Source: a virus (Duplodnaviria; Heunggongvirae; Uroviricota; Caudoviricetes). Taken from it: a stretch of 64,000 nt of DNA. The notes beneath the pieces were generated by a model. That model worked only from the letters and a program-made list of their open reading frames with translations. It had not been told where the DNA came from and did not search any database. Location: the IMG/VR virus record IMGVR_UViG_3300045988_138358, one strand, 5' to 3'. Within the stretch, counting starts at the first letter, position 1, and the number at the start of each line of letters is the position of its first letter. The position numbers were made by a program, and so were the translations under genes. Below, piece after piece: positions 1 to 64,000 of the stretch.

Positions 1-617
1 TCACTTGCTGAGTTAATTTCGGAGAGTAAAACTTCGGCGGCTGTCACTGCTGCCCGTAAAGCATCAATTTCATCCTGAGTAATGACTGGAGCCTGAGCGC
101 CCCCAGCACCACCCTGTCCACCATTGCTTTCACCACCACCAGCACTTCCGGTAGCTTCAATTTTTGCGTTAATGGCGTTCATGGCGGTTTTCAGAGCATC
201 AAGTTTTAGCGCCGTCAATGCGTCCGTTAGAGATTGCGGAATGGAAACATTCCCCATTCCCTCAACAAGGGCGAAAGCAGGTATGGGGGTCAGCTCGTTA
301 CCTTTTGCGTAGCATTCCCAGCCAATCTTCATCTGTAACAGCTCTGATGGTTTGGTGTATGGGGAAAGAGAATCAGCCAGTAATGAAGACGCTTTGCTGG
401 CCTCATTGAGCTGTTCGGAAAATCCAAGCAATTGAGTCGTCCAGGCCGACACTGAATCAGGATAGGTTTTATCAGGGTGAACCATTTCCTGTATTGCGCT
501 CGCGAGTGACGAGGCTTTTGAAGAAGCCGCCCGGCTTATGGTTATTGATTCCGGTGTGGAGGCACCAGCACCAGACAGAATTTGGAAGGCTTTAACTTCA
601 CCTATTGAATCAAGCAT
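1..617 (-). CDS. hypothetical phage structural protein, Gly-rich; 3' end lies beyond window start
   Basis: Open frame on minus strand from ATG at 615-617 (MLDSIGEVKAFQ...) running off position 1 with no stop; start overlaps stop of upstream PAAR gene in a TAATG junction. Not in the ORF track because it is incomplete. Confidence 0.4.
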   Translation of the reverse strand, partial: MLDSIGEVKAFQILSGAGASTPESITISRAASSKASSLASAIQEMVHPDKTYPDSVSAWTTQLLGFSEQLNEASKASSLLADSLSPYTKPSELLQMKIGWECYAKGNELTPIPAFALVEGMGNVSIPQSLTDALTALKLDALKTAMNAINAKIEATGSAGGGESNGGQGGAGGAQAPVITQDEIDALRAAVTAAEVLLSEINSAS

Positions 618-901
618 TATGCGACCTGAAAAATATCCTCGCCGTTAGCGATAACAGAACCACAAGAAAGCGGATCGCCTACGCAGACTACTCCCTTTCC
701 ACCTATTGAATACCATGCCCGTGTCGATACAGCCGATCCGGGATGTGCACTGTTGCCATCTGTATGGCTGGGAAACATGGCACCATCCACAACAACTGGC
801 TTACCGTTGACGGTGAACCAGGGAACGGTTTCAGCTACCAGTCGCGGCGGAAATCCTCCGTGACCGGAACAAAGTGTGTCGCTGGTGGCTATTGCGCTCA
901 T
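617..901 (-). CDS. PAAR-repeat spike-tip protein
   Basis: 94 aa; repeated G-x-P / VNGKP...VGD...CG motifs typical of PAAR domain proteins that cap phage or T6SS spikes. Confidence 0.55.
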   Translation of the reverse strand: MSAIATSDTLCSGHGGFPPRLVAETVPWFTVNGKPVVVDGAMFPSHTDGNSAHPGSAVSTRAWYSIGGKGVVCVGDPLSCGSVIANGEDIFQVA

Positions 902-994
902 TCTTCATCTCCTGGTTATTCGCCTATTGTCATCACTTTGTTATTTCGTCACTCAAAGAGAGAGTGAAATCACGGAACATTTACAATTCCCGTT

Positions 995-1153
995 TTGTTC
1001 TCAAATTGTTCTCAAATTGTTCTCACTTCTATCCAAGTGCCCGGCAGGCGATTAAAGATATTCTCAAAACAACCTCAATTATGACTCTTATTTATCTCTA
1101 ATTATGTGGATTTTCGATGCCTCCTCTTTTAAAATCATGATTTGATTCTCAAA
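995..1153. repeat. parC-like centromere/promoter iterons upstream of parM
   Basis: Three tandem 11-bp repeats TTGTTCTCAAA at 995-1027 plus further TTCTCAAA copies at about 1051 and 1146, immediately upstream of parM. Confidence 0.55.
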
Positions 1154-1178
1154 TGTGTCTCAGAAGTGGAGCAAGAAG

Positions 1179-2135
1179 ATGCGCATTTTTATCGACGATG
1201 GTTCAACAAATATCAAAATGCTGTGGGAACACGACGGGGAAACTCGCACGCACATCAGCCCTAACAGCTTTAAGCGCGGATGGTCAGCAACATTTGGTGC
1301 TGGCAAGCCATTTAACTATGTCATTGACGACGAAAAGTATTCGTATGATTTGATCTCGCCAGATGTTCTGCCGACGAATAACGTGGAATGGCAATACAGC
1401 CCGCTTAACGTCCTGGCTGTTCACCACGCCCTGCTGACAAGTGGCATTGAGCCGCAGGAAGTAGAAATTGTGGTTACGCTGCCACTGGCGGAGTTTTACG
1501 ACGACGACGCGCAATACAATCTCGATAACATCGAGCGCAAGAAAGCCAGCCTTATGCGCCCCGTCACGCTGAATAAAGGCAATGTATTCACGATTAAGAA
1601 AGTTACGGTACGCCCGGAGTCTATTCCGGCAGGAATTGGCCTGTGCGACAATCTGACCCCTGCCCACTCTGTTCTTATCGTCGATTTGGGTGGAACTACC
1701 CTTGATGTTTCAATGGTCGCCGGGCAAATGACGGCAGTTTCCCGTGTTTTTGGCGATTCGAATCTTGGCGTCTCTCTGGTTACCAGGGAAGTAAGGCAAG
1801 CACTTGCCAGAGCCAATACCGAAACGTCAAATTACAATGTCGATCAGCTCATTATTAACCGCCACGATGAAGATTATCTGAACGACAATATCAATGACCC
1901 ATCAGCTATTGGTGATGTGAAAAAGGCCATTGCTGCAAGTATTGACCGTCTGCGTACCCGCGTTCTTGATGTGATTGGCGATTTTAAAGGATATACGCAT
2001 GTCATGGTGATCGGTGGCGGCGCACCGCTGGTGGCTGATGCAATTCGCGAGCAAGTTAATATTCGCGATGACCGTTTCTTCGTGGCGGATGACCCGCAAC
2101 TTGCTCTTGTTCATGGCCTGAAAGCAATCGGTTAA
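1179..2135 (+). CDS. parM: actin-like partition ATPase ParM (StbA)
   Basis: MRIFIDDGSTNIK...ISPNSF...WQYSPLNVLAVHHALLTSG closely matches plasmid R1 ParM; start moved to internal Met (ORF track 1155). Confidence 0.85.
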   Translation: MRIFIDDGSTNIKMLWEHDGETRTHISPNSFKRGWSATFGAGKPFNYVIDDEKYSYDLISPDVLPTNNVEWQYSPLNVLAVHHALLTSGIEPQEVEIVVTLPLAEFYDDDAQYNLDNIERKKASLMRPVTLNKGNVFTIKKVTVRPESIPAGIGLCDNLTPAHSVLIVDLGGTTLDVSMVAGQMTAVSRVFGDSNLGVSLVTREVRQALARANTETSNYNVDQLIINRHDEDYLNDNINDPSAIGDVKKAIAASIDRLRTRVLDVIGDFKGYTHVMVIGGGAPLVADAIREQVNIRDDRFFVADDPQLALVHGLKAIG

Positions 2136-2141
2136 CGAGGT

Positions 2142-2486
2142 ATGTCCATGTCTCAGGAACGTAAGAAAGTGATGATTTATCTTCGCCCAGGGGCTTATGC
2201 CAATGAAAAGGCGGCGAGCGAGAAGATAAAAAAACATAGCGATATGGCAAGAACTGCATTGTTGGCAGGGCTTGCGCTGGGAGAAGTCGATAGCAGGCTT
2301 CCTGGATTACTGGCTTCCCTGCTGACCGAAGACAATAACCCGGAGCAGATCCGAAAAATGCTGGCATCCTTCCTGGAATTACCTGCTGCTGTTGAGGAGC
2401 ACCCTGCCGCCATTGAGCCAGCGAAGGAGCAAGTTGTTGCCAAAAGCGTGTCGGCGCGTAATCTTGCTGATTCTCTACCTGATTGA
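2142..2486 (+). CDS. parR: partition adaptor ParR-like
   Basis: Small protein directly after parM with 7-nt gap; position and ALLAGLAL segment fit ParR/StbB. Confidence 0.6.
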   Translation: MSMSQERKKVMIYLRPGAYANEKAASEKIKKHSDMARTALLAGLALGEVDSRLPGLLASLLTEDNNPEQIRKMLASFLELPAAVEEHPAAIEPAKEQVVAKSVSARNLADSLPD

Positions 2487-2506
2487 TGGTCAAAACTCTA
2501 TTTTAA

Positions 2507-2529
2507 GGCTGCAAATTGCAGCCTTTTTT
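2507..2529 (+). terminator. rho-independent terminator after parR
   Basis: GGCTGCAA/TTGCAGCC stem followed by a T-run. Confidence 0.6.
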
Positions 2530-2585
2530 GTTCCTTTTTGGTGTTAAAATGGCATCAAAGCGACACCAAATGGGCGTCGTTAATG

Positions 2586-2730
2586 TACTGGTGCATACTT
2601 GGTGCTAATTTAGTGCTATTCAGGCGCAAAACGTGTACCAGTATCCATCGGATTTGATGTTATACTTCCGGCATTAAGAATGGTGCTATTGCTGTACCGT
2701 TGATGTGTAAAAGTGGTGCCGTTTTAGTGT
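2586..2730. repeat. GGTGC-type repeat array, candidate centromere for ParF/ParG module
   Basis: Several copies of (A/T)GTGGTGC(C/T)A and TGTACCAGT upstream of the Walker ATPase gene; similar copies recur downstream at 3713-3750. Confidence 0.4.
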
Positions 2731-2758
2731 AAAAATAGAGCCAAAATAAAGCCGAGGT

Positions 2759-3406
2759 ATGGACATGATTATCCTGGTAGCAAGTCAAAAGGGAGGCTGT
2801 GGCAAGTCAACCACCAGCGTCAATATTTGTGCCGAGCTGGCCCGAAAAAACAAAGATGTCGTCTTGATTGATGCTGATAAGCAGGGAACGGCAGCTCGAT
2901 GGGCGTCAGACCGTAATTCGTCCGAAGTGACACCAGTTATTCATTGCGTCCAGAAGTTTGGAAATATTCGAGAAACTCTGCTCGATCTTAACAATCGATA
3001 TGAATACGTGGTTGTTGATACCGCAGGTCGTGATAGTAAAGAGATGCGCACAGGTATAACGGCGGCGGATATTCTATTGGTTCCATTCAGGCCGTCTCAG
3101 CCAGATTTGGACACGCTGGCACACTTTGTTGAGGTGTTTGAAGAGGCTTTGGATCTGATGCCTAATCCCAATATTAAGGCGTGCGCAGTCTTAACTATGG
3201 CCCCGTCAAATCCGGTTGTGAATGAAGCAAATGAGGCCAAAGAGTATCTGGCAGAATATCCGCAACTGAAATTGCTGAAAACCATTATTCGCGATCGCAA
3301 GGTTTACCGCGACTGCATGGCTGAAGGAAAGGGTGTTGTTGAGATGGATAACGGTAAGGCGAAAGGTGAAATTCAGATGTTAGTTAAGGAGTTGCTAAGT
3401 GATTAA
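2759..3406 (+). CDS. ParA/ParF-type small Walker partition ATPase
   Basis: 215 aa; deviant Walker A VASQKGGCGKSTTS; size typical of type Ib ParA/ParF. Confidence 0.85.
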   Translation: MDMIILVASQKGGCGKSTTSVNICAELARKNKDVVLIDADKQGTAARWASDRNSSEVTPVIHCVQKFGNIRETLLDLNNRYEYVVVDTAGRDSKEMRTGITAADILLVPFRPSQPDLDTLAHFVEVFEEALDLMPNPNIKACAVLTMAPSNPVVNEANEAKEYLAEYPQLKLLKTIIRDRKVYRDCMAEGKGVVEMDNGKAKGEIQMLVKELLSD

Positions 3407-3683
3407 ACGTCGAGAACCAGCTAAAGCGCCTAAGGCTACTGATCCGGAACTTGAGCGAAGAATTGAAGAGTTCGCCAGCAAAGCGGATTTAATCCCGGAT
3501 GAAATTACAACGGGGAAGGTGCTTGATAAAGATGCGCCGCGCGACTTTAAATCCATACGCGTGAGCTTTAATGAATATGAGTACGGGGTGCTCGATGCGT
3601 TAAGCAAAAAGCTTAACCGCAGCAAATTGAACCTGATTCGACATGCCATCCTCATGCTTGCTGAGTCAGAGGATGCTAAATGA
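3399..3683 (+). CDS. ParG/ParB-like small centromere-binding protein (putative)
   Basis: 94 aa basic protein overlapping the end of the ParA-like gene, as in type Ib partition operons. Confidence 0.5.
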   Translation: MIKRREPAKAPKATDPELERRIEEFASKADLIPDEITTGKVLDKDAPRDFKSIRVSFNEYEYGVLDALSKKLNRSKLNLIRHAILMLAESEDAK

Positions 3684-3802
3684 TACCGATTTGATGCCTT
3701 ATTGGCGTCTATCGTGTACCAGTGCAATAATGTGTCAAAGTGGTGCCATAATGGTGTTAATATACAGCCATATTGATATCAAATTGACACTGTATCGGCA
3801 TC

Positions 3803-3830
3803 AAAAAGCCCCAGGCGGGGCTTTTTCTAT
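3803..3830. terminator. bidirectional hairpin terminator between parG-like and dam
   Basis: GCCCC-AGGC-GGGGC stem with A-run before and T-run after; sits where two converging genes meet. Confidence 0.55.
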
Positions 3831-4732
3831 TTGAGCGTTGCAATGATATCGTTAGCGACTATTCGCGTGGATGCTTTGCATGACACGGACCGTCTGGCTG
3901 GCATGTGGTACAGCTTAAAACCGTTTCTTTCGTACAATTCGCGAATTTTTGGCGCGCCACTGTTTGTTATTACTATCTTTGCACCGCGCTGGTGGGCCGC
4001 CACCAACAGTGATACAAGCCGTTTTTGTTCATCGAAAAGGAAGCTATTTCCTGAATAGCTGGTAAATCCCTCTGTATCTGGCAGCGGCTCATACGGCGGA
4101 TCACAAAAAATCACATCGTCTTCACCAGCCGCCTCGATGACACCAGCAAAGTCACCTGATACAAAGGAAGTGTTTTTGAGTACGTCATCAGCCAAAAATG
4201 CCTTCATCTCTGCATGTGGGAAGTAGGGCGCTTTGTATTTGCCATACCCCACGTTGAACTCGCCATTTTGGTTGTACCGCGTTACGCCATTAAAACAGTG
4301 ACGATTAAGGTACAAAAATGCGGCAGCATGATGTAGTTGGTCATACTTTCCTCTGTTAAATGCCTCACGCACTTCGAGGTAAGCGTCAGCGTTGTTGTAA
4401 TTTTTGAAAAAACTATATGACAGCGTGACGAGCGAATGTCCTTCTCGCTGCAATGTCTGATAGAAGTTAATCAGGTCACCGTTAATATCATTAAGCAGGT
4501 TGTGGCGAAATCCTGCATTCGTAAATACGGAACCGCCACCAACGAATGGTTCTATTAACCGCTTACCGTGTGGTAGATGCTCAAGCACTGTAGGCAATTC
4601 TGAGAATTTACCACCTACCCATTTGAATATCGGACGCTCATATTCATCCGGAGTCCGAATGGTGCGCATATAGCTAATTTCAGCCATCGTATCCTGTTTT
4701 TCTATGGCTATGCTTGCTATAGATTTACTCAT
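3827..4732 (-). CDS. dam: DNA adenine methyltransferase (Dam family)
   Basis: KWVGGK, NRHCFNG and DPPY motifs of Dam-type N6-adenine methyltransferases; start set at MSKS, 2 nt after the stop of the upstream gene (ORF track extends to 4828). Confidence 0.85.
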   Translation of the reverse strand: MSKSIASIAIEKQDTMAEISYMRTIRTPDEYERPIFKWVGGKFSELPTVLEHLPHGKRLIEPFVGGGSVFTNAGFRHNLLNDINGDLINFYQTLQREGHSLVTLSYSFFKNYNNADAYLEVREAFNRGKYDQLHHAAAFLYLNRHCFNGVTRYNQNGEFNVGYGKYKAPYFPHAEMKAFLADDVLKNTSFVSGDFAGVIEAAGEDDVIFCDPPYEPLPDTEGFTSYSGNSFLFDEQKRLVSLLVAAHQRGAKIVITNSGAPKIRELYERNGFKLYHMPARRSVSCKASTRIVANDIIATLK

Positions 4733-5477
4733 AGAGCACCCCCTTATTCGCTTCGAAAACTGCCTTTGCGAATCCATGTGGAGTAGCACTTCGAAAATTA
4801 GCCCTGTCAGGCCCTGGTGGCGCGGCATGGATTCTGTTATCTGGCTTGCCTAATGATTCGTCCATTAGGGCATCAGGCATGACAAAGCCCTGGCCGCTCC
4901 AGAGGCATGTTTTTTTTGTGTAGTTATCTTCCTGACAATATGCAGTGAAGAAGTAAGGGTGAAAGATGTGATCTGGCTTACGCCAGAATGTCGATATTTT
5001 GCTGACCGGATTTTCAATCATGTACGGACAACCGATCATCTTTGCAATGTCATAACACTGCCAGACAACCTGCATTGCTTTGAACTGGAAAACCGGATCT
5101 TTATTAGCCTTGTCCGAAAACCAGCGCGCGCCGGAAACAGCCAGGTCAGTACACGGTGGGAACCCGGCCAGAAACACGATGCGCTGCAAATTCTTACGGA
5201 GAAAAGCGTATACTTCATCGCTATCGATGATCGCACTAATACGCGTCAGAACGGCACCTGATTGCATCCGCTCGTCACTGGTCGATAAGTGCTGTGGATC
5301 GACGATAGCGGCATCGACACCGTATTCCAGCCAGGGGGCAACCATTGCCCCCGTAAAATCACAAAGACTCACAACAAGCTGTCGGTTATTATCGTTCTGC
5401 TTCACCGCCAATGGCCTCCACCAGCGCGTTAAACAGTGCAGATAATTCGCCCGTAAAGAGCACGAAATCAGCATCAA
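4725..5477 (-). CDS. C5-cytosine methyltransferase-like protein (short)
   Basis: FLAGFPPC (PC motif) and IENP (ENV-like) motifs; true start may be a GTG nearer the rdgC stop since the track start overlaps rdgC by about 90 nt. Confidence 0.55.
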
Positions 5478-6294
5478 ATCGTTGTGCTACATCCTCCCGG
5501 TCGATATCGTCGTTCTGGTCATAGAGATCATCACAGAATGTCAGGGCTTTGATACTCATATCATCGTTGACTCTGAACGACGCACGGTCCATCCAGTTAA
5601 TTGCAACGGTCGTAGCTACTTTCCCCGCCTCAATGTGAGACATAATCTCGTCGGACTGTAGATCAACTTTGTTGCAGCGAACGGCACCACCATTATCGAG
5701 CAGACCCTTTAATGTGGCGTCTTCACCTGCTGTAAATCCGGCAGGGAAGCCGCTTTTAAACCACTCGGTCATTGTAATTTCCAGCGGTTCGCGTGGTGTG
5801 AATGGAATGACAGGCAGGCTGCCGAGCGACTTTCGCAATAAAGCCAGCTGGTCCTCTGCCTTTTTGGCGCTGCTTGCCTCAACGAATACCAGATGGTTGC
5901 TGCGGTCGATCAGGATTTTGGCGAGTGATTTTCTCGTGAACGCGCGAGGCAAAAGTGAATGCAGGACTTCATCTTTAAGACTGTCTCTTTCCGTTTTCTT
6001 CAGCTTGCGGGCTTGCTCTTCTTCGAGTTTCAGGACTTTTTTCTGCAACTCTTCCTTGAGCACCTGCGAGGGGAGAATTTTTTCTTCTCGCTTATGCTGT
6101 ATTAGCAGAAAACCCTGGTATTCATGGGTGAGGTTGTCACCAAGAACAGGTGTCCAACCGACTTTAGCTGTGTCCTGAGAACCGCAAGGAGTAAACACGA
6201 ATTTGCTAAGAGCATCGGATACTTCTGCGGCACTCCAGTTAACTTCACGTGAAAGACGATAGATGAAGATGTTTTTGAAAGCGACTGATCTCAT
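5389..6294 (-). CDS. rdgC: recombination-associated protein RdgC
   Basis: Near full-length similarity to E. coli RdgC (YRLSRE..., [41 protein letters not shown] end). Confidence 0.85.
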
Positions 6295-6300
6295 GTTTCA

Positions 6301-6344
6301 CCAATTGTGTTAGAAAATTCTATTCAATTATCTAACACAATTGG
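6301..6344. promoter_or_regulatory. inverted pair of TGTTAGA operator-like half-sites upstream of rdgC
   Basis: CCAATTGTGTTAGA ... TCTAACACAATTGG, perfect 14-bp inverted repeat with 16-bp spacer, ending 7 bp from the rdgC start. Confidence 0.55.
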
Positions 6345-6353
6345 ATGTGTTTT

Positions 6354-7007
6354 CTATCCCTTCTTGAAATCAAAGTTGCTTGCGATGGCCTGGAAGGTGC
6401 CTCCAGCCTTGAAATCAATATTTTCGTCGGCTGTCACAGTAATGTTTTTGCCATTAACGCTGATGTTATCGGCTGATTTGACGTTAACACTCCCTCCCGC
6501 ATTCACTACTACATCAGCCGGACCAATGATGTATATCTGCCCTGATTCATTCATTCCAATCCTTGAGCCTGCTGCCGTATTCGCTATTTCATATCCACCG
6601 CCAGCCGTTCGCACTTCGAGCACATTGTTGCGGTGAATCACGAAATCTTTTGTCGCCGAAAATTGCGGGCGGGGAGGCGCTCCGTCTACTTCTGGTGGCG
6701 TCCAGCCGCTACCATTGCCTGACGCCTCCGGCGCGACGTTTGGTACTCCTCCAGGCGCATCCTGAGCTGCGCCAACTATCATTGGGCGTCTGGTATCAAT
6801 TCGACCATTAACATCCAGATAAGGAAACTCTACCCATACCAGGTCGCCTTTTACTGTAGGTACAAACGCGTTACCTATGGGTAACAGGTATTCTGCCCAG
6901 GGTAGATCGTCATCAGGAACGCCATTCCAGTCTGGTAAAACACGGACCTGAGCACGCATAAGCCCTGCCGGGTGCACAGTTCCAACAATTTGCGCTCTAC
7001 GCTTCAT
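6354..7007 (-). CDS. baseplate spike / gpV-like protein (putative)
   Basis: N-terminal region resembles the gpV OB-fold pattern (IVGTV...RVLP...GDLVWVEF); C-terminal short repeats (NVKSADNISVNGKNITV) typical of spike beta-structure. Confidence 0.45.
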   Translation of the reverse strand: MKRRAQIVGTVHPAGLMRAQVRVLPDWNGVPDDDLPWAEYLLPIGNAFVPTVKGDLVWVEFPYLDVNGRIDTRRPMIVGAAQDAPGGVPNVAPEASGNGSGWTPPEVDGAPPRPQFSATKDFVIHRNNVLEVRTAGGGYEIANTAAGSRIGMNESGQIYIIGPADVVVNAGGSVNVKSADNISVNGKNITVTADENIDFKAGGTFQAIASNFDFKKG

Positions 7008-7984
7008 TTGTTCGGCACTCCTAATATCATTCGTGTTGTGTAGCCTACGCGGTCTTCAAAGTGCGCAACATTTTTTACTATCAGCTTGCGGGGCATTGAT
7101 TCATCAATGCGGTTTTCCTGGTCATAGCGGTATACGATAATCTCTATTACCATTCCCGGTTTTATATCCGGATTGCCTGCGACTTCTATATCCATTTTGG
7201 GGACGAGAGACAGCTGCATATTGCGAAGAGTTTCCATATCAGAGTCGGATATATAACGCACTGGGAGTGAGCTATCGCCATATTCGACGTAGCCATCGGT
7301 CATGGAATACCCAACAAAACGATATTGATTCTTTGCTGTTGTCGCATGTTCCTGTTGGAGTAGGCGCATTTTGGACAAAGTGTATTCTGCTTTAGGGTTA
7401 TTCCCCTCGTAGGTAAATGATGGCGTTTGCTTCATCAGATCAGCCAGGGTGTAAAAGTTAAATTCCCCACGGCATACCCAACATAATGCACCTTTGTCTC
7501 GCGCTATCTGCGAGAGCATTTTTGACGGTTTGTCACCGGCATTCAGATGATATGTAACTGCGCGTTTTAGCACGCTGCTGGTAATTTTAAGCTTGCCGGA
7601 ATATGCCTTGAATATAGCGTCTGGTGTTTTGTTGGTATGTAAATTTGTGCGCGGGGAGGGGATCTTAAACCTGCGCACGTCTTCACTGACAGCAATAACG
7701 GTAACAACATCACCAGCCAGCATTGCAGACGTAACAAAGAAGTCTGTTTTAAAAGTGCCTGCATTACCGTTTGGATCGCCCATTTCAGCCACCAGCGATG
7801 CACCGTATTTGGCTTTCCAGTCATCAATTACAGTGCCGGTAGCGTCATGAATTTCCAGTTTTAGCAAAGGGGCTTTGAGGCTGGTTTTTTCTACATATAC
7901 TGCGGTAAAAATCCAGTCTCGTGGCACTTTGTTATCGTTAATGAGCACTGACTGTAGAAAATATTGTTGTAACTCCTGGGCCAC
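7004..7984 (-). CDS. hypothetical phage protein
   Basis: 326-aa ORF, stop overlaps next gene start; no recognised motif. Confidence 0.5.
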   Translation of the reverse strand: MAQELQQYFLQSVLINDNKVPRDWIFTAVYVEKTSLKAPLLKLEIHDATGTVIDDWKAKYGASLVAEMGDPNGNAGTFKTDFFVTSAMLAGDVVTVIAVSEDVRRFKIPSPRTNLHTNKTPDAIFKAYSGKLKITSSVLKRAVTYHLNAGDKPSKMLSQIARDKGALCWVCRGEFNFYTLADLMKQTPSFTYEGNNPKAEYTLSKMRLLQQEHATTAKNQYRFVGYSMTDGYVEYGDSSLPVRYISDSDMETLRNMQLSLVPKMDIEVAGNPDIKPGMVIEIIVYRYDQENRIDESMPRKLIVKNVAHFEDRVGYTTRMILGVPNK

Positions 7985-7987
7985 TTA

Positions 7988-8755
7988 TCACCCCATAGAT
8001 ATCGAGGTTTCGGTAATAATACGTTTTGCGTCCAACTCCCATGCTGTGATCACGTCTGCAATCACACTTATCGGCGCTTGTGTGGCATAAATACGCTCTT
8101 CTCCAATTGGTGCCGAAACATCCGTAAATCCGACTTCTTTGGCATCCTGTATCGAGCAAATCAGCGGGACCGGGACACGAACAAGGTGAGTGGTTGCTTC
8201 AAATTGTGTACCTGTCATCAGGCGAAGCCGTGCGCCCAGCGAATTACACATCAGACTCATGGTCGCTTTATCAGTTGCCATTAACGTAACGTCATACGTC
8301 AGAATGGCCTGGGTGTATTCCAGTTCTGCTAAAGGCATTCCGGTATCCGGTTCGCAAAAACTGGCTACTTTTTTGCGGTCAATCTGCTGATCATCGTTGA
8401 TATAATTGATATCCATAGTGCGTGAGATATTGACCAGGGGGAGAGCATCCCGGTTAATGTTCTGGTTTTCAGGTTTTCTCCCTTGCCCGGCATTTGCGCG
8501 ACGAACTGCTTTAAGAAACTCGATCGCATTGTCGAAACGGGCCACATAGACACGCTCTGCTGGTGGACGATTCAGGAATGACGCAAAGCGTTTTTCTTCC
8601 GGCGCGGGGGCCACCAGTAAGATATCAGAAAAGATATTGCTGATTAGCGTAGCAAACGCGTTATCCACGTTTTCAAAGCCCGTGGTCTGGAATTTTCCTG
8701 TGCGTGAGGTTTGCCATTCACCTGTTCGCGCCAGGAGGGTTTTATTTGAAGTCAT
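7988..8755 (-). CDS. hypothetical phage protein
   Basis: 255-aa ORF in the same tightly packed minus-strand operon. Confidence 0.5.
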   Translation of the reverse strand: MTSNKTLLARTGEWQTSRTGKFQTTGFENVDNAFATLISNIFSDILLVAPAPEEKRFASFLNRPPAERVYVARFDNAIEFLKAVRRANAGQGRKPENQNINRDALPLVNISRTMDINYINDDQQIDRKKVASFCEPDTGMPLAELEYTQAILTYDVTLMATDKATMSLMCNSLGARLRLMTGTQFEATTHLVRVPVPLICSIQDAKEVGFTDVSAPIGEERIYATQAPISVIADVITAWELDAKRIITETSISMG

Positions 8756-9549
8756 TCGATCACTCCGTTTTGAGTCGTATCAAAATTCCTGGCAGGTATG
8801 CAGTAGTAAAGCGAACCAACATGCTGTGTGCCGTAGCTAAAAATACGGTGCACGTACCACCAGCGGCGGGCTACGCCGTTTACCATCTCTTCATTCCATT
8901 CAAGAATTGATCCGACGGGGACGTTATTTGCTGCAATACGCAGAATCAGAACATCATCGGTTAAGCCATCCTGCTCACCGTCTGCGTCAATCGCATGGAA
9001 AGAGTCACGCCCGTCCGGGTTATCCAGCACATAAACGATTTCAGGTTCCTGGTAAGTCAGTTCGCGCTGGTTGTTATCCAGTTCAGTGAATGACTCTTCT
9101 CCTGTTTCGTCGCTGACTACCCCATATGTGCCAACATCTGGTCGATATAAGAGAGCCTGAAACGCGTCTGGGCTGGATTCAATAATCAGCATCCAGTCTG
9201 CGCGGATTTGGTCGTTAAAGGCTTTATGCCCGTTATAGCGTGCTTTTAGCTGTGGAGTTGGTTCTCTGCCAGCCAGGGAAGGTGGAAGTATGGCTATATC
9301 TGATTCGGCAGCATCCGGAGTAAGGCCAGCGTTGCTATCAGCAAAATTATCATGGCTATCAGCTTTGGCGGCGGGTTGCTCTTCCAGAATGCTGAATGAA
9401 TCCGAACCGGTATTGCCATGTTCCGGCGCACCTCCTGCATTCGCTTCAATCGGCGCTGGCGTTTCTCTCTGCGTGCTGTCATGTTCTGACTCCTTACTTG
9501 CCAGGTTTGCATCGTCAGCAAACCATTCGTCAAAACGGCCCATAAGCAT
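8752..9549 (-). CDS. hypothetical acidic protein
   Basis: ORF track 8752..9645; start moved to internal Met (MLMGRFDEWF) because the first 32 codons look non-coding. Confidence 0.4.
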   Translation of the reverse strand: MLMGRFDEWFADDANLASKESEHDSTQRETPAPIEANAGGAPEHGNTGSDSFSILEEQPAAKADSHDNFADSNAGLTPDAAESDIAILPPSLAGREPTPQLKARYNGHKAFNDQIRADWMLIIESSPDAFQALLYRPDVGTYGVVSDETGEESFTELDNNQRELTYQEPEIVYVLDNPDGRDSFHAIDADGEQDGLTDDVLILRIAANNVPVGSILEWNEEMVNGVARRWWYVHRIFSYGTQHVGSLYYCIPARNFDTTQNGVIE

Positions 9550-9705
9550 CCTCAAAGGTCGATCTGTCAGGTATCGAAAGGAAGATTTTCGGGAGATTGT
9601 GATTTTGGATGAAGGAGGGGGAATCCATAAAATGCACTTGCGCACAGTGCAACAGTGCGCTATAGTTATGGCATTCGGTAATCATCACGGAGGATCAAAT
9701 GACTA

Positions 9706-10008
9706 ATGACCAAAAAAATTAACATAAAGGATTTCAGGGATGCGTGGCTTGATGATTTTTTTGAATTTTCAACACCACATAGAAAGATACCTCCTGATAT
9801 TCATATGACATTGTCACGGAAGTTGGACATTATCAATGCCGCAACTACCTGTAAGGATTTAAGATCACCACCAGGTAATCGGTATGAGGAACTGTCAGGG
9901 AAGCTAAATGGCTATTCATCAGTAAGGGTGAATAAGCAATATAGGTTAATTTTTAAGTGGGTTAACGGAAAGGCCGAGGACTTGTATCTCGACCCTCACA
10001 AATACTAA
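9706..10008 (+). CDS. higB: type II toxin HigB (RelE/ParE superfamily killer protein)
   Basis: 100 aa; toxin-first gene order and C-terminal NGYSSVRVNKQYRLIF pattern typical of HigB-type killer proteins. Confidence 0.75.
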   Translation: MTKKINIKDFRDAWLDDFFEFSTPHRKIPPDIHMTLSRKLDIINAATTCKDLRSPPGNRYEELSGKLNGYSSVRVNKQYRLIFKWVNGKAEDLYLDPHKY

Positions 10009-10078
10009 AACAGATACCCGGTTACGGACCGGGTTCTGACCAGAGTCCACTTAATACGCACGCTAGTAAGGGCAAAAA

Positions 10079-10417
10079 ATGAAACAGGCAACCAGAAAAC
10101 CGACGACCGTAGGTGATATCCTTCTGTACGAATACCTGGAGCCGTTAGAGCTGAAGATCAACGAGTTAGCAGAAATACTTCATGTTCATCGTAACACCGT
10201 AAGTGCTCTTGTTAATAATAATCGTAAGCTAACGATGGATATGGCATATCGCCTGGCAAAAGCATTCGATACTTCTGTAGATTTTTGGATTAATCTTCAG
10301 ACCGCAGTAGATCTGTGGGAAGTCGAAAATGATATGCGCGTTCAGGAAGAGTTAAGTCGTATCAATACTGCTGAAAAATTTATTTCTCAGCGGAACCTGA
10401 ATAAAAAAGCAGCCTGA
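10079..10417 (+). CDS. higA: antitoxin HigA (XRE-family HTH)
   Basis: 112 aa with HTH segment (LAEILHVHRNTVSALVNN) directly downstream of higB. Confidence 0.75.
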   Translation: MKQATRKPTTVGDILLYEYLEPLELKINELAEILHVHRNTVSALVNNNRKLTMDMAYRLAKAFDTSVDFWINLQTAVDLWEVENDMRVQEELSRINTAEKFISQRNLNKKAA

Positions 10418-10435
10418 TATAGTAAAACACATACA

Positions 10436-10466
10436 AAAAGCCCACTTAGCAAGTGGGCTTTCCTTT
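10436..10466 (+). terminator. hairpin terminator after higA
   Basis: GCCCACT-TAGCA-AGTGGGC stem followed by a T-rich tract. Confidence 0.45.
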
Positions 10467-10473
10467 GTAATTA

Positions 10474-10674
10474 ATGAACATTAAACCTATCCGTACAGAA
10501 CAAGATTATGAGGCCGCACTGCGTGCGGTCGAACCGATGTTCGATAACGAACCGGAAATGAATACTCCGGAAGGTGATTTCTTTGAGGTTATGAGTCTTC
10601 TCATTGAGGAGTACGAGAAGAAACATTACCCAATTCAGCCACCATCACCTGTTGAATCTTTTAACTATCCATAA
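10474..10674 (+). CDS. antitoxin-like N-terminal domain protein, lacks HTH domain
   Basis: 66 aa (MNIKPIRTEQDYEAAL...PEGDFFEVMSLLIEEYEKKHYPI) resembles the N-terminal half of HigA-like antitoxins; the ORF ends before any HTH domain. Confidence 0.45.
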   Translation: MNIKPIRTEQDYEAALRAVEPMFDNEPEMNTPEGDFFEVMSLLIEEYEKKHYPIQPPSPVESFNYP

Positions 10675-10695
10675 TAAAAGTAATCAGGATAAGCT

Positions 10696-11424
10696 ATGAT
10701 GTCAGAAAAAGTTACAGATAATCCGTCTATAAATGAAACAGAACTAAAATCATTTTCTGAAATAATAAAAGATAAAATATTTAACAAGGTTTTTGCATAT
10801 GTTGTCATTTCTTTTCTAATTTTTAACTGGAAGGATATTTTAATTATATTAAAGTCAAAGGACGACATCCTATATACATTATCTATTGTTTTTGTTGGTG
10901 GTAATGTCCCGTTCTTTGATAATTGGATTGTATCCCCGTGGGTTTATCACGTTGTAATCCCATTTGTTTATGGAGTATTTGCATCTGTGTTAGCTCCTAT
11001 TCTCACACTGAAGATATCTAAGCTAACAAGTAAATTATACACTGAAATAAGATATTTAGATGAAGCTGCTGATTATGATAAAAGAATAGAATTGCAAAGA
11101 AAGAAAACAAAGTTAAATCAAGCAACCAATGACGCTAAATATTCAAAACAAATCTTAGATGAAAATGAAAATAAACTTAATGACCTAGCTAAGAAACAGC
11201 GAGAAATTTGCGGCGCGATAAAACTATTGCATACTGATGTTGGCAGTATTATTGAGCTATATAAAAATAAGGGGGTTAGCATTGAATCTCCGCAAGATTT
11301 ATGTGATTTTATAGTCGCTATAAAAAGCACATCATTCTATAATGATGACAAGCATTTTAATAAATTGGTGTCTGATATTTCCAGTTTGTTTGATAATACT
11401 GGAATTGATCTTTCAAAAAAATGA
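10696..11424 (+). CDS. low-GC membrane protein with C-terminal coiled coil, unknown function
   Basis: 242 aa; three hydrophobic helices in the N-terminal half, Lys/Glu-rich coiled coil after; GC content clearly lower than neighbours. Confidence 0.6.
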   Translation: MMSEKVTDNPSINETELKSFSEIIKDKIFNKVFAYVVISFLIFNWKDILIILKSKDDILYTLSIVFVGGNVPFFDNWIVSPWVYHVVIPFVYGVFASVLAPILTLKISKLTSKLYTEIRYLDEAADYDKRIELQRKKTKLNQATNDAKYSKQILDENENKLNDLAKKQREICGAIKLLHTDVGSIIELYKNKGVSIESPQDLCDFIVAIKSTSFYNDDKHFNKLVSDISSLFDNTGIDLSKK

Positions 11425-11457
11425 AAGCCCAGCATAAACTACTAGGCTATGTGTGGT

Positions 11458-12651
11458 TTATGCTTTTTTCACGTACTCTATAAACATCTTCTCAGCCTGT
11501 TCTTGTGGCGTTCCAGCCATGACAAGCGCATCAATGAACGCCTGCTTCTTCAGTGCGAACTGATCGGCAAGGCGTTGCTGAAGTTCCTTATTTTTCTGTT
11601 TCTCACGTTGCAAGGCCGCTTCTTTTGCAGCCGCCCGTTTTTTCTGTGCGTCTGACAACTTTCTGGCCCTGGTCAATTGGTCACGTAGCTTGTCGATCTT
11701 GCCGTTGTCCTTTGCCAGTTTTGTACTTAAAGCTGCCTGGCGTTTCTGATAGAGCCTCCATTCGCGTTTGGCGGCTTCAACGTTCGTTTTACTGCTACGA
11801 TTGCGATTAAACTCCTTCTCGTCTTCTTTTGAGAAGTGTTTAGTTGTACGGCGGCGATCGTCACCAAATGCAATTTGCGTTGCAGCCTTTTGTAGCGCAC
11901 GAGCAATACTCATTTGCCAACTGGCGGACTGTAACCGCGTCATTGAGTGGATCACGTGTTTACAGGCGACGCCTTGCAGCTTCGGGTTGCGAACTTTTGG
12001 ATAGGCGTATTCTTTTGGCGGTGCCAGGGCAAAGTTACCCGCAGTGGCGATGTAACGATACCAGTATTGATGACGACCACAGTCACAATCGAAAGACACT
12101 CGCCCGGCGCACAGTGATTTAGTGATTTTGAGAGCTGATTTATCGTCTTCTGCGATGTCATCAACCATCTGATCCCATTCTTCAAAGCGTATCCGGACGA
12201 TATGGTGCTGGTGGACGGATATATCCGATGCTTCTACGCGGATATTAATCACATTGTGGCGAAGAGATACGGGGGTAGCTCTTTTGATACCAGATCCGTC
12301 ATCCACGGCGTTATTTGCACGCTTAATATCGATTGCCTGGCTGGATGCCACCAGCTGGGCGTATGTGATGCCAGCCGTCTTGCTGTCATATTTTTCGCGC
12401 GTTTTACTCCGTAGCTTTTCGAAACCTTTCAGGTCGTCTCGCGTGAAGAACGTGCCGCCTTTTTTCTTCCCTAACTTGAGAATATCTTCGGCGGATTTGT
12501 TCCTCAGTCTACCTGGCGTCAGCGTCCGGTGAGCTTGTCGGCGCTTACGGGTTTGTTCTTTCCTGATAATCTCGAATAAACGCGTGAAGTCCTTAGAGGA
12601 CAGGCCGTCAGTGATATAGCGCCCGTCCTGGTTTTTCAGGAAATCAGGCAT
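11458..12651 (-). CDS. SWIM-type zinc-finger protein with basic coiled-coil tail
   Basis: 397 aa; CxC...CxH arrangement (FDCDCGRHQYW...GVACKHVIH) consistent with a SWIM finger. Confidence 0.5.
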   Translation of the reverse strand: MPDFLKNQDGRYITDGLSSKDFTRLFEIIRKEQTRKRRQAHRTLTPGRLRNKSAEDILKLGKKKGGTFFTRDDLKGFEKLRSKTREKYDSKTAGITYAQLVASSQAIDIKRANNAVDDGSGIKRATPVSLRHNVINIRVEASDISVHQHHIVRIRFEEWDQMVDDIAEDDKSALKITKSLCAGRVSFDCDCGRHQYWYRYIATAGNFALAPPKEYAYPKVRNPKLQGVACKHVIHSMTRLQSASWQMSIARALQKAATQIAFGDDRRRTTKHFSKEDEKEFNRNRSSKTNVEAAKREWRLYQKRQAALSTKLAKDNGKIDKLRDQLTRARKLSDAQKKRAAAKEAALQREKQKNKELQQRLADQFALKKQAFIDALVMAGTPQEQAEKMFIEYVKKA

Positions 12652-12973
12652 TTTCTATCTCCGGTTCCGCGCTTGCGTAATCACGGATCTTGTTCCTCAG
12701 CCATGCCACATCAGGAAGAGTTAACGTGGTCCCTGCGGGCATTTCTTCCATTTCTGACTCATGGCCCACCAGCACCCGGAATACCCAGCGCAAATCTGCA
12801 TTGCCATACGCCCTGTAGGCTGCAAGGTCTGAACGATATACTTCATCAATCTTTATCGTGTACTGGAAATTATCAGAGTGATACTCCGATACCCGCTTAA
12901 TCATTTCCTGGTGAAACAGCGCACGAAAAATATCGTCTTCAATGTACCTATCGTCGAGTCTGCTATAGCCCAT
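12644..12973 (-). CDS. hypothetical protein
   Basis: 109-aa ORF overlapping the start of the downstream gene. Confidence 0.45.
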   Translation of the reverse strand: MGYSRLDDRYIEDDIFRALFHQEMIKRVSEYHSDNFQYTIKIDEVYRSDLAAYRAYGNADLRWVFRVLVGHESEMEEMPAGTTLTLPDVAWLRNKIRDYASAEPEIENA

Positions 12974-13166
12974 AACAAAGCCTCTCAGTCATAACCTGGG
13001 GGAAACTGTATGCAGGGTGTGAAATGCGAGAAACAGACAGGCCACCAGTTCAGGGGGATGTGGTTCATAAATCCCCTCACTGGTGACAAGTGACTTTCAT
13101 TAATCTTTATGCGGGGGCCAGCTTCATTTGCTGGCATTAGATTAAAAATTAAACGGAGTGAATAAC

Positions 13167-13301
13167 ATGGATGTTATCTTCGAATTATTAATGCTAATTG
13201 ATCTGTTTATGAACGCTTCATTGACCACTCAAATACTGGCGTCAATATTTTTGTTACTCTTCTACCTGGTATTGAGGGAGTTAACAAAGCTACTAATGTG
13301 A
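13167..13301 (+). CDS. small hydrophobic peptide, 44 aa (candidate membrane toxin)
   Basis: ATG at 13167 preceded by GGAG; MDVIFELLMLIDLFMNASLTTQILASIFLLLFYLVLRELTKLLM; lies antisense between two minus-strand genes. Below the ORF track cutoff. Confidence 0.3.
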   Translation: MDVIFELLMLIDLFMNASLTTQILASIFLLLFYLVLRELTKLLM

Positions 13302-13955
13302 TCAAAGTATCACGGTATCTTCATCAACTTCTTTCCCAGTCAGTGTCTTTGACTGGGAGGTGCCTGCTTTAACTTTTTCATGCCCAATAATGGACAGGAA
13401 CGAAGCGAGTATGCCTGTTTTTTGCTCTTTCTCGACTGTACCGGTCATCTGCTCTACGTAATCCGCACTGGCTACATTGTGGTATACGGTCGCGTAGCAA
13501 CACAGGATCATCAAAATATGCTCCGGCCTGATATCCTGCCAGTTCACCCGGTAGACTTCTTCTCCGTTACCGTTGTATTCGGTGTCAACGATGGAGTCAG
13601 GGATTTCGAAAGCACCTTTGTTATTTTGCGGCAGGGATAATAGCTTCTGGAGTTTTAACTCTCTGTATCTTTCCATCCCGACGATGATTGCTGCTCTGCC
13701 ATCGGCATGACGGGTCTTGAGAGTCACCTGGCTTGCTCCGGTGCCAGCGGAGATCGTTGGCGTAATTTCGTCTACCAGTACCTTAAATTTGCTTTTCCGC
13801 AGGGCTGCTATAGCTGGAGGAATTTTTTGCTTTTGCTCCAATGCTGACGCGGGAAGGGGTTTTACTTCGTTAATAATGAGAGCACCGTCTTTCAGTATTG
13901 CAGTGAGCATTTGAGGCTTGCTGGTGGTCAGGCTGAATATTGCGATCTTTTCCAT
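13302..13955 (-). CDS. hypothetical protein
   Basis: Start set at MEKIAIFSL with a GGAGGAAGG ribosome-binding site (track start 13997). Confidence 0.5.
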   Translation of the reverse strand: MEKIAIFSLTTSKPQMLTAILKDGALIINEVKPLPASALEQKQKIPPAIAALRKSKFKVLVDEITPTISAGTGASQVTLKTRHADGRAAIIVGMERYRELKLQKLLSLPQNNKGAFEIPDSIVDTEYNGNGEEVYRVNWQDIRPEHILMILCCYATVYHNVASADYVEQMTGTVEKEQKTGILASFLSIIGHEKVKAGTSQSKTLTGKEVDEDTVIL

Positions 13956-14223
13956 TGTCCTTCCTCCACGGATGACGGATACAAAAAAAGGCCGCACATG
14001 GCGGCCTGCTTTGGCGTTATGACTCCCTACCGCGCTTCGGCTGAAAGTTAATCGTCAAAAGAACCTTCAACGGGAGCCGTTAGCGCGATGGATTATGTGC
14101 AGTTTGTGATTTCCAAAATAGTGTCAACCACTTTTGGTGGATTTTATTTTTTAACCGAAATTTGGCCTAAATCATGTTTATGTAGTTAATTGTTTTTATA
14201 ACATAAAACTTCATTTTGTTTGC

Positions 14224-14847
14224 ATGAAGGATGGTGTAGTGAAGTTAAGGGCTTTAGGGGCCGCGCTCGCGGCTATGTTGGGATGCGTATCTGCTAATAC
14301 TGCCAATGCAACTGCGTTACCTGCACAATTCAGGGCAGGGCAGCAGGTTATGAATAACGCTGGTGGAGATCATTCACAAGCGGCCATTATGGACTTTTGC
14401 AAGAGGGAGGGCATTCCATTACGGCCTGTTGGAACTCAGTTTATTGGTAAAACTGACTTTTGCGTTTTTGCATATACAGCATATCTGACGGACAAAGCTA
14501 TAACAAAAACAGGTTATTCAACCAAAGATACTCTTTCCAGATTAAGTCAGGGATGGCAGCAATTCGAAGTGTATCGCCAGCAAGGATTAGGTGAGTTATT
14601 GCAACCTCTTTTTATGCTTGCGTTGGTGCCAGAGGGGCAGCAATTTTTGGTTAAAAAGGGAATGCTTCGCCAAAGTGATATTGCCGGGTTCGATAGCATG
14701 ATGGCTTATGAGCGCAAACTAACCGAGCAGCGAAATAAAAAACCATCTGCTTCATGTGTGCAAAGTAAAACAGCAGAATACAGTGCAGTAGCCGGGCCTT
14801 TAGCCAAACAAATGGCAGAGCAATGGTGTAAAAAATACGGGCAATAA
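14224..14847 (+). CDS. secreted protein or lipoprotein, unknown function
   Basis: N-terminal signal-like segment ending AAMLGC. Confidence 0.5.
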   Translation: MKDGVVKLRALGAALAAMLGCVSANTANATALPAQFRAGQQVMNNAGGDHSQAAIMDFCKREGIPLRPVGTQFIGKTDFCVFAYTAYLTDKAITKTGYSTKDTLSRLSQGWQQFEVYRQQGLGELLQPLFMLALVPEGQQFLVKKGMLRQSDIAGFDSMMAYERKLTEQRNKKPSASCVQSKTAEYSAVAGPLAKQMAEQWCKKYGQ

Positions 14848-14867
14848 GTTACGCAGCGGAGGCAGAA

Positions 14868-15260
14868 TTGAAAAGATTGGCTATTGCTTTACTGGCGTCT
14901 TTCCCTTTGATCGCGAGCGCCGGAAATTTACAAGTTAAGTGCGGTCGGTTTGATATAAAAATCTATCCAGATGCCATATTTCTGAATGGGAATAAGGTTG
15001 ATAACGCACACCGAAAAACTGAATCTGACGTAATGAGCTATGTGTTCCAGGAGTATGCGGAGATGGGGGGAACTTACACGCTGTACTCGCTGGATGTTCC
15101 TTCTCGCGGTGATATGACATTATCCCATCAATGGCAGAACGCCGATGGCGAAGCTCTGCGCGAGGTTAAAACAGAAAAATGTGGCACTTTCCATTCTTTT
15201 AAAGGGAAAGCGCCAAATGTTAAATCTGTGCTTGAAAAACAGCGCGCAGGTGAGCTTTAA
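14868..15260 (+). CDS. secreted protein, unknown function
   Basis: Classic signal peptide MKRLAIALLASFPLIASA. Confidence 0.55.
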   Translation: MKRLAIALLASFPLIASAGNLQVKCGRFDIKIYPDAIFLNGNKVDNAHRKTESDVMSYVFQEYAEMGGTYTLYSLDVPSRGDMTLSHQWQNADGEALREVKTEKCGTFHSFKGKAPNVKSVLEKQRAGEL

Positions 15261-16146
15261 ACACCTTTAACCACGGAGATGCCGTTCCCTGCACGATAGC
15301 GGCGGGGAACGGAATTCTCCATCAGGTCACGAATTACTCCCGCCTCATGTAGTTCCACTGTTTCCCAGTATCTGTTTGTCACCAATTACGCCCCTTTCCG
15401 CCAGGGGAAGGTATGAACGAGCTTCTGCTTCGGTTGCAGCCATGACGCAGATATACAGGTGTTTTTGGCAGGAATAGAAACGCCAGATAAATTCAGAATG
15501 AGTTGGGGTGGGGATAGTAGCGATATTGGCAGCCTCCTTTGACTAAGTTAAGGAGCTACCGCGTGAGGTTCCAATCCCGGCACCCGTTTTTCTAAGGTGC
15601 CGTAGAAATATACCCCACGATAAGGCCAGGGCGCAAAAGTCAGTATTTTATGCTTTGGCGGATTTCTTCCGGGCTTGCTTGCAGGCGTAGGCCATTGCTT
15701 TAGCTTTCACTTCATCCAGCTTCCCGGTGATCACTTCTTTTCCGAGAGTGACAAACCAGTCATAGCAACCGCCAGTGATGTTCTGGATTTGAAAGTTGAG
15801 GTAGCGAACGGTCATTTTGACACCCCCAGCGCGAGTAAAGAATGCAGATTATCGCGTGAGTGGCGGACAACGAGTGATGGGAAAAGACAGTAGCTGTTCA
15901 TAGTGTAGTGACTCCTTGCTTTCGGAGCCGCCTTCGACTGTTCCACGGTCTGGTGGCGGCGCAATAAAGGCTGGAACACCGTGAGTCAACGGGGGCTTTT
16001 CAGCCACCTATATTGCACCGCCATAGGTATAGCGGCGGCAATAATACGAAAAACTAAACAGTTTGTCTCAAAAAGTTGACCGGTGTGCCAATCGGTAGTG
16101 AATGTACATCGGAGAAATTTACAATTCAACTTAAAATGTTAGAAAA

Positions 16147-16725
16147 CTAATTTATCAATTCAATCGCCATCTGATACAACGTCATTTCATCGGCATTGTG
16201 CCGCATGAAATCTGCTTTTCCGCCTATTTTTCCATCAGCATGAACAGGGACCAGCCAGGGATATTGTTCTCGGACCTCGGCTGGCGCTGCGTACTGGTGG
16301 TGCCATTTACACAAAGGGAGGACATATTTATGCGCGTTCTCTGCCGTTCTCCCGAAGATATGGTGCAGGGATACCACTGGGCTATGTTGCCCGTGAATAT
16401 GGCAGGCAATGCAGGGGAGAGTACCGATAGCGGTCTGTATCCGGCGTTCATCGGCTGTGAGTGATCTGCCCTTCAGGCCGCGTGACGTGCGTGTTTTTTT
16501 GGGCGGAGCGGATACCGCTTTATCTTTTCTCCGCTGTTCATATTGCTTTGCTTTTTCAATTTTCTTTTGCCGATATTCAGGCGATGCGGCTTTTTCTCTC
16601 GCTCGCTGCTGCTGGCGTTGAGCTTGTTGAAGGCGCTTTGCCCTTTGTTCCTCTCGCCAGGCTGGGTCAGCCAATTTTTGCATGGCTTTTTGTCTCTGTT
16701 TCTCCCAATAACTCTGTTTCTGCAT
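16147..16725 (-). CDS. ref: HNH-type endonuclease, Ref-like (recombination enhancement function)
   Basis: 192 aa; basic N-terminus then HNH-like core (LPCIACHIHG...SLHHI...LPLCKWHH); size and operator-linked promoter match P1 Ref. Confidence 0.5.
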   Translation of the reverse strand: MQKQSYWEKQRQKAMQKLADPAWREEQRAKRLQQAQRQQQRAREKAASPEYRQKKIEKAKQYEQRRKDKAVSAPPKKTRTSRGLKGRSLTADERRIQTAIGTLPCIACHIHGQHSPVVSLHHIFGRTAENAHKYVLPLCKWHHQYAAPAEVREQYPWLVPVHADGKIGGKADFMRHNADEMTLYQMAIELIN

Positions 16726-16770
16726 GATGGCAGTCTCTTACTTTTCAACGATTTTTCTATGATTGATCAA

Positions 16771-16806
16771 AATTGTTAGATATTCAAAATTGATTTTCTA
16801 ACACAA
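16771..16806. promoter_or_regulatory. inverted pair of TGTTAGA operator-like half-sites, divergent promoter region
   Basis: AATTGTTAGA ... TTTTCTAACAC with 16-17 bp spacer between the Ref-like gene and the plus-strand accessory operon. Confidence 0.55.
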
Positions 16807-16997
16807 AATATTAATATCATTCCTGATAACTGTTTGGAGGACATGATGCTTATAGCTTTAAGTGCGATCCACCAGCCATCTGTGAATGAAATTGGCCTGT
16901 TCTATGTGTTGTTTTTCGGGGCGTTGGCGCTACTTGAGCTTGGTATTGAGCTTTTCGCAGTGCTTATGTTTTGCGTCACGATTTTGGGGAAATTTTG

Positions 16998-17621
16998 ATG
17001 GTGAAACGTGTTTTGAAAATTTACATCGCGGGGCCGATGACTGGTTATCCAGATTACAACCGTGCGGCGTTTAATGCGAAAGCGAGCGAGCTGATGGCTG
17101 AAGGGCATATCGTTCTGAATCCAGCTGTGTTACCTGGTGGCCTTTGTCAGAGTGAATACATGGATATTTGCCTGGCAATGGTGCGTTCTGCTGATGCGAT
17201 CTATCTGCTTAAGGGATGGGATGTGTCCGCAGGAGCACGTGCAGAACACGCTCTGGCTGAAAAACTGGGGTTGACGGTAATTTATGAAGCACCATCTGAC
17301 ACAGATTGCAGAATGGCAGCGCATCTTTACCGTGAACTGGTCGATGCGTTACGTGATGTTGCTATTGAATGTCACGGCACGGATCAGCTTCGCGCTCGCT
17401 TAAGCCAAACCCTTTCCAGTTACCTGTCTTTAGCTGAAGGATACAACCTCCGGCAGCGGAGAATGGTCAAATTAATCACGCGTTTATCTCAATCCCTGGC
17501 AAATGCCGAACCAACTAATCCGCTACCTAATGACGCAATGAATTATCTGAAGTCATGCGGCGTTGTTTCTGAAGATGCAGTTCGTTTTGTGGAGTTTATG
17601 TCTCAGAGGATGTCGGCGTGA
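16998..17621 (+). CDS. DUF4406-like (nucleoside 2-deoxyribosyltransferase-like) protein with C-terminal extension
   Basis: KIYIAGPMTG...N...F segment typical of DUF4406; start at internal Met. Confidence 0.45.
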   Translation: MVKRVLKIYIAGPMTGYPDYNRAAFNAKASELMAEGHIVLNPAVLPGGLCQSEYMDICLAMVRSADAIYLLKGWDVSAGARAEHALAEKLGLTVIYEAPSDTDCRMAAHLYRELVDALRDVAIECHGTDQLRARLSQTLSSYLSLAEGYNLRQRRMVKLITRLSQSLANAEPTNPLPNDAMNYLKSCGVVSEDAVRFVEFMSQRMSA

Positions 17622-17935
17622 GCTGGCGGGGATGGGGAAGGGCAGAAATCATGATACTCCGCCAGTGCGCCGGAACTATGACGGTAGAGAGTATTGGGAA
17701 GCTGATCGGTCGTACCGGTGATGCCGTCAGGACTAAAGCGCGAGAGCTGGGGATCAGAATGATTCTGAAAGGTGACTTTCACCAGTCAGCCAAATATCGG
17801 CAGAGCGATATAGAGCTGGCGCGGCAGCTTCATCAGTGCGGTGTTCCCCGCCGTGAGATCGCAGAAAAACTCGAAATGCCCCTGGGCATGATTAATCAGT
17901 ACGTTTATTTCGAAAGGAGAGTGCATGAAGTCTGA
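17618..17935 (+). CDS. hypothetical HTH-like protein
   Basis: 105-aa ORF overlapping neighbours by 4 nt. Confidence 0.4.
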   Translation: MSWRGWGRAEIMILRQCAGTMTVESIGKLIGRTGDAVRTKARELGIRMILKGDFHQSAKYRQSDIELARQLHQCGVPRREIAEKLEMPLGMINQYVYFERRVHEV

Positions 17936-18626
17936 AGGTTTAACGCCAGAGCAACTGGCGGAGATCGAGCTTTACTATCCGTTACGTGAACGTTATTCAC
18001 CGAAACCAGCGCCTAAATGCCCTGTTTGTGGCGAGGAAATGTCAATGCAGCGCATATCTGGATCACATGTTGTTTATGCCTGTTCCGGCATGGAGGATGA
18101 CGGATGCTTCAAAACTGGACGAACTTATGCTGACGAGCATTACAAAAATTCGCGCATATCAGTAGTTGATGGTAGCGATCCTGATGTGATTGAACTGCTT
18201 GACGAGAAAGTGGAGATGGCCCTAACGCTTGAGAAGCTGCGTGTTGAGCTGGAGGCCGCTAAAAAGTGTATTGCAGAGCTGGAAAGCAATAGCGGGGCGC
18301 TGGTGGCGGAATGCCAAAACAAAAAAGCAGCACTTGAGGCAATTCTTAGCCATCTCCCAATTAATCATCCAGATATAGACATCGCATGCGTAGCGAACAT
18401 AGCTCATAACGAGTTAGGTGAAGCGAAAAGCACTATATCTGAGGCTTATCTTGTAGAAATACAGGCTCAGGGATTGGAGGCATTCGCTTTGACGATGCGC
18501 GATACCGGAGATGATCCATTTTTTGATTCCGTTGCTTCTGCTTGCGCGGATGCGGCCGACAGGTTCGCAGCCCTGCTTCGTAAAGGACAATCCTGCCTGC
18601 GCCCGAACTTTGAAGGGGAAAGATGA
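17925..18626 (+). CDS. Ea22-like protein with N-terminal zinc ribbon
   Basis: C-terminal [27 protein letters not shown] matches the shared tail of the other paralogs here; CPVCGEE...YACSG cysteines at N-terminus. Confidence 0.55.
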
Positions 18627-18949
18627 TGACCACATCTCATTCTGCAATTACCCAGGAAAAAGCCTTCCACATACTCGAACGATTAGAAACGCTCGCTACG
18701 GAGGAGAAGATATCCCCGGAGATGCTGGTCGAGTGCAGCCGTGTGATATTGCGTCGCAAGAACGACATCGCGCGGCTGACATCTGGCGCACCATCCGTAT
18801 CAGCCAGTCCAACGCTTTATTGCAGCTTCTGCAACAAATCCCAGCACACCGTTAAAAAGTTAATTGCCGGGGACAACGCTTTCATCTGCAACGAGTGCGT
18901 GAAAGATTGCAACAACATTATCCAGGAAGAGCAAAGGGAATCAGCATGA
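18623..18949 (+). CDS. ClpX-type zinc-binding domain protein
   Basis: C-terminal [39 protein letters not shown] is near-identical in pattern to the ClpX N-terminal C4 zinc-binding domain. Confidence 0.7.
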
Positions 18950-19662
18950 AATTTTCCAAATTTTCTGAGTTGGTGAATCGTATTTTGTCCGACAACCACA
19001 GCCATCGTCGCGATATGGATGTAACGATCGTTGTTCATTCGCCTGGTCGCATCGGTTCAACACCATCAGTTGAGGTTCAGTCAATTCAGGTGGGTTTTGA
19101 TTGGGATGCCGGGAAAGTGCTGATTTTCCCAGCACAGCCACTGACCACGCTAACACCAGAACAGATTACTGATATCACGGATAGTGTGCGCAAAGGTCAG
19201 TCTTGGCACGCATATCAGGAATACAAGAAGCATAAAGAGCAGTTGGAAAAATTGTCGATTGAACTGGATGCTGCAAGACGGCGCATTACAGAACTGGAGA
19301 GCGAACGCGCGGTGCTGGCGGCGGAGAATGCGGAGCTGAAGTCTGTGCACCCTCAACCATTCGGAGCTGAGATGATGAAGGCTCTTGATGCGTATGAGAA
19401 GCATCAGGATGAAGTGCCAGAGACTGGAATGCTCAATGCATTTTTCATCTTGCGCGACAGTATCTGTGTTGACACCCCAGCCACCGATGCTTTCCTGGCT
19501 GAAGTACGGGCGCAGGGGGTAGAGATGTACGCAGATAACCTCGACAACGGAGCAGACGACGCAGAACGAGGTGGTTTTGATTATGCCGTTAAGTTTCTAC
19601 GCAGTGAAGCGTCTAGTGTACGTTTGTTCGCCGACCAGCTTCGCAAAGGAGGCAGCCAGTGA
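18946..19662 (+). CDS. Ea22-like protein
   Basis: Coiled-coil segment ([22 protein letters not shown]) and conserved [17 protein letters not shown] tail; start at internal Met with AAGGGAA site. Confidence 0.6.
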
Positions 19663-19952
19663 ATATCGACACGACAATAACGATCGATACGCTCCTAAAT
19701 ACCGGTCTGGCACTTCTCGGTTGGCTTTACATCATGTCCCGTACATGGCGATGGCTGGGTTCCATTTTCCTGAAACAGTGGAAAAAACGGCGCAAACAGG
19801 AACTACGCCAGAAGGCATTAGAAGCGTTCTATGACGCATTTGAACTTGGCAGCATTGAACCAGGCACAACAGCGAGGATAGCGACAAAAGGTGACCTGAT
19901 GATCGTGATGTTCCGACAGGAGAAAGCAAATGGCAGCAAAGCGAATGACTAA
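19659..19952 (+). CDS. small membrane protein, unknown
   Basis: 97 aa with one hydrophobic helix. Confidence 0.4.
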   Translation: MNIDTTITIDTLLNTGLALLGWLYIMSRTWRWLGSIFLKQWKKRRKQELRQKALEAFYDAFELGSIEPGTTARIATKGDLMIVMFRQEKANGSKAND

Positions 19953-20157
19953 TCGCGAACTTGTTGATGCCGCGATTGAACTTGCTGGCGATTTTTATTC
20001 CATGATGGGTTACGAGCATCGACCTGGTTTTAAGTATTGGGAGTCACCGCATCCGCAAGAACAACAGGTGTTTGAAATGGCCTGCCGCGCTTTTGAAGTT
20101 ATTCGCGGTTCTGATGTGATGGACGCGGTTGCTGATTTGGAGGATGTTGCAGAATGA
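19930..20157 (+). CDS. hypothetical protein
   Basis: 75-aa ORF coupled to neighbours. Confidence 0.4.
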
Positions 20158-20837
20158 TCACCGTTAACGACCAGGCGTTATATAGCCGTATTGATGGTTC
20201 AGGATACAGAAACATATGGGTTGTTGGTGATTTGCACGGTTGCTACACCCTGCTTATGAATGAACTCCATCGTGTGGATTTTGACCCGGCGCAGGATTTA
20301 CTGATATCAGTCGGCGACCTTATCGATCGCGGCACTGAAAATGTCGAATGCCTGGAGTTATTGCAAATGCCCTGGTTCCGGGCTGTCATGGGTAACCATG
20401 AGCGGTTGATGATCGATGCGTTAAGCCCAGCTGGAAACGTGAATAACTGGCTAATGAATGGCGGTCAGTGGTTCTTTATGCTGGATAGTGATAAGGAAGT
20501 TTTAGCCAGGGCGCTGGTGGAGCTGGTAAGGCAATTGCCTCATATCATTGAGCTGAACACCGGGCAGGAGACTATTGTCATTGCTCATGCTGACTATCCG
20601 GATAGAGAGTATCAGTTCGGTAAGGCTGTGCCGCTTTTCAATGTCATCTGGTCGCGCGACCGTGTTAGTGATTCGATAGATGGCATCGGTGAAGAAATTA
20701 CAGGTGCAGATCGATTTATCTTCGGACACACCCCGGCTAAAAGCCCAAAAGCATTCTGGAACCAGCATTATATCGATACTGGTGCTGTATTTTGCGGAAA
20801 CCTGACGCTAATGCAGGTGAAGGGAGGGCAATCGTAA
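20154..20837 (+). CDS. serine/threonine protein phosphatase (lambda PPase family)
   Basis: GDLHG, GDLIDRG and GNHE metallophosphatase motifs. Confidence 0.85.
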
Positions 20838-20867
20838 GCCGGGTTACATCGTTTACGCGCTCAAAAG

Positions 20868-20900
20868 TGTGTTAGATTGTTGATTTTAATTTTCTAACAT
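20868..20900. promoter_or_regulatory. inverted pair of TGTTAGA operator-like half-sites
   Basis: GTGTGTTAGA ... TTTTCTAACAT followed by TATTAT, upstream of the 20942 gene. Confidence 0.55.
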
Positions 20901-20941
20901 ATTATTTTACCGCTCGGAACAAAACAGAGTCGGTATGCATT

Positions 20942-21937
20942 ATGAGTGCAATAATCACCCCATATGTCGTAAATGAAACTGGTGTGGCTGTCTTTCCTGT
21001 AGATAAGCCCACCAGCAATTACATCGGCGCAGGCCGCCGTTTTCTTATCTCCCCATTGCCGCGCGAACAGGCTGAAAACACCCCTGATGGCGTCGTGGAC
21101 CTGAATTATTCCCTGGTTGCCAACCAGTCACTGACACCCTTTTTTCAAAGTGAGCGCGTATTTAATGCGTTAGGTGGCGAGGATTCTATCGTTCACTGGG
21201 TTAGCACCAACATTCACGATTGCCAGGCGCATGATAAGCGCGATTGTAGCCACCAGCTAACCACTCACTTCTATAACGGTTCTGCCGTTCGCCTGTGCTG
21301 GAAGCATGATGCGGAATACATGATGAAGGGGTACAGCAAGCTGGACGACCAGTTATCCCTGAATCGCGCCAACTGGGTTATGAACTGGGCTGCGAGCGAG
21401 TTAAAACTACCGCCAGAACGCGATCTGAGCATGGTTGAACTCACTTTTTGGGCCATTCGCCGGAATCTGAAAGATGAGCTGCCAGATGAAGCCGGGCGCA
21501 TTGCATTTTGTCAGCCAAAAACTGAAATCCCTACCGGTACGCTGAAAGAATCAGATATCACCTGGGAGCGCAGTACGCGCGAGCTGGTGGACATAACCGC
21601 AGAGCAGATCGTCAACCTGTCTGTAGATGAGGATTCTGGCCTCCTATATATGCGCCGTCCAAAAACCTTACTCGGAAAAAGCCCGGCTTATCTCCGCTTT
21701 GTGGTTTCTCGTCCGTGCATCGGATGCGGTGGCAAAGTTAACCACCCGTTCATGTACCGCGCCCGCTCGTTAAACGAACACGACCGCTGGGCTGTTCCTC
21801 TTTGCGATGACTGCGCCAGAAGCGCAGAAAACGATGTCCGGGCATGGGAAAAAGCACATGGCATACGCCTTTACGTAGCCGCTAACCAGCTTTTTGACTT
21901 CGCCATCGAGCGCGGAGTGATCACGTTCAATAACTGA
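20942..21937 (+). CDS. phage protein with C-terminal HNH-like Cys/His module
   Basis: C-terminal CIGCGGKVNHP...PLCDDCAR resembles the Cys/His core of the Ref-like protein at 16147-16725. Confidence 0.45.
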   Translation: MSAIITPYVVNETGVAVFPVDKPTSNYIGAGRRFLISPLPREQAENTPDGVVDLNYSLVANQSLTPFFQSERVFNALGGEDSIVHWVSTNIHDCQAHDKRDCSHQLTTHFYNGSAVRLCWKHDAEYMMKGYSKLDDQLSLNRANWVMNWAASELKLPPERDLSMVELTFWAIRRNLKDELPDEAGRIAFCQPKTEIPTGTLKESDITWERSTRELVDITAEQIVNLSVDEDSGLLYMRRPKTLLGKSPAYLRFVVSRPCIGCGGKVNHPFMYRARSLNEHDRWAVPLCDDCARSAENDVRAWEKAHGIRLYVAANQLFDFAIERGVITFNN

Positions 21938-21950
21938 TGGGAACAATGCA

Positions 21951-22250
21951 ATGAGTCAAGGTAATGGTGACGGAGCTGCAAAGTGCAGAATCTCCACTTG
22001 TTTGATTAATGACAAAAAAATAGAACCGTGCGCGGCGTTGGCACAATCTCTGGAGCAGGATGCTGAATACACGACGCGGAAAGGTCTGCTGAAATACAAA
22101 ATCTATAACCATGAATTAATTCATTCACAAGACCTGATCATGCTGCGATCAGGCGAGTTTTCTAAATCGCCGATTCGAATTTCATTTTGCCCGTTCTGTG
22201 GTGAAAGTCTGAAAACGCGGGAAGCGGAGGCAACCAGTGAGCAAAATTAA
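21951..22250 (+). CDS. hypothetical protein with possible zinc ribbon
   Basis: 99 aa; CxxxC...CPFCGE cysteines. Confidence 0.4.
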   Translation: MSQGNGDGAAKCRISTCLINDKKIEPCAALAQSLEQDAEYTTRKGLLKYKIYNHELIHSQDLIMLRSGEFSKSPIRISFCPFCGESLKTREAEATSEQN

Positions 22251-22854
22251 CTATCAAGAACTGCGCGAGGCGGCGGAACAGGCAACGCAAGATGAATGGG
22301 TAGCATATATTTTGCCGGGTCATAACGGCATTTATCCTGCGCGCACATCTGAGGGTAGGCATTGCGGATACTTTATTGACTGGCCTGGCATTGATGGACA
22401 AAGGAATGCTGGTGCTAATGCCCGTTATATCGCTGCTATCCCACCAAAAGTTGCGTTGTCACTACTGGATGAAATTAAACGTCAGGAGGACTCAAATATT
22501 GATGCTATGTGCCGTATTGCAGAGCTTGAAACTAATATCGCGGCGCTGGTGGCAGAGAACGCCGGACTGAAACACGCAATGGCCGTAACTCTTGAGCATG
22601 TGTCGGTAACGGATGCAGGGCAGGCCGGAGTTGCTGCGATGATTATTAATGATGCCCTGCACCACAGCGAAACGCCAGCTACCGACGCTTTCATGGCGGA
22701 AGTGCGGGCGCAGGGGGTGGATATGGCTCGTAACGCGATGATTGATTTTGTTGATGGTGAAGTTGGGCCAAACAAGAACGTTCCGGGTCTGATTAGAGGC
22801 GCAGAGATATGCGTAAGTATTGCTGAACAGCTTCGCAAAGGAGGCAACCAGTGA
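22237..22854 (+). CDS. Ea22-like protein
   Basis: INYQELREAAEQAT N-terminus and [16 protein letters not shown] tail shared with paralogs. Confidence 0.6.
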   Translation: MSKINYQELREAAEQATQDEWVAYILPGHNGIYPARTSEGRHCGYFIDWPGIDGQRNAGANARYIAAIPPKVALSLLDEIKRQEDSNIDAMCRIAELETNIAALVAENAGLKHAMAVTLEHVSVTDAGQAGVAAMIINDALHHSETPATDAFMAEVRAQGVDMARNAMIDFVDGEVGPNKNVPGLIRGAEICVSIAEQLRKGGNQ

Positions 22855-23336
22855 GCGAAATTAATTACCAGGCACTGCGTGAGGCGGCGGAACGTGCAAC
22901 TCCAGCAATGGAACGCCTGTTAATGTTGCCAGCTGATGATGATTTGTTAAGTGAACAGGAACTTAAAGATTACGGTGTGGATATTGATGCGCTCAACGCC
23001 TTCAAATTTCTGATCGGACCAGAAACCGTGCTGGCGCTGCTGGATGAACGGGAAAGAAACCAGCAATACATAAAACGCCGCGATCAGGAGAACGAGGATA
23101 TTGCGCTAACGGTAGGGAAGCTGCGCGTTGAGCTTGAGGCAGAAAAACAGCGGGCAAAGGATCTGTTTATGGAAAATGCTCGGCTTAAGTCAGGTATAGC
23201 CGGTCTGATACACCTCGGTATTCGATATGCGGATGTTGAGGTCATGAAAATTGCTGGAGATGCCCAGCTTTCTACCCCATGCACTGACAGCATCATAAAC
23301 AGCATTGCAACAGGCATTCGCATCGAAGGAGAGTGA
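22851..23336 (+). CDS. Ea22-like protein
   Basis: INYQALREAAERAT N-terminus, same paralog family. Confidence 0.55.
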   Translation: MSEINYQALREAAERATPAMERLLMLPADDDLLSEQELKDYGVDIDALNAFKFLIGPETVLALLDERERNQQYIKRRDQENEDIALTVGKLRVELEAEKQRAKDLFMENARLKSGIAGLIHLGIRYADVEVMKIAGDAQLSTPCTDSIINSIATGIRIEGE

Positions 23337-23337
23337 C

Positions 23338-24111
23338 ATGACCACTTTAACCGACAAAGAACTGATTAAAGAAATCAAAGAGCGCATAGGCAGCTTGGAC
23401 GTTCGAGACAATATTGAGCGCCGTGCTTATGAAATTGCACTGGCATCGATGGAAGCAGATCCAGTTGCTTATATTTTCAAACATCCGGCCGGGAAATTAT
23501 TCTGGGCTTTAACGGATGAAAGCAATAAAGAGCAAGCGGACGTTATTCCTGTTTATGCCGCCCCTCCAGTACCAGTAGTACCTGCTGCATTACCTGAGAA
23601 CGACGATGATGACGGGCATGACATTGATTATCTTGAGCCATCTGAAGTTTACTCGCTTGGGCGAACAGCTGGCTGGAACGCCTGCCGTGCTGCCATGCTT
23701 CATGGTGCCGAACCTGTAAGCCAAACTTACAAGTTGCCTCCCCTGTCATCCAACGAAGTAAACGACGCGGCATGGAAATTACGCAACATGCTTACTGAAC
23801 ACGGTCCTCTTAATGGGCGTCAGTTCAACAATCTGAAAGGTTGCTTCTATGAGGCATTAAAGGTCGCAATGCGCAACTATCCGGTAACTCCGGATGGTTG
23901 GATAAGCTGTAGTGAGCGAATGCCGGATACCAAAACAGCCGTTCTTGTTGCCAAGGAGTTTGATAGGAAAGGTGACTGGCGAATGAAATGGGCGACTTAC
24001 ATCCCGGGGCATCCTGACGCTAATGATGGGTGGATCATTCCTGGGGCGTCGTGGAAACCGTCACACTGGATGCCGCTACCAGAACCGCCGCAGGAGGTTA
24101 ACCGTGGCTAA
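23338..24111 (+). CDS. DUF551-like protein
   Basis: C-terminal WISCSERMPD...WMPLPEPP typical of DUF551; start at internal Met with GAAGGAGAG site. Confidence 0.55.
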   Translation: MTTLTDKELIKEIKERIGSLDVRDNIERRAYEIALASMEADPVAYIFKHPAGKLFWALTDESNKEQADVIPVYAAPPVPVVPAALPENDDDDGHDIDYLEPSEVYSLGRTAGWNACRAAMLHGAEPVSQTYKLPPLSSNEVNDAAWKLRNMLTEHGPLNGRQFNNLKGCFYEALKVAMRNYPVTPDGWISCSERMPDTKTAVLVAKEFDRKGDWRMKWATYIPGHPDANDGWIIPGASWKPSHWMPLPEPPQEVNRG

Positions 24112-24385
24112 CCTTCAACTGGCAGTTAACGGTGAATATTTCGACCAGATGAAGTCTGGAGAGAAAACGGAAGAGTATCGCTTGTGTAATGACTACTGGA
24201 ATAAGCGAATTCTGTTCCGCGAGTATGACCGCCTGATTATCACAAAGGGATATCCGAAGCGCGATGATTCCAGCCGCAGAATAGACGTCCCGTATGACGG
24301 ATATGAAATCAAGACAATCACGCATCCCCACTTCGGCGATAAACCGGTAAAGGTTTACGCGATAAAGGTAAATATCAATGGCTAA
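24104..24385 (+). CDS. small ASCH/PUA-like protein (tentative)
   Basis: Probable GTG start after CAGGAGG; the ORF track extends upstream into the previous gene. Confidence 0.35.
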   Translation: MANLQLAVNGEYFDQMKSGEKTEEYRLCNDYWNKRILFREYDRLIITKGYPKRDDSSRRIDVPYDGYEIKTITHPHFGDKPVKVYAIKVNING

Positions 24386-24782
24386 ATTTCAAAGAAATAT
24401 TATTTTTCTGGCAATGTTATCTGCCTGTCATTTATCTCATGCATCGGTTATTGCTGCGGGAGCTGCGGCAACCGCTGTAATTAGCGCCTCATCCGCCAGC
24501 GAGCATGAGCAACGTACTGCAATCAATGCATCTGCCAATACCACCACGGTATCAGTAACACAAGAAAAGCCGAATATCGGCTTTGTTACTTGTGGCAAGC
24601 GATATGGTGAAATGGTTGGCTCTCTTGGTTGCGTAATGTGGCAAGACGACGACCGAACAGAAATTCCGTGGAACTCATGGCCTGGCTACATTCTTGGTAA
24701 GAAGCTGCCCACCAGCTATGAAGTAAATGCTATTTCGTTCGACCAATATAACAGTGTTGCAACGGTCTATTTCTCTTATTAA
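24378..24782 (+). CDS. secreted protein, unknown
   Basis: Signal-like N-terminus NIIFLAMLSACHLSHA. Confidence 0.45.
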   Translation: MAKFQRNIIFLAMLSACHLSHASVIAAGAAATAVISASSASEHEQRTAINASANTTTVSVTQEKPNIGFVTCGKRYGEMVGSLGCVMWQDDDRTEIPWNSWPGYILGKKLPTSYEVNAISFDQYNSVATVYFSY

Positions 24783-24794
24783 CACGGAGTAATT

Positions 24795-25088
24795 ATGTGG
24801 CGCGGTAATAATCATGGTGGAAGCCAGATGATACTTACCGAATATCAGCTCGACCACAAAACCAATAAATCACGCTCAGTATATTTGCTTCGGCACAATA
24901 GCCGCGTAAGGAATACCGTGCTGGAGCAAAATCTGACCGTTGAAATGGATAATTCGGGGAACTTCAAGCCAACAATTTCGCTTGATGATTTTCCGCGTGG
25001 TTTAAGCGAAAGAGAAGCCATGCTGAAATTAGCAGAATGGCTTCAGAGGTTAAGTATTGTTATTGAAGATAACTGGAGTCAACCATAA
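24795..25088 (+). CDS. hypothetical protein
   Basis: 97-aa ORF. Confidence 0.4.
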   Translation: MWRGNNHGGSQMILTEYQLDHKTNKSRSVYLLRHNSRVRNTVLEQNLTVEMDNSGNFKPTISLDDFPRGLSEREAMLKLAEWLQRLSIVIEDNWSQP

Positions 25089-25343
25089 TGAAAAACAGAA
25101 AGAAATTTTGGATTACTTTTTTGTTTGTATGCCTTTGCGGTTTATTTATTTTATTAGCTGGTGGTGTTAAATGGGGTACGGTGGGGTGTGGTTTTTGGAG
25201 CGGGGTTACTCTTTTCGCAGCCTGGCTTATCGCCAACTTTGAGTCAGGCGGAGGGTATTGGTAAGTGGTCTTATTCCCCACTTCATAACGGATATCACGC
25301 TCGTGATAACGGATATTCCAATTTTGATAACGGATAAGGCCAA

Positions 25344-25553
25344 ATGAAGCATTTTTTAAGGTTGGCATTTGTTCTGGCGCTATTTGATCCTCCGGCTGCA
25401 ATGGCTGGAGAACAGCAACATTGCACAAAAGAGAATGAACCCCCTTTCATCGTTATTCAATGCGATGACGGAACGGTGACTGTGGTTAATGTAAGAAATG
25501 ACCGTGTAGCTGTTTGCCGTAAAGGCGAACCATGCAAGGAAATAAAACTATGA
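25344..25553 (+). CDS. small secreted protein
   Basis: Signal peptide MKHFLRLAFVLALFDPPAAMA. Confidence 0.4.
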   Translation: MKHFLRLAFVLALFDPPAAMAGEQQHCTKENEPPFIVIQCDDGTVTVVNVRNDRVAVCRKGEPCKEIKL

Positions 25554-26308
25554 CAAGAATCACTAAAGAGCGTATTTCAGATATTATTTCCCGTATCGAA
25601 ATGTATGGTCACGGTGCTGGATATACGGCAGATGAAGTATTGGCACTTGCCCAAATGGCTTTGGCGGCTTGCAAAGATGATAAAAAAATGAAGCTTATCG
25701 ACTTGTTAGTGAAGGAGCTGCCTAAGTGCGGCGGGTGGCCTGATGGTATGATCGATTGTCGCCTGCTCAGTGCCAATTTAATGGCGCCATGCGCGACTTT
25801 TGCTTTTGGCTCAGACCACAAAAAAGACACGTTCTTTGGGCGCAATTTTTGTTGTGAGATTGAGCTTCCAATTGGTGACCTTGATAGCGATGAATACCTG
25901 TCAGTTGTCACTCGCGAACAATACGAATCAGCTCTCATAGCGTCGCAGAAAGTCGAGTTCAATGGTGATGAACTTGAAAGTAAGACTTACAGGTTGGATT
26001 TTGGGCAATGGCTGGAACAGCAACGCGGGAAAATCGATGTGGACTGTGGTTGTGTGTCCACTGAAACATTCATGCACTGGCTGCGGGTAGCTTACGAGGC
26101 TGGCAACCATCCGGATTTTCCGGATAGTTCCCAACAATCGCCCAAGAAAAGCGTAAAAACCACTCTGGAAAGAGGCTATCTTGAGGCCGCATTAAAGATT
26201 AAGCCTGGCCATACGCTAGGCGTCATTGATGCCATGTTGGTTCATGAAATGGCGAAGGCTTTATTGCCGCTGGTGGCTGATAAAATTCCGAATAAAGCCG
26301 ATATCTGA
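25550..26308 (+). CDS. hypothetical protein
   Basis: Start at internal Met (MTRITKER), 4-nt overlap with upstream stop. Confidence 0.45.
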   Translation: MTRITKERISDIISRIEMYGHGAGYTADEVLALAQMALAACKDDKKMKLIDLLVKELPKCGGWPDGMIDCRLLSANLMAPCATFAFGSDHKKDTFFGRNFCCEIELPIGDLDSDEYLSVVTREQYESALIASQKVEFNGDELESKTYRLDFGQWLEQQRGKIDVDCGCVSTETFMHWLRVAYEAGNHPDFPDSSQQSPKKSVKTTLERGYLEAALKIKPGHTLGVIDAMLVHEMAKALLPLVADKIPNKADI

Positions 26309-26347
26309 TCACCATGCTAAAATCCCCTCAATTCACAGAGGGGATTT

Positions 26348-26620
26348 TTGTATATGTTGCATAGAGTTTTATGGAAAAGCGTTATTGTCGGCGCGATACT
26401 GGCTATATCTGGGTGTGCAATGGTGCAATACAACGACGGTGAAAAGGTAAGCATACAGTCAGATGGTTGGTATGGCCTGGATAGCCTGCAAAAAACCGCA
26501 GATAAAGCCTGTCAGCAATATGGGAAGTCTAAAGCAGTATATCAGCATAGCGCGAACGCTAACCCTCATCTAGCGCCCGGTTCTGGTGTTCAGAATACCA
26601 TCTGGAAATGTGAGCCTTAA
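26348..26620 (+). CDS. small lipoprotein (putative)
   Basis: Signal peptide ending in lipobox-like LAISGC. Confidence 0.45.
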
Positions 26621-26622
26621 AT

Positions 26623-26874
26623 ATGAGCGACTGGAATATTGCAGCTAAAAGTCAGGAAGAACGGGATAAGGTTAACGTTGATCTGGCTGCCAGCGGTGTG
26701 GCGTACAAAGAGCGATTGAACATACCTGTCATAGCTGAACAGGTAGCCCGCGAGCAACCAGAGAATCTGCGCACCTATTTCATGGAACGGCTACGGCACT
26801 ACCGGCAGTTAAGCCTCCAGTTGCCAAAAGGGAGCGATCCGGTGTATCAGAACGAGGATGCACCAAAAAAATAG
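26623..26874 (+). CDS. hypothetical protein
   Basis: 83-aa ORF 3 nt after previous stop. Confidence 0.4.
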
Positions 26875-26959
26875 CGGCAAGATGGGGGAGAAATGTGATT
26901 AGCCCCCAGCGTGGCGCGCCTACAAACCCAGCTTTCACAAACTATGCCTTTTCAATGTA

Positions 26960-26979
26960 TACTGTATGAATAAACAGTA
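26960..26979. promoter_or_regulatory. LexA (SOS) box upstream of humD
   Basis: TACTGTATGAATAAACAGTA fits CTGT-N8-ACAG, centred about 30 bp before the humD start. Confidence 0.75.
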
Positions 26980-26997
26980 TCATTAAGGTAAAACGCT

Positions 26998-27387
26998 ATG
27001 GGCTTCCCTTCTCCTGCGGCGGATTATGCAGAGAGCCGCATTTCTCTTGATCAGCAACTAATCAGACATCCTTCCGCGACCTACTTCATGCGGGCGGCAG
27101 ACAGCCATCACCGTGAGGGAATATTGCAAGGTGCTTTGCTGGTGGTTGATTCCTCACTTACTCCGGTTGATGGTTCACTGCTTATATGCGCTATGGAGGG
27201 TGAATATCGCATAAAGAGATACAGGAAGTATCCGCGCCAGCACCTGGAGGATTTAAGCACCGGGAAGAAAGAGGCGTTACCAGTAGATGACGATGGATAC
27301 ACGGGCAGTAATGCTGTTTTTGGTGTGATCACTCATGTCATCAATGATGCCCGAAGTGGGGAGTTTGATTATAGACCTGTGATTTAA
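26998..27387 (+). CDS. humD: UmuD'-like protein (pre-processed form), HumD-like
   Basis: MGFPSPAADYAE... aligns with UmuD starting just after its autocleavage site; Ser and Lys of the S24 dyad appear retained; no umuC follows. Confidence 0.75.
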   Translation: MGFPSPAADYAESRISLDQQLIRHPSATYFMRAADSHHREGILQGALLVVDSSLTPVDGSLLICAMEGEYRIKRYRKYPRQHLEDLSTGKKEALPVDDDGYTGSNAVFGVITHVINDARSGEFDYRPVI

Positions 27388-27432
27388 GGCGCATAAAGAA
27401 GCCCGCCAGACCAGGCGGGCTTTTTGTTGATA

Positions 27433-28527
27433 TCATTCAATGATTTTTTCGGCTGTCAGCCAGCTAATTTCGTGCCTGTCTTTCGGCGGTTTTAGCATGT
27501 GAGCATATTCAGCGACATGCTCCCACGGAATTGTTTTTGCCCACTCAACGATAGCATTGTGATCTGCAGTGAAGAGTGGAATAGTGTGCGATTTCAACCA
27601 TTCTAATGTCGTGACGCCATGTTTTTTGGCGTGGTGCTGCGCATGATGCCGGGCTATCACTCGTAATGGCATTGTCCATTCACTACCATCAGGCATCGAA
27701 AAGCGCATTGTCTTCGGCATATCTGATTCAAGAACAGCCTCCCTAATACCAGGGAACTCACCAAGAATCATACGACGATAGTCATCACTATTTCGCCCGC
27801 CATACCTTTCGGCAAAATGATCAAGATATTCTTGGGTAATAAATGGTGAATCCTCCGCACTCAGCTTAATGGCTTTATATACACCACTCGGATTATCTTC
27901 AGCTAAAGCACGTCCATGATGTGAATCATAAAAAAAGCCTATTTCCTCTGGTGACGGAATTGAAGTGAGCAATATGCGTGAATCACCACTAGTCATGCTT
28001 GCCCACACAATGCTGTATGCCCGATCGCTGATATGTGCGGAATCCACAATAATGAATAAAAGATGGTCGGCGTAGTGACCTGCAATGCTATCTTCATAGT
28101 TAAGGCGGTAGTTACAAAAGCACATTCCCCAAAATTCATTGAACATCAGACCGCTATCACCGACCTTAAAATACTCAATGATAAAAGGTTGTTTTTTCAG
28201 CAATGCCTCCCAACATTGCCACACATATGCAACAATTCCTCTTTTGCAAACATTTGATTTTGGATAAACAATTACTGTCCGGGAATCAGGATACATAATC
28301 GTATAAAGGGTACTAATAACAGCAAGCACTTGCGGTCGTCCGATCCCATACGGAGTGGTGACAGTAGCTTTTGCATTATTGGGCTGTATAGCTTCAACAA
28401 TTTGTTGTTGCTGGTGGCTTAAATCAATATCAAACAATTCTTTTGCTGCCAGTACCCAATTGTCTTTATATTTCTCCACCAGCGACAGCCAGCGCGGATC
28501 TTTATAAATATTGCTCTTAGTCGCCAT
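27433..28527 (-). CDS. terminase large-subunit paralog with degenerate ATPase motifs and divergent C-terminus
   Basis: Aligns with PacB-like protein at 33675-35183 (HQQQQIVEAIQ, FYDSHHG...NP.G...I.L..E.SPF), but Walker A GTGKS is replaced by GIGRPQ and Walker B DE by DS; start at internal Met. Confidence 0.55.
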   Translation of the reverse strand: MATKSNIYKDPRWLSLVEKYKDNWVLAAKELFDIDLSHQQQQIVEAIQPNNAKATVTTPYGIGRPQVLAVISTLYTIMYPDSRTVIVYPKSNVCKRGIVAYVWQCWEALLKKQPFIIEYFKVGDSGLMFNEFWGMCFCNYRLNYEDSIAGHYADHLLFIIVDSAHISDRAYSIVWASMTSGDSRILLTSIPSPEEIGFFYDSHHGRALAEDNPSGVYKAIKLSAEDSPFITQEYLDHFAERYGGRNSDDYRRMILGEFPGIREAVLESDMPKTMRFSMPDGSEWTMPLRVIARHHAQHHAKKHGVTTLEWLKSHTIPLFTADHNAIVEWAKTIPWEHVAEYAHMLKPPKDRHEISWLTAEKIIE

Positions 28528-29284
28528 CTGCCACTTCCTTAACTTCTTCTTTGGCCTGTTCTGCAATCGCCGCACGGCATTTCGCCCTGGCCGTAGCGAT
28601 TGCTTCAGCACGCACATCATCAGGAATCGTTGACGTGATATACATATCCAGTTCTTCGGCGCGGAACACTGTTTGGTCCAGATATTCGCGTAGCATCCAG
28701 GTAAATTCGAAATCACACGCGATAATCTCTGCGCTACCTTCTGCACCATTTGGGAAATGAATAAAAGCCTGTTTAGCCAAACCGATAACACGACATGCGG
28801 TTGCCAAAACAGCGGCAACCAGGTTTACATTTTCACACGCTACGGGCTGATTAACGCCGGAGATTACTCCATTTAACTGTCGGTTATATGGAAGGTAGTT
28901 TGAGATGCGTTCTACGCGCCATGTGCCAGTCAGGCTGCCATTCTTAAAGATAATTGGTGTAACGGATAGCCCAAGCTCGCGTATAAGTCGTTGCGCTATA
29001 GCAGGATCATTAAACATGTCTAATGCTACACATTCGAAAGACTGTGCAAGGGTAAACAGTTCTTCCAGAGAGTAGTCTTTGCCCCTGGCGGTGATGTAAC
29101 GATGAACGCCGCTTTCTGCATCACTCCATATAGCTACGCCATGCTCTTCATTCAGCTCTTCATTAAAGCCGAGATACGTCATGATAGTACGTTCAATCGT
29201 GTCAAACGGCAGTGACATGTCGGCGTTAACAGCCACCAGCAGGCCATTACGCAAGCGGTATTGAATTGCTTTAGTATTTTCCAC
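28517..29284 (-). CDS. hypothetical protein
   Basis: 255-aa ORF in the dUTPase operon. Confidence 0.5.
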   Translation of the reverse strand: MENTKAIQYRLRNGLLVAVNADMSLPFDTIERTIMTYLGFNEELNEEHGVAIWSDAESGVHRYITARGKDYSLEELFTLAQSFECVALDMFNDPAIAQRLIRELGLSVTPIIFKNGSLTGTWRVERISNYLPYNRQLNGVISGVNQPVACENVNLVAAVLATACRVIGLAKQAFIHFPNGAEGSAEIIACDFEFTWMLREYLDQTVFRAEELDMYITSTIPDDVRAEAIATARAKCRAAIAEQAKEEVKEVADGD

Positions 29285-29290
29285 GTTAAA

Positions 29291-29755
29291 TCACTCCACT
29301 ACAAACCAGTCACATGCCAGTAAGTCGCCTACAGAAGGCGCCCACGGAACAACTACACCTTGTGCATTTTTTAAGGCGAAATAAGCACCATACGGAACGA
29401 GATCGCCGGGGAAATATCCCTTAATGGCTTCCATTCGTGCCGGGTACTGTCCTTCAGGAACCAGCCAGCAGAATTGGTTTTCGCCGTTCCACCCGCGCCG
29501 GGCAACTTTCTTGCCATCCTTCAGCCACATCAGCGCGTCAGAAAAGTCGGCTGCTTCAAGGTCGATTTCTTCTTGCTGGGTGGTGATGCCACCAGCAGAA
29601 ATAGTTACGCTCCCGGTAAGATTAATCATCACGCCGTTGTCATCCGTAATGATGACCGTGGTTCCATTTTTGGAGGCGTCGTTAACCAGGCCATAGCGTT
29701 CCTCAGATGATTTGGGAAGGAACTTAAAAAGCTCTTTCGTTGCCATGTTATTCAT
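29291..29755 (-). CDS. hypothetical protein
   Basis: 154 aa; ALMWLKDGKKVARRGW motif is shared with the protein at 37437-38012. Confidence 0.45.
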   Translation of the reverse strand: MNNMATKELFKFLPKSSEERYGLVNDASKNGTTVIITDDNGVMINLTGSVTISAGGITTQQEEIDLEAADFSDALMWLKDGKKVARRGWNGENQFCWLVPEGQYPARMEAIKGYFPGDLVPYGAYFALKNAQGVVVPWAPSVGDLLACDWFVVE

Positions 29756-29769
29756 AGTCTTTTCTCTGC

Positions 29770-30264
29770 TTATAACTTTTCGTACTGAAGCGGTGAACGC
29801 TTAATTTCAAAGTGGCCTTCCGATGTGCTACCAAAGCCACCAGCGCCTCGCTCTGTTTCATCGAGTTCATCAACTTCTACCAGCGATACCGGTTCAACAC
29901 GCTCAAAAATGCCTTGCATGACCGCCATTCCTGGCTTGAGGCAAACGCCTTCACCACCGGGATCTGTAATCAGTTTTGCCATGATTTCACCGCGATAATC
30001 GGAGTCGATAATTCCTACGCAGTTAGCCAGGCGAGTATGTTTTTTGCAGCCCAATCCGGAACGCGGATAGAGTTTCAGACACCAGCCGGGCGGGATCTCC
30101 ATAGCCAGTCCGGTGTACACCCACCAGCTTGAGGAAATTGCACCATTGCTATCGACACATGGTTTTATTTCAACAGCCTCAAAATCCATCGCCGCCGATC
30201 CGGAGGTGGCATAAGCTGGAAGTTTTGCTGCCGGATGTAGGCGTTTCACTTTTACGTAAATCAT
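29770..30264 (-). CDS. dut: dUTP diphosphatase (trimeric dUTPase)
   Basis: PRSGL, GIIDSDYRGEI and GGFGSTS motifs. Confidence 0.85.
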   Translation of the reverse strand: MIYVKVKRLHPAAKLPAYATSGSAAMDFEAVEIKPCVDSNGAISSSWWVYTGLAMEIPPGWCLKLYPRSGLGCKKHTRLANCVGIIDSDYRGEIMAKLITDPGGEGVCLKPGMAVMQGIFERVEPVSLVEVDELDETERGAGGFGSTSEGHFEIKRSPLQYEKL

Positions 30265-30737
30265 TGTTTTTTAGCTCTCTGCGTGAATGTGTAAACCCGA
30301 CGTTTGATATGTGGAACGGTAGGAACAGGAAGACAGGAACTTTCAATAACTCCTTGCTCCTCCAGCGATCGCACCGCCCGCAAGAACTGCGACGTGTCGC
30401 CGCCAAACTGGCGGGCATAGGTGCTGCCGTTATGAAGTATTTGAGCTATTACCCGAGCTTTTGTCTGGCTGTCACGATATGCGAATAGCCGCACGGCCTC
30501 TTCTGGCGCAATCGCTAACTGATAGCCTTTCCCGGCACGGTGTCGAATGAATCCATGCGCCAGTAGGTTTTTGAGTTCGTTACGAGTGCGAACAGATCCG
30601 TAACCCAGGAAGTGTGGATTGATAACGACTGGCTTAAACCATTCCGTAGGTGCTTTAGCTAATAGAGCTAACAGCTTCCCGGATAATTCTGGATAGGAAG
30701 ACGGGTAACAATTCAGAGATGGGTAATAAGTTTTCAC
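30261..30737 (-). CDS. hypothetical protein
   Basis: 158-aa ORF, 4-nt overlap with dut. Confidence 0.45.
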   Translation of the reverse strand: MKTYYPSLNCYPSSYPELSGKLLALLAKAPTEWFKPVVINPHFLGYGSVRTRNELKNLLAHGFIRHRAGKGYQLAIAPEEAVRLFAYRDSQTKARVIAQILHNGSTYARQFGGDTSQFLRAVRSLEEQGVIESSCLPVPTVPHIKRRVYTFTQRAKKQ

Positions 30738-31078
30738 CGACGCCCCCTTGCAGGATATCGACCGGCATTAGTATCCGGTGCAATAAAGCCGGTAGTGGGG
30801 CGAGTGAAAGCGAGATTAATCTTCTCGACCATAGTGCGATAATTTTCCTGATAGTGGGCCAGGAGTTTTTCGGCGGCAATGATGGTTACTTTCCGGACGT
30901 AGCTTTCTGCTTCCTCCAGATTTCGCCAGTTTTTTTCGAGGGTAAACACAGGGACGGCCTCAAGCCCGGTCATGATGCCGAACACAACGACAGCATGACT
31001 GTTCTTAACACCAGCGGCGAAGGTTACGGTGTAACCATCCACCTTGAAGCGTCTTGATTCCGTGATTTGACTCTGCAA
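30734..31078 (-). CDS. hypothetical protein
   Basis: 114-aa ORF; first gene after an operator-like motif at about 31137. Confidence 0.45.
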   Translation of the reverse strand: MQSQITESRRFKVDGYTVTFAAGVKNSHAVVVFGIMTGLEAVPVFTLEKNWRNLEEAESYVRKVTIIAAEKLLAHYQENYRTMVEKINLAFTRPTTGFIAPDTNAGRYPARGRR

Positions 31079-31151
31079 AGCACCCTCCTAAATAGGCGAG
31101 GGTACTTTACAGCAAAGACGTTAATCTAAAAAGATGTGTTAGAAATTTAAT

Positions 31152-32180
31152 TTACGAATCCATCAGGCGGCTATTAGCCCCCACAGACACGCCGCCACGG
31201 CGAAGATACCGCATAAGTGTTTCCGGTTTCTTCCAGGTTCCTTCCTGCATGATCTCCACCATAGACACCTGCTTTTCAGCCATATCAATAGCGGCCCCGA
31301 CGCGTGCACTATGCCCGGTCCACGTCCGGTATCTTCCTTTGTTTGGCGTAGCATCTCTTTTATTCAGCAACACCCAGGCGTCGCTGAATATTTTCTCCAT
31401 TGCAGGTGCAGTAAGGGGCGTTGTCGTGATCCTGGCCTTATTGCTACGGTGTATCGGCGGGAACAGCACTGCGTCAGGATGTTCGCGAAGCCCGGAAACA
31501 TCCAGCCAGTCATTCAGCACAGCGGTAGTGCGACGGGAAAGCACCTTATCAAGCCCGGCGGCGGTCGTTATTGTCTTCGTGTGTGAAATATGTAGCGTGA
31601 CAGTGTCACCTGTTTGGTCCAGATCTCCTACACGAATACGCGAGATTTCCGACATACGCATCAGCGTATTGTATGCAACAAAGAGAAAAGCCCGGTTGCG
31701 CAGGTCCACCAGCCGTTCTGACCTGGACAACAGGACGTCGAGCAGTTTCAGATCGTCCCACCGCAGCGGTATAGCCTGGCCTGTTCGTTCGCCTTTTTCA
31801 GTTGCCGCTTCGCGCCGGATGCGCCGCATAGCCAGAGAAACACTTTTATCATCCGAAAGTGGCGGAAGGCCACAATGCGAAAGCAGCATGTTCAGCATGG
31901 CGTAGTGCTTATCAATGGTGGTCGAAGCCAGATCGGCATCATGCAGCTGAAGAAAATACTCGCGGGCCATTTCTGGTGAGATCGGAAACCAGGCAAGCTG
32001 GCGAGCGTGACACCAGCGCGCCCAGGAATGAAACACCAAACGGAGGTCGCGCAGAGTATTCGGCGCATAAGCTCCCTGGTCATTCATGAACCGCATAAAG
32101 TTTTCTGCGGCTTCCTGGTACTCTTTGCCAATGTTGCGCAGAAAACCACCGGAACTGCCAGAGATAATTAATTCACTCAT
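31152..32180 (-). CDS. dre: Cre-family tyrosine recombinase, Dre-like
   Basis: Roughly 45% identity to P1 Cre by eye across the catalytic domain (SLAMRRIRRE, AYNTLMRMSEISRIRV, WTGHSARVGAA, LMRYLR); paired with a rox-like site. Confidence 0.9.
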   Translation of the reverse strand: MSELIISGSSGGFLRNIGKEYQEAAENFMRFMNDQGAYAPNTLRDLRLVFHSWARWCHARQLAWFPISPEMAREYFLQLHDADLASTTIDKHYAMLNMLLSHCGLPPLSDDKSVSLAMRRIRREAATEKGERTGQAIPLRWDDLKLLDVLLSRSERLVDLRNRAFLFVAYNTLMRMSEISRIRVGDLDQTGDTVTLHISHTKTITTAAGLDKVLSRRTTAVLNDWLDVSGLREHPDAVLFPPIHRSNKARITTTPLTAPAMEKIFSDAWVLLNKRDATPNKGRYRTWTGHSARVGAAIDMAEKQVSMVEIMQEGTWKKPETLMRYLRRGGVSVGANSRLMDS

Positions 32181-32332
32181 GAAACTATTTAACCTCTATA
32201 TACAGATGACGCTACGCGAAAAATATAAAAATGACAGGGTAGCTATAAGTTAATTTTCAAGATTCAAGCCTTTGATTCGATGCACGTATTTTCAGTGATG
32301 TCAATACTGATCATCTACCCATGATTATAGCC

Positions 32333-32364
32333 TAACTTTAAATAATGCCAATTATCTAAAGTTA
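32333..32364. other. rox-like recombination site (14-bp inverted arms, 4-bp spacer)
   Basis: TAACTTTAAATAAT-GCCA-ATTATCTAAAGTTA; differs at one right-arm position from the D6 rox site as recalled; 152 bp upstream of the recombinase start. Confidence 0.8.
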
Positions 32365-32565
32365 GAAATTTAGGAATTTTTTTCCTTTCCGCGCAGATGG
32401 GCAATGCATTGCTGGTGTGGGCTTTAAGTTATGCCTGGCAGTTTTTAAGCAGAATTTTCTAAATTGGATGATAAAAAAATGCATCTTGATCCTTTACTCA
32501 CCCTGTTATTCGGCATAGATTTGTCATAGTAATTTTATGTTAGAAAACTAAATCGAGTAGGAATA

Positions 32566-33603
32566 ATGAGTAAGAAGTCGATCGAGAAAGAGTACAAACG
32601 GTTCCTGCAAACCGCTGAACGGTGGAAAGAGCTGGTGGTCGCAAACTCTGTTTTCCATGATACCAGTTATTCCGGCGAGGAATTCCGCCATGTTGCACTA
32701 ACACATGATCAGAATGTGCTAGAAGAAGCTGAAAAGTGCCTCACAGAATGGAAAGCCTTTGTTGACTTGTGCCGTAACGCTGACGGCAAAGCGTCTAACA
32801 TTGTTGAGTCTGTATATTCTCCGATCCCATTCATTATCGAGGACACAAATCAAAGCACGCATATTGTTGTGCAAAGCGCGACCACCACCCGCTCATTTAC
32901 GCGCGAAAATCTGCTCAAAAAATATGATGCAATTATAAAGAAAAGCCTGAAAAACAAGATATTTTCGCAGATTGTTGGTGCACTTGAAGAAGAGCGCCGT
33001 TTTTTCGCATCAGAACCTGAAGGGGAAGTTTACCGGGCGCGCAAAGATGGATACACAGATGTAGTGCTTACAACAAACATTGAAGGCAGCAATGCTCTGT
33101 CACGATTCAGGGTAGGCGCACACGGAGCCTTAGTGTTCGCAAAACTTCCGAACACCACAGTGCCCGTTGTTAATAATGTCGGCGAACGTCGCAGCATTAC
33201 TATTTATTCTGGGGTTGAGTCGATACCTTGCGGCCTGCTTGGTGACTTTAGTCTCTATCGCGTTCGCGATCTGGAGAAACACCAACCAAGCTATGTTGCG
33301 AAGTCATACATCTTGCGAAACATCGACATCCGCAATGAGAGCTTAAAGAACAAATCAGCCAAAATGCTTGAGGAAGCCGATCCGGCTATTCGCCATATCA
33401 TTGAGCGTAAAATACAGACAGCACGCGAAGCGATGGCGAGACTGAATAAAATGGATCTGGAGTTGTTAGACGTAATGATGACATCCGGAGATGACCTGAC
33501 AGGCATAAAACTGACAGACGCGCGGAAAAGATACGGTAAAACCATAGAAGAACGTTACGGGTTCACTTTCTCCCAAACACAGCACGCCGCTAAACTCTGG
33601 TAA
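32566..33603 (+). CDS. hypothetical protein, candidate regulator
   Basis: 345 aa; an operator-like motif (TATGTTAGAAAACTAAAT) sits about 15 bp upstream of its ribosome-binding site. Confidence 0.45.
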   Translation: MSKKSIEKEYKRFLQTAERWKELVVANSVFHDTSYSGEEFRHVALTHDQNVLEEAEKCLTEWKAFVDLCRNADGKASNIVESVYSPIPFIIEDTNQSTHIVVQSATTTRSFTRENLLKKYDAIIKKSLKNKIFSQIVGALEEERRFFASEPEGEVYRARKDGYTDVVLTTNIEGSNALSRFRVGAHGALVFAKLPNTTVPVVNNVGERRSITIYSGVESIPCGLLGDFSLYRVRDLEKHQPSYVAKSYILRNIDIRNESLKNKSAKMLEEADPAIRHIIERKIQTAREAMARLNKMDLELLDVMMTSGDDLTGIKLTDARKRYGKTIEERYGFTFSQTQHAAKLW

Positions 33604-33674
33604 TCACAAGCCCCGCATTGCCGGGGCTTTATCCGGTGCGCCGTAAAACCCCGTCCTTCAGGGCGTGGAGGATG

Positions 33675-35183
33675 TCAAATATCCAGATCTGGCATTTCTA
33701 CATCTGCAAGAACCTGATCGCGGAAGGTAGCCATTTCAGCGCCGATATCTTCATTAGCAGGAACATAGTCCACCAGCATTGTAAAGCAGTAGGTATCCCA
33801 TCGGTCAGGTGATTTGATGTTCAGCTTTTGCCGCATGTGCTCCTTGCGCATCATCGCCATCTTCCCTTCTTCATTAAGTAAAAAGGGGATTTTTGACGCT
33901 TGCTCTGCCGTTTTAGGGTCGCTGTCTATTCGCATACGACCTGACTTTATGGCATCACGAGCCATAATATTTGCGTAGGCACGCTGGTTAACAAAACGCT
34001 CCTTGTCTTTGTTCGAAAACATGGGTTTCCCCCACCGAATCCGTACCGGATTAGCCCCACGGCGCACCAGCTGCGCACAGGTATCTGAACCAAAACCGTC
34101 TGCGTCAACCGCGATTGTAATATTCGGGTATTTATCCGGCGTGCATTCGTTGTATATAAAGTCAGCAAAAGCCAGCGGGTCCATAGTCCCTGGCATTTCC
34201 ATTACCTTAAAGTTAACAACACGCCGCTTTTCCCGGTGACCAGACACTTTACAGATATTAAGAACTGACTTGTCTCGCCCGTTACCAACGTCAGCAGTAG
34301 CCACCCATCCCCAGTTTTTCTCCAACAACACCTTGCGCCGCGCAGCGCGATCGCATTCATCACGACCAAGCAAATAGCCGTTAATCTCCCGAGGAAACTG
34401 ACCAAGAACCTTGACCATGTACTCAATAGAATCGCGCCCGCCATATTCTAGGAGTTTCTGCCTGATGAATTGTGGTGTGACGAACGGTGATTCTTCTGAG
34501 TTAAGAACAATTGCTGTCCAGATCCCTTTCGGGTTGTCTGGGGTTTTAGCTTGAGAATGGTGCGAATCGTAGAAATAACCACTTGGCCTTGTTGGCTGGG
34601 ATAGCATCAACATTCGGTTATCTTCTTCAGTCAGAGCGCCAGTCATTACGCCGATCGCTTTATCAGATATACCTGATGCTTCATCCAGAATTAGAAGCAA
34701 ATGTGCCGCGTGCTCCCCCGCCAGAGCTTCTTCGTTACCGAGTCGATAGCCTTTGCAGAGAACTTCCCAGATCCCCTTTCGAGAGCGTTCATAAAACATG
34801 GTGTCAGACAGGACAAAATAGGTCTGTAACCACCCATGACGCTTAACGGCATTCGCCCAATACTGTTTAACGTATTTGAATACACCTGTCTTAACCTGAC
34901 CTATTTTGTTAGCAACAATGATGACACGGGCATCGGGGAACAGAATCAAATAAATCAGCAACAACATAGCCGTTAGCGACGATTTCCCTGTACCGTGACC
35001 AGAGGTAACAGTGGTTCTGCTCCCTTTTTGCTGTACGGACTGGATAATCTCCTGCTGCTGGTGGGAGGGAAACATCCCGAATATATCAACAACAGCCTGG
35101 GTAAAGTTGTAGCGGTATTTGATTACCATATCGCGCCAGCGTGGATCGCTGGTGACGCATTTAATCTTGCGCCCACCAGCCAT
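33675..35183 (-). CDS. pacB: terminase large subunit (PacB-like)
   Basis: Walker A TSGHGTGKS, Walker B LLILDEASG, C-terminal Asp-rich nuclease-like domain. Confidence 0.85.
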   Translation of the reverse strand: MAGGRKIKCVTSDPRWRDMVIKYRYNFTQAVVDIFGMFPSHQQQEIIQSVQQKGSRTTVTSGHGTGKSSLTAMLLLIYLILFPDARVIIVANKIGQVKTGVFKYVKQYWANAVKRHGWLQTYFVLSDTMFYERSRKGIWEVLCKGYRLGNEEALAGEHAAHLLLILDEASGISDKAIGVMTGALTEEDNRMLMLSQPTRPSGYFYDSHHSQAKTPDNPKGIWTAIVLNSEESPFVTPQFIRQKLLEYGGRDSIEYMVKVLGQFPREINGYLLGRDECDRAARRKVLLEKNWGWVATADVGNGRDKSVLNICKVSGHREKRRVVNFKVMEMPGTMDPLAFADFIYNECTPDKYPNITIAVDADGFGSDTCAQLVRRGANPVRIRWGKPMFSNKDKERFVNQRAYANIMARDAIKSGRMRIDSDPKTAEQASKIPFLLNEEGKMAMMRKEHMRQKLNIKSPDRWDTYCFTMLVDYVPANEDIGAEMATFRDQVLADVEMPDLDI

Positions 35184-36547
35184 TAGTCATCCTCCGGCGG
35201 TTCTATCGCAATATCATCATCTCCGGCGTCATACCCTGCATCTGATGCATCATAATCACCGTAAATTTCAGCCGTTGCCGAAGGGTCAATGTCCAACTCT
35301 TCATCGTTGGCCTCGAATTCCCCAGCCTTACGCTCGCCATTGTGGTCGTAATCTCCGCACCCCAGATCTTCAACAATGGTTGCCACATCCGCCCGGCGCT
35401 CTGCCAGCCATTGCGGATGGTTAGCCTGAAGCGATGCAAACTCCTTCGCTTCTTTGTCCAGCTGTTCATCATCAACATCATTGATGTCAGAAACTGGAGG
35501 TTCGAGAAGAGTGATAGCTTTCGCCGCGCGCGCCGCGAGGATAGCCGGGACACTGACACCCTGACGCTCGATGTATTCAGCAACACCGATATCGTCCAGC
35601 TCCTCGCGCTCACGCATACGTATAGCGGCGGCGATAACTCTGGCTGCGCGTGCGTCAGCGCCAATGCGATATTCAATCTCTTTGCCACGCTGTTCGGCCT
35701 GTAGGCGTGCTAATTCGAGTTTTTCTCTGGCCTCGGCCTCTCTGAATGCTTGCTGGCGAGCACCCTGACGAAGTTTTTCATCACCCTGTCGCAGCTTTTG
35801 TTCGGACTGATATATCGCTGCCAACCTACTGATAAAATCGTTCATGTAGTAGGCCGCGTCACTGATTAGACCGAGAAGTCGCTGCCCAGGGTGCATTCCT
35901 TCTGGCTGTTCATCACCCAGGGCGTCTATCTCCGCCTGTAGGCGTTCGGCCTCCTGATCAACAATGCTTTGGTACTGAAGTGCGCGTTCTTGCGCCATTT
36001 GAATTGCTAACCGCAGGTGCTCTTCTGCGCCGTTCTTCATCATGTCGCGAGCCACACTCGTAGTGGGCAACGTGGCACGCTGCACAGCACCGCCAGGGAT
36101 CATTGCTGAAGATCCCTCGATTTTTGAGGCGCATTTATCTTCGGTGGGGATCATTTTCGCCATTTTTTCGCGCAATGATCTCCTGACAGATTCTTTTATC
36201 TCATTGTTATTATTTGCATTATTTTCATGATCCGAAGTTTTCTTTCTCGGCATACTTCGGAAAGAACCTGTGCCCTGCGAATTGTCAATTTCTGTAAATT
36301 TTGTTGTTTCTGTACCCTCTTCTGGTCTTTTTTTTGCTCTTCCTGCCCGTTTTTTTTGAGGTGATTTGGTGCTTTTTTTTGTAGTCTTCACCTGCGACCG
36401 CACCTCATTTTTTTTCATATTGAGATGCTTTCTGGCGGTATTGAAGCTAAGGTCGTGTTGCTCGCAGTATTCCTTTACGGTGATCCCTTTTTCTTCACGC
36501 AACGCTATAAATTTGGCGCGGTGCTCTTCCCAATTAACCAGACTCAT
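35183..36547 (-). CDS. pacA: terminase small-subunit / pac-recognition protein (PacA-like)
   Basis: N-terminal HTH (EYCEQHDLSFNTARKHL), long basic and acidic coiled regions; stop overlaps pacB start. Confidence 0.65.
   Translation of the reverse strand: MSLVNWEEHRAKFIALREEKGITVKEYCEQHDLSFNTARKHLNMKKNEVRSQVKTTKKSTKSPQKKRAGRAKKRPEEGTETTKFTEIDNSQGTGSFRSMPRKKTSDHENNANNNNEIKESVRRSLREKMAKMIPTEDKCASKIEGSSAMIPGGAVQRATLPTTSVARDMMKNGAEEHLRLAIQMAQERALQYQSIVDQEAERLQAEIDALGDEQPEGMHPGQRLLGLISDAAYYMNDFISRLAAIYQSEQKLRQGDEKLRQGARQQAFREAEAREKLELARLQAEQRGKEIEYRIGADARAARVIAAAIRMREREELDDIGVAEYIERQGVSVPAILAARAAKAITLLEPPVSDINDVDDEQLDKEAKEFASLQANHPQWLAERRADVATIVEDLGCGDYDHNGERKAGEFEANDEELDIDPSATAEIYGDYDASDAGYDAGDDDIAIEPPEDD
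36095..36235. other. candidate pac site: GATC-hexamer cluster inside pacA
   Basis: Five GATC within about 135 bp (near 36098, 36111, 36149, 36177, 36229), each in a TGATC-like hexamer; P1 pac is a cluster of TGATCA hexamers in the 5' part of pacA. Confidence 0.4.
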
Positions 36548-36936
36548 AAAGCAACACCACGCTTTTTAACGGCGGCATTCCACAGCTTATTCGCCATGTC
36601 CACCAGCTCTCGTTGCTCTTTTCGCGCCTGTTCGACTGATTTCCTGCTACAGTTTTTAACCAGTAAGCTACCGTATTCAGGGGTGCGCCCGCGCACCTTG
36701 AACTGATATCCGTTCAGGCCATGCAACCAGTATTTCCGTGGGTAAACACGATCATCAAGCTCACAAATAGCTCGGCTTGACCGCACAAAATGCCGAATGA
36801 TGTTGGTTACACTTACTCGTGAAACATGAAGGTGAGGATATTTTTCTTTAGCTAGAGTGGTGATTTCGGTGACTGTCAGATAGCAGTCAGCCCTAATCAT
36901 GATATCCGCAATTTCTGCGCTGCTGATATGCTCCAT
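36544..36936 (-). CDS. small HTH protein upstream of pacA, possible late-promoter activator (Lpa-like)
   Basis: 130 aa; first gene after an operator pair; assignment is by position only. Confidence 0.3.
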   Translation of the reverse strand: MEHISSAEIADIMIRADCYLTVTEITTLAKEKYPHLHVSRVSVTNIIRHFVRSSRAICELDDRVYPRKYWLHGLNGYQFKVRGRTPEYGSLLVKNCSRKSVEQARKEQRELVDMANKLWNAAVKKRGVAL

Positions 36937-37011
36937 TAATCCCCCAGGCAGGAAATGACCGAGGGGATGATAATGAGAATGTTATTTCTGTATAGACTGG
37001 CAAAAAGTTGG

Positions 37012-37046
37012 TTATATTAGAAAATTAATTCCATTCATCTAACACT
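37012..37046. promoter_or_regulatory. inverted pair of TGTTAGA operator-like half-sites upstream of the pac operon
   Basis: TATTAGAAAATT ... TCTAACAC; on the gene strand the distal half-site is followed by TATAAC. Confidence 0.55.
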
Positions 37047-37437
37047 ACCAGCGAGATAAGCGAACGACGTGTTTTACCTTAGCGATCCACTTACCACGTG
37101 AGTTATTAATTACGGCCTGCGCCACCTTTAAGCTGACTTCAAAATCAGCCTTACGACCATCAGAATCCACCAGCGTTGCACCGTCTATTTCCGGCAGGCT
37201 TAAATAATCCTGTTCTACCTCTAATGGCATTGACGGCTCTCTGAATGGTGTCAATTGCCGAGCTTTCCAGATAAAGCGAACTCTCAATCCCCTATAAGCC
37301 ATTACCATGTAGCCTGTTATCGTGCTCTTATGGCCTGCATCAGTACGCGCAGCATTACACGATACAATCTTACAGGTGACGATATTCCACTCCACGTTGG
37401 AGACTTCGTGAATGCTTAATTTTGTTGTCTCGTACAT
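37045..37437 (-). CDS. hypothetical protein
   Basis: 130-aa ORF. Confidence 0.4.
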   Translation of the reverse strand: MYETTKLSIHEVSNVEWNIVTCKIVSCNAARTDAGHKSTITGYMVMAYRGLRVRFIWKARQLTPFREPSMPLEVEQDYLSLPEIDGATLVDSDGRKADFEVSLKVAQAVINNSRGKWIAKVKHVVRLSRW

Positions 37438-38012
37438 CAGAATGCCTCCCAGTCAGTTGCGATAATATCCACGCCAGTTGCGAACCAGTCTGTCTGCGCC
37501 TGTAAATCCCCATTCATCATTACCAGGCGAGGCATAACCATCACATCGCACCCTTCCACAATATCGAATGCCTCTTCCGGCAAGAATTCGAAGAGCTTTT
37601 CTTTGCTGCCAATGCTGCCACGGAACATCGATAAATAGCTCCCTTTAGGCCATGATGCCCGGCGGGCATCCAGCCCCTTCATCATCCAGAACATGGCGGC
37701 AGAAAAATTGATGTTCTTTTTGGCGATGAAAACATTATTGGCTTCTGTTTGCTTCAGAAACTTAATTAGCCTTGCCATCGACTCGGATAACGCTACGTAT
37801 GGCTCATGATTGGCTGCGGACACGCTCACACCATGTAATCCAACACTGACTACCGTCATATCGCCGCTTTGAGCGGTTTCAATGTTGACACCTTTGCGAA
37901 CTAACGAGGCATAAAGTTCCTCTCGCTTTTGTGTCCAGCGTTCCCGCTGACCGATGAAGTCACTCAATATGAGGTCTGCTTCTGCATACGCGTTATCGTT
38001 CGCCGTTAACAT
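37437..38012 (-). CDS. hypothetical protein
   Basis: 191 aa; AMFWMMKGLDARRASW motif similar to the protein at 29291-29755. Confidence 0.45.
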   Translation of the reverse strand: MLTANDNAYAEADLILSDFIGQRERWTQKREELYASLVRKGVNIETAQSGDMTVVSVGLHGVSVSAANHEPYVALSESMARLIKFLKQTEANNVFIAKKNINFSAAMFWMMKGLDARRASWPKGSYLSMFRGSIGSKEKLFEFLPEEAFDIVEGCDVMVMPRLVMMNGDLQAQTDWFATGVDIIATDWEAF

Positions 38013-38465
38013 AACGTCTCCTTTTTACACGCGCGACCATCCCTCGGTTAAACCGATAGAGATGTCGAAACTTCGTATTAATTAAGGGTTACAGCCTGAG
38101 CGGCTATATGATGAATTGAAAGGAGTTGTGGCGGTGGTGCCTCCACCTGCCAGGTTAGCCACTCCTGGCGACGTCACTTATCAGAACGTAGTGAATGAAA
38201 ATGGCTTCGTCACGAGCGCATAGCCGCAATTACCACAACGGAAACGGCGCTCACGCTAATTAAACGCCTTTTCCTGTTGTGCGCCGTACTCTTCCGGCTG
38301 TCACACCGAATCGCCAGGGTGGTGAGTCCTCGGTCCGACGATATGAACGGGGCTTGCACATTCCGGCTACCTGGTTTGTTGCCTGAGCTAGGGGAAAAGG
38401 TAACCCCTTTAACGTCACCAGACCGCTAACGACGCATGTGCCATACGCCGTGTTACAACCAAATA

Positions 38466-38541
38466 TGGTGGCCCCTACCGGACTTGAACCGGTGACCGTG
38501 CGATTATGAGTCGCCAGCTCTAACCACTGAGCTAAAGGGCC
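38466..38541 (-). tRNA. tRNA-Ile (anticodon CAT, ileX-like; Met not excluded)
   Basis: Reverse complement folds as a canonical cloverleaf with anticodon loop CTCATAA and encoded CCA; very close to E. coli ileX as recalled. Confidence 0.8.
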
Positions 38542-38953
38542 AGATTACTGTTAATTCCGCTTACGCTTTTTGCCAGAACCGCGTAAGGCTTTTGCCGCTT
38601 GCTCGATCCCATATGCAACCACCAGCAGAAATAAAAATGTCCAACCAGGGTTCTTATCGGCAAAGGCCCAAAAATCCATCACTTGCAGCTACCTTTTAAG
38701 ACAAAACGCCATTGCTGTTAGATTGCGGTGCCTGGTGCCTCCAGGTGACGTTAACCAGTTAACAATTAACGCCGGGATGTTTGATTTAACCACTAAGGAG
38801 GATTGTTTTAACTGTTCCGCGTGCGCTTAGCCGCATTCACCGCAATGGTAAGAGCACTTGGCTGGCTGGGCGGCGATGACGCCTGTACGCATTTGGTGAT
38901 CCGGTTCTGCTTCCGGCATTCGCTTAATTAGCCAAATACTCTTAACGTTGCGC

Positions 38954-39040
38954 TGGCGGAGAGTAATGGAATCGAACCATCATCGCTTGCGCAATGGGAC
39001 GGTTTTCAAGACCGCTTGAGCACCATGCTCCCTACTCTCC
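38954..39040 (-). tRNA. class II tRNA, probably Ser (anticodon TGA), atypical D-arm
   Basis: 87 nt; 7-bp acceptor stem, anticodon loop CTTGAAA, long variable arm, T-arm GATGG-TTCGATT-CCATT, G73, CCA; D-arm does not fold canonically. Confidence 0.45.
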
Positions 39041-39185
39041 GGCCGTTGTGGTGGCCGGTACTGAATCTCCGGCATACGGTGCAGCCAATTAGGACTACGG
39101 ACGATCACCGCTCGCGAAAGGGAAGATTTGCGGCCGCATTTCCCTAACATCCAAGAAAGCTATCGCATCAGTCTGCGAATCCACC

Positions 39186-39277
39186 ACAACGTTGAGAACA
39201 CTGGTTGTCACGCTGCAACGCAACATTTATTCGTAGATTGGGATATGACCCCGTTACGTCAGTGTTCTCAACGTTGT
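39186..39277. repeat. perfect 18-bp inverted repeat with 56-nt loop
   Basis: ACAACGTTGAGAACACTG at 39186-39203 and its exact reverse complement at 39260-39277, in the non-coding tRNA region. Confidence 0.6.
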
Positions 39278-39420
39278 AGTACCGGTTACGGTTCCGGCCA
39301 GGCCTCTTCCTCAACGGGGTATTCTCCATACGGACTACCGTTTATTGGTCGTTCCTGCGGTTTATGTTGTGAAGCCAGATGCTTATCTTCTGGTTGCTTC
39401 AAAGAGCTGCACTTCATCAC

Positions 39421-39500
39421 AACGGTAAGGGTACTTCGTAGGGATTCGAACCCTCTGCCAAGCACGGCGATCTCCGACGTCGCAAAATACCCTTACCTGT
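39421..39500 (-). pseudogene. tRNA-like remnant
   Basis: GGGTTCGAATCCC T-arm-like element enclosed by a 10-bp helix (GGTAAGGGTA/TACCCTTACC); no canonical cloverleaf can be drawn. Confidence 0.25.
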
Positions 39501-39505
39501 TGTGT

Positions 39506-39581
39506 TGGTGCCGATTAACGGACTCGAACCGCTGACATCCTGCTTACAAGGCAGGCGCTCTACCAACTGAGCTAAACCGGC
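39506..39581 (-). tRNA. tRNA-Thr (anticodon TGT)
   Basis: Canonical cloverleaf, anticodon loop CTTGTAA, T-loop TTCGAGT, CCA encoded. Confidence 0.85.
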
Positions 39582-39583
39582 AT

Positions 39584-39660
39584 TGGCGATGGTGGGTGGA
39601 TTCGAACCACCGACCGACAGCTTAGAAGGCTGCTGCTCTATCCTACTGAGCTACACCATC
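39584..39660 (-). tRNA. tRNA-Arg (anticodon TCT)
   Basis: Canonical cloverleaf, anticodon loop CTTCTAA, T-loop TTCGAAT, CCA encoded; 2 nt from tRNA-Thr. Confidence 0.8.
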
Positions 39661-40163
39661 ACTTGCCGGTTACGTCTCCGGCGAGGGCTTCCACCTCCGT
39701 ATGCTTTTCGGCGCACCGCGCCCTGGCTGCAATTCGGTAACAGGGGATGCACAACCCTGGCTTCCAGCGTGATTAGCGCCTTCAGCATGACGGGATATAC
39801 CCGTAACCAACAAACTTTCCCATATACCATCAAACAATGGCTGTTACGCGGGAGGGACGTAACAGGTAAGGGCGCTGACCAGAAAGACCTGACCCTTCTC
39901 ATTCATCTGGTTAATCACACCAGCGCCCTTGCCTGTTATGCCTCCCCGTTCCCTAATACACAGACGGGGACACTCTGCGGTCGATTTTTTGACGGGGGAC
40001 GACTCATACCCCGTGGCGTCTGGCTTCTTAGGCCGCTACCATCATCAGATCATCGTTTGCATTTACTTTAATGGTCGGTTTCTAAACCGCCGCAAAGCCG
40101 CTAACCATGACGAAAACCCTAAAAAAGCCCACCCGAAGATGGGCAAATACGCTACATCTCACA

Positions 40164-40242
40164 CAAGAAAGAAGCCGACTGCCTGAGCTGGATTCACTTT
40201 CAAATGCCCGCAGAAAGGGAACACAAGTCGGCTTCTTTCTTG
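40164..40242. repeat. perfect 17-bp inverted repeat with 45-nt loop
   Basis: CAAGAAAGAAGCCGACT at 40164-40180 and its exact reverse complement at 40226-40242. Confidence 0.6.
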
Positions 40243-40899
40243 ATGCGGCACTCTCTCCGCCCGTCACCGCTCTGTCTCGGTTGTCGCGTTTGCCACGCCA
40301 GCCATAACGAGGTTTAAAGTCTTTGCACGTTTCCATCACTCGACTGCCGTCTGTGGCTGTTCGTTGCAGCGGGGGTGCCTCCCCCTGGGGATATCCCCGG
40401 CCTTACCCCATTCTTTCAAGACACAATGCAAGGCCGCATCCGCATAGGTGCATTACCGCAACATTAAGGAGACTTAGGGCAAAAGGTAATCGCCACAAAA
40501 AAATCCCTATGCCTCCTTAATGTTGAGGATGTGCATTGATGATGATTCGATGCGGCGAGTCCCGTTACTCTCTGCCGGACCATCATCAATGAACATCTTA
40601 AAAAGACCTTCCGTGGCTCAACATGTCTTGTCGTTTACTCCGTAAAGTGCTCTCTCTGAAACCACTTTACGCACTAAACCTGCTGAACTTTGGCTTGCTC
40701 GGTGCCAAAGCGAATCCCTGTATGCATGTAATTTTCTAACACTTTAATTTGTTATTTGCTGGTGGGCGAACAACAACCAATAAGTGACTATCAAGCCCAG
40801 CAAGCGAAATGTGGCAACGCTCCACCAGCAAGGAAAATTCTAAGTTAAGTTACTCTCACAATCAATATGTTCGTTTGGTGAAATTAGATTTCTAACACA

Positions 40900-42106
40900 T
40901 TATTTCCCATAAAGATCTTCTACGCCCCCATTCTTCTTGTCCCATTCGTTAGCCCACACCCGGCAGGCATCAATAATTTCTTGACGACGGTCGCCCTGCA
41001 TAAAGGGGATGCTTTCATGAAAACTACTTGGGATACAGGCCACGCTGAATACGGTATCAAACGCAGTCTGTTTGATAGCTTCCAACGTCTCTGGGCGCAT
41101 TTTCAATTCATCGATCGGCGCATCCTTAGAGTCCATAATCCGGCGATGCAGGCGCGGGAAATCAGTCTCCAGGTACGCCATAATTTTATCTGCCAGGCAT
41201 TCGTCTATATCGGTATTCCAGTCCGTTTCGAAGCCGGGCAGGCGATAGTAAAGCGGCGTTCCCCATACTGATGGGATCACATCCATCGTCAGCAGGCGGT
41301 TGGTTCTAATTTGTTGATGGTAATTAGCCGTCAACAGAGCTTCACCACGCTGACCAGTCTCCGCAACCAGACCATGCGGGTACTCATGGATATAGGCAAT
41401 AGCATCCACCCCGTCATACATGAGCGGGAATGTCTCTGGCCTTTGTCCCATACCACAAGCGCGGTTCAGATCATGACCAAGCTGTGAGCACTCTCGTTTC
41501 AGCGTTTCAATAATGTTCTGCGCTGCTGCTAACTTTTTACGCAGTGTGACGCCTTCGCCTTGATACTTAATGCATTGCTGATTCAGCTCTGTTAAACGCT
41601 CTTTTAGTTCCCGACGCTCTCTTTTCAGCGCACGGTTATCCTTCTCCGCAACATCCAGTCGTTTTGACAGACTGGCTGGATAGTCTTTTTTGTAACGACT
41701 CAAATCGGCTTCTGCGGATTTGCGCAGTGTGTTTGCCTGTTCAAGACGCGCTTCCAGATTGCCGATCTCACTACGCATATTCGCGGCAAATTGATTAACA
41801 GCATTGCCAAGACTTTCAACTGTCGCTGATACGCCTGTGACTTGTGAAAAACGGATCAAGCCATCATTAACGGCTTGTTGATATTCCTCAAACTGATCCA
41901 CCAGCTTGTTGTAATCAACCGTCCCTTCCTCAAGTAGCTGGTTGATCTCCGCGACCAGGTTATCAGTAGTGGCAATGACGCTCTCATGTAGCCGTCTAGA
42001 CAGGTCATCCCCCGGATTCCGCTTTTGAATAAGGGCGATCTGTGTCCGCAGCGTTTCAATCGCGGCTGAGATGATTTCCAGATTAGAAGTATCAGTTTGT
42101 TGACTC
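40900..42106 (-). CDS. coiled-coil protein, unknown function
   Basis: About 400 aa; long N-terminal heptad-rich region; start at MSQQTD; operator-like motif just upstream. Confidence 0.5.
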
Positions 42107-42189
42107 ATTGCAGTTCCCATTGTTTTTGCAAAATTAGTTTTCTAACATATTTTATTAGTATGAGAACAAGATCGAAAGATGTGATAAAC

Positions 42190-42216
42190 AAAAAACCCGC
42201 TAATCGGCGGGTTTTT
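42190..42216. terminator. bidirectional hairpin terminator
   Basis: A-run, CCCGC-TAATCG-GCGGG stem, T-run. Confidence 0.6.
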
Positions 42217-42222
42217 GAGCGG

Positions 42223-42537
42223 TTATTGTGTCATTGCCTGGTAGATAAAATACACGATGCATACCGGTACGATAGCCCATTGCAGCAATGAAAGCAGCCT
42301 CATGGCTGTCATTGGAGTAACTCCGTCTACGTATTCCTTCTCTGACATTTTCCCTAACCAACTAACCGACAAAAGGGTCGAGTTCTCCCCCATTTCCAGC
42401 TCCCTGAGGGCTTCCCGGATTAAAGGCGCTGTTACCACCTTGCGGGCAGTGTTGAGCGTAATGCTCCGCGTCCTCCCGGCGTCATCGGCAAACGCCAGGT
42501 TCACATGATATTTTTTGCTCAATGTACAAACTCCCAA
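42223..42537 (-). CDS. hypothetical protein with C-terminal hydrophobic helix
   Basis: 104-aa ORF. Confidence 0.4.
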   Translation of the reverse strand: MGVCTLSKKYHVNLAFADDAGRTRSITLNTARKVVTAPLIREALRELEMGENSTLLSVSWLGKMSEKEYVDGVTPMTAMRLLSLLQWAIVPVCIVYFIYQAMTQ

Positions 42538-42719
42538 TCATCAGCGCCTGTACTTTCCGGGGTAATGTGAACCTTATCACCAGTGACAATATTCCGAGCC
42601 TCTATTGTTCCATTGCTGTGTTTCAACAACTCAACACACAATGGTTGCTGCCAGGAACGACGGCGAGCAACAACGTTAGCACCAGCAGGGATAAGTTCAG
42701 CCACGTTAAGTAAACGCAA
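42519..42719 (-). CDS. hypothetical small protein
   Basis: 66-aa ORF. Confidence 0.35.
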   Translation of the reverse strand: MRLLNVAELIPAGANVVARRRSWQQPLCVELLKHSNGTIEARNIVTGDKVHITPESTGADDWEFVH

Positions 42720-42733
42720 AACGATTTCTCCGT

Positions 42734-43225
42734 TTAATCAAGACAAACATATTCCGTGATAGCTTTTATGGCTTCAGCGGCACTGCGCGCCTCAAAGCAG
42801 TAGTAACCTGCTTCGGTGAGGCGAGTCATCCAGACGAGTTGTTCGGGAGTCAGGCGATTTCTCCCATGTTTCATCTCAATGCGCATTCCGTGGTATCCCC
42901 CACAAGCAAGGTCTATAGAAAGATCGGGATATCCCTTCTTTTGGCCCTCTGCCACCATTTTTATTGCCGTCCTTATGCCTCGCAGACCGCCGTTTGGAGT
43001 GGCGTGTGTATGCTCATACACATAGCGCATATTGCGATACAACCAATCCAGGACGCGTACCTGCTCGTAATGCTCATGGTTCCTTTTGATTAGATCTGGG
43101 TTTTTCTCCAGTTCTCTGAGAGCTGCGGCATGTGGTGATGTTTCAGAATATTCACTGCGACGCCTTCTTTTTCTCGCTATTTTTCTAACACACCCATTGA
43201 TAGTAAATAAGCGAAATAATAACAA
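42734..43225 (-). CDS. VRR-NUC domain nuclease
   Basis: KGYPDLSIDLACGGYHGMRIEMKHGRNRLTPEQLVWMTRLTEAGYY fits the VRR-NUC core; the 5' end is uncertain because the frame opens on TTG. Confidence 0.55.
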   Translation of the reverse strand: MLLFRLFTINGCVRKIARKRRRRSEYSETSPHAAALRELEKNPDLIKRNHEHYEQVRVLDWLYRNMRYVYEHTHATPNGGLRGIRTAIKMVAEGQKKGYPDLSIDLACGGYHGMRIEMKHGRNRLTPEQLVWMTRLTEAGYYCFEARSAAEAIKAITEYVCLD

Positions 43226-43364
43226 CTGCGTTAGATTTGTAAAACAAGAGAGATACTACTCAAGGCTGGGCTATATGCAACAGGTCGGATTTGCTTTTAG
43301 AGTAAAAAGTGACCTTAATCAACAAGGAGGGTAAATCGCATGGCATTTACCCAACTTGTTATTT

Positions 43365-43625
43365 TTAAAGGTTTATTTTATCCGGTTCGGATATTTCTGT
43401 GATTGTCTTGTCGATTGCGATCAACCACCCTTCATAGGTTAAATCATCAACAAGCTCTACCAGTTTGTCTTCTGTATGAGGGAAGTATACCCAGCTCCAG
43501 CTCGCTGGGTTTTCTGCTTTTCGCAGCGTAAAAACCTTCTTGTAACGGTGAAACTCAAGGACATACCCCTTCGATATGGAATATTCCTTTAGGTCTTCGA
43601 CCGTAAACCTACGATTCTTTCGCAT
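43365..43625 (-). CDS. hypothetical protein
   Basis: 86-aa ORF. Confidence 0.4.
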   Translation of the reverse strand: MRKNRRFTVEDLKEYSISKGYVLEFHRYKKVFTLRKAENPASWSWVYFPHTEDKLVELVDDLTYEGWLIAIDKTITEISEPDKINL

Positions 43626-43627
43626 GG

Positions 43628-44062
43628 CTACCCCATGATTCGATATTTCTCTATTGACTCGTCGTAACTTGTGTACACGTATGGCTCTGTATCATCAGCA
43701 TAAGGTGCGACTTCCAGAGCATGAACGGGATTGTATACCGCGTCATTTTCCAGGCGATCGCTCGAATACAGATGCCCAGCCAAAACCGTAAGCGCCGGGC
43801 GACTCATTTTGTAGATCTCTGCCACATCACTATCTACAACTTGTCCAAATGATATGTCGCCGCGCTCCAGCAATATCGTTTTGAGCGCGGGCCACCACGG
43901 ACCATAAAGGTGATAAAGCTGTGGATTTTTCTTCAGTCTTTCTACCATGCCATCAAGATAAACTGTCAGGTATTCTTCTTCACTCCTGCCATTGAGTGCC
44001 TGCGGCAAGATTTCCTCAAGGTAGGATTCCGTCGGTTTTACAGTGTCAATTAGTGTCGTCAT
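43628..44062 (-). CDS. hypothetical protein
   Basis: 144-aa ORF directly downstream of the giant gene. Confidence 0.45.
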   Translation of the reverse strand: MTTLIDTVKPTESYLEEILPQALNGRSEEEYLTVYLDGMVERLKKNPQLYHLYGPWWPALKTILLERGDISFGQVVDSDVAEIYKMSRPALTVLAGHLYSSDRLENDAVYNPVHALEVAPYADDTEPYVYTSYDESIEKYRIMG

Positions 44063-44098
44063 TCAAATTCGGCCCCGGTTGGGGCCGCTCCTTATCTG

Positions 44099-47000
44099 TT
44101 AGGCCGCATCGGCGATTATTTTACGCAGTTCATCTACCGAGTAACGCGTAGATACCATCCACGCCGGACGGTCAAAGTTCACATCAGCAACCGGGTTTGC
44201 TTCAAAATTCCAGAAACGCCCGCCAATCTTCTTAATCGCGTCTTTGGCGTTCCGTATTGTCGAGGAACCTGGCTGGTCGGCAATGAGATAAACCGCGCCA
44301 ACGTCTTCGCTGACGCTCCACCAGCGCCCGCGAACACGCGCCTTAGCGCGAATCGGCTTATCATTAACCACAATGATATAGTCATCATTCGCCGCTTCAT
44401 CAGCTCTGGCTTCAGCCACTGCCGCCTGCTCTTCTCTTTTGCTTTCAGCCTGCTCAAGCCTTTCCGCGATCTCTGATTCAGTGGCCCCGCCGTTTTTCAG
44501 CGATACATAGTCCTGCCACGTTGCCGATTTGAGCGCATCCGGCAACTCATTCACATAGTCGCCGTCTTTCAACTCACGGGCGCGACGGGTAGCCATTTCT
44601 ACCAGGCGATTAACAGAAACAGCATCAGCAAAATCGTCCTTACTAATGTGTTTTTCATCAAATGCATTGATGACAGCCCCCACCTTAATCCACTGTGCTG
44701 CTGGCGAATCCAGAGGATTATCGGCCTGAACAATGGCTAATTTCGCTCCATCGACACCATTATTAGCCAGCTGCTCCAATGCCGACCAGCCATCGGCATC
44801 GCTGAGTGATTTATATTGCTCAAACAATGCATCGCGCCAGGCCACCAGCGCAGCTCGTGTTTTCTCAATTTTCGCCGTAATTTTCGCGGCCTTCACCTGA
44901 TTAAACATCCGTTCAATGTCATCAGTGTTGCTAAAGGCTTTCATCCTGCCCTGGAATAAACGGTATGCCACCACGGTCTTCCAGAAAGATTCCAGCCCTT
45001 CTCCGGACGGTTTACGGAACAGGCTAAGAATATCTTCAGAAGTAACTTTATTAAGTGAGCGACCGGACAAACCACGCCCTGCCATCCAGTTTTCAAACTC
45101 CTGGGAAACATCATCCATCGTGGCCTGTGACCCCCATGCCTGCATTCCCTGGATGTAATCATATCCATACAATGCCTGGAGGAATCCCTCTCCGTCCACG
45201 ATATTCAGCGGGTTATCACTGGCTTGTATTTTTGCCACTTCACGCTTCAGCGCCTCATCGTTGCCATCAGGGTAAATCCACCGCTCAGGCGCTATATCCG
45301 ATGCTCGCCCGATTTTTTGACCTATTACGCCATCATAAGCCGATGACAGTGCAATCTGACCATCATCGGTGCGATAAGCCCAGTATTTAATAGCTGAACC
45401 ACCGCCCCATACTCTACCAGGCTTCCCGGCAGTGACATTCATTACCCCATTGCGAATAGCATCATAGAACTGATCGCGCGTAAGTGTTGTTGATAGCTGG
45501 TGGCATTGAACACCACGTGCAGCTGTTTCACGCGATTCTGCAACTCCCTCTTCAAAGGTTACCGATTCAATTATCAGGTTAAAGGGCAAAAATAATGCCG
45601 TCCCCGGAGAACGAGAGTAACGACTAGCCACATCCAGCCAGGATATGCGGCACGTACACCCGCCCCTTTCCGCATCAATGGCGGTAACACGAACAATTGC
45701 TGTCGTATTGTGATTCTCATCGATGATCGCGCGATAATGGCTGCCCTTGTGCAACAAGATATTTTTCTCAGTGCGTACATACTCCTGTGGGTTCTGCAAT
45801 ACATCGGCATCAAGCTCCAGAACCCCGGCTTTAATCGCACGTTCCAGATCACCACGAGAACGTTTCATAACGGTGTCAGCGTCTTTAGCTCTGGTGATCG
45901 CAAAGCGTAGCTCCCGCACACGTTTTCTGTAGTCTCGCAACTGTTCCAGAACATATTTCTGCCCGTTCCTGTTCGTCCCCGCTTTAATCAGGTCGTCAAC
46001 ATTGCGCTGGTAATGCTCTACCTGCTCCATCGCGCTTTTCAGTTCAGTCTCCATCATGCCGATATCTTTCCCGGCAGCATTCGCCGCTTTCAGGTAGTTA
46101 TCGAGAGCATTATTGGCTTCGCGTAGGGCTTTCAGTTTCAGACGTTCTTCACGCTCTTGCGCCTGACGACTCATGATTGCACGGCGTTCTTCCGGATTTG
46201 CCGCCAGCATAATGGCGCGTTCATCTGCGTCATCCGCATCACCATTGGCGATCTCTGACATGTCGGAGGTCATCACCATATTGATCCAGTCCTTCTTACG
46301 TTTCAGCGTATCCAGACGGAAGTCATCAAATGTGCCTTTGCCACAATAGTAGTGAACATTGACCTTTTCTTGTGGTGAGCCTACCCGAGCGCCGCGTCCA
46401 TTACGTTGGTCGATACTGGCAGGAGTCCAGGGTAGTGTCAGATGGTGGATATCGGTTGTCCCGATGTGCAAGTTAATACCTACTTCAGCCTTCTTGTTAC
46501 AGATTATGATGCGCGTGCGACCTTCGTTATAGTCGGCGGCAATACCTTCCATGCCCTCAAGGCCAGCATCATTTTTAGCTGAGAGATAATCCTCATATTG
46601 GGCAAGTTTGCTGTAGTAGGTTTCCCATGCACCTTCTTTGTATTCACCGTTTTTATTTGGCGTAGGTTCAGTCGGCTTATTCACCTTCTTCAGCTTGACG
46701 CCGCCAGCCTGGCTAACTGTCGTCGCATTGATAATGCCTATCTCCTGCTCCGGCATTTGCAGTGCACTGGCAATAATACGGCGCAGCTTCTGGTGCTGGG
46801 CTTTTTCATCAATGAAGACGATTTGTTTACCGTTCTTCAGACCTTCACGAAGGTTTTCGATCAGCGCGGCATACTTCGGCGGGATGGGGTGTGATACCTG
46901 CTGCATATCAATACCGGCAGCCGCAATGGCCTTCAGTATTTCAGCTTCCAGTTCAATGCCAGCACGTATTTCAACATGCGACGGATGTTCGCTAAAGGTG

Positions 47001-50000
47001 GTCTTCACTACCTTGCTGGTACGCGTACTGACCAGCCCACCAGCGCCATCTTCTTCGGCATCGTCTACATCATCTGCCACTTTACCGCCAGCTACTTTTG
47101 GCAGGGCATCAGCAATAGCTTTTACCTTGTCTGCAAGCTCAACGGGGAACTGGAATGTAATCGCACTGGCATACAGATCAGGATCTATAGCAACCTTATC
47201 CATGTCGCGGATGATGGAGAAGATGAAATCATCCGGTTTTTCGTTTGTGATATGCCCGTTTTCATCGACCGTCAGCGCATCTTTACTGCTTAACTCCTGT
47301 GCACGCTTACGAAGTTCTTCGTAAATGGCCTCTTGCTCTCCTGTCATCGGGATCTGCAAGGTATTCTCGACAATATCAGGGATTTTTACCGTCGCCCCGA
47401 CGTCAGCAGCAGTCTTCAGAGTAGTCCAGCGATGGAAAATACCACGCAGACCATCCAGGTTCTGGAAGCCCACCAGTCCCTGCTTCTCTTCCACCTCACC
47501 GGAAATTTTCTGAACCTGAACTGTGGCTGTTTTACCGAACACGCGAACGAAATCATCCGGCGTAACAATACCCATGCGCATCCACTCTTCCTGCGGAATG
47601 ACAGTAGACAGCATGTTGAAAGCATCAATCGGGCTGTTCACCAGCGGTGTTGCCGTCAGCATAACCACACCACGCCCGTTGTTGCGTTTCATCATGTACG
47701 CAGCTTTTACAGCCATGTCGCGGGCCATTTTGGATACTGCCGGGTTAGGCAAATATGCCAGTTGCCCCGCTTCGCGCCCGGCGCTAAAGGAGTTGCGGTA
47801 GTTATGCCCTTCGTCGGCAATTACGCTATCGAAGTTCATATCCTCAAAGTACGGGATATTCTGCTTCTTCGTTGTACCGGTATTTGCGGCCTGGTCCTTA
47901 ATCTTGTTCTTCTTCTGCGCGTCACGGTGTTTGCCAGATGCCAGGTCAAGACGCCCCATTTCCACAGCATTAAAGACCGCTTGCTGTGAGTTTTCCTCAA
48001 TGGTTTCTTCTCGTAGCGGGATAGACGCGAATTGCTCTTTTGTCATGATGACCGTTCGCCAATTTGACGACGGGATCATGTTCATGCGCTGAACGATAAC
48101 GGCGCTGGCGGACTCTTTCACAACATTTCTGGTAAGAGCCTGCCCGTTACTGTCGAGGCGTGGTTCGCCATTTTCATCAAGCACCGGCGCGGTCAGAATA
48201 TTTCCGCTGTCATCACGAACTTCATCCAAACCGATAAACATCATATTGGCGAAGGCATCAGCACTGTAGAAACTCTGTGCCTCGTGATACCAGTTCTGAT
48301 AAACCGCCTTCGGAACAACAATACACGTGCGTTTAGTGCGACCTGTTTCGAAGTTATACGCCTCAAGCGCAAGCGCGGTCGTGGTTTTACCCAGCCCGGT
48401 GCCAAATCCCATGATGCCGCGCCCATCTTCTGATAAGCGACGAACTTCTTCATTCTGATAAGTCAGAGGAATGCGCTTCCCACTAATCCCCTCCAGGCCA
48501 AGCGGTGCGTCAGAATGCGTAAACGGGATGAAGCCATTAAATGCGTCGTTATAGTCGCGGGCTATCTGATCAGCCTGCGGGTGAGTGCGTAACCAGTCGT
48601 TGAAGCTAATTTCCAGTTGAGCAATCTTATCCAGGTACTCGTTAGCGTTCTGCCCACGCGGTTTAATGCCGTTCAGGTAGTTTTCTAACTGGTTCAGGAA
48701 GCCGTCTTTATTGTTGGCCTTCTTGAACTCATTCCCGTTTTTGCCGTTTACGGTTCGTAGTTGATAGCCAGTAAATACCCCGTCCTTACCTTCGTAATCG
48801 TCCGGAGATACCAGAATGCCGTCCTCAACCTTAAGGTCGGGTTCTGTATACTTAAACTCGTCATAGCCTTGCTCTGCCAGGAACTCTTTTATCAAGCGGC
48901 GATCCAGCCAGCGGGCGTTCAGATTAACGGTGACTTTATTTAGTGGCGTGAAAATGCGTTTCTCTTCGATTTTCGCCAACTGACGCTCAAAGTTCGCTTT
49001 CTGCTCACCTGTTGACGCATCACGCCAGCCCACCAGCAATGCTGTTTTGGTTGCAATATCGCCGCTGGTGGCGCGGTCCATAGGCAGCAGGCAGCCATAC
49101 CCATCAATAGCGATATCATCAAATTTCGCCAGGTATTCCAGAGCAGCATCGTCGTCTCCTGGCAGTTCGCCAGCAAACGCCTCACGAAAATAGTCCAGTG
49201 TGATTGGATTAAGTGCCACGTCACTGAAAAGGTGGGTTACAACTTGTTCCGGGCGTGTAAAGTCAATACCGGCAGCACCATCCGTTACATCAAGTCGTCC
49301 AGCAAGGAGGTCAGAAGCAGAGCCGTCCTGTTTCACGTTGCCAGTGAAAGTCATCCAGTTTTTAGCGCCAGCTTCAGCAATCCCATTCAGCTTAATCGCG
49401 TGCGGCGGACCATACTTCGCAATTTCGGCTTCCGCCAGGCGCGCGGCATCAGCAAGTTCATCATCAACATTTTCCCCCAGATTACGCTTATCAAGCGCCT
49501 TGTTGATCAACTGCCCTATCAGTGCGCCGCGCATAACGCGTTCTCTGTCTTTTTCTCTCTGCTTGCCAGCAAAGCGAATCATTGCCGCTACTTCATCACT
49601 GATAACCGACGGATAGTCGGACGCGATCGCCGATATCTGGTCCCATGACAACGCCAGAATGCCATTTGTTGACTGAAACGCGATCTGCAGATCACCAAAC
49701 GTCGTAACACCATATCGATTTACATCAAGCGCGGAGGATTTGGTTGTCGCGTCCTTGACCCATTTCAGACCATCAAACTCATGCCAGATGCCGCCTACAA
49801 GGCGTTTATCGCCCACTTTCGCGCCCTGCCATGCCTGAGTAGTTACGCCAAGCAAATCCCAATTAATGCGGCTTTCAAAGCGGCGCGATAGAGCGGTTTT
49901 CATCGACTCATTGGATACACGACCGTCCTTTTTCACCACCAGGGTATTGCGGAAGCTGGTACGCTCCATATCGCCGTAAACAAATCGCTTCCCTTCGGTT

Positions 50001-50938
50001 GTAAACCATTTCCCTTTGAGGAAGGTATCCCAAAGGACGTTTGCCGACTTGAGCGTTGCATCATCCGTGTCGGGGATCATCTCCAGGAAGGTTTCCGGGT
50101 GTTTACGCAATACCCATACGTCCACCACTGTATCTGTACCGGATTCGCTGAACGTACCAGAAGGCATACGATGTGCGCCCAAAAATTCCGCTTTACGGCT
50201 GACTTTATCGCGCAATTTTTTGTATTTCGTACCATCGGTCATGCCATTCGGCACCACCAATACAATTAGTCCACCAGGCTTAACCTTGTCGATCGTGCGC
50301 AGCACAAAATAATTGCCAACGTTCTTCTCGTTTGCATATGCCGGATCAAGCCCGGCGACACCGGAACGCCCTTCGCCAAACGGTACGTTACCAACAGCAT
50401 GGTCATACATTGCGTCTTTCGCCGCCAGAGCTTCAAACGCCCCGATATTCACATCGTCTTCCGGGTGCAAAAGCTGGTTTATTCGACCGGAAATCGGAGA
50501 CAGTTCGGCGCTGGTCATTATCATGCCCTGCCGTTTTGTCTCCTGGAAAATACCTGTGCCCGCTGATGGTTCCAGTACGTGCCCACCATCAATACCGTAG
50601 TCAGCAAACAGATCCCATATACCTTCAGCCATAAACTGTGGCGTGTAGTATTCGTATTGGCTGCCCTCACCATCTGTCAGGCCACCTTCACCGGTATACC
50701 CGGCAAGAATCTGACGTTGTTCGTCAGTTAATTTCGCCCCATCGAAGCCGGGCGGAAGGGAATTAAGAAGATTTACTGCGGCATTGTTTGCTGCCCGGCG
50801 TGTTTTCTGAATACTGACGCCATCGGCTTTCCTGACGCCAAAGGTCGCAACAGCACGTAATTTATGCAACCGACTAACAATTTCAATCAGTTCGCCTAAG
50901 CTGGAGGCTTCACTGATTGAATGAAGTAGTTTGTCCAA
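44099..50938 (-). CDS. darB: giant methyltransferase-helicase, DarB-like anti-restriction protein
   Basis: 2279 aa; N-terminal methyltransferase-like region (GNVPFG), central helicase motifs (GFGTGLGKTTTA, VIADEGHNYRNS); size and domain order match P1 DarB. Confidence 0.75.
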   Translation of the reverse strand: MDKLLHSISEASSLGELIEIVSRLHKLRAVATFGVRKADGVSIQKTRRAANNAAVNLLNSLPPGFDGAKLTDEQRQILAGYTGEGGLTDGEGSQYEYYTPQFMAEGIWDLFADYGIDGGHVLEPSAGTGIFQETKRQGMIMTSAELSPISGRINQLLHPEDDVNIGAFEALAAKDAMYDHAVGNVPFGEGRSGVAGLDPAYANEKNVGNYFVLRTIDKVKPGGLIVLVVPNGMTDGTKYKKLRDKVSRKAEFLGAHRMPSGTFSESGTDTVVDVWVLRKHPETFLEMIPDTDDATLKSANVLWDTFLKGKWFTTEGKRFVYGDMERTSFRNTLVVKKDGRVSNESMKTALSRRFESRINWDLLGVTTQAWQGAKVGDKRLVGGIWHEFDGLKWVKDATTKSSALDVNRYGVTTFGDLQIAFQSTNGILALSWDQISAIASDYPSVISDEVAAMIRFAGKQREKDRERVMRGALIGQLINKALDKRNLGENVDDELADAARLAEAEIAKYGPPHAIKLNGIAEAGAKNWMTFTGNVKQDGSASDLLAGRLDVTDGAAGIDFTRPEQVVTHLFSDVALNPITLDYFREAFAGELPGDDDAALEYLAKFDDIAIDGYGCLLPMDRATSGDIATKTALLVGWRDASTGEQKANFERQLAKIEEKRIFTPLNKVTVNLNARWLDRRLIKEFLAEQGYDEFKYTEPDLKVEDGILVSPDDYEGKDGVFTGYQLRTVNGKNGNEFKKANNKDGFLNQLENYLNGIKPRGQNANEYLDKIAQLEISFNDWLRTHPQADQIARDYNDAFNGFIPFTHSDAPLGLEGISGKRIPLTYQNEEVRRLSEDGRGIMGFGTGLGKTTTALALEAYNFETGRTKRTCIVVPKAVYQNWYHEAQSFYSADAFANMMFIGLDEVRDDSGNILTAPVLDENGEPRLDSNGQALTRNVVKESASAVIVQRMNMIPSSNWRTVIMTKEQFASIPLREETIEENSQQAVFNAVEMGRLDLASGKHRDAQKKNKIKDQAANTGTTKKQNIPYFEDMNFDSVIADEGHNYRNSFSAGREAGQLAYLPNPAVSKMARDMAVKAAYMMKRNNGRGVVMLTATPLVNSPIDAFNMLSTVIPQEEWMRMGIVTPDDFVRVFGKTATVQVQKISGEVEEKQGLVGFQNLDGLRGIFHRWTTLKTAADVGATVKIPDIVENTLQIPMTGEQEAIYEELRKRAQELSSKDALTVDENGHITNEKPDDFIFSIIRDMDKVAIDPDLYASAITFQFPVELADKVKAIADALPKVAGGKVADDVDDAEEDGAGGLVSTRTSKVVKTTFSEHPSHVEIRAGIELEAEILKAIAAAGIDMQQVSHPIPPKYAALIENLREGLKNGKQIVFIDEKAQHQKLRRIIASALQMPEQEIGIINATTVSQAGGVKLKKVNKPTEPTPNKNGEYKEGAWETYYSKLAQYEDYLSAKNDAGLEGMEGIAADYNEGRTRIIICNKKAEVGINLHIGTTDIHHLTLPWTPASIDQRNGRGARVGSPQEKVNVHYYCGKGTFDDFRLDTLKRKKDWINMVMTSDMSEIANGDADDADERAIMLAANPEERRAIMSRQAQEREERLKLKALREANNALDNYLKAANAAGKDIGMMETELKSAMEQVEHYQRNVDDLIKAGTNRNGQKYVLEQLRDYRKRVRELRFAITRAKDADTVMKRSRGDLERAIKAGVLELDADVLQNPQEYVRTEKNILLHKGSHYRAIIDENHNTTAIVRVTAIDAERGGCTCRISWLDVASRYSRSPGTALFLPFNLIIESVTFEEGVAESRETAARGVQCHQLSTTLTRDQFYDAIRNGVMNVTAGKPGRVWGGGSAIKYWAYRTDDGQIALSSAYDGVIGQKIGRASDIAPERWIYPDGNDEALKREVAKIQASDNPLNIVDGEGFLQALYGYDYIQGMQAWGSQATMDDVSQEFENWMAGRGLSGRSLNKVTSEDILSLFRKPSGEGLESFWKTVVAYRLFQGRMKAFSNTDDIERMFNQVKAAKITAKIEKTRAALVAWRDALFEQYKSLSDADGWSALEQLANNGVDGAKLAIVQADNPLDSPAAQWIKVGAVINAFDEKHISKDDFADAVSVNRLVEMATRRARELKDGDYVNELPDALKSATWQDYVSLKNGGATESEIAERLEQAESKREEQAAVAEARADEAANDDYIIVVNDKPIRAKARVRGRWWSVSEDVGAVYLIADQPGSSTIRNAKDAIKKIGGRFWNFEANPVADVNFDRPAWMVSTRYSVDELRKIIADAA

Positions 50939-51089
50939 AGGATTTCCCCCTCTAAACCGTAAAAAATTCCGCTATGCGGTACGGTTGAGAGGGTATGGAG
51001 AATGTTATTTTCATGGGGACGATACTACCGTCAAAATCACATACTCCCCATAGTTTGCCTACTTATTAACCCATGACCGGGAGAAAAAT

Positions 51090-51575
51090 ATGGCAAATAT
51101 TGAACCTCGCTGGCTAATTGAAGCCCGTAAGCACATTGGCCTGACTGAAATAAAAGGCGCTAAACACAACCCTGAAATCGTTCAGTTCTGGCGCGACATC
51201 AAGCGCGGCGGAATTAAAGACGATGAAACGCCGTGGTGCGCAGCATTTGTCGGTGCAATGCTGGAACGTGTAGGCATCCACTCAACAAGATTTGAGTCGG
51301 CAAAATCCTATCTGGATTGGGGCGAGAAATTAGATACACCGGCATACGGATGTATCGTTGTATTTACCCGCGTAGGCGGTGGGCACGTAGGCTTCGTTGT
51401 CGGACGCCGTGCCAATGGCGATCTGCTTGTCCTGGGTGGGAACCAGGGGGATGCGGTTAATATTCGCGCATTCCCAACATCAAGAGTGTCTGGCTATCGC
51501 TGGCCTGCTGGCGAACCACGCAATACCGCTCTGTTACCAGTCGGAGACGCAGCAACCTCAACTAATGAGGCATGA
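51090..51575 (+). CDS. NlpC/P60-CHAP-like peptidoglycan hydrolase (putative)
   Basis: Candidate Cys (ETPWCAAFVGA) and His (GGGHVGFVVG) catalytic segments. Confidence 0.55.
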   Translation: MANIEPRWLIEARKHIGLTEIKGAKHNPEIVQFWRDIKRGGIKDDETPWCAAFVGAMLERVGIHSTRFESAKSYLDWGEKLDTPAYGCIVVFTRVGGGHVGFVVGRRANGDLLVLGGNQGDAVNIRAFPTSRVSGYRWPAGEPRNTALLPVGDAATSTNEA

Positions 51576-51804
51576 AAAAAGCCCCGGCCTGGCCGGGGCA
51601 TCACGCTTCAAGTCACGATCCAATCATTACCGACTATATCAGCCGTCGATAAATCAACTTCCCGGATCTGGAGTCCATTAATACAAAACCATCCGGTAGT
51701 AGAGTAATTATCAGGCCAGGCCCATACACCAACACTCCATGCTTTACGGCGGCACACTTCAGCCTGTTCTTCCCTGATTTTTTTTACCGCCTGCATGATG
51801 TCCA

Positions 51805-52512
51805 TCACTCACCTCCCCAACCGATCACCTGGAATTGCCCCATTTTTGGGTGATACCAGCGTTTTCCTCGGTGTTCAGCCTCCGACATCATCCGGTTAAA
51901 AGCATTCATGAAGGGAGATAAGGCCACGATGGATCGACGCGACAATACCCCCTCTGGAGTTAAAAACTCATGTGTATCGGTGGGAATCCGGTAAGCGTTG
52001 ACCAGGTTGCGACATTTGGCTTTGGTCAGGCCGCATTTTGCCGCCAGCTGGCGGTAGCCAATGTAGCCTTCCGGCATATTGCCTTTCTTGATTTGCTCAA
52101 CGGTTTCAGCGACCTGGCTAACCTTTGACTCAACAGCATGAAGCCGCTTTTGCTGCTGAACTGCATTTGCAGCCATTGCGGCGATCATCTCTATTTCGGT
52201 CAACGGCTGGCGTACTTGTTCTTCCAGTTCGCGCCAGCGGTCCACCAGCCGGGCGGTGAATTCCGGAGAGAGCTGCGCAACGACAATAATGCTGTCTCGT
52301 TTGCCTTGCTCGCCTTCGAAGACGTAAGCCTCGACACTACGGCGTAGTCCTAAGTTATTGATTTTTTCGAAAACCTGCAATGCAGGAAGTTGAATAACTC
52401 CAGATTTAGCCAGGCGCTCTATTGATATTTTTACGTTATCTGGACGACTTCCCACCAGCTCCGCGATCTCAATGCTGGTCATTGATGGCTTTTCAAGAAT
52501 GCAGATATCCAT
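51805..52512 (-). CDS. Rha/antirepressor-like regulatory protein
   Basis: N-terminal TSIEIAELVGSRPDNVKISIERL resembles Rha-family N-termini; start at internal Met. Confidence 0.55.
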   Translation of the reverse strand: MDICILEKPSMTSIEIAELVGSRPDNVKISIERLAKSGVIQLPALQVFEKINNLGLRRSVEAYVFEGEQGKRDSIIVVAQLSPEFTARLVDRWRELEEQVRQPLTEIEMIAAMAANAVQQQKRLHAVESKVSQVAETVEQIKKGNMPEGYIGYRQLAAKCGLTKAKCRNLVNAYRIPTDTHEFLTPEGVLSRRSIVALSPFMNAFNRMMSEAEHRGKRWYHPKMGQFQVIGWGGE

Positions 52513-52934
52513 CAGTGTGCCTCCGCAATTCCGGGATTGGTAATATTGCGATACCAAGGATTAGTGTTTGGTTGTGATGAAGTAGAGAAACGGCCAGTCA
52601 GGACGCCATGTTGATCAGGGATCAGAGAACGGGCTTCTTTTTCAGTTGCGGCAATTGCGAAGTGATCACAGTGTTTTTGCAGGGAGTGGAAACGCCAGAT
52701 AAATTCCGGGCGCGAGCAAGGATTGGCATTAACCATAGTTACGGCCTCATTCGTAGGTTTAACAACCTGCGCCCCGCTGCTAAACGGGTGGCAGGACGTG
52801 ACGGGGTTAGCAGACTGGCACGAATGAAACCAGCAGGCCGAAGCCTCCCCATCACGCCCCACCATAATTCGGGCGTAACGTGGTTTTACGGACACAAAAA
52901 TACCGCAATATCGGATATCTGCGGTTGTCCGCAT
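52512..52934 (-). CDS. Icd/Ash-like small protein (tentative)
   Basis: Overlaps the start of the Rha/Ant-like gene as icd does in P1; the 5' part may be structured leader RNA rather than coding. Confidence 0.3.
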   Translation of the reverse strand: MRTTADIRYCGIFVSVKPRYARIMVGRDGEASACWFHSCQSANPVTSCHPFSSGAQVVKPTNEAVTMVNANPCSRPEFIWRFHSLQKHCDHFAIAATEKEARSLIPDQHGVLTGRFSTSSQPNTNPWYRNITNPGIAEAH

Positions 52935-53066
52935 TCGTATTCAGGCTGCTAAACCCGGTCGCAGAATTTGCTACGACGACATGAATATAAGCCTGAAAAC
53001 ATGGAAGATCAACTAAAAATTTCAGCAATGGATGACTTCAGTCGATGATGCAGATCATACATTCCG

Positions 53067-53097
53067 ATTTAGAAACAGCAAATTAATTTTCTAACAC
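53067..53097. promoter_or_regulatory. operator pair and promoter for the icd/ant-like operon
   Basis: On the minus strand: TGTGTTAGAAAAT, 16 bp, TTCTAAAT, then TGTATGAT (extended -10-like). Confidence 0.5.
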
Positions 53098-53150
53098 AAA
53101 TTATCGGGCGAGCATTTTCCGATCATTGGGATGCTTTGTAGACACACAGG

Positions 53151-54113
53151 TCATCCCCTAAATCCCGCAGGGATTGACCAATCCTCACGGTCAAATTCAG
53201 ACCGATAGCCACGCTGTTTCATCAGGTCAAAGGCTTCACCAATGGTTGCACACCCCTGGGAGCCAGAATAATCCATTGAGAAATCCAGGGCACTGGATTG
53301 TTTAGGCTTATTCACTGCGGTAGCGGCACTACGTATCCATGCAAATTTTTTTGCCAGCTTTTCAGCGGTACGATACAGAGCCTGCCGTTTTGTGTGCCCC
53401 TCGTCTGAACGACGCTTTGCAGCTCTCGCTTTTGCCGCCGCCAGGCAGTGGTTGGTATGTTCTTCCCTGATTGCTGTTTTTTTATCCAGTACCCCGTGAT
53501 CCGTTTGAGAACTATCTGCTGGTGAAGCCTTTGGCTGAACCGCGCATGATCTTTCTCTTCTTTTGGCTATAGAGTGACTCTTATTTTCTATTGGCTGTTC
53601 ATTTTGAACATGGGGGGACTTGTTCAATTTGAACAGGGGGTTCCCAGTTTCAAAAAAATAACGAACCTTTGAAATCAACTGCTTAACCAGTTTTGTGGCG
53701 TTGGCAAATTTGATGCCCTGCTTACCCCCTATCTCCATTGCTACATGAATGAAGTGGAGAAATTGTGTCGTAAACCGATATACGTTACACACCTGGGCAT
53801 TGTTATTCGCTACCTGATGTTGCTTAACAAGCATTCCGCACTTCGTCGCTTCAGCAAATGCCCGGCGTACAGTAGAAATACTGCGTCCTGTAATCTCGGA
53901 CATATCAGCATATGAGCGACGGATCATGTATTCATCGGTAGACCCTGCCAGGTTGGCGAACTCGGCAATAATGGCGCTATGTGAAGGAGAAAGAAGACCA
54001 CTATGACGAGCAAAAAAACTCAACTGATGACCTTTGATTTTTTTGTGGTATTCAGTGTTGTTTTTATACTCAGAAGTGTTGAAAGTTACTGAAACTGAAT
54101 TTAAAATATTCAT
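53151..54113 (-). CDS. repL: RepL-like replication protein (putative)
   Basis: HTH segment DMSEITGRSISTVRRAFAEATKCGMLV; internal repeats and an operator-linked promoter parallel the P1 lytic replicon. Confidence 0.4.
   Translation of the reverse strand: MNILNSVSVTFNTSEYKNNTEYHKKIKGHQLSFFARHSGLLSPSHSAIIAEFANLAGSTDEYMIRRSYADMSEITGRSISTVRRAFAEATKCGMLVKQHQVANNNAQVCNVYRFTTQFLHFIHVAMEIGGKQGIKFANATKLVKQLISKVRYFFETGNPLFKLNKSPHVQNEQPIENKSHSIAKRRERSCAVQPKASPADSSQTDHGVLDKKTAIREEHTNHCLAAAKARAAKRRSDEGHTKRQALYRTAEKLAKKFAWIRSAATAVNKPKQSSALDFSMDYSGSQGCATIGEAFDLMKQRGYRSEFDREDWSIPAGFRG
53604..53640. repeat. TTGAACA / TGTTCAA repeats with G-runs inside the repL-like gene (candidate origin)
   Basis: TTGAACATGGGGGGAC-TTGTTCAA-TTTGAACAGGGGG. 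Confidence 0.35.
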
Positions 54114-54173
54114 CAGATAGTTCCGTGCAAAAATCTATCTACCGTATAAATCTATGCCAGTGGATTTATACAC

Positions 54174-54207
54174 CAAAAAGCCGCTTCTCAGCGGCTTTTG
54201 CTTTTTT
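54174..54207. terminator. bidirectional hairpin terminator
   Basis: A-run, GCCGC-TTCTCA-GCGGC stem, T-run. Confidence 0.55.
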
Positions 54208-54313
54208 TGGCAGTCGCTACCGGAGCAGTGACCGCGATCCTACTCGATCACATCGGACAGGATCAACAGTGTATATAAATACACTATGTTAGAAATTTAA
54301 TTTCATGCAGCGG

Positions 54314-55312
54314 TTATCCCCGTCGCGAAACGAAGAGTAATGGGGTAGTATTTTTGCTCTCCTTCGGCGATAACTCCGGCTCTTTCTTGCCTGATATCGG
54401 CAAGCCATAAGTCGCATTTGCCCCCAGAGATTCAAGCATCGCAGCCACTATGCGAGCATCATCTTCAGACTGCATACGGCAGAGCGCCCGACGCTGTTCT
54501 GCGCTGATAAAAACAGGCAGCTCCTGGATAGCATCACGCAAAATCCTACGGCATTTCTTCGCATCTTCGCCCTGGCTTTCCATCATTGCGGCCTGGTTGC
54601 GTAATTTGTCGCGAAGTTGCATATTTTCCACTTCAAGGAGCATCAATTCTGACTCAAGGGCTTCACGCTGTGCTGACTCGAAAATAGCCTGCTGATTCTT
54701 CATTGCTGAAAAGTGGTGAACAAGATCCGTAGCCGCGTTATCGGTAAAACCTTGTTCGATAAGTGCCGCATGAATAGCCGCGTCGCGCTCTTCTGCTGAT
54801 TCAAGCATCAGGCTTTTCTTGTCGAGGCTGATATAGTTAGGAACAGTTACGTAATCAAAGCCGTGGAAAGACTTTACCAGGGATACCGATGAATCTGGAC
54901 CAGATGTAGCCCACGACCAACCACCAGCACCAGAGTTAATCATGCCCTGAACAATACGCCCGGTGTCTGTATCCAGTATTTCCTGCGTATGAGTAACAAT
55001 GCCGTTGTCGTCAATCGAAATGTCGATAGTCCTGTTTGACGGCACGTTCTCCAATACAACAGGCTTCCCATCTACCATCACAACAGAGACTTCCGGCAAG
55101 TTCAGGCTTTTCGTTTTGTTATAGTGCATCGCCCGGCGACCATGACCGTAATAACCATACATCTCACCCAGCGCGATACGCTCTTTTGTTTCTGGCGAGT
55201 TGAATGTGTCTCGTACCGACTGAATGACGTAATTTCGGTTGTTCTGCGGTGTGTGTTTGCGGATTTTCTCTACCAGGGAGAAGCGATCCGTAACAGTATT
55301 CAGTGATTGCAT
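54314..55312 (-). CDS. head morphogenesis protein (protease or scaffold, tentative)
   Basis: 332 aa with C-terminal coiled coil, immediately after the putative portal gene. Confidence 0.3.
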   Translation of the reverse strand: MQSLNTVTDRFSLVEKIRKHTPQNNRNYVIQSVRDTFNSPETKERIALGEMYGYYGHGRRAMHYNKTKSLNLPEVSVVMVDGKPVVLENVPSNRTIDISIDDNGIVTHTQEILDTDTGRIVQGMINSGAGGWSWATSGPDSSVSLVKSFHGFDYVTVPNYISLDKKSLMLESAEERDAAIHAALIEQGFTDNAATDLVHHFSAMKNQQAIFESAQREALESELMLLEVENMQLRDKLRNQAAMMESQGEDAKKCRRILRDAIQELPVFISAEQRRALCRMQSEDDARIVAAMLESLGANATYGLPISGKKEPELSPKESKNTTPLLFVSRRG

Positions 55313-55325
55313 TATTTCCCTCCGG

Positions 55326-57008
55326 TTAATTGCTCATCACAAATTTTGCAAAGTTTATTAACTGTTCTGGCGTCCAGTTTTCCGGATCGTCACCGGACGA
55401 CAACGGCGCGGATTCGTACATACCATGCTCGTTGTTTTGCTCTGATTCATTCGCCTTAAACTCTTTGATCATGGTGTTGAGAGTGTCATCGTCGATGTGC
55501 AACTGCTCAGTGAACAGATAACGCATAAACGCGTCGCTACCAGCCAGTTTCGGGTTGTTCTGGATCTGGTCCATAATTTGGGAGATGACAGCAACAAAGT
55601 TGGCGCGTGCATCCAGTTCTCGGTTTTCCTCTTCCTGGATAGCAGTGTTCATTGAGTTGAATTGCACGTCATAAGGGCGGTTTGTTTCGGTGTAAACCTT
55701 GCCGTATTTATAAGCGAGGTGAATGTCCAGAAGCCGATAAATAGTTCGCTGGGCGGCCTGTCTGATCCAGTTCGCACGCAATGCAGCCTGGATAGCAGTT
55801 TGCTGCCAGCCGCCTTCTCCAAGCCCTCCGCTCATCTGATCAGCCCAGCCAAGCATTGTTGCGTCAATGCCGAGGCTTGCAGCAAGCTGCCGGAGGTGAA
55901 ACATAACGTCTTCGATACCACTGATATCTGCGGGTATGGATTGCGTATCAATGGTGATGCCGTTCTTCCCGTCTCCCATAACAGGTATCAGATGGTTAAG
56001 CACAGTCGGAATAGCGTTGGCATTAATCGACCTTTGCGCCACCAGGTCACTATGACGCTTCAATGCCTGGCTGACGCCACGCGTATAGTTCGCCGCATTA
56101 ACCGGGTCCAGTGTGTTCGTCGTAAGAGCAATCAGGCGGTCAATTTTGGCTGCATTATTTCGCGTTGATTTCAGCGCGGCGAGCGAAGCACATAAATTAA
56201 GGTAAGGTTCATAGCTGTATTCCAGGAATGAAGTTCCGTAATTCTGCGTCTCCATTAACGGCTTATCAGCCTGATCACTTAACAGTGAATACCCTTTTGT
56301 ACCGTAGCTAACCGGAATAACCTTATGCTGCGGCGTCCAATACGGGTTTTTCATGGAAACAAGATTCCACGGTTCGGTTATTACCCTGCGCAAACTATGC
56401 GTATCCAGAATGTAATCACCACTGAAACCGACCAGCTGGCTACCGCGATAAAATTCCTGGACGAAGTGTGGAAGAGTGTAATAACTGGATTCAATGCCAG
56501 TTATCCCTCTGCCCTGTTCAGCATAAGGTCGGACATAAGACACCCCAAAGATCGCCATAATCATGGCCCATGAAGGAAGTCCGTCATTAATCATTGCCCC
56601 CAAATCAGCTGTTAACTCTTCACACCTACTTACCGCCTCGGCATCGGAACCATCTTTTGGCGAAAGCATGAATGCCAGCCCGGTTTTCTTTGAAGGCGCA
56701 AGCGCATGTGCAATATGAATGTTTAAAGCCGTTGAGATAGTCGGGCTTTTAGCCATCGTTTCCAGGATGTTGTACTTTTGCAGGCGCTCGCCGGGCAGTT
56801 CAGCGGATAAAGAAATTGAATCTGCTGCACTCGTCATGCCATCGCTGTTGCCACCCAGGATGCCTGGACGTAAAGCGGACAGGCCGGAACGAGCAACGAC
56901 ACTATGCCCGCTCGTAAAAACGACCGGATCGGCGGGCGTAACATCACCACCGTTGAAGGCTTTCTTCAATGCCGACAGAAAGCCTTTGTTTTTGTCTTTC
57001 GTTGCCAT
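55326..57008 (-). CDS. portal-like protein (putative)
   Basis: 560-aa protein preceding the head gene; assigned by size and position only. Confidence 0.35.
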   Translation of the reverse strand: MATKDKNKGFLSALKKAFNGGDVTPADPVVFTSGHSVVARSGLSALRPGILGGNSDGMTSAADSISLSAELPGERLQKYNILETMAKSPTISTALNIHIAHALAPSKKTGLAFMLSPKDGSDAEAVSRCEELTADLGAMINDGLPSWAMIMAIFGVSYVRPYAEQGRGITGIESSYYTLPHFVQEFYRGSQLVGFSGDYILDTHSLRRVITEPWNLVSMKNPYWTPQHKVIPVSYGTKGYSLLSDQADKPLMETQNYGTSFLEYSYEPYLNLCASLAALKSTRNNAAKIDRLIALTTNTLDPVNAANYTRGVSQALKRHSDLVAQRSINANAIPTVLNHLIPVMGDGKNGITIDTQSIPADISGIEDVMFHLRQLAASLGIDATMLGWADQMSGGLGEGGWQQTAIQAALRANWIRQAAQRTIYRLLDIHLAYKYGKVYTETNRPYDVQFNSMNTAIQEEENRELDARANFVAVISQIMDQIQNNPKLAGSDAFMRYLFTEQLHIDDDTLNTMIKEFKANESEQNNEHGMYESAPLSSGDDPENWTPEQLINFAKFVMSN

Positions 57009-57092
57009 GAATCACCGCGAATTGTTTCCAGTTTCGCGGCAGCATAATCAGTATGTGATTTGATAGGAGAGTTTTATTGGTGCTGTTAATGA

Positions 57093-57425
57093 TTACTTAC
57101 ACGCTTCCCTGCCCACATAGTCAGCGATGGAACCACTTACAATCCCCACCATTTTGGGATCAGGTTTTGAATTTTTCATCTGTTCAAGCGTCTCCCCAGA
57201 ACCAAGATACTTCACTTCATTTGTCATGCAATTATATATTCTCTTCGAATATGCTGTCCCAGATGGGCCTTCCCTTTTTGTAATGATAGTTTTATATTCA
57301 CCTTCACGACCAATATCCAGCACTGTATAAGTAGCTTTTGGATCAGAAGGGATTTTTATCTTATAGGGCGCAGCACAAACTGATGCAGAAGCTAATAAAG
57401 CACAAACCAGGATTATATTTCTCAT
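57093..57425 (-). CDS. small secreted protein, low GC
   Basis: Signal peptide MRNIILVCALLASASVCA. Confidence 0.45.
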   Translation of the reverse strand: MRNIILVCALLASASVCAAPYKIKIPSDPKATYTVLDIGREGEYKTIITKREGPSGTAYSKRIYNCMTNEVKYLGSGETLEQMKNSKPDPKMVGIVSGSIADYVGREACK

Positions 57426-57469
57426 AACTATACTCCATGTTATAAATTATCAAAGCTAAGTAAGTAAAA

Positions 57470-58027
57470 CTAATCTGGATCAACAATAAGTTGTGAAACC
57501 TTCGCTGCAAGTCTTATATAGCGTTCAGCTTCATTTCTGGTGATTTCAAAATCCAGAAAGTGCGCGGCTTCATTTCTTAGCGAGCGAAGCCGTTTTAACA
57601 GCAAAGCAGCGGAATCTTCAAGTTTTCCTTCTTGAATCAACCAGTCAATGAATAGTTCTGGATTCCGTTTCGGCTTTAACCCTCCCTGTATAAAACCAGA
57701 GCGCCCGGCAGCCTCCTCTACCATCAACCATGACTCCATAATAGCAGCTCTAGGTGAAAAATCAGCAATTCTCTCTAATTGTGCGATTTTATTTATATAT
57801 TCAGAGTTATTATTACCATTGTTAATATTTTTATTCCCAACTGATGCATCTGTTGCTAATACTTCTGCTGCGGTTAGTCCCGCATTAAACTCAGCTTCAG
57901 CTGCTCCAATCTTGAATCTACTCAGACGTACTATTAACTCCTTAATATCAACCCCATACTTATTAACAAACCACACAAACACCAATGGCCATGCAAGAGC
58001 TGAAACCAAATCTGTAAATGATGACAT
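57470..58027 (-). CDS. HEPN-motif protein with N-terminal transmembrane helix, low GC
   Basis: 185 aa; hydrophobic helix LVSALAWPLVFVWFV then R-x4-H motif (LRSLRNEAAHF) near the C-terminus. Confidence 0.55.
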   Translation of the reverse strand: MSSFTDLVSALAWPLVFVWFVNKYGVDIKELIVRLSRFKIGAAEAEFNAGLTAAEVLATDASVGNKNINNGNNNSEYINKIAQLERIADFSPRAAIMESWLMVEEAAGRSGFIQGGLKPKRNPELFIDWLIQEGKLEDSAALLLKRLRSLRNEAAHFLDFEITRNEAERYIRLAAKVSQLIVDPD

Positions 58028-58152
58028 CGGTTATCCTCATTCATTATATTCTCAGCTAGTTTACATATTATTAAACAGGAACAAAAATGAATTATGCGCC
58101 CATCTTCAGATATGTTATGAACGCACAGAAAGAGCATTAAGTTACATTGATG

Positions 58153-59517
58153 TTACCCAACAGAGGTTGACTCAAACATAGAAAAAATTAACCCTTTACC
58201 TTCGCCAAACTCAGTCTCAATTTCATCAGAAACGGCAGATAAAATGCTACGCAGATCGACATCTCCGCCGCCGAACATATCGCCTAACGCTTGTTGCTGG
58301 TGAATAAGCTCATCGTTAATTTTTTGCGCCAGTTTCTTGAAAGCAGCCCCCATACGCTTAGCGCTTCTGTTGTTGGCAACAATAAACAGAGCAAGCGCTT
58401 CCGCTTCCGGAGTGCTATCTCCAAACAATCCGCGCTGTGCGATCACCTCTTCTACTGCCTGACCGTTATCTTTTGCTTCACGAACAAGGTTAATTGCTTC
58501 CTGTAGCGCGGCAATAGCCTGTTTATCCAGCCCATTCAATTGCTCTATGCCGTCTACTAGTCCGGTTACCGTGTCATGGTGAACATCGCCTGAAAGTGAC
58601 TGCATTTGCGCAAAATCGCTGGCTGCCGTATTTAATGCGGTAAGGATGTTACGCATTTCCGGATCTGGCTCTTCCGCCACCAGCCGGACAAGCCTTTCAT
58701 CCTTGTACGCTTTGGCAAAAATTGCATTCTGGATGCGGTCGATAAGTTGTTTCGTTGGACGCCCATCGGCAGTAAGCAAACCTGCCGTCGCCGTATCACC
58801 TATTTCGCGCAGAAACGCACGAATAAACGCATCATTGGACCGCGCCAGTAGATTCCCATCATCTGAAGGATTAAATAGCGCCATGACGCTCTCAGTGAGA
58901 AATTGCGCATCCGCATACGCTTTTTCACTTGCAGCCATCTCTTGCAGATCGCTGATGTTTGAATCGCGGGCAAATTGTGCGCGGTCTACATCTGTGAGTC
59001 TTTCGCGCACCAATACGGGCATAGACATTTGTGAAATGTCGTCAGGATTCAGACCAAACTCTTTTGCATGATCGATCAGGTACTGGCGATATTCATCCGC
59101 CTGCCCTTGCTCATAGGCACGCCAGATACCCATGCTCCTTCCGTTGCCGGATTCAACAACGTTGTCCGGACCAACTATCGGCGCTCCGTGGCTGCTCATG
59201 CCGGAATCCGTTAATTGTGCCGGGCGTAAATTGGAGGCAATACGGTTAACCTGGAGTTTGCTGGATAGCCGTGTACGGTCACGTGGCTGGAGTTCTTCCG
59301 GGAAGGCCGGATTAATCGTACCGTCAAGGTTGTTCGAAATGATCAGGCTGCTGGCATCAACGACCTTAAAAGCCGTCTTTACCTCTGCCCCTTTACTGGT
59401 GACTACGTAACTACTGCGCCCCTGGCGTGTTTCTCGCCTCTCTAATGAAGAAACCAGCGCAATAACACTGTTAATGTCTGCTGCTTCGGATATCGCGGAA
59501 GTAACTGACTTGTTCAA
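58153..59517 (-). CDS. hypothetical protein, possibly virion-associated
   Basis: 454-aa ORF in the darA-like operon. Confidence 0.45.
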   Translation of the reverse strand: MNKSVTSAISEAADINSVIALVSSLERRETRQGRSSYVVTSKGAEVKTAFKVVDASSLIISNNLDGTINPAFPEELQPRDRTRLSSKLQVNRIASNLRPAQLTDSGMSSHGAPIVGPDNVVESGNGRSMGIWRAYEQGQADEYRQYLIDHAKEFGLNPDDISQMSMPVLVRERLTDVDRAQFARDSNISDLQEMAASEKAYADAQFLTESVMALFNPSDDGNLLARSNDAFIRAFLREIGDTATAGLLTADGRPTKQLIDRIQNAIFAKAYKDERLVRLVAEEPDPEMRNILTALNTAASDFAQMQSLSGDVHHDTVTGLVDGIEQLNGLDKQAIAALQEAINLVREAKDNGQAVEEVIAQRGLFGDSTPEAEALALFIVANNRSAKRMGAAFKKLAQKINDELIHQQQALGDMFGGGDVDLRSILSAVSDEIETEFGEGKGLIFSMFESTSVG

Positions 59518-59610
59518 AATACACTCCCCTTACATAGAAAGCAGGAAGTGTAAAAAGTGTGTGATTTATGGACTTACAGGAAAGTGAAAGGGGCATTTCA
59601 GCCCCTTTGA

Positions 59611-59979
59611 TTACCCTGCATAACCGTTGGCTTTCACCCAGCTTATGGTCTGCTCTTTAGCCTGTTCCAACGTAAGGAACTCGCCTACATAGTTTGAGAT
59701 CCCACGTAGCGCATCAATAAATTCCATTTGCGTGGACTTTGTGAATGCACCTCCAAGGAAGTCTGTCACTATCTTAGGAATGTCACCTGCAACAGTATCT
59801 GGCTGCGCCTGCGGGTCCGATACTGATTGGGCCGCAGCCCCAAGCCCCAGTTTAAGCATCACATCAACAATCTGCTTACCAATTGAGACGCGTTGCAATA
59901 CTGGCGCGGTTTTCTGCGCCTGCATTAGATCTGATAGCTCTTTACCTAATTTCAGGCGTTCTAAAACAGAGATAGCCAT
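59611..59979 (-). CDS. hypothetical protein
   Basis: 122-aa ORF. Confidence 0.4.
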   Translation of the reverse strand: MAISVLERLKLGKELSDLMQAQKTAPVLQRVSIGKQIVDVMLKLGLGAAAQSVSDPQAQPDTVAGDIPKIVTDFLGGAFTKSTQMEFIDALRGISNYVGEFLTLEQAKEQTISWVKANGYAG

Positions 59980-61910
59980 TAAGCACCTCCCTGCTGAATT
60001 TCAGCCAGAATATTGATCAGGTAGTCAACGGCTGCACCTACAGTTGCTTCGTTCTCGTCATATCGACCAGCACTGATTAGAGCGTTTGCTGCTTCCTGCA
60101 CATGATCAAGTTCAGCACTGATGACCGTCAGATCGCGGGATGTAAACTGCTTCGGCACGGATTTCAGGTACTCCAGCGCTTTATCTGCCTCCTGATCAGC
60201 TTCACTTGCTGATTCACCAGCTTCTTCTGGCTCCGGCTCCTGTTCTGGTGCTGGTTGTGGTTGTGATTCCGGCTCAACCACATGCTCTGTTTTTACTTCG
60301 CTTGAATGATTTTGAAGGGCGTTATACACGTCCATAATGAAAAGGTTCTCCCCATCACCAAGTGGATACGCCACGTTTGGAAACGCTTTGCGGAAAAGAA
60401 TTTTCACTTGCGCCTTGAATGTTTTCAGGTCACTGCCAAACAGGTCTACATAGCCATCAATATGTTTCGACATGCTGGACACAACCAATTGGCCTGCAAA
60501 ATCTTTCAGCTCATCTTCATCAGGAAGATAGAGCAACTCGTACTGGCTGACTTCTTCATCTGTCAGTTTACGGTCATACGTAATGATACCGTGACGAGCA
60601 TATTCGTAATACTGATCAGCCTGGTCAGGACGATCAAGCACGGCTTTATTTCCATCCGGCACAGCACCAACACCAGCCGGGCGAGATTGAAGTGCATAGT
60701 GGTATTTACCTACATCTTGGCTCTCTGGTTGTGATACTGGGTTCGTCTCGGGGTCTGTCTGTGGTGGTTCGGAGTCTTCCTGCTGGCCTGGTAACACATC
60801 AACTTTATATTTATCTGCGTTATGCTCTCGGTAGGCTTTAAGTAATTTGGTTGCAGCATCTGCCAAACTGCCTCCTTTGACAGCACTGGCATCAATACTG
60901 AATTTACCTTCAGGTGCTACTATCGTAACGAAATTGTCACTGCCGGACGTGACATAATTAACTTCAGCGCCATTATCCAGCACTGTTTTTCCGTCAATGG
61001 CAAGATTATGTTTTACATGTCGCAGCTGGTCACTAAACGCTCGTTCTTTCGTTTTTTCACCTTTAGCAGACAACAATTTATCGCGTTTTGCTTGTAATTC
61101 CTCGTTGATGGCTTTCTGGGCATCAAGTTTTTTTTGCATCTCCGTAAGAGCAGCACGCTTTTCAGTCAGCCCACGTTGTGCAACGTCCACCTGATCAATC
61201 ATTATTGACCGTTCTTCTGCCAGTTTATCTGCCTCATTGAGATAACTCTCAATATCTGCCTTCATTTTGTCCTGGCGCTCTTTTGCTTTCTTAAATTTTT
61301 CGCTGTTACGCTCAATCAAATTAGATAGCGCCTGGCATACCTGGCTTAAAGAAACATCTCTCCCACCAATCGGGGCGACAACGTGAGTTACGTTACGCTT
61401 ATTAAGTAAAAACTGAAATGCAACAAGCTCGTCGTTACTCTTTATTTTTGCCCCGTCAGCTGTTGGAGAGTGGAAAATTATGCTTGTACTCTGCCCGTCA
61501 GTAAGCGGTATCTGCGCGGTCAAAACAGGGATATTAGCTACCCGACGCACACGACCGATAATCGCACCACCAATACAATTACGTCCATTTTCATCGGTCC
61601 CGGCTTCATCAGTCCCTGCCATAATATTCGTACCATTCAGGCCACGATTCAGCGCACGGACGAAAGCTCGCATTGTTTGAGCTAACCGAATTCTGGTTGT
61701 AGTTATGGACTCAAACATAGCTTCGTCAGACACAACCAGTATTTCATTGCCCATATAGGCAAGCTCAATATCTTCTAAGGTCGCCGCCTCAAAAATCAGG
61801 TCATCTTCGCTTAATTCTTCTGAAGACCAGCGACTTGGCACATAGCCGGGGATCGTATCAGCAAAAGTAGACTGAATATTAATTCGTAAAGGATTGTTAA
61901 TCATGCTCAT
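59979..61910 (-). CDS. DarA-like virion protein (tentative)
   Basis: About 640 aa with central coiled coil and acidic tail, placed after lydA/lydB-like genes as darA is in P1; start at internal Met. Confidence 0.35.
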   Translation of the reverse strand: MSMINNPLRINIQSTFADTIPGYVPSRWSSEELSEDDLIFEAATLEDIELAYMGNEILVVSDEAMFESITTTRIRLAQTMRAFVRALNRGLNGTNIMAGTDEAGTDENGRNCIGGAIIGRVRRVANIPVLTAQIPLTDGQSTSIIFHSPTADGAKIKSNDELVAFQFLLNKRNVTHVVAPIGGRDVSLSQVCQALSNLIERNSEKFKKAKERQDKMKADIESYLNEADKLAEERSIMIDQVDVAQRGLTEKRAALTEMQKKLDAQKAINEELQAKRDKLLSAKGEKTKERAFSDQLRHVKHNLAIDGKTVLDNGAEVNYVTSGSDNFVTIVAPEGKFSIDASAVKGGSLADAATKLLKAYREHNADKYKVDVLPGQQEDSEPPQTDPETNPVSQPESQDVGKYHYALQSRPAGVGAVPDGNKAVLDRPDQADQYYEYARHGIITYDRKLTDEEVSQYELLYLPDEDELKDFAGQLVVSSMSKHIDGYVDLFGSDLKTFKAQVKILFRKAFPNVAYPLGDGENLFIMDVYNALQNHSSEVKTEHVVEPESQPQPAPEQEPEPEEAGESASEADQEADKALEYLKSVPKQFTSRDLTVISAELDHVQEAANALISAGRYDENEATVGAAVDYLINILAEIQQGGA

Positions 61911-62532
61911 CCTCCAGGCGCGCGATTTCTTCTTTAAGAGCACGTGTCTTAGCTACTTCCTGAGACAAGGCAGCTTTAACGTTACCCGTATCTTGCATTA
62001 CTTTGTCTGACTTGCTCTGGAGTTTAGACAGTTTGTCGTTAGCATTAGCGATATCTTCACGGAGTGCATCACGTGATTCTTTCGCTTCAGCTAATTTCTG
62101 AGCGTTAGATTTAACTCCCTGCCGCTTCTTATTTCCGTCATCAATATTTTTTGCTGCACGAGCAAGTTTTCGAGCTAATGACTTCTGGAAAGAAGTTGCT
62201 CCGCGATTAAATAAAGCCGCAAGAGATTGCCCCAAAGCCGACATTGTTTTTACTGGCTTGAACGGTACTGTTTTACCATTCAGTTTGATCCCAGATATAT
62301 CACCGGTATCGTTAACCTGAACTTCCATTGTCTGTTCATCAATACCAATAAGGGTAAACGTGCGCGTCATGATCCCATCTTTCTTCCTGCCATTACTTGC
62401 AGGGATCACCCTCGCTATCTTGTAACCACCTTTGCTGATTTCTTTGACGAGTTTTGCCAGCCCCTTTTCGTTTAACTCATCATAATTAAGAAGAACATAA
62501 TTATTCTTATTTGACATCCCAGTCTCCTTCAC
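61897..62532 (-). CDS. hypothetical basic coiled-coil protein
   Basis: 211-aa ORF between the lydB-like and darA-like genes. Confidence 0.4.
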   Translation of the reverse strand: MKETGMSNKNNYVLLNYDELNEKGLAKLVKEISKGGYKIARVIPASNGRKKDGIMTRTFTLIGIDEQTMEVQVNDTGDISGIKLNGKTVPFKPVKTMSALGQSLAALFNRGATSFQKSLARKLARAAKNIDDGNKKRQGVKSNAQKLAEAKESRDALREDIANANDKLSKLQSKSDKVMQDTGNVKAALSQEVAKTRALKEEIARLEDEHD

Positions 62533-62953
62533 GCTTTTCGATCGTAAACTGGCGCTCTATGCAGTCATTGATAGGGAAAATGCGATAAAGCGGATTCAGT
62601 CGACAGTTACCGTTAGTCAATGTGACTTTCAGATCCCACTTCGTTGGCTCAAGATATTTCGTATCGATGAGCAAATACTCTTCTCTCTCACCGCGTTTTG
62701 AGGCGTCAACTGGTCGCGTTTTCCCTGAAATAACCACAGATGGATTTTTCAGGTCTTGCAACCAATATTCGATTTGAGCATTGCTGACCCAGCTTCGCTT
62801 AACACGTAGCGAAACAGGAAATGCTATAGCGGATTCTTTCACTACAGCGTCACCAATACTCAAAATCTCAACACTCTTGCGACGAAAAATGAAACGGTCA
62901 ATGATGGCAACAAATGCCATGATAAAAATGAAATAATTTCCAAAGTTACCCAT
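62507..62953 (-). CDS. LydB-like protein (tentative)
   Basis: 148 aa with N-terminal hydrophobic helix, directly after the holin-like gene; P1 LydB is of similar size. Confidence 0.35.
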   Translation of the reverse strand: MGNFGNYFIFIMAFVAIIDRFIFRRKSVEILSIGDAVVKESAIAFPVSLRVKRSWVSNAQIEYWLQDLKNPSVVISGKTRPVDASKRGEREEYLLIDTKYLEPTKWDLKVTLTNGNCRLNPLYRIFPINDCIERQFTIEKREGDWDVK

Positions 62954-63279
62954 TATTTCTCTCCACCTTTTCCCCCATTCGCTATTACGCTTAAGAGATT
63001 CAAGACGTTACTAGCTCTGGACTTCAAGCCCTGTAAAATTTCACTACCGTTGTTACTGGCAATCAGAACAACGCAGAAAATGATACCTTCAGGCCATTCT
63101 TGGCTAACCGCCACCCCATACCCCGCAAGCCCGGCTGTTACCGCAGTAAACAATTCACTCGCAAGATTGAGCAGGGACGCAGAAATGCGCCCGTCTCTAA
63201 CTCCGAGAAGGAATACGCCGGTTCCACTTAGTAGGGATGTTATGACTACTACAGCCAGATTTTCATAATCTGCAAACAT
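62953..63279 (-). CDS. holin-like membrane protein (LydA-like)
   Basis: 108 aa with three predicted transmembrane helices; first gene of the operon. Confidence 0.45.
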   Translation of the reverse strand: MFADYENLAVVVITSLLSGTGVFLLGVRDGRISASLLNLASELFTAVTAGLAGYGVAVSQEWPEGIIFCVVLIASNNGSEILQGLKSRASNVLNLLSVIANGGKGGEK

Positions 63280-63357
63280 ACCCCTCCAGAAATAACATCT
63301 AATGCGCCACTAACTTAGTCAGTTTGTTATTTCCTTACAGGACATCTTCTAGAATCT

Positions 63358-63380
63358 CCCCCCTTAACATACAAGGGGGG
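63358..63380 (+). promoter_or_regulatory. hairpin that sequesters the cin ribosome-binding site
   Basis: CCCCCCTT-AACATAC-AAGGGGGG; the 3' arm is the only Shine-Dalgarno-like sequence, 4 nt before the cin ATG. Confidence 0.4.
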
Positions 63381-63384
63381 ACAT

Positions 63385-63945
63385 ATGCTTATTGGATACA
63401 TTCGCGTATCAACTAATGACCAAAACACCGCTTTACAACGAAACGCCCTTGAAAGCGCAGGATGTGAGCTAATTTTTGAGGATAAGGCGAGCGGCAAAAA
63501 GGCTGAACGCCCAGGGTTAAAAAAGGTTCTGCGTATTCTTTCCAGAGGTGACACCCTGGTCGTATGGAAGTTAGATCGTCTTGGGCGCAGCATGCGTCAC
63601 TTGGTTGTGCTGGTGGAAGAGCTGCGTGACAGAGGCATTAACTTCCGGAGTCTCACTGACTCCATCGACACCAGTACACCAATGGGGCGCTTTTTCTTTC
63701 ACGTAATGGGGGCGCTGGCAGAAATGGAACGTGAGCTTATCATTGAACGTACACGCGCTGGACTTGATGCAGCTCGCGCAGAAGGTCGTATAGGTGGGCG
63801 TCGGCCTAAATACCAAGAAGAAACATGGCAGCAAATGCGGCGATTGCTGGAGAAGGGCATCCCTCGTAAGCAAGTTGCAATCATCTATGATGTGGCTGTT
63901 TCCACGCTTTATAAGAAGTTTCCGGCATCATCATTTCAATCCTAA
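63385..63945 (+). CDS. cin: serine DNA invertase Cin
   Basis: MLIGYIRVSTNDQNT...TLVVWKLDRLGRSM...GRFFFHVMGALAEMERELIIERT...GIPRKQVAIIYDVAVSTLYKK, near-identical in pattern to P1 Cin and the Hin/Gin family. Confidence 0.9.
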   Translation: MLIGYIRVSTNDQNTALQRNALESAGCELIFEDKASGKKAERPGLKKVLRILSRGDTLVVWKLDRLGRSMRHLVVLVEELRDRGINFRSLTDSIDTSTPMGRFFFHVMGALAEMERELIIERTRAGLDAARAEGRIGGRRPKYQEETWQQMRRLLEKGIPRKQVAIIYDVAVSTLYKKFPASSFQS

Positions 63946-63962
63946 ACCTTGGTTTAAGAGAA
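63937..63962. other. cix-like inversion crossover site
   Basis: CAATCCTAAACC-TT-GGTTTAAGAGAA: 12-bp imperfect inverted half-sites around a 2-bp core, overlapping the cin stop codon. Confidence 0.65.
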
Positions 63963-64000
63963 CTCGGTACCAGCGGTGAAAAGATCCCCCTGTTGAGTAC

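Follow-up and report, generated by a model that had tools for sequence, protein, structure and literature searches.

A truncated antitoxin gene and a variable gene for a predicted inner-membrane protein in the tail-gene slot of a D6-like phage-plasmid

Accessory transcription units carried by prophages are termed morons (PMC3594210). One of them, gp15 of HK97, sits in the tail operon; its product is an exclusion protein of the inner membrane (PMC3594210). The P22 protein SieA, also of the inner membrane, occurs as three sequence types sharing less than 30% identity (PMC10883804). PD-lambda-2, described by Vassallo et al. (2022), is a three-gene defence system that needs its third gene for defence (PMC9519451). 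In Caulobacter, the membrane-associated protein HigX is encoded directly downstream of higBA, yet it is a transcription factor, ancestral in its host, whose action does not depend on HigBA (PMC13384398), a case that cautions against deducing function from adjacency.

Here we analyse a cassette in a 64-kb stretch of DNA (the window) that represents a D6-like, P1-related phage-plasmid. The cassette (Table 1) holds a toxin-antitoxin (TA) pair, higB'-higA', followed by a 66-aa reading frame (the stub) and by a gene that we call X. Both of these reading frames lie where the earlier note on this DNA had placed them, on the plus strand, 21 bp apart and after higB'-higA'. We favour, with a probability of about 0.5, a joint reading in which the cassette has been remodelled, the stub is a dead remnant of the antitoxin gene orf72, and X would act autonomously as a prophage exclusion or abortive-infection (Abi) membrane factor.

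Table 1. Features of the cassette and its flanks, in window coordinates
Feature	Position	Strand	Description
P1 tail gene 7 homolog (left flank)	8752..9645	-	conserved backbone; RefSeq calls a shorter 263-aa form
higB'	9706..10008	+	RelE-like toxin; PF05015 HigB-like_toxin (Rts1 HigB-like family), E 4e-35
higA'	10079..10417	+	cognate antitoxin; N-terminal HTH_3 at residues 16-70, E 7e-11
GC-rich hairpin	10437..10461		terminator-like on both strands; between higA' and stub; arrived with the higB'-higA' module
Stub	10474..10674	+	66 aa; truncated orf72, HigA-family antitoxin of C-terminal-HTH type
Left breakpoint of imported X allele	10636..10655		identity to D6 ~100% before, then collapses
Gene X	10696..11424	+	242 aa; predicted inner-membrane protein, phrog_8191; ORF intact
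Hairpin	11426..11448		between convergent X and gene 25; right boundary of variable cassette near 11445
P1 tail gene 25 homolog (right flank)	11458..12651	-	conserved backbone; pN/pS 0.08

The cassette slot and its history

P1 genes 25 and 7 follow each other directly in the LP26 late operon, separated by 4 bases and nothing else, whereas D6-like elements hold about 1.8 kb between the two homologs. Because the P1 genes are contiguous, we take the cassette to be an insertion. In D6-like phage-plasmids it lies on the strand opposite to the tail genes, and the converging downstream gene remarked on earlier is indeed the gene 25 homolog, which faces X. P1 and P7, whose tails are of the same kind, have no gene X. 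Among E. coli and Salmonella D6-like loci the flanks barely vary, with identities of 95-100% for the gene 7 homolog and 96-99% for gp25 (81% in Enterobacter-type loci). A scan of positions 9400-11700 against Rfam returned noise only. The cassette region is matched by 95 of 5,426 complete E. coli genomes, 54 of which carry the window-type form, and this type is also the commonest among plasmids with a full-length X (71 of 102). Clinical and livestock E. coli and Salmonella frequently carry D6-like phage-plasmids, and this slot is among the few places at which these elements, nearly identical elsewhere, differ sharply.

The slot and gene order recur in Escherichia phage D6 (MF356679.1) as orf72 and orf73 (D6_72 and D6_73). 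The orf73 product, annotated 'hypothetical protein', has the same length as X (242 aa) and is 58% identical to it and collinear. In D6, orf72 has its full length (119 aa, HTH included) and is followed by a hairpin, whereas the window has a truncated orf72 and another X allele. Comparison of the loci shows how this came about. The older, type A cassette, as in NZ_CP148392.1, consists of higB (PF09907), orf72, a terminator-like hairpin and X, with higB 4 nt upstream of orf72 and a palindromic operator in its promoter. In type B, higB and its palindrome-bearing promoter have been swapped for an unrelated higB'-higA'-hairpin module, with the left junction at the 5' end of the gene 7 homolog and the right junction at the orf72 ATG; a terminator-like hairpin still separates orf72 from X. 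The window's sub-lineage has undergone a further recombination or deletion, with a breakpoint inside orf72 near codon 60, that introduced another X allele and deleted the HTH half of orf72 along with its terminator hairpin. The first mismatches to D6 fall at 10636 and 10651, and the match ends at 10655. As judged from these alignments, the window's X allele arrived by recombination, with breakpoints near 10655 and 11445.

The window thus carries an unrelated TA pair in place of the original PF09907-type HigB. Within its lineage higA' has a pN/pS of 0.09; the values for higB' and gp7 were left out since a 1-nt indel in one locus (L016) shifts the register. The higB' product has no match in PADLOC.

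The stub is most probably a pseudogene

The earlier note had described the 66-aa frame as an antitoxin-like N-terminal half without an HTH domain, and this description was upheld. The stub is identical to residues 1-65 of D6 orf72 at 59 of 65 positions (91%). In D6 orf72, an antitoxin of the C-terminal-HTH type like HigA of E. coli K-12, HTH_3 lies at residues 63-115; the match of the stub therefore covers the N-terminal half only. Codons 1-59 match D6 orf72, codons 60-66 are diverged but orf72-like, and a stop follows. The stub also matches phrog_10398 and positions 1-65 of the PADLOC profile PD-Lambda-2_B (E 2.5e-16); of the 402 positions of this profile, full-length orf72 covers 1-119, and the peptidase part is left uncovered. 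The stub has no match in Pfam, so no Xre-type HTH domain was detected, and a sequence identical to it in RefSeq is flagged as a pseudogene, 'incomplete; missing C-terminus'.

Its surroundings agree with this. PF09907 HigB, the cognate toxin type of orf72, is absent throughout the 64-kb window, and the stub's upstream neighbour encodes an antitoxin that belongs to another TA pair. Upstream of the stub no Shine-Dalgarno motif can be seen. The frame is unbroken in all 11 window-type loci, but with no more than three polymorphic sites among them this is statistically uninformative. Collectively, these sequence data indicate that the stub is most probably a pseudogene, the remnant of a HigA-type antitoxin gene; it is not a working partner of X.

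Gene X and its family

Gene X has an AGGA Shine-Dalgarno motif 6 nt before its ATG. The three N-terminal transmembrane (TM) helices proposed earlier stood only in part: hydropathy shows two strong peaks, centred near residues 42 and 95, and a short hydrophobic helix at 58-65 in place of a third clear TM. The predicted layout is an N-terminal amphipathic helix, TM1 (~32-52), the short helix and TM2 (~82-106), which extends as a helix to residue 192 (the coiled-coil stalk) and is followed by a small C-terminal helical domain (193-242). Read from the sequence, Lys/Arg clusters precede TM1 and follow TM2. In an AF2 model, TM2 is part of one continuous helix, 81-192, that accounts for the 'coiled coil'; the model reached pLDDT 81 with an alignment of 29 sequences, while a two-sequence alignment was unusable (pLDDT 51). 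Across the family, N44 in TM1 and P89 in TM2 are invariant and S39 and P101 nearly so; conservation in TM2 runs along P89, G93, S97 and P101.

An X-family gene occupies the slot in all of the approximately 30 D6-like loci examined, as at least 12 alleles, each 33-58% identical to the X of the window. The earlier note would have counted conservation of the same gene at this position in all relatives against its proposal, and on this point the outcome is divided: the family is fixed, but its alleles are highly variable. Averaged over pairs of the 12 alleles, identity reaches ~60-75% in the membrane module but falls to 36% in the C-terminal domain and 27% in the coiled coil; by this measure the membrane module is conserved, and the coiled coil and C-terminal domain are hypervariable. 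At least 12 alleles in one slot, next to gp25 and orf72 genes that are nearly identical across the E. coli and Salmonella D6-like loci (94-100% for orf72), have the signature of an arms race. Coiled coils evolve fast under weak constraint, and part of the hypervariability of X is therefore possibly neutral.

The break in composition was confirmed, X having 29.5% GC against ~49% in the flanks. However, every X allele in the D6 slot is low in GC (0.28-0.33, compared with 0.48-0.50 in the flanks), so low GC does not signal a recent one-off acquisition. The proposal of foreign cargo thus survives for the cassette as a whole, given the P1 arrangement without the insert and the recombined X allele, but not with low GC as the mark of recent arrival.

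X is intact in 11 of 11 window-type loci, which hold 35 segregating sites with a pN/pS of 0.31. In terms of sequence evolution this value denotes constraint rather than positive selection, and X is kept under purifying selection in the window's lineage. Broken copies exist elsewhere, namely a frameshift (L026), a truncation (L031) and IS903B cuts in ~54 Klebsiella plasmids; being occasionally lost or broken, X is dispensable. Scans for a promoter upstream of X and of the stub, by consensus sigma-70 search and by reading the junctions by eye, gave no convincing candidate. Because of this, and because a hairpin lies between higA' and the stub, expression of X from the prophage is an assumption. 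As regards the features of a moron, the cassette and X are extra DNA relative to P1 and deviate in base composition from their neighbours, and a hairpin (11426-11448) follows X, with no convincing promoter before X or the stub.

The X family was found in Enterobacterales mobile elements only, always annotated 'hypothetical', and its genes are often opposite-strand insertions in phage structural operons. It occurs without a TA pair in an Enterobacter chromosome, in P2-like, lambdoid and podovirus-like prophages and in islands (solo loci include L009, L035-37, L040, L048 and L050), and non-phage plasmids carry it as well. In some lineages X follows HigBA or TacAT pairs. In D6-like type A the pair is PF09907 HigB with orf72; Enterobacter phage-plasmids and Klebsiella IncFIB plasmids have a second HigB/HTH type, L042 has a related HigB/HTH pair, and L034 and L083 have TacA-GNAT. 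In these arrangements X is on the same strand, 14-92 nt downstream of the pair, and L034 and L042 share a P1-like backbone with different TA and X cassettes at the same site. The recurring order of TA pair, then X, may mean functional coupling, contrary to an autonomous X. Neighbours with a defence flavour comprise the PD-lambda-2A/B-like HigB and orf72, a PD-T7-4-like DUF4145 protein, an AAA_13 ATPase and TA pairs.

A family HMM scored 49-236 bits on 46 loci. A word-indexed protein search returned two X alleles only, with the same result for the family profile; a genome-contig scan found one locus, and one scan of viral sequences gave no match. X matched nothing in Pfam, NCBIfam or PADLOC (the last also negative for the alleles tested), and in PHROGs it matched phrog_8191 and, weakly, others of no annotated function. 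A profile search against PDB sequences gave coiled-coil noise only, and the weak coiled-coil matches include structural tethers such as ATP synthase subunit b. A structure comparison of X likewise gave no fold match, and neither sequence nor fold resembled those of characterised superinfection-exclusion or abortive-infection membrane proteins. Resemblance to a K+-channel pore (KcsA/NaK/K2P-like) was rejected, as Foldseek gave E 2.9-9.8, probability at most 0.10 and TM-score at most 0.27; X has no conserved filter motif, and the loop between the short helix and TM2 varies in sequence and length. A link of the P2 orf30 type was unsupported, and the P0024-type relative is absent from sequenced phages except D6. 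Literature searches with accessions, the PHROG id and 'higBA third gene' as terms returned no characterisation of the family. X belongs to an as yet unstudied prophage membrane-protein family.

Possible functions of X and comparison with described systems

On the reading that we favour, X would be an accessory gene, a moron, expressed autonomously from the prophage. Its product is predicted to be an N-in, two-pass inner-membrane protein whose membrane module would anchor a long, probably oligomeric cytoplasmic coiled-coil stalk and the small C-terminal domain. The hypervariable cytoplasmic parts may recognise components of invading phages, or their DNA-delivery machinery, at the inner membrane, whereupon the membrane module would block entry or collapse the membrane, amounting to exclusion or abortive infection. 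X would be independent of orf72, and its link to the neighbouring TA pair would be at most transcriptional read-through. That X is functional without orf72 is suggested by its intactness and pN/pS in the window-type loci, by the prevalence of this form, by the solo contexts and by the hairpin between orf72 and X in types A and B. X probably serves against other phages, and the idea of an abortive-infection factor is plausible, supported as it is by the hypervariable cytoplasmic part, the distribution on mobile elements, the repeated linkage to TA pairs and the PD-lambda-2A/B-like partners.

Several other accounts of X have to be set beside this one. X might be the third working part of a tripartite TA system (PD-lambda-2- or TAC-like), a sensor or effector coupled to the TA operon; the operon could, for example, be derepressed as a labile antitoxin decays during infection, with coupling in the window by read-through from higB'-higA'. 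The same-strand position close behind several unrelated type II TA pairs, the different cassettes at one site in L034 and L042, and the type A partners, which resemble components of a system whose third gene is required for defence (PMC9519451), all speak for this, as does the deletion in the window, which took the orf72 terminator and left X 21 nt after the stub. However, TA pairs are lacking in most of the independent contexts in which the wider family occurs, terminator-like hairpins part orf72 from X in types A and B, and X was kept, in what became the commonest form, after HigB had been replaced and orf72 truncated; the Caulobacter HigX further illustrates that a membrane protein whose gene directly follows higBA may work on its own (PMC13384398). 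We consider such a tripartite system rather unlikely. A pairing of X with orf72 itself, in which X would damage the membrane and the N-terminal HigA-like half would neutralise it, fits the placement of orf72 or the stub directly upstream of X in all D6-like loci and the unbroken stub frame, but is very improbable: orf72 has a canonical partner in the PF09907 HigB under the palindromic operator of type A, X has no upstream partner in many contexts and follows unrelated TA pairs in others, the unbroken stub frame is statistically uninformative with so few polymorphic sites, and the stub has no evident Shine-Dalgarno motif. X does not qualify as a type II toxin either, since no adjacent antitoxin is obligate where X so often stands alone.

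X could instead serve the life cycle of the phage-plasmid or the physiology of its host, as a membrane tether or scaffold, through a role in envelope stress or lysogenic conversion, or by modulating lysis or the assembly of tail or baseplate. Its place in structural-gene regions of several phage types, a TM anchor and long stalk reminiscent of tethers such as ATP synthase subunit b, and searches that found no defence homology are compatible with this. Against it, X runs opposite to the late genes, is absent from P1 and P7 with their like tails, is dispensable, and also resides on non-phage plasmids and in a chromosome; such extreme allele diversity in near-identical backbones is moreover unexpected for a housekeeping phage function. 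A life-cycle role therefore seems improbable. That X is non-functional, hitch-hiking DNA decaying like the stub, as the broken copies and the failure to find a promoter might suggest, is highly unlikely in view of its intactness despite 35 segregating sites at a pN/pS indicating constraint, of full-length homologs across genera that share invariant residues in the membrane module, and of the family HMM scores on 46 loci.

A bolder reading, which we hold to be doubtful, is that the X family forms a new class of phage-sensing inner-membrane proteins for defence or exclusion. Their conserved two-pass membrane module would be the effector, and the exchangeable cytoplasmic stalk and C-terminal domain would confer phage specificity. 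Ancestrally X would have been the third, specificity-giving component of a PD-lambda-2-like HigB-HigA-X system, and the alleles at the slot would make up a repertoire of specificities that frequency-dependent selection maintains in the population.

As a defence or exclusion factor, X would add an unannotated membrane family that tools such as PADLOC miss. Its alleles would then offer a natural series for mapping phage recognition by a membrane protein, with a bearing on host range in phage therapy of Enterobacterales. Should X turn out to have no effect on phages, what is left is a pseudogene next to an unremarkable prophage gene. The locus also displays stepwise remodelling of a TA cassette, with exchange of the toxin, decay of the antitoxin so orphaned and retention of the third gene.

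Among described systems, PD-lambda-2 is close in its partner genes. The type A HigB gives a full-length match to PD-Lambda-2_A (E 1e-41), orf72 resembles the Xre portion of PD-Lambda-2_B (E 4e-43), and both cassettes have three genes, the third of which is no obvious toxin or antitoxin. They differ in that PD-lambda-2B joins Xre to an ImmA/IrrE peptidase making up ~70% of the protein, whereas orf72 has no peptidase, and in that PD-lambda-2C is a relative of a P4 phage antitoxin, to which X is unrelated. In the window, moreover, the PD-lambda-2A-like HigB has been lost and what is left of the B-like gene is truncated; none of components A, B and C has a complete counterpart there. X also differs from HigX in lacking a DNA-binding domain and in travelling on mobile elements as cargo. 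No relation in sequence or fold was found between X and HK97 gp15 or P22 SieA, and X is larger, with a cytoplasmic helix of ~110 residues and a C-terminal domain that those two lack. Nevertheless, X shares with both the character of a prophage accessory gene of deviant composition with an inner-membrane product, in its own case a predicted one.

The cassette and its truncated antitoxin gene

In P1, genes 26-25-7-24-6-5 form a single late operon driven by LP26, and because only four bases separate genes 25 and 7, the whole cassette found between their homologs is an insertion on the opposite strand that is particular to the D6 lineage. Among isolated phages, Escherichia phage D6 is closest to the window; it is a phage-plasmid related to P1. 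All features described in the earlier note were found, apart from a correction to the number of transmembrane helices, including the low GC of the 242-aa gene (hereafter X; 0.27-0.32 versus ~0.49 in the flanks). Across 9600-11500, the window is 100% identical to E. coli p23AR1183B and to Salmonella plasmids; this region matches 112 PLSDB records, of which 110 are non-mobilizable and most are ~75-95 kb long. Among 5,426 complete E. coli genomes, 95 have a match, and it is always plasmid-borne.

Features of the window, cassette arrangements and other settings of X.
Feature	Position	Strand	Remarks
P1 tail gene 7 homolog	8752-9645	-	left flank of cassette
Cassette	9650-11450	+	splits the P1-type tail operon
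higB'	9706-10008	+	PF05015, E 4e-35
higA'	10079-10417	+	HTH_3 at residues 16-70
Hairpin	10437-10461		after higA'
Stub, 66-aa ORF	10474-10674	+	directly after the higB'-higA' pair
X, 242-aa ORF	10696-11424	+	21 bp past stub
Terminator-like hairpins	11448-11426, 10463-10435, 10034-10016	-	en route from gene 25 to gene 7
P1 tail gene 25 homolog	11458-12651	-	right flank of cassette
Gene 26/mat slot	12974-13301		second variable slot; compare L003 4894-5465
47-aa ORF	13158-13301	+	very hydrophobic
Type A			HigB (PF09907, 100 aa), orf72 (119 aa, starting 4 nt past HigB), X: L004, L005, L006, L025, L027, L028, L031, L032
Type A'			second HigB/HTH pair (103 + 139 aa), X: Enterobacter phage-plasmids L007, L030; Klebsiella IncFIB plasmids L008
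Type B			higB', higA', hairpin, full-length orf72, X: D6, L003, L019-L021, L023, L024, L026; L029 (orf72 split)
Type C (window)			higB', higA', hairpin, stub, X: L002, L010-L017, L022
Solo X			L009, Enterobacter chromosome
Solo X		opposite	L035-37, between gpV and gpS of P2-like Klebsiella prophages
X		opposite	L050, lambdoid prophage, between replication and nin-region genes
X		opposite	L072-80, adjoining podovirus-type portal gene
X with cargo			UmuC-like (L055), C5-methylase (L054), DUF1353 (L078)
X in islands			L040, L048, with DUF4942 and H-NS, or with AAA_13 ATPase
Distant X homolog P0041	L045 3309-4732		12 nt past DUF4145 protein; resolvase gene adjacent
TacA-GNAT-X	L034 3068-4726, L083 1737-3672		second P1-like lineage
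HigB-HTH-X	L042 3221-4708		second P1-like lineage

The 66-aa ORF, which the earlier note had rightly named an antitoxin-like stub, is a truncated orf72. It shares 59 of 65 residues with the N-terminus of D6 orf72, a 119-aa protein with HTH_3 at residues 63-115. Nucleotide identity to D6 is ~100% until ~10635 and collapses past 10655; the final seven codons encode VESFNYP where D6 has IEAIKFR, and resemble a diverged stretch of orf72 that ends in a stop codon. The last ~165 nt of orf72 are missing, together with the hairpin found downstream of it in D6, and in RefSeq the identical sequence is entered as an incomplete pseudogene without its C-terminus. Against the 402-position PADLOC profile PD-Lambda-2_B, orf72 matches the first 119 positions (E 4e-43) and the stub the first 65 (E 2.5e-16). 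As PD-lambda-2B joins a HigA-like Xre domain to an ImmA/IrrE peptidase (PMC9519451), the Xre part alone is common to both proteins. With the type-A HigB displaced and no PF09907 HigB anywhere in the 64-kb window, the stub is the relic of an antitoxin whose toxin went earlier. Truncated and orphaned, it is an ordinary pseudogene left behind by cassette remodelling. The part of interest is X, which in relatives is linked to PD-lambda-2-like HigBA genes.

Cassette swaps at a fixed slot

When the slot proteins were mapped to 32 loci drawn from plasmids, IMG/VR contigs and D6, four arrangements emerged. The window type is the most frequent in PLSDB, with 71 of the 102 records matched at full length. 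The locus has been reshaped by cassette swaps. In the precise change from A to B, the higB'A' module took the place of the PF09907 higB and its promoter, with the orf72 ATG as right junction. That promoter (TTTACA, 17 nt, TACTAT; L004 / L005 1720-1748) holds between its hexamers a perfect palindrome, GTCCCA-TAT-TGGGAC, a likely candidate operator for orf72 (HigA) that is lost from types B and C and from the window. The match of the type-A HigB itself to PD-Lambda-2_A is full-length (E 1e-41). Window-type X alleles (95-100% identical) each accompany a truncated orf72, so a single event produced both.

X is cut by IS903B in large Klebsiella IncFIB plasmids (L008 2950-4377; ~54 Klebsiella plasmid records), frameshifted in L026 and truncated in L031, and an IS3-family element is inserted in the slot region of E. 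coli plasmid NZ_CP134379.1. The slot between gene 26 and mat carries an extra RelE/ParE-HigA pair in some D6-like plasmids (L003, L020, L029); in the window it holds lower-GC DNA and the 47-aa ORF, similar in position to D6 orf76/orf77.

Alleles, predicted structure and family of X

D6 orf73, also 242 aa, is 58% identical to the window X, and both are full-length members of phrog_8191. At 90% clustering the slot holds at least 12 X alleles, 33-58% identical to that of the window and all of low GC (0.28-0.33); by contrast, identity is 94-100% for orf72, and for gp25 it is 96-99% among E. coli/Salmonella D6-like loci and 81% in Enterobacter-type loci. Mean pairwise allele identity is 0.71-0.75 at residues 21-66 and 0.59 in TM2, versus 0.27 in the coiled coil (126-192) and 0.36 in the C-terminal domain. 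The ORF is intact in all 11 window-type loci despite 35 segregating sites, with a pN/pS of 0.31 versus 0.08-0.09 for gp25, gp26 and higA'. X is under purifying selection and evolves faster than its neighbours; plain decay is a less likely account of the gene.

Where the earlier note had three N-terminal transmembrane helices, the hydropathy profile has strong peaks at only two places, centred around residues 42 and 95, along with a short hydrophobic helix spanning 58-65. An AF2 model from a 29-sequence alignment (pLDDT 81) has helices at 12-28, 31-43, 45-53 and 58-65, an uninterrupted one at 81-192, then 199-209 and 219-234. Lys/Arg clusters before TM1 (K25, K27, K31) and after TM2 (K106, K109, K113, R119) suggest an N-in, C-in topology, which would make the 81-192 helix and C-terminal domain cytoplasmic, probably as a parallel coiled-coil oligomer. 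The best Foldseek PDB matches are all K2P, NaK, MthK and Kv pore modules, laid out as TM, short helix, TM. A K+/cation-channel pore at X residues ~31-106 (10786-11013) is unsupported, with E 3-9, TM-score ≤0.27 and an unconserved loop.

A two-allele profile searched against 1.84 billion representative proteins (E below 1e-3) found 41 clusters. Scans of further viral contigs added members, so the family is larger than this; all 46 collected X ORFs score 49-236 bits against the family HMM. N44 and P89 are invariant, and S39 and P101 nearly so. Every member is annotated as hypothetical, and named members come from E. coli, Salmonella, Klebsiella, Enterobacter, Citrobacter, Pantoea and Pseudocitrobacter, the single exception being a partial sequence that carries an Enterococcus faecalis MAG label. 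The DUF4145 protein beside the distant homolog in L045 matches PD-T7-4, a defence system made up of one gene (E 4.8e-13). X proteins form a mobile-element-restricted family of predicted membrane proteins with an arms-race pattern at a fixed slot.

Proposed role and known systems

The X gene is intact and under constraint, is confined to mobile elements and can exist without a toxin-antitoxin partner; its hypervariability falls in the predicted cytoplasmic parts of the protein. We infer that it is a putative prophage-expressed exclusion or abortive-infection factor, in which the variable cytoplasmic end would recognise the invader and the conserved membrane module would act on entry or membrane integrity. 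A phage-intrinsic or host-physiology role is less likely. The weakest link of our reading is expression: we found no credible promoter upstream of X, which may be made by low-level read-through.

The main rival to an exclusion or abortive-infection factor is that toxin-antitoxin genes and X form a working three-part system like PD-lambda-2, whose third gene is required for defence (PMC9519451). The order of toxin-antitoxin genes then X does recur, which favours this rival. In a second P1-related lineage, with neighbours PmgG, tail-tube, PmgC and PmgB, it occupies another morphogenesis-gene site, and while L034 and L042 share ~80% identity in their backbones, their cassettes at this site differ throughout and their X proteins are only 27% identical; toxin-antitoxin linkage therefore recurs in several unrelated combinations. 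By a rough tally it is present in ~5 of ~23 independent contexts and so is not universal. Solo occurrences argue against obligate coupling, as do the retention of X once its original partners were gone and the terminator-like hairpin between orf72 and X in type A and B loci, which is deleted in the window. That orf72 and X are themselves a toxin-antitoxin pair is also less likely. A documented precedent for a membrane gene after higBA without coupling is Caulobacter HigX, which acts independently of higBA (PMC13384398).

X is best grouped with prophage accessory membrane proteins or with toxin-antitoxin-associated defence cassettes. As precedents of kind for this predicted function, we compare it to HK97 gp15, a moron that lies within the tail operon and encodes an inner-membrane protein able to block the entry of DNA (PMC3594210), and to P22 SieA, which is also located in the inner membrane and whose sequence types are <30% identical (PMC10883804).

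Follow-up and report, generated by a model that had tools for sequence, protein, structure and literature searches.

The sequence analysed here, referred to below as the window, is a stretch of 64,000 nucleotides from a virus of the Caudoviricetes, recorded in IMG/VR as IMGVR_UViG_3300045988_138358. Comparison of the window region with Escherichia phage D6, a plasmid prophage of the P1 family, gave 98.5% identity, and the same region matched approximately 100 E. coli plasmids and no chromosomes. The window is a D6-type phage-plasmid of the P1 family. A first-pass annotation, made from the letters of the sequence, had drawn attention to a 44-amino-acid ORF that lies on the plus strand between two minus-strand genes and has a GGAG ribosome-binding site of its own. 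Both observations were confirmed (Table 1). The ORF is flanked by homologs of the baseplate wedge gene 26 and of the maturation control gene mat, the product of the latter being 33% identical to P1 Mat, and the stop codons of the small ORF and of mat adjoin in the sequence TGATCA. The small ORF is orf77 of D6, which is labelled a hypothetical protein in the D6 annotation and was never called by RefSeq/PGAP annotation. Its translation in the window allele (44 aa) is MDVIFELLMLIDLFMNASLTTQILASIFLLLFYLVLRELTKLLM. In relatives, the Shine-Dalgarno position is occupied by purine-rich equivalents (GGAG, AGAG, TGAG, GGAT, or GGAA).

Other accessory genes were seen elsewhere in the window. A RelE/HigB-like toxin and a HigA-like antitoxin are encoded as a pair on the plus strand (9706 to 10008 and 10079 to 10417) together with a truncated HTH gene (10474 to 10674, plus strand). 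This insertion lies between late genes 7 and 25 and is a further accessory island that splits the tail/baseplate operon. Two plus-strand genes (14224 to 14847 and 14868 to 15260) with signal-peptide-like N termini and PHROGs of unknown function lie immediately past mat, at the place of a simB-like gene in D6. The sequence on this side of mat varies and may code for exclusion functions.

Table 1. Features at and around the small ORF, with late-promoter sites of the window and the D6-type-like site of P1
Feature	Position	Strand	Basis or remark
Small ORF, 44 codons (D6 orf77; phrog_38362)	13167-13301	+	ATG 13167, TGA 13299-13301
Shine-Dalgarno sequence GGAG	13155-13158	+	8 nt 5' of the ATG; read from the sequence
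Gene 26 homolog (baseplate wedge)	12644-12973	-	D6 annotation and PHROG; first of the 26-25 late genes
mat homolog (maturation control)	13302-13955	-	D6 annotation and PHROG; convergent with the small ORF
P1-type "-22" element, gAC plus 9-bp palindrome AAGTGACTT (13088-13096)	13085-13096	+	P1 matrix
-10 hexamer TAATCT	13101-13106	+	4 nt (tcat) after the box, the P1 late-promoter geometry
5' stem-loop GCCAGC-ttcattt-GCTGGC	13118-13136	+	Folding; 5' end of the inferred mRNA
3' stem-loop TCCCAGTCA-gtgtctt-TGACTGGGA	13334-13358	+	9 bp; inside the 3' coding end of mat
Imperfect long hairpin, then GCCUGUCUGUUUCU on the minus strand	13040-13090	-	Inverted repeat and folding
Predicted mat late promoter AAATCACAAACT-gca-CATAAT	14092-14112	-	26.8 bits, D6-type matrix
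Weak D6-type-like site ATTTCACACCCT-gca-TACAGT	13005-13025	-	11.9 bits; ~30 nt upstream of gene 26
D6-type sites in the window (starts)	946, 9605, 14112, 36987, 51010, 57061, 59567, 63332	-	
D6-type site in the window	51034	+	D6-type matrix
D6-type-like site in P1	OP279344 (L017) ~27010-27030; NC_005856 ~31550-31590	- (OP279344)	D6-type matrix

Evidence that the small ORF is a gene

The length of the small ORF alone is not significant against chance. An ATG-initiated ORF of at least 44 aa was present in 612 of 2,000 shuffles (31%) of the 328-bp intergenic region, and a longer ORF of 50 aa exists on the opposite strand of the same spacer. Homologous regions were collected from D6, PLSDB plasmids, 30 IMG/VR contigs, and one GTDB genome, giving 40 loci that comprise 34 distinct haplotypes and 22 distinct ORF sequences. 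The frame is intact and exactly 44 codons long in all 40 loci, and it is the sole frame of the six that is open across all of them. A tblastn search recovered the full-length frame in 101 PLSDB plasmids of Escherichia, Salmonella, and Shigella and, among phage records, in D6 only. Changes concentrate at third codon positions (21, 11, and 31 variable sites at positions 1, 2, and 3, respectively), pairwise dN/dS ranges from 0.07 to 0.37, and Fisher tests of synonymous versus nonsynonymous change gave P values of 6e-6 to 8e-3. The proteins fall into two clades, MDVI[FL]ELL... and MNIFNKLIDLLNKFISASLTQQVSTS..., which are approximately 60% identical to each other. These comparisons indicate that the small ORF is a genuine gene under purifying selection, because an intact frame is conserved across relatives and not because of its length.

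A 63-aa form of the ORF has been called in members of the diverged clade (P0031 and others). We rejected it, as the extension is the 5' hairpin region described below, is missing or out of frame in the window clade, and shows no clear purifying selection. In the diverged clade (L009, L048, and L049), an in-frame ATG or GTG at approximately the predicted transcription start gives rise to the 63-aa calls made by some pipelines. The window clade has a 17-codon upstream ORF (13109 to 13162, plus strand), the ATG of which lies just after the -10 hexamer and the stop codon of which lies 4 nt before the main ATG in the window and 1 nt before it in most relatives. The upstream ORF and the in-frame upstream start probably are coincidental; leaderless or coupled translation from an upstream start may occur.

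Two other ORFs of the spacer also were rejected as genes. D6 orf76 (13010 to 13093, plus strand; 27 aa) and a 50-aa minus-strand ORF (12985 to 13137) overlap the gene 26 promoter/hairpin region, and both are disrupted by 15- to 20-nt deletions in relatives and therefore most likely are not genes. HigBA-carrying variants replace the two of them.

Predicted properties of the peptide

The first-pass annotation had called the product almost entirely hydrophobic. This description holds for the window allele, which has a GRAVY value of 1.54, but not for the diverged clade, in which the N-terminal half is amphipathic (MNIFNKLIDLLNKFISAS; muH, 0.56; GRAVY, 0.94). AlphaFold2 modelling returned a helix at residues 2 to 16, a break at A17-S18, and a second helix at residues 19 to 43 (pLDDT, 94). 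The best hydrophobic 19-mer comprises residues 18 to 36 (Kyte-Doolittle mean, 2.07). The second helix contains the hydrophobic core and ends in an invariant LRELT, and the C terminus that follows the hydrophobic stretch, RELTKLLM, has 8 residues with two positive charges and one negative charge. In the diverged allele, the hydrophobic core is only approximately 10 to 14 residues long, so true membrane insertion is not certain. From these models, the product is predicted to be a membrane-active two-helix peptide.

Searches of Pfam, NCBIfam, and PADLOC with three alleles at an E value of ≤10 gave no family match; the Hok/Gef, Ldr, TisB, and Fst toxin families are among those in Pfam. When 1.84 billion representative proteins were searched exhaustively with a profile, all relatives came from this phage-plasmid clade, and word-seeded searches likewise returned this clade only. 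The sole PHROG match was phrog_38362, a family of unknown function. No similarity was found to P1 PmgL, PmgN, TciC, PdcA, LydA, or LydC, and there was no match to a holin family in Pfam or PHROG. The D6 endolysin and lydA/lydB genes lie elsewhere and are unlinked to the small ORF. By these searches, the peptide is an orphan that matches no type I toxin, holin, or defence family.

A P1-type late promoter is predicted upstream of the small gene

Upstream of the ORF lies a block, ACAAGTGACTTTCATTAAnCT, that is conserved in relatives even where all of the sequence to its left is swapped. Inspection of this block revealed a match to the late (Lpa-dependent) promoters of P1, ACAAGTGACTT-tcat-TAATCT, which scores 21.5 bits when a matrix derived from eight P1 promoters is applied; the eight score 20.7 to 27.2 bits on it, and genuine P1 sites overall score 20.3 to 27.2 bits. 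The motif was taken from the curated P1 record, and its consensus is AAGTNACTT-N4-TAnnnT, with the inverted repeat centred near -22. Eleven late promoters that contain a 9-bp inverted repeat are described for P1 (PMC10695390), and our scan of P1 with the same pattern recovered promoters before mat, prt, 23, R/S, lydA, lyz, pmgC, 26, and pacA. The palindrome of the window site, AAGTGACTT, is the annotated -22 region of LPmat in the curated record, where it is followed by 4 nt and the -10 hexamer. The window site has 13 nt in common with LPmat and nearly matches LP23, with a -22 element that is identical to that of LP23, and its box-to-hexamer geometry is the same in 8 to 11 P1 late promoters.

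The runner-up P1-type site in the D6 genome or the window scored 15.5 bits. None of 100 Markov-1 randomised D6 genomes reached the observed score, but the top random score, 20.9 bits, was close to it, so that genome-wide significance rests partly on position and conservation. The box is invariant in 33 of the 34 haplotypes, even though its left flank is replaced in the HigBA variants and the 5' untranslated region to its right diverges. Natural variants of the -10 hexamer (TAATCT, TAACCT, and TAAACT) all keep T1, A2, and T6. The window allele has no -35 element, the position reading CACTGG or CTCACT, and a scan for a sigma-70 promoter upstream of the ORF found none in this allele; hits from generic sigma-70 and terminator scans of the region did not exceed chance. 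A naive search of the window for any 9-bp inverted repeat plus a -10 hexamer did not reveal the late promoters. HigBA-carrying alleles have the arrangement TTGACT-N19-TAATCT, with the -35-like TTGACT placed as in the dual Pmat/LPmat promoter of P1. We predict that the promoter of the small gene is an activator-dependent late promoter of the P1 type and not a constitutive sigma-70 promoter.

In one locus (L040, IMGVR_UViG_2526164631_000025, approximately 1250 to 1498), an IS2 end lies 2 nt upstream of the small-ORF ATG. The element replaces the promoter, the 5' hairpin, and the Shine-Dalgarno sequence, and the ORF itself is intact. The native promoter thus is dispensable for plasmid carriage, an observation that is neutral on function.

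Late promoters of the D6-type genome

Ten late operons of D6 share a different upstream motif, AAATCACAnACT-N3-TAnnnT. The operons from which it was drawn are those of capsid gene 23, R, lydA, prt, pmgB, mat, 7, endolysin, ddrB, and upfC, and the D6-type matrix was built from 10 to 11 D6 late operons. With this matrix, D6 has 11 sites and the window has 9, and every one of them precedes a late gene, mat and lpa included. The motif precedes essentially every late operon, and its presence before lpa itself suggests autoregulation. As judged from these sites, the D6-type late-promoter motif is distinct from that of P1. Between positions 12900 and 13400, no plus-strand D6-type site of at least 6 bits was present, and the sole hit was the weak minus-strand site upstream of gene 26 (Table 1); a Raoultella relative has a strong D6-type site (21.2 bits) at the equivalent position.

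The small ORF is the sole gene of the genome that lies behind a P1-type box. The genome has one Lpa homolog, encoded on the minus strand at 36547 to 36936 and 31% identical to P1 Lpa, and a second, P1-type lpa gene was not found. In relatives, a D6-type box precedes mat in Raoultella, Salmonella, Enterobacter, and Pantoea, and a P1-type box precedes it in Cronobacter phage JK004 and phage Ro157c2YLVW. Box type, as read from the motifs, tracks lineage across these six other relatives. The P1-type promoter therewith appears foreign to the D6-type genome, the specificities of the Lpa proteins being inferred from motifs only.

The predicted transcription unit and antisense transcription

The small gene is predicted to form its own plus-strand unit of approximately 260 nt, comprising the promoter, a 5' hairpin, the Shine-Dalgarno sequence, 44 codons, and a 3' hairpin. 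Transcription is predicted to begin near 13113, which would put the conserved 5' stem-loop at the very end of the mRNA. The core of this hairpin (CCAGC/GCTGG) does not vary; one pair shows covariation (G-C to A-U), and in the diverged clade the stem is longer, at 7 to 9 bp. In one locus (L009), the hairpin together with GTGTTATTTA scores as terminator-like; the 5' hairpin therefore could be an attenuator. Folding of the predicted mRNA as a whole indicates structure (z = -2.4); the Shine-Dalgarno sequence pairs with codons 5 and 6, and the AUG lies in a small hairpin.

The 3' stem-loop lies 33 nt past the small-ORF stop codon and is followed by a U-rich CTTTTTC (13373 to 13379). Its predicted dG is -17.4 kcal/mol (z = -2.5). 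Pairing is kept in 96% of cells across 11 distinct sequences, with U-A replaced by C-G in a compensatory manner, and the covariation score was reached in none of 500 shuffles. The pair is G.U or U.G in 13 of 99 cells, and these would be A.C mismatches on the minus-strand RNA. The structure thus fits the plus-strand transcript, which argues that the plus strand is transcribed there. An extra terminator-like hairpin plus T5 follows the 3' stem-loop in L005.

The first-pass annotation had proposed a search for a cis-antisense RNA as a check on the locus. A dedicated antisense gene was not found: promoter and terminator scans gave no conserved minus-strand sigma-70 promoter or terminator for such an RNA, the lone minus-strand promoter candidate in the window was at chance level and is missing in L005 and L009, and Rfam (E ≤ 1) returned nothing relevant for positions 12000 to 14500. 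On the minus strand, the imperfect long hairpin at 13040 to 13090 has a predicted dG of -26.7 kcal/mol (z = -2.7), and the deletion variants L003 and L004 keep its CACCAG/CTGGTG stem. We infer that this hairpin might be a terminator for read-through from mat. If read-through ended there, the mat 3' untranslated region would be fully antisense to the small gene, and mat read-through is the sole antisense transcript that we can infer.

The junction between mat and gene 26

The equivalent of this junction in the window is 12974 to 13301. A search of genome contigs with Mat alone yielded one close relative, and distant relatives were reached via homologous proteins and then the contigs encoding them. 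In Salmonella, Enterobacter, and Pantoea relatives, in which Mat is 52 to 56% identical, mat overlaps gene 26 at the mat stop codon, and there is neither a spacer nor a small ORF. In the Raoultella relative (75% identical; L053), the junction is occupied by HicAB, encoded on the opposite strand, together with a bidirectional terminator and a strong gene 26 promoter of the D6 type. In some elements of E. coli and E. fergusonii (L008 to L010), HigBA lies between gene 26 and the small-ORF cassette. As distant relatives have no cassette and sister elements have HigBA or HicAB at the junction, the view that the small-ORF unit is clade-specific cargo, antiparallel in the late operon mat-26-25, is reasonably well supported by these comparisons. 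The HigBA, HicAB, and small-ORF variants together mark the mat-26 junction as a hot spot at which toxin-type modules have been inserted antiparallel to the late operon. Essentially all members of the clade, which is shallow, have kept the cassette, and this near-universal retention looks more like that of a core gene than that of a typical, patchily distributed defence gene.

Possible functions of the small gene

Since the only recognisable promoter is of the P1 type, the small gene may be a trap sprung by the late-gene activator of P1. The reading that we tentatively put first, while granting it less than even likelihood, is that a silent gene for a membrane-toxic peptide is switched on by a P1-type late activator. 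The gene would be silent in the lysogen and would be turned on when a P1-type Lpa appears, either as a P1-like phage superinfects or as a co-resident one is induced. The peptide, through its N-terminal amphipathic helix and C-terminal hydrophobic helix, would insert in the inner membrane and damage or depolarise it, and this damage would kill the cell or mistime lysis before the P1-type phage matures. During the late phase of the element itself, antisense RNA from mat read-through would cover the whole small gene and hold it down. On this view, the small gene would act against P1-type phages by exclusion or abortive infection. A P1-type lpa was present in 651 of 5,426 complete E. coli genomes, compared with 98 for the cassette (approximately 6.5-fold commoner).

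The small gene could instead be an ordinary late gene of the D6-type phage, with the resident Lpa also recognising the P1-like box and the peptide, for example, tuning the timing of the holin LydA or another membrane step of maturation or release. We consider this possible but on the unlikely side. The promoter is of the late type and the D6-type and P1 Lpa proteins are homologous, but the small ORF would be alone behind a P1-type box while the other late operons use the D6-type box. Retention of the gene in 40 of 40 loci and in 101 plasmids of the clade is what would be expected of a phage's own gene; its absence from distant D6-type relatives nevertheless sets it apart from the conserved late programme. 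The gene sits among late genes, yet it is head-on with the strong mat late promoter, so that both would fire simultaneously. P1 has the accessory small lysis proteins LydC, LydD, and LydE (PMC9025707), but the small gene is not beside the endolysin or holin genes, and the D6 endolysin is without a SAR domain that would call for a pinholin.

Improbable, in our estimation, is low-level synthesis of a small membrane protein in the lysogen through weak sigma-70 activity of the same region, with the protein acting as a lysogenic-conversion or superinfection-exclusion factor independently of any late activator. The TTGACT of the HigBA alleles, positioned exactly as in P1 Pmat/LPmat, is consistent with such expression, as are neighbouring accessory genes that encode secreted or Sim-like proteins. 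Against this, the window allele reads CTCACT in place of a -35 element, the scan detected no sigma-70 promoter, and the promoter is invariant in its late box, not in its -35.

A type I toxin-antitoxin system or postsegregational killing, in which a stable toxin mRNA checked by a cis-antisense RNA stabilises the plasmid prophage, is very unlikely. In its favour, the product is a small hydrophobic peptide encoded by a plasmid element, type II toxin-antitoxin modules occupy the junction in sister elements, the predicted mRNA has its Shine-Dalgarno sequence paired and its AUG within a small hairpin, and the mat transcript could cover the whole gene in antisense. Against it, there is no toxin family or Rfam match, scans for a small antisense RNA gave neither a sigma-70 promoter nor a terminator conserved on the minus strand, the promoter without a -35 element looks activator dependent rather than constitutive, and mat is a late gene, so that the read-through RNA would be absent from the lysogen, where the antitoxin is needed. 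The original suggestion of a type I toxin or small membrane-peptide locus thus survives in part. The genuine small gene, its predicted membrane-active product, and the toxin-antitoxin modules at the same junction in sister elements agree with it; the type I designation does not fare well, given the missing family match and antisense RNA gene and the P1-type promoter, which appears to depend on an activator.

Possible reciprocity with P1 and its implications

A scan of P1 with the D6-type matrix found one late-promoter-like site, GGAAATCACAAAGTacaTACCGT, at 21.2 bits, a score that was reached by 3 of 100 random genomes. The site (AAATCACAAAGT) lies approximately 35 nt upstream of lydC, which encodes a holin homolog that is lethal when cloned. 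It is conserved in P1, SJ46, and 813R1 (L051 and L052), and the sequence just downstream of it diverges. The curated P1 record has no promoter annotated on that strand at this position.

Rival phage-plasmid lineages might booby-trap each other with promoters of the other's type, a notion that we regard as a long shot. The D6-type element would carry its peptide behind a P1-type promoter and the P1-type element would carry lydC behind a D6-type-like site, so that a resident prophage would read the late activator of an invader as the trigger for membrane damage or premature lysis. If true, such a mutual trap would be a sensor-less abortive-infection device consisting of a foreign promoter and a small membrane toxin.

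If a P1-type activator does fire the peptide, the small gene would be a minimal device for interphage defence or competition without a sensor protein, carried by plasmid prophages that are common in E. coli, Salmonella, and Shigella. This would explain a conserved gene that was missed by standard annotation (RefSeq) and would flag the mat-26 junction as a toxin cargo site of this plasmid family. The clear D6-type late-promoter motif, distinct from that of P1, makes cross-activation between the lineages directly testable. On a more modest reading, the analysis adds a genuine gene for a predicted small membrane protein, with a defined transcription unit, to clinically widespread phage-plasmids.

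Comparison with known systems

The predicted promoter shares with the P1 late promoters (LPmat, LP23, and LPS, which use Lpa and host SspA) the AAGTGACTT box, the preceding AC, the 4-nt spacer, the TAnnnT hexamer, and the lack of a -35 element. It differs in its setting, a D6-type genome, and in driving a single 44-codon cargo gene, whereas the P1 late promoters drive morphogenesis or lysis operons.

With the type I toxins (Hok/Gef, Ldr, TisB, Ibs, ShoB, and Fst), the small gene has in common a tiny hydrophobic peptide, a plasmid location, a structured mRNA, and possibly complete antisense coverage. It differs from them in sequence, belonging to none of these families, and also in having no dedicated antisense RNA gene and an activator-type promoter. 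Hok-type toxins have an N-terminal transmembrane helix, unlike the small-ORF peptide, in which an amphipathic N-terminal helix precedes a hydrophobic C-terminal one.

The small lysis proteins of phages (LydA, LydC, LydD, and small holins) offer another possible parallel, in that the small gene too has a late-type promoter and its peptide a putative membrane helix followed by a short charged C terminus (RELTK). Unlike the P1 holins and the pinholin, the peptide is half the size and can have no more than one transmembrane segment; it is not similar to LydA, LydC, or any holin family, and its gene is unlinked to endolysin or holin genes. Cloned lydC or lydA is lethal in E. coli (PMC9025707).

The logic proposed for the small gene, in which a resident element would sense a stage-specific product of another phage and respond at the membrane or at late promoters, resembles that of several interphage systems. 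Lambda RexAB and lactococcal AbiZ are phage-triggered membrane effectors of abortive infection, and P2/P4 Ogr-delta is a case of late-promoter cross-activation. There is no homology to any of these systems and no protein sensor; the proposed sensor would instead be a bare promoter of the rival's type coupled to a 44-aa peptide.

Follow-up and report, generated by a model that had tools for sequence, protein, structure and literature searches.

A run of plus-strand genes in a D6-lineage phage-plasmid

The window analysed here, a stretch of 64,000 nt, carries an unbroken run of plus-strand genes from 16843 to 27387. It comprises 23 co-directional genes, most of them overlapping, from ref to a terminator past humD, and confirms the co-directional run of small genes described in an earlier reading of the letters alone (the sequence-only reading). 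The left start given there, 16971, is a mechanically chosen TTG; the DUF4406 gene has its ATG at 16998, and the unit itself opens with a gene starting at 16843. Neighbouring genes of this block overlap by 1–23 nt, which indicates translational coupling. Pfam matches in the block are DUF4406, zf-C4_ClpX, DUF4752, Metallophos, DUF968, Ead_Ea22 (three proteins) and DUF551, and likewise DNA_pol3_theta and Peptidase_S24; the earlier calls of DUF551, a ClpX zinc finger and HumD are thereby upheld.

Alignment to D6 covers 56,656 of the 64,000 nt of the window at 87–97% identity, and a C4 antisense RNA and tRNAs were found, as in P1-family elements. Judged by these likenesses, the window is a D6-lineage, P1-related phage-plasmid (plasmid prophage) of E. 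coli, in agreement with the P1-family backbone recognized earlier.

Transcription units and putative control sites

The block would form three transcription units: unit 1 (16843–20837) from the small membrane protein through Ppp, unit 2 (20942–26874) from DUF968 through Hot, and unit 3, humD alone, behind a LexA box. In front of each of units 1 and 2 lies a promoter-like element, and a putative D6-type C1 operator overlaps it.

16774–16813, unstranded: promoter/operator region 1, in the divergent ref/DUF4406 intergenic space, putative D6-type C1 operator (motif)
20870–20909, unstranded: promoter/operator region 2, in the ppp–DUF968 gap at the start of unit 2, putative D6-type C1 operator (motif)
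26934–26979, plus: humD promoter-like element overlapping the LexA box TACTGTATGAATAAACAGTA (motif)
27399–27425, plus: GC-rich hairpin then a T run, likely terminator and right end of the region (direct reading of the sequence)

The two operator regions make up a 40-nt repeat, and the operator core TTTCTAAC is present in 14 copies in the window versus about two expected. Region 1 contains an inverted TGTTAGA...TCTAACA pair and a promoter-like TTGATT-N16-TAATAT; it occupies the same position in all 10 D6-like loci and is missing from the P1-lineage loci. At region 2, the exact core was found at that position in 9 of the 10 D6-like loci, and P1-lineage loci have no such site there either. The operator-like sites sit as P1 C1 operators do, at ref and ahead of both c1 and the c4 region. 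From this enrichment and position, on which the operator assignment is based, we infer that the C1 repressor binds both putative operators. The promoter scan called no promoter at either operator site; by eye, 8 of 12 consensus positions match. P1 has a LexA site annotated at the place equivalent to the humD LexA box.

A syntenic skeleton of lineage genes

A tblastn matrix of the block proteins against 10 D6-like, three P1-lineage and three lambdoid-type loci split the block genes into two classes, skeleton genes and cassettes, and annotated maps concur. The genes outside the variable parts are the following.

16843–16998, plus: 51-aa hydrophobic protein, first gene of unit 1, D6 orf88 homologue (translation, annotated homologues)
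16998–17621, plus: DUF4406 protein, nucleoside 2-deoxyribosyltransferase-like, skeleton (Pfam 7.6e-34; phrog_355; 10/10 D6-like loci)
17651–17935, plus: 94-aa DNA-binding or transcription-regulator-like protein, skeleton (phrog_323, 2.2e-24)
19659–19952, plus: DUF4752 protein, skeleton (Pfam 4.1e-42; 10/10 D6-like loci)
19930–20157, plus: 75-aa protein, skeleton (phrog_4132)
20154–20837, plus: Ppp, lambda-PP-type Ser/Thr phosphatase, P1 Ppp orthologue (Pfam Metallophos)
20942–21937, plus: DUF968/HNH-like protein, P1 PdcB paralogue, skeleton (Pfam 1.3e-44; phrog_96)
21951–22250, plus: 99-aa protein like D6 orf99 and P7 upf87.4, common in the lineage
26623–26874, plus: Hot, DNA polymerase III theta subunit homologue (Pfam 4.6e-34)
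26998–27387, plus: HumD, UmuD' analogue (Pfam Peptidase_S24; 96% aa identity to P1 HumD)

DUF4406, the DNA-binding protein, DUF4752, the 75-aa protein, Ppp, DUF968 and HumD are in the same order in all 10 D6-like elements, with 77–100% amino acid identity except for DUF4406, which falls to 69–70% in three. Identity across these loci is 89–99% for the DNA-binding protein and 95–100% for DUF968 (38% with P1 PdcB). The 99-aa protein was found in 8 of the 10 and in SJ46, and a GGAGG ribosome-binding site lies upstream of the 51-aa protein gene. In PLSDB, the skeleton segment 19659–22250 is covered to at least 80% in 107 plasmids. Two skeleton proteins have relatives in other phages: DUF4752 (56% amino acid identity to a Stx1-phage protein) and the 75-aa protein (90% identity to phiV10 gp47).

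Ppp carries the GDLHG, GDLIDRG and GNHE motifs. It had been described as a PP2B-type phosphatase; the phosphatase stands but the type is lambda-PP, the best solved relative being lambda phosphatase (1G5B, E = 2.7e-96 over the full length), whereas calcineurin entries match at about 1e-4 only. Identity to P1 is 86% (protein) and 84.7% (nucleotide) for ppp, and 94% and 95.7% for hot; compared with the P1, RCS47 and SJ46 proteins, amino acid identity is 86% for Ppp, 94–96% for Hot and 95–97% for HumD. The homologous interval of P1 is annotated with ppp, hot, the LexA site and humD. These identities and positions mark Ppp, Hot and HumD as orthologues of P1-family proteins, arranged in the order of that family.

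Variation is restricted to two sub-slots

On comparison of the loci, variation of the block is restricted to two sub-slots, 17925–19662 and about 22237–26620, which contain Ea22-like, ClpX-zinc-finger, DUF551, ASCH and envelope-protein genes. In PLSDB, nine plasmids cover at least 80% of sub-slot 1, and two do so for the opening 2.1 kb of sub-slot 2. The cassettes other than the Ea22-like genes are listed here with a terminator-like feature.

18623–18949, plus: stand-alone ClpX N-terminal C4 zinc-finger protein, sub-slot 1 (Pfam zf-C4_ClpX 1.8e-17)
23338–24111, plus: mosaic protein with DUF551 at its C-terminus (Pfam 2.2e-21)
24104–24385, plus: ASCH-domain-type protein, named from homologue annotation (phrog_625)
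24378–24782, plus: 134-aa predicted lipoprotein (lipobox LSAC, residues 14–17; phrog_8805)
24795–25088, plus: 97-aa protein, also in RCS47 and SJ46 (93% aa identity)
25088–25264, plus: 58-aa predicted membrane protein, very hydrophobic (maximum 19-residue hydropathy 2.62)
25344–25553, plus: 69-aa protein with a signal-like N-terminus (phrog_20764)
25550–26308, plus: 252-aa mosaic protein, kin of P1 PmgT/PmgU-region proteins (PHROG, nucleotide patches)
26319–26348, plus: terminator-like hairpin, 11-bp stem then a T run (sequence)
26348–26620, plus: 90-aa predicted lipoprotein (lipobox ISGC; 6/10 D6-like loci)

The two lipoboxes and the signal-like N-terminus agree with the secreted proteins and lipoproteins predicted earlier. 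The ClpX-finger protein was found in 6 of 10 D6-like loci; in place of the 90-aa lipoprotein gene, D6 (orf106) and some relatives have a minus-strand gene. The 252-aa protein has phrog_60, phrog_924 and phrog_3323 in common with the DUF551 protein and shows 73% amino acid identity with SJ46, 36% with the P1 locus; its gene has short nucleotide patches matching the P1 pmgT/pmgU region. The ASCH-type protein gave no Pfam match at E ≤ 0.01; it is 85–92% identical to ASCH proteins of HK022, phiV10, Stx1 phage and RCS47.

Patches of the sub-slots are 88–98% identical in nucleotides to HK022, phiV10 and Stx1 phage (for HK022, 98.2% over 23313–23584 and 91.9% over 23873–24376). In lambdoid and epsilon15-like phages the matching patches sit in the exo–xis type early region; their place in HK022, phiV10 and Stx1 phage is either the interval from the recombination genes to xis/int or the early region's end. 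A rival reading is that the whole 10.4-kb block came in as a unit, a lambdoid early region inserted into a single variable slot of a P1-type backbone. Ea22, DUF551, ASCH, DUF4752 and the 75-aa protein are closely akin to lambdoid or phiV10-type genes, the phosphatase is lambda-type, and the homologous interval of reference P1 is without Ea22, DUF551 and ASCH. However, the skeleton is syntenic in 10 of 10 D6-like elements and contains the P1-family orthologues; DUF4406, the DNA-binding protein, DUF968 and the ClpX-finger protein were in none of the lambdoid loci examined; continuous D6 homology crosses the left edge; G+C content is no different from that of the backbone; and the operator-like sites inside the block are lineage-specific. 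Import as a unit is thus already contradicted, and we regard it as very improbable.

The description of the gene set as lambdoid and not P1 therefore holds for the sub-slot patches and not for Ppp, Hot and HumD. Even for Ea22, DUF551 and ASCH, 'not P1' applies only to the reference P1 interval, whereas the Punavirus RCS47 has such cassettes between pap and hot. Mosaic exchange into a variable slot describes the part that varies among relatives, but not one imported unit. The sequence-only reading named synteny of the block in all P1-family genomes as the observation that would refute it; within the D6 lineage the skeleton shows such synteny, but the two sub-slots do not, and neither does the P1 lineage.

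Four Ea22-like proteins that are not recent duplicates

Four proteins are inter-related by BLASTP and all match phrog_368.

17925–18626, plus: Ea22-like protein a, sub-slot 1 (Pfam Ead_Ea22 5.8e-10; phrog_368 5e-45)
18946–19662, plus: 238-aa Ea22 relative, sub-slot 1 (phrog_368 2.4e-51; phrog_6026)
22237–22854, plus: Ea22-like protein b, opening sub-slot 2 (Pfam Ead_Ea22 1.2e-24)
22851–23336, plus: Ea22-like protein c (Pfam Ead_Ea22 6.3e-33)

Five Ea22-like paralogues had been proposed; the related family is real but has four members by BLASTP and phrog_368 and three by Pfam, the 238-aa relative giving no match to Ead_Ea22. A count of five requires the DUF551 protein too, on the ground that one Ea22 variant of Stx phages has DUF551 as its C-terminal domain (PMC10834534). 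Both motifs quoted earlier are present: INYQxLREAAE at 22246 and 22860, and the C-terminal motif at 19483 and 22681, with no further copy of either in the 64 kb. Two proteins carry the N-terminal motif and two the C-terminal motif, with a diverged copy of the latter in a third.

All four have a coiled coil. Protein a combines it with a Cys-rich N-terminus and a diverged C-terminal module, the 238-aa relative with a distinct N-terminal domain of its own and a C-terminal module ending ...LRKGGSQ, protein b with the N-terminal motif and the C-terminal module, and protein c with the N-terminal motif and a short C-terminus. The AF2 model of protein b, of low confidence (pLDDT 54), has an N-terminal helix, a long helix (70–120) and a helical C-terminal part. 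The 238-aa relative matches protein b by BLASTP (4e-14); its interval does not align to D6, where it is missing. Protein a is kept in 7 of 10 D6-like loci, with a replacement in pTB423, and the gene for protein c has 92% identical patches in common with phiV10 and Stx1 phage.

We considered that these genes could be tandem duplicates made within the element and later diverged, the block having grown from within. The genes for b and c adjoin, annotated Ea22-like genes number one to four among D6-like plasmids, and direct repeats of 33–66 nt (84–91% identity) at the heads and tails of these genes would allow unequal crossing-over. Against this, the four proteins are just 26–41% identical, over partial lengths, whereas each has a 92–100% identical copy in other elements, in differing combinations and positions; therefore they are not recent in-place duplicates. 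The 92% identical patches in phiV10 and Stx-phage genes also speak against it, and change in copy number by unequal crossing-over fits exchange of cassettes too, so that it provides no full alternative. We consider duplication within the element improbable.

Homology breaks cluster at gene ends, and a 15-nt junction recurs

A 15-nt junction, GGAGGCAACCAGTGA, recurs between differing gene pairs; its three copies are all in the block, with none in the rest of the 64 kb.

19648–19662, plus: junction copy 1, GGAGGCAGCCAGTGA, ribosome-binding site and GTG start overlapping a TGA stop
22226–22240, plus: junction copy 2, GGAGGCAACCAGTGA (repeat search)
22840–22854, plus: junction copy 3, GGAGGCAACCAGTGA (repeat search)

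D6 homology restarts at 19649, that is, at copy 1, and stops at 22268, slightly inside the conserved Ea22 N-terminus near copy 2; pTB423 homology breaks at about 22890, near copy 3. Every D6-like block has one to five copies, and RCS47, SJ46 and phiV10 one or two each. The 17-mer made of the junction and the next two bases occurs in more than 120 IMG/VR contigs, and conservation runs from about −20 to +60 around it (160 distinct contexts), in a profile biased at its centre since the contigs were picked by the junction itself. Four of 23 Ea22-type N-termini are without the junction (Stx1 phage twice, phiV10 and SJ46), and it may be kept for translational coupling alone.

Homology breakpoints, taken as BLAST alignment ends that approximate recombination breakpoints, cluster at gene boundaries: 58% of 73 distinct ones lie within 60 nt, versus 30% for random positions, a level reached by none of 2000 random sets. 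The sequence-only reading had looked to the flanking operators for breakpoints. Neither end of the block is set by an operator-linked breakpoint: D6 homology continues unbroken through the operator region between ref and DUF4406, and no breakpoint falls on the internal operator (20891).

A probable resident early region that swaps cassettes

From these comparisons, the block is probably an early accessory region resident in a phage-plasmid of the D6 lineage, made of a vertical skeleton and two cassette-swapping sub-slots. DUF4406, the DNA-binding protein, DUF4752, the 75-aa protein, Ppp, DUF968, Hot and HumD would be inherited vertically in the lineage, and the sub-slots would hold interchangeable cassettes (Ea22-type, ClpX-finger, DUF551, ASCH and small envelope proteins) exchanged with chromosomal lambda-like prophages as well as with other elements of the D6/P1 type. 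Exchange would take place by homologous recombination where gene ends share short conserved sequences; one example joins a tail ...QLRKGGNQ to the Ea22 head MSxINYQxLREAAE through GGAGGCAACCAGTGA, which holds the ribosome-binding site and the overlapping stop and start codons.

The whole block is covered to at least 80% in only five plasmids and in 6 of 5426 complete E. coli genomes; pieces of it are matched in 3714 of the 5426, chromosomal for the most part (7233 chromosomal sites). In P1-like phage-plasmids, pmgT–humD is 'highly variable region 8' (PMC9603915), and a recently exchanged class makes up about 30% of the genes of P1-like elements (PMC10879196). Variability at this position and lambdoid likeness are already on record, in the notes of the D6 GenBank entry and under the name variable region 8, and the block is a new but ordinary combination of a kind already known.

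Turnover of the sub-slots might instead be driven by conflict with other phages and host immunity, and not by adjustment of the choice between lysis and lysogeny, the sub-slots being a defence or counter-defence island. Such genes are frequent in variable regions of temperate phages and phage-plasmids, and defence systems are listed among exchanged genes (PMC10879196). The two lipoproteins, the membrane protein and the secreted protein, all predicted, could serve superinfection exclusion, and the same slots in relatives hold a PAPS-reductase family gene, TnpB or a toprim-domain gene. However, none of 10 block proteins tested matched PADLOC models, and Ea22, the sole family with experimental data, acts on lysogenization, not defence (PMC7093339). 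A defence island appears unlikely.

Under the preferred reading, a resident region with swapped cassettes, the two C1-operator-like motifs and the LexA box would make the block part of the element's own regulation. With putative C1 operators at both, units 1 and 2 would be kept off while the element is a plasmid prophage and turned on early once a cell is infected or the prophage is induced. Ea22 is a tetramer of mosaic make-up that favours lysogeny (PMC7093339, PMC10834534). By analogy with Ea22 of lambda and Stx phages, the Ea22-like proteins of the block probably bias the decision between lysis and lysogeny.

Relationship of the element to phage D6

By local blastn, 56,656 of the 64,000 bases of the window align with phage D6, at 87-97% identity and with the D6 gene order kept. 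Within the window are a C4 antisense RNA of the P1 family, the target of this RNA and four tRNAs, and most genes of the D6 record are annotated 'similar to P1 gene ...'. The alignment, the C4 RNA and the D6 annotation together show that the sequence-only reading was correct in assigning a P1-family backbone, which is more precisely that of the D6 lineage.

The block, i.e. the run of early genes from ref to humD that ends at 27387, and its surroundings match D6 and many non-mobilisable plasmids of about 90 kb and of one replicon type, hosted by E. coli, Salmonella and Shigella. The nearest record, E. coli plasmid pTB423 (NZ_CP034790), aligns with 91% of the block (98.1% identity) and is 99.7% identical to the window over 23692-27999; about 100 further D6-like plasmids belong to rep_cluster_1704. 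pTB423 differs in that 17964-18646 (Ea22-like a) is swapped for another ClpX-finger gene, and in that about 750 bp with two additional small genes separate its second Ea22 gene from the DUF551 gene. The identical block combination was found neither in PLSDB nor among 5426 complete E. coli genomes (RefSeq). The gene arrangement is a new combination of an already known type.

In D6, the ref-humD region comprises orf88-orf108 (NC_050154 / MF356679, 76.7-85.8 kb). D6 and the window element are alike in having ref on the left and hot and humD on the right, in strand and in the order of the conserved genes, with 86-94% nucleotide identity over 15572-22268 and 91.6% over humD. The operator-like sites described below also have the same positions in D6. 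D6 lacks the 238-aa gene at 18946-19662 (window DNA 18932-19648 is missing from D6) and carries two genes, orf91 and orf96, that are absent from the window element. In place of 22269-26901, D6 has wholly different DNA (the right half, orf100-orf106). Finally, humD is followed in D6 by the phd/doc addiction module, pdcA and orf109, all of which the window element lacks (27388-28544); pTB423 is likewise devoid of phd/doc.

Gene content of the block

The block is flanked by the leftward ref gene and by the rightward hot-humD pair. All its ORFs are on the plus strand, most of them overlapping by 1-23 nt. The genes referred to below by position are the following:

16147-16725, minus strand: ref (Pfam RecA_dep_nuc), just left of the block
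17925-18626, plus strand: Ea22-like protein a
18623-18949, plus strand: stand-alone ClpX N-terminal zinc-finger protein
18946-19662, plus strand: 238-aa Ea22 relative
22237-22854, plus strand: Ea22-like protein b
22851-23336, plus strand: Ea22-like protein c
23338-24111, plus strand: DUF551 protein
25550-26308, plus strand: mosaic 252-aa protein

Pfam matches were obtained to DUF4406, the ClpX C4 zinc finger, DUF4752, metallophosphoesterase, DUF968, Ead_Ea22 (three proteins) and DUF551; Hot matches as a Pol III theta homologue and HumD as an S24 peptidase. Secreted proteins or lipoproteins had been proposed; this is supported by two lipoboxes, by a signal-like N-terminus and by a 58-aa protein that is very hydrophobic. 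The two shared Ea22 motifs reported previously are also present, INYQxLREAAE at 22246 and 22860 and the C-terminal motif at 19483 and 22681, and occur nowhere else in the 64 kb.

The phosphatase had been described as PP2B-type. Its translation contains the motifs GDLHG, GDLIDRG and GNHE of the lambda-type PPP Ser/Thr class (lambda PP / P1 Ppp), and residues 9-225 give a full-length match to the lambda phosphatase 1G5B (E 2.7e-96). Calcineurin-type entries match residues 21-71 only (E ~1e-4), and the PP2B subfamily was rejected. By homology, the lambda-type phosphatase, Hot (theta), HumD (UmuD') and Ea22 provide the only functional anchors for which experiments exist. A PADLOC scan of ten block proteins gave no match to defence models, an Rfam search of the whole window placed no RNA family within the block, and the G+C profile showed that block and backbone are compositionally alike.

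The stand-alone ClpX zinc-finger protein is found in 6 of 10 D6-like relatives. P1 Phd is degraded by the ClpXP protease, and this protein might therefore be a modulator of ClpX; no correlation was seen between its presence and that of phd/doc. The DUF551 and 252-aa proteins have several PHROG families in common (phrog_60, phrog_924 and phrog_3323) and look like module-shuffled relatives. A 26-nt inverted repeat, 92% complementary, spans their genes (23875-23900 / 26104-26129) and may be due to chance.

Conserved skeleton and variable sub-slots

Corresponding loci of D6, nine D6-like plasmids, P1, RCS47, SJ46, HK022, phiV10 and one Stx1 phage were compared in a tblastn matrix. All 10 D6-like elements have, in identical order, genes for DUF4406, a 94-aa DNA-binding protein, DUF4752, a 75-aa protein, Ppp, DUF968 and HumD. 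Amino acid identity to P1-lineage proteins is 86% for Ppp (P1 Ppp), 94-96% for Hot and 95-97% for HumD, and the homologous interval of P1 is annotated with ppp, hot, a LexA site and humD. The DUF968 protein is a paralogue of P1 PdcB (38%). Because of this lineage-wide synteny and of the orthology with P1, ppp, hot, humD and the other skeleton genes are a property of the family and not lambdoid imports.

Two sub-slots interrupt this skeleton. Sub-slot 1 (17925-19662) contains Ea22-like a, the ClpX-finger protein and the 238-aa Ea22 relative; sub-slot 2 (22237 to ~26620) contains two Ea22-like genes, DUF551, ASCH, envelope proteins, the 252-aa protein and a lipoprotein. At a threshold of at least 80% coverage, 107 PLSDB plasmids have the skeleton piece 19659-22250, 9 have sub-slot 1 and 2 have the initial 2.1 kb of sub-slot 2 (22237-24385). 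Among other D6-like plasmids, the same region may contain a PAPS-reductase family gene (L012 8080-8952), a TnpB gene (L013 4759-5967) or a toprim-domain gene (L016 12751-13275), which indicates that the sub-slots take quite different cargo.

The sequence-only reading had proposed mosaic exchange of lambdoid genes into a variable slot. Exchange is confirmed; a single imported slot is not, as there are two sub-slots within a resident region. That region is conserved in the lineage, includes ppp, hot and humD, and would be under the regulation of the lineage.

The Ea22-like proteins

Four Ea22-like proteins are present, and not five as first counted: BLASTP links a, the 238-aa protein, b and c, and the same four match phrog_368. 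With Pfam PF13935 (Ead_Ea22, cut-off 27 bits), a, b and c score 40.3, 87.9 and 114.7 respectively; the 238-aa protein is below this threshold and is tied to the others by phrog_368 and BLASTP only. A count of five would be reached only by including the DUF551 protein, on the ground that one Stx-phage Ea22 variant has DUF551 as its C-terminal domain (PMC10834534).

The four genes are 26-41% identical among themselves and 92-100% identical to copies in other elements, where they occur in differing combinations. Judged by sequence, they are not recent duplicates. At the DNA level, only short repeats are shared within the block, namely a head of 66 nt that includes the RBS (85%), a coiled-coil core of 43 nt, a C-terminal motif of 57 nt (84%) and a tail of 33 nt (91%), and in the protein alignment they show a common head and a common ...ELE... 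core, with ends that differ.

Ea22 of lambda and Stx phages is tetrameric and mosaic and favours lysogeny (PMC7093339, PMC10834534); it is built of three parts, with a short segment at the N-terminus, then a coiled coil and finally a C-terminal domain of its own (PMC10834534). An AF2 model of Ea22-like b (22237-22854), computed with the four window paralogues as input, has a pLDDT of 54 and was read for secondary structure only; residues 6-15 and 70-120 are helical, as is the C-terminal part. This low-confidence model could be consistent with the three-part build, although its C-terminal part is all-helical, whereas lambda Ea22 has an alpha/beta domain (PMC10834534). A search of solved structures with two of the Ea22-like proteins gave no meaningful match, and thus no link to the C-terminal domain of lambda Ea22.

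Relationship to lambdoid early regions

GenBank notes of D6 describe ORFs of this region as similar to genes of mEpX2, ES18, SPN1S, phiV10, mEp213 and 933W (lambdoid, P22-like). HK022 matches the window over 23313-23584 (98.2%) and 23873-24376 (91.9%), and phiV10 and the Stx1 phage match it in several patches of 100-300 nt at 88-97% identity. In those phages the Ea22-like, DUF551, ASCH and DUF4752 genes lie in the early region, either in the part bounded by the recombination genes and xis/int or at the region end. Of 5426 complete E. coli genomes, 3714 match pieces of the block; 7233 of the matching places are chromosomal and 1218 are on plasmids. The lambdoid connection is genuine yet patchy.

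As in the lambdoid exo-xis region (lambda ea22, HK022, Stx phages), Ea22 in the block has a short conserved head, a coiled coil and interchangeable C-terminal domains, and DUF551 and ASCH genes follow one another in the same order. The exo-xis genes are tightly coupled and expressed early (PMC10834534, PMC7093339), and those of the block are likewise tightly coupled and would be expressed early. However, control of the block is apparently by a P1-family repressor and not by pL/N. The block is flanked by ref and humD, unlike exo-xis, and not by exo/bet or xis/int. Its identification as a lambdoid exo-xis region by position was rejected, since it does not lie between exo/bet or erf and xis/int. 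With Pfam, none of orf60a (DUF1317), orf63 (DUF1382), orf61 and orf73 was found among the block proteins, only Ea22-type genes.

Comparison with the variable region 8 of the P1 lineage

P1-like phage-plasmids exchange genes frequently (PMC10879196), and the pmgT-humD interval of P1-like elements has been published as 'highly variable region 8' (PMC9603915). Sub-slot 2 occupies the homologous position, upstream of hot and humD: the set replaced relative to D6 lies directly upstream of this pair. RCS47 and SJ46 carry other gene sets there. Between pap and hot, RCS47 (a Punavirus) has Ea22-like, DUF551, Eaa and ASCH genes and, as in the block, the 97-aa protein and the 15-nt junction (see below). 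Since the same types of cassette are present in RCS47, the initial description of the gene set as typical of lambdoid phages and not of P1 holds only for the homologous interval of reference P1, where the absence of Ea22-like genes refers to 75.8-93.0 kb.

P1-lineage elements differ from the window element in several respects: ppp belongs to another operon, pmgN-pmgQ, and pmgR, pmgS and pap intervene; region 8 is devoid of DUF4406, DNA-binding protein and DUF4752 genes; and the operators are of the P1 type (ATTGCTCTAATAAATTT), with no counterpart in the window.

Putative regulatory sites

A search with the P1 C1 operator consensus, allowing up to three mismatches, gave no match in the window, and a lineage-specific motif was therefore sought by k-mer counting. 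The operator-like motif AAATTA(A/G)(T/A)TTTCTAACA(C/T)A, whose 3' half resembles the P1 operator, was found 14 times in the window (about 2 expected, 8-nt core) and 13 times in D6 (2.8 expected).

Positions of the 14 motif copies in the window: 6309, 16138, 16795, 20891, 31138, 32361, 32539, 40733, 40889, 42139, 43182, 48682, 53088, 54288

Several sites parallel C1 operators of P1: a pair directly upstream of c1, a single site immediately upstream of the C4 RNA region and another in the intergenic space at ref. The 14 copies are probably the operators of a hetero-immune, D6-type C1 repressor. Two lie in the block, 16795 between ref and the first gene and 20891 between ppp and DUF968, each within a 40-nt repeated element that comprises an inverted half-site and a weak promoter-like TTGATT-N16/17-TA...T. 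Site 16795 is conserved in 10 of 10 D6-like loci and site 20891 in 9 of 10; neither is present in the P1-lineage loci. At humD, a promoter-like element overlaps a near-consensus LexA box, and a hairpin with a T run follows the gene. A sigma-70 scan called the humD promoter alone in the block, with fewer matches than in shuffles. Based on the positions and conservation of the motif and on the LexA box, we infer that the block would consist of two repressor-controlled early units and an SOS-controlled humD.

A recurrent junction and the positions of homology breakpoints

Homology breakpoints between the block and 12 relatives were located relative to the genes. Fifty-eight per cent of the 73 distinct breakpoints lie within 60 nt of a gene boundary, versus 30% for random positions, and none of 2000 random sets reached 58%. 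Intragenic breakpoints cluster in multi-module proteins. The operators flanking the region had been suggested as recombination breakpoints; this idea was abandoned, as homology to D6 and other relatives passes through both sites.

Several breakpoints (19649, 22268, ~22890) are at or just within the joints where the tail of one gene meets the head of the next. Each joint contains an almost invariant 15-mer, GGAGGCAACCAGTGA, composed of GGAGG, five bases and a GTG start that overlaps a TGA stop. The window has three copies, all of them in the block (19648, 22226, 22840); each D6-like block has one to five, and RCS47, SJ46 and phiV10 have it too, with neighbouring genes that vary on both sides. 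Among independently chosen loci, the junction precedes 19 of 23 Ea22-type N-termini, the exceptions being in the Stx1 phage, phiV10 and SJ46. More than 120 IMG/VR contigs, most of them 30-50 kb long, contain the 15-mer extended by the two following bases (a 17-mer), which there usually links ...QLRKGGNQ and its stop to MS(K/E)I(D/N)YQALRE. In 160 distinct contexts, a sample chosen by the junction itself, the sequence is conserved between about -20 and +60, and conservation drops almost to background on either side.

Cassettes would be exchanged by homologous recombination at conserved gene ends, a mechanism that the breakpoint pattern fits. Selection for translational coupling alone could explain the conservation of the 15-mer. 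That the joint of about 80 nt (...QLRKGGNQ, GGAGGCAACCAGTGA, MSxINYQxLREAAE) is, beyond a coupling signal, a portable recombination connector seems to us rather unlikely. If it were one, lambda-like prophages in the chromosome and P1/D6-type plasmid prophages in the same cell could trade early-gene cassettes by short-homology recombination, and Ea22 genes would be carriers of exchange sites as well as cargo.

In the classical model of modular evolution, lambdoid genomes have conserved boundary ('linker') sequences at module junctions. The joint is similar to these linkers in that a short conserved sequence has unrelated sequence on either side and coincides with homology breakpoints. Unlike them, it doubles as a translational-coupling signal, with an RBS and an overlapping stop and start, and it is common to lambda-like prophages and P1/D6-type plasmid prophages; its role in recombination is putative.

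Other differences from D6 in the window

Several further differences were observed:

3681-3819 and 38681-38718: short bridges in place of D6 genes
14282-15404: unaligned to D6, replaces the D6 simB-to-icd region (D6 72288-75059)
14868-15260: 130-aa ORF with a signal-like N-terminus and no Pfam match
27433-28527, minus strand: 364-aa ORF that replaces the phd/doc stretch, with no Pfam match, also in pTB423 and pEHP91H1
38466-39660 and 52784-52990, both minus strand: location of the tRNA genes and of the C4 RNA and its target

The glutaminyl-tRNA synthetase gene (D6 59925-61586) and tciA/tciB (D6 6279-6877) are missing. The four tRNA genes are Met, Ser-tga, Thr and Arg-tct, D6 being annotated with three (Ser, Thr, Asn). 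Together, the a1/b1 target and the C4 antisense RNA make up a P1-type immI layout.

Significance

The observation made at the outset was largely real, with four Ea22 relatives and a lambda-type phosphatase, and its interpretation is partly supported. The main result is a correction: the apparent lambdoid import is an early accessory region that belongs to the element itself, and only two sub-slots of it turn over. These findings leave current understanding unchanged, and the recurring junction, as a lead on cassette exchange, is the only element that might repay more work. The outcome is a comparison map of skeleton genes, variable sub-slots, putative operators and recurrent junctions for D6/P1-type phage-plasmids, a common group in E. 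coli and Salmonella whose members at times carry resistance genes. The comparison also shows that these plasmid prophages share one pool of early 'dark-matter' genes with chromosomal lambda-like prophages.
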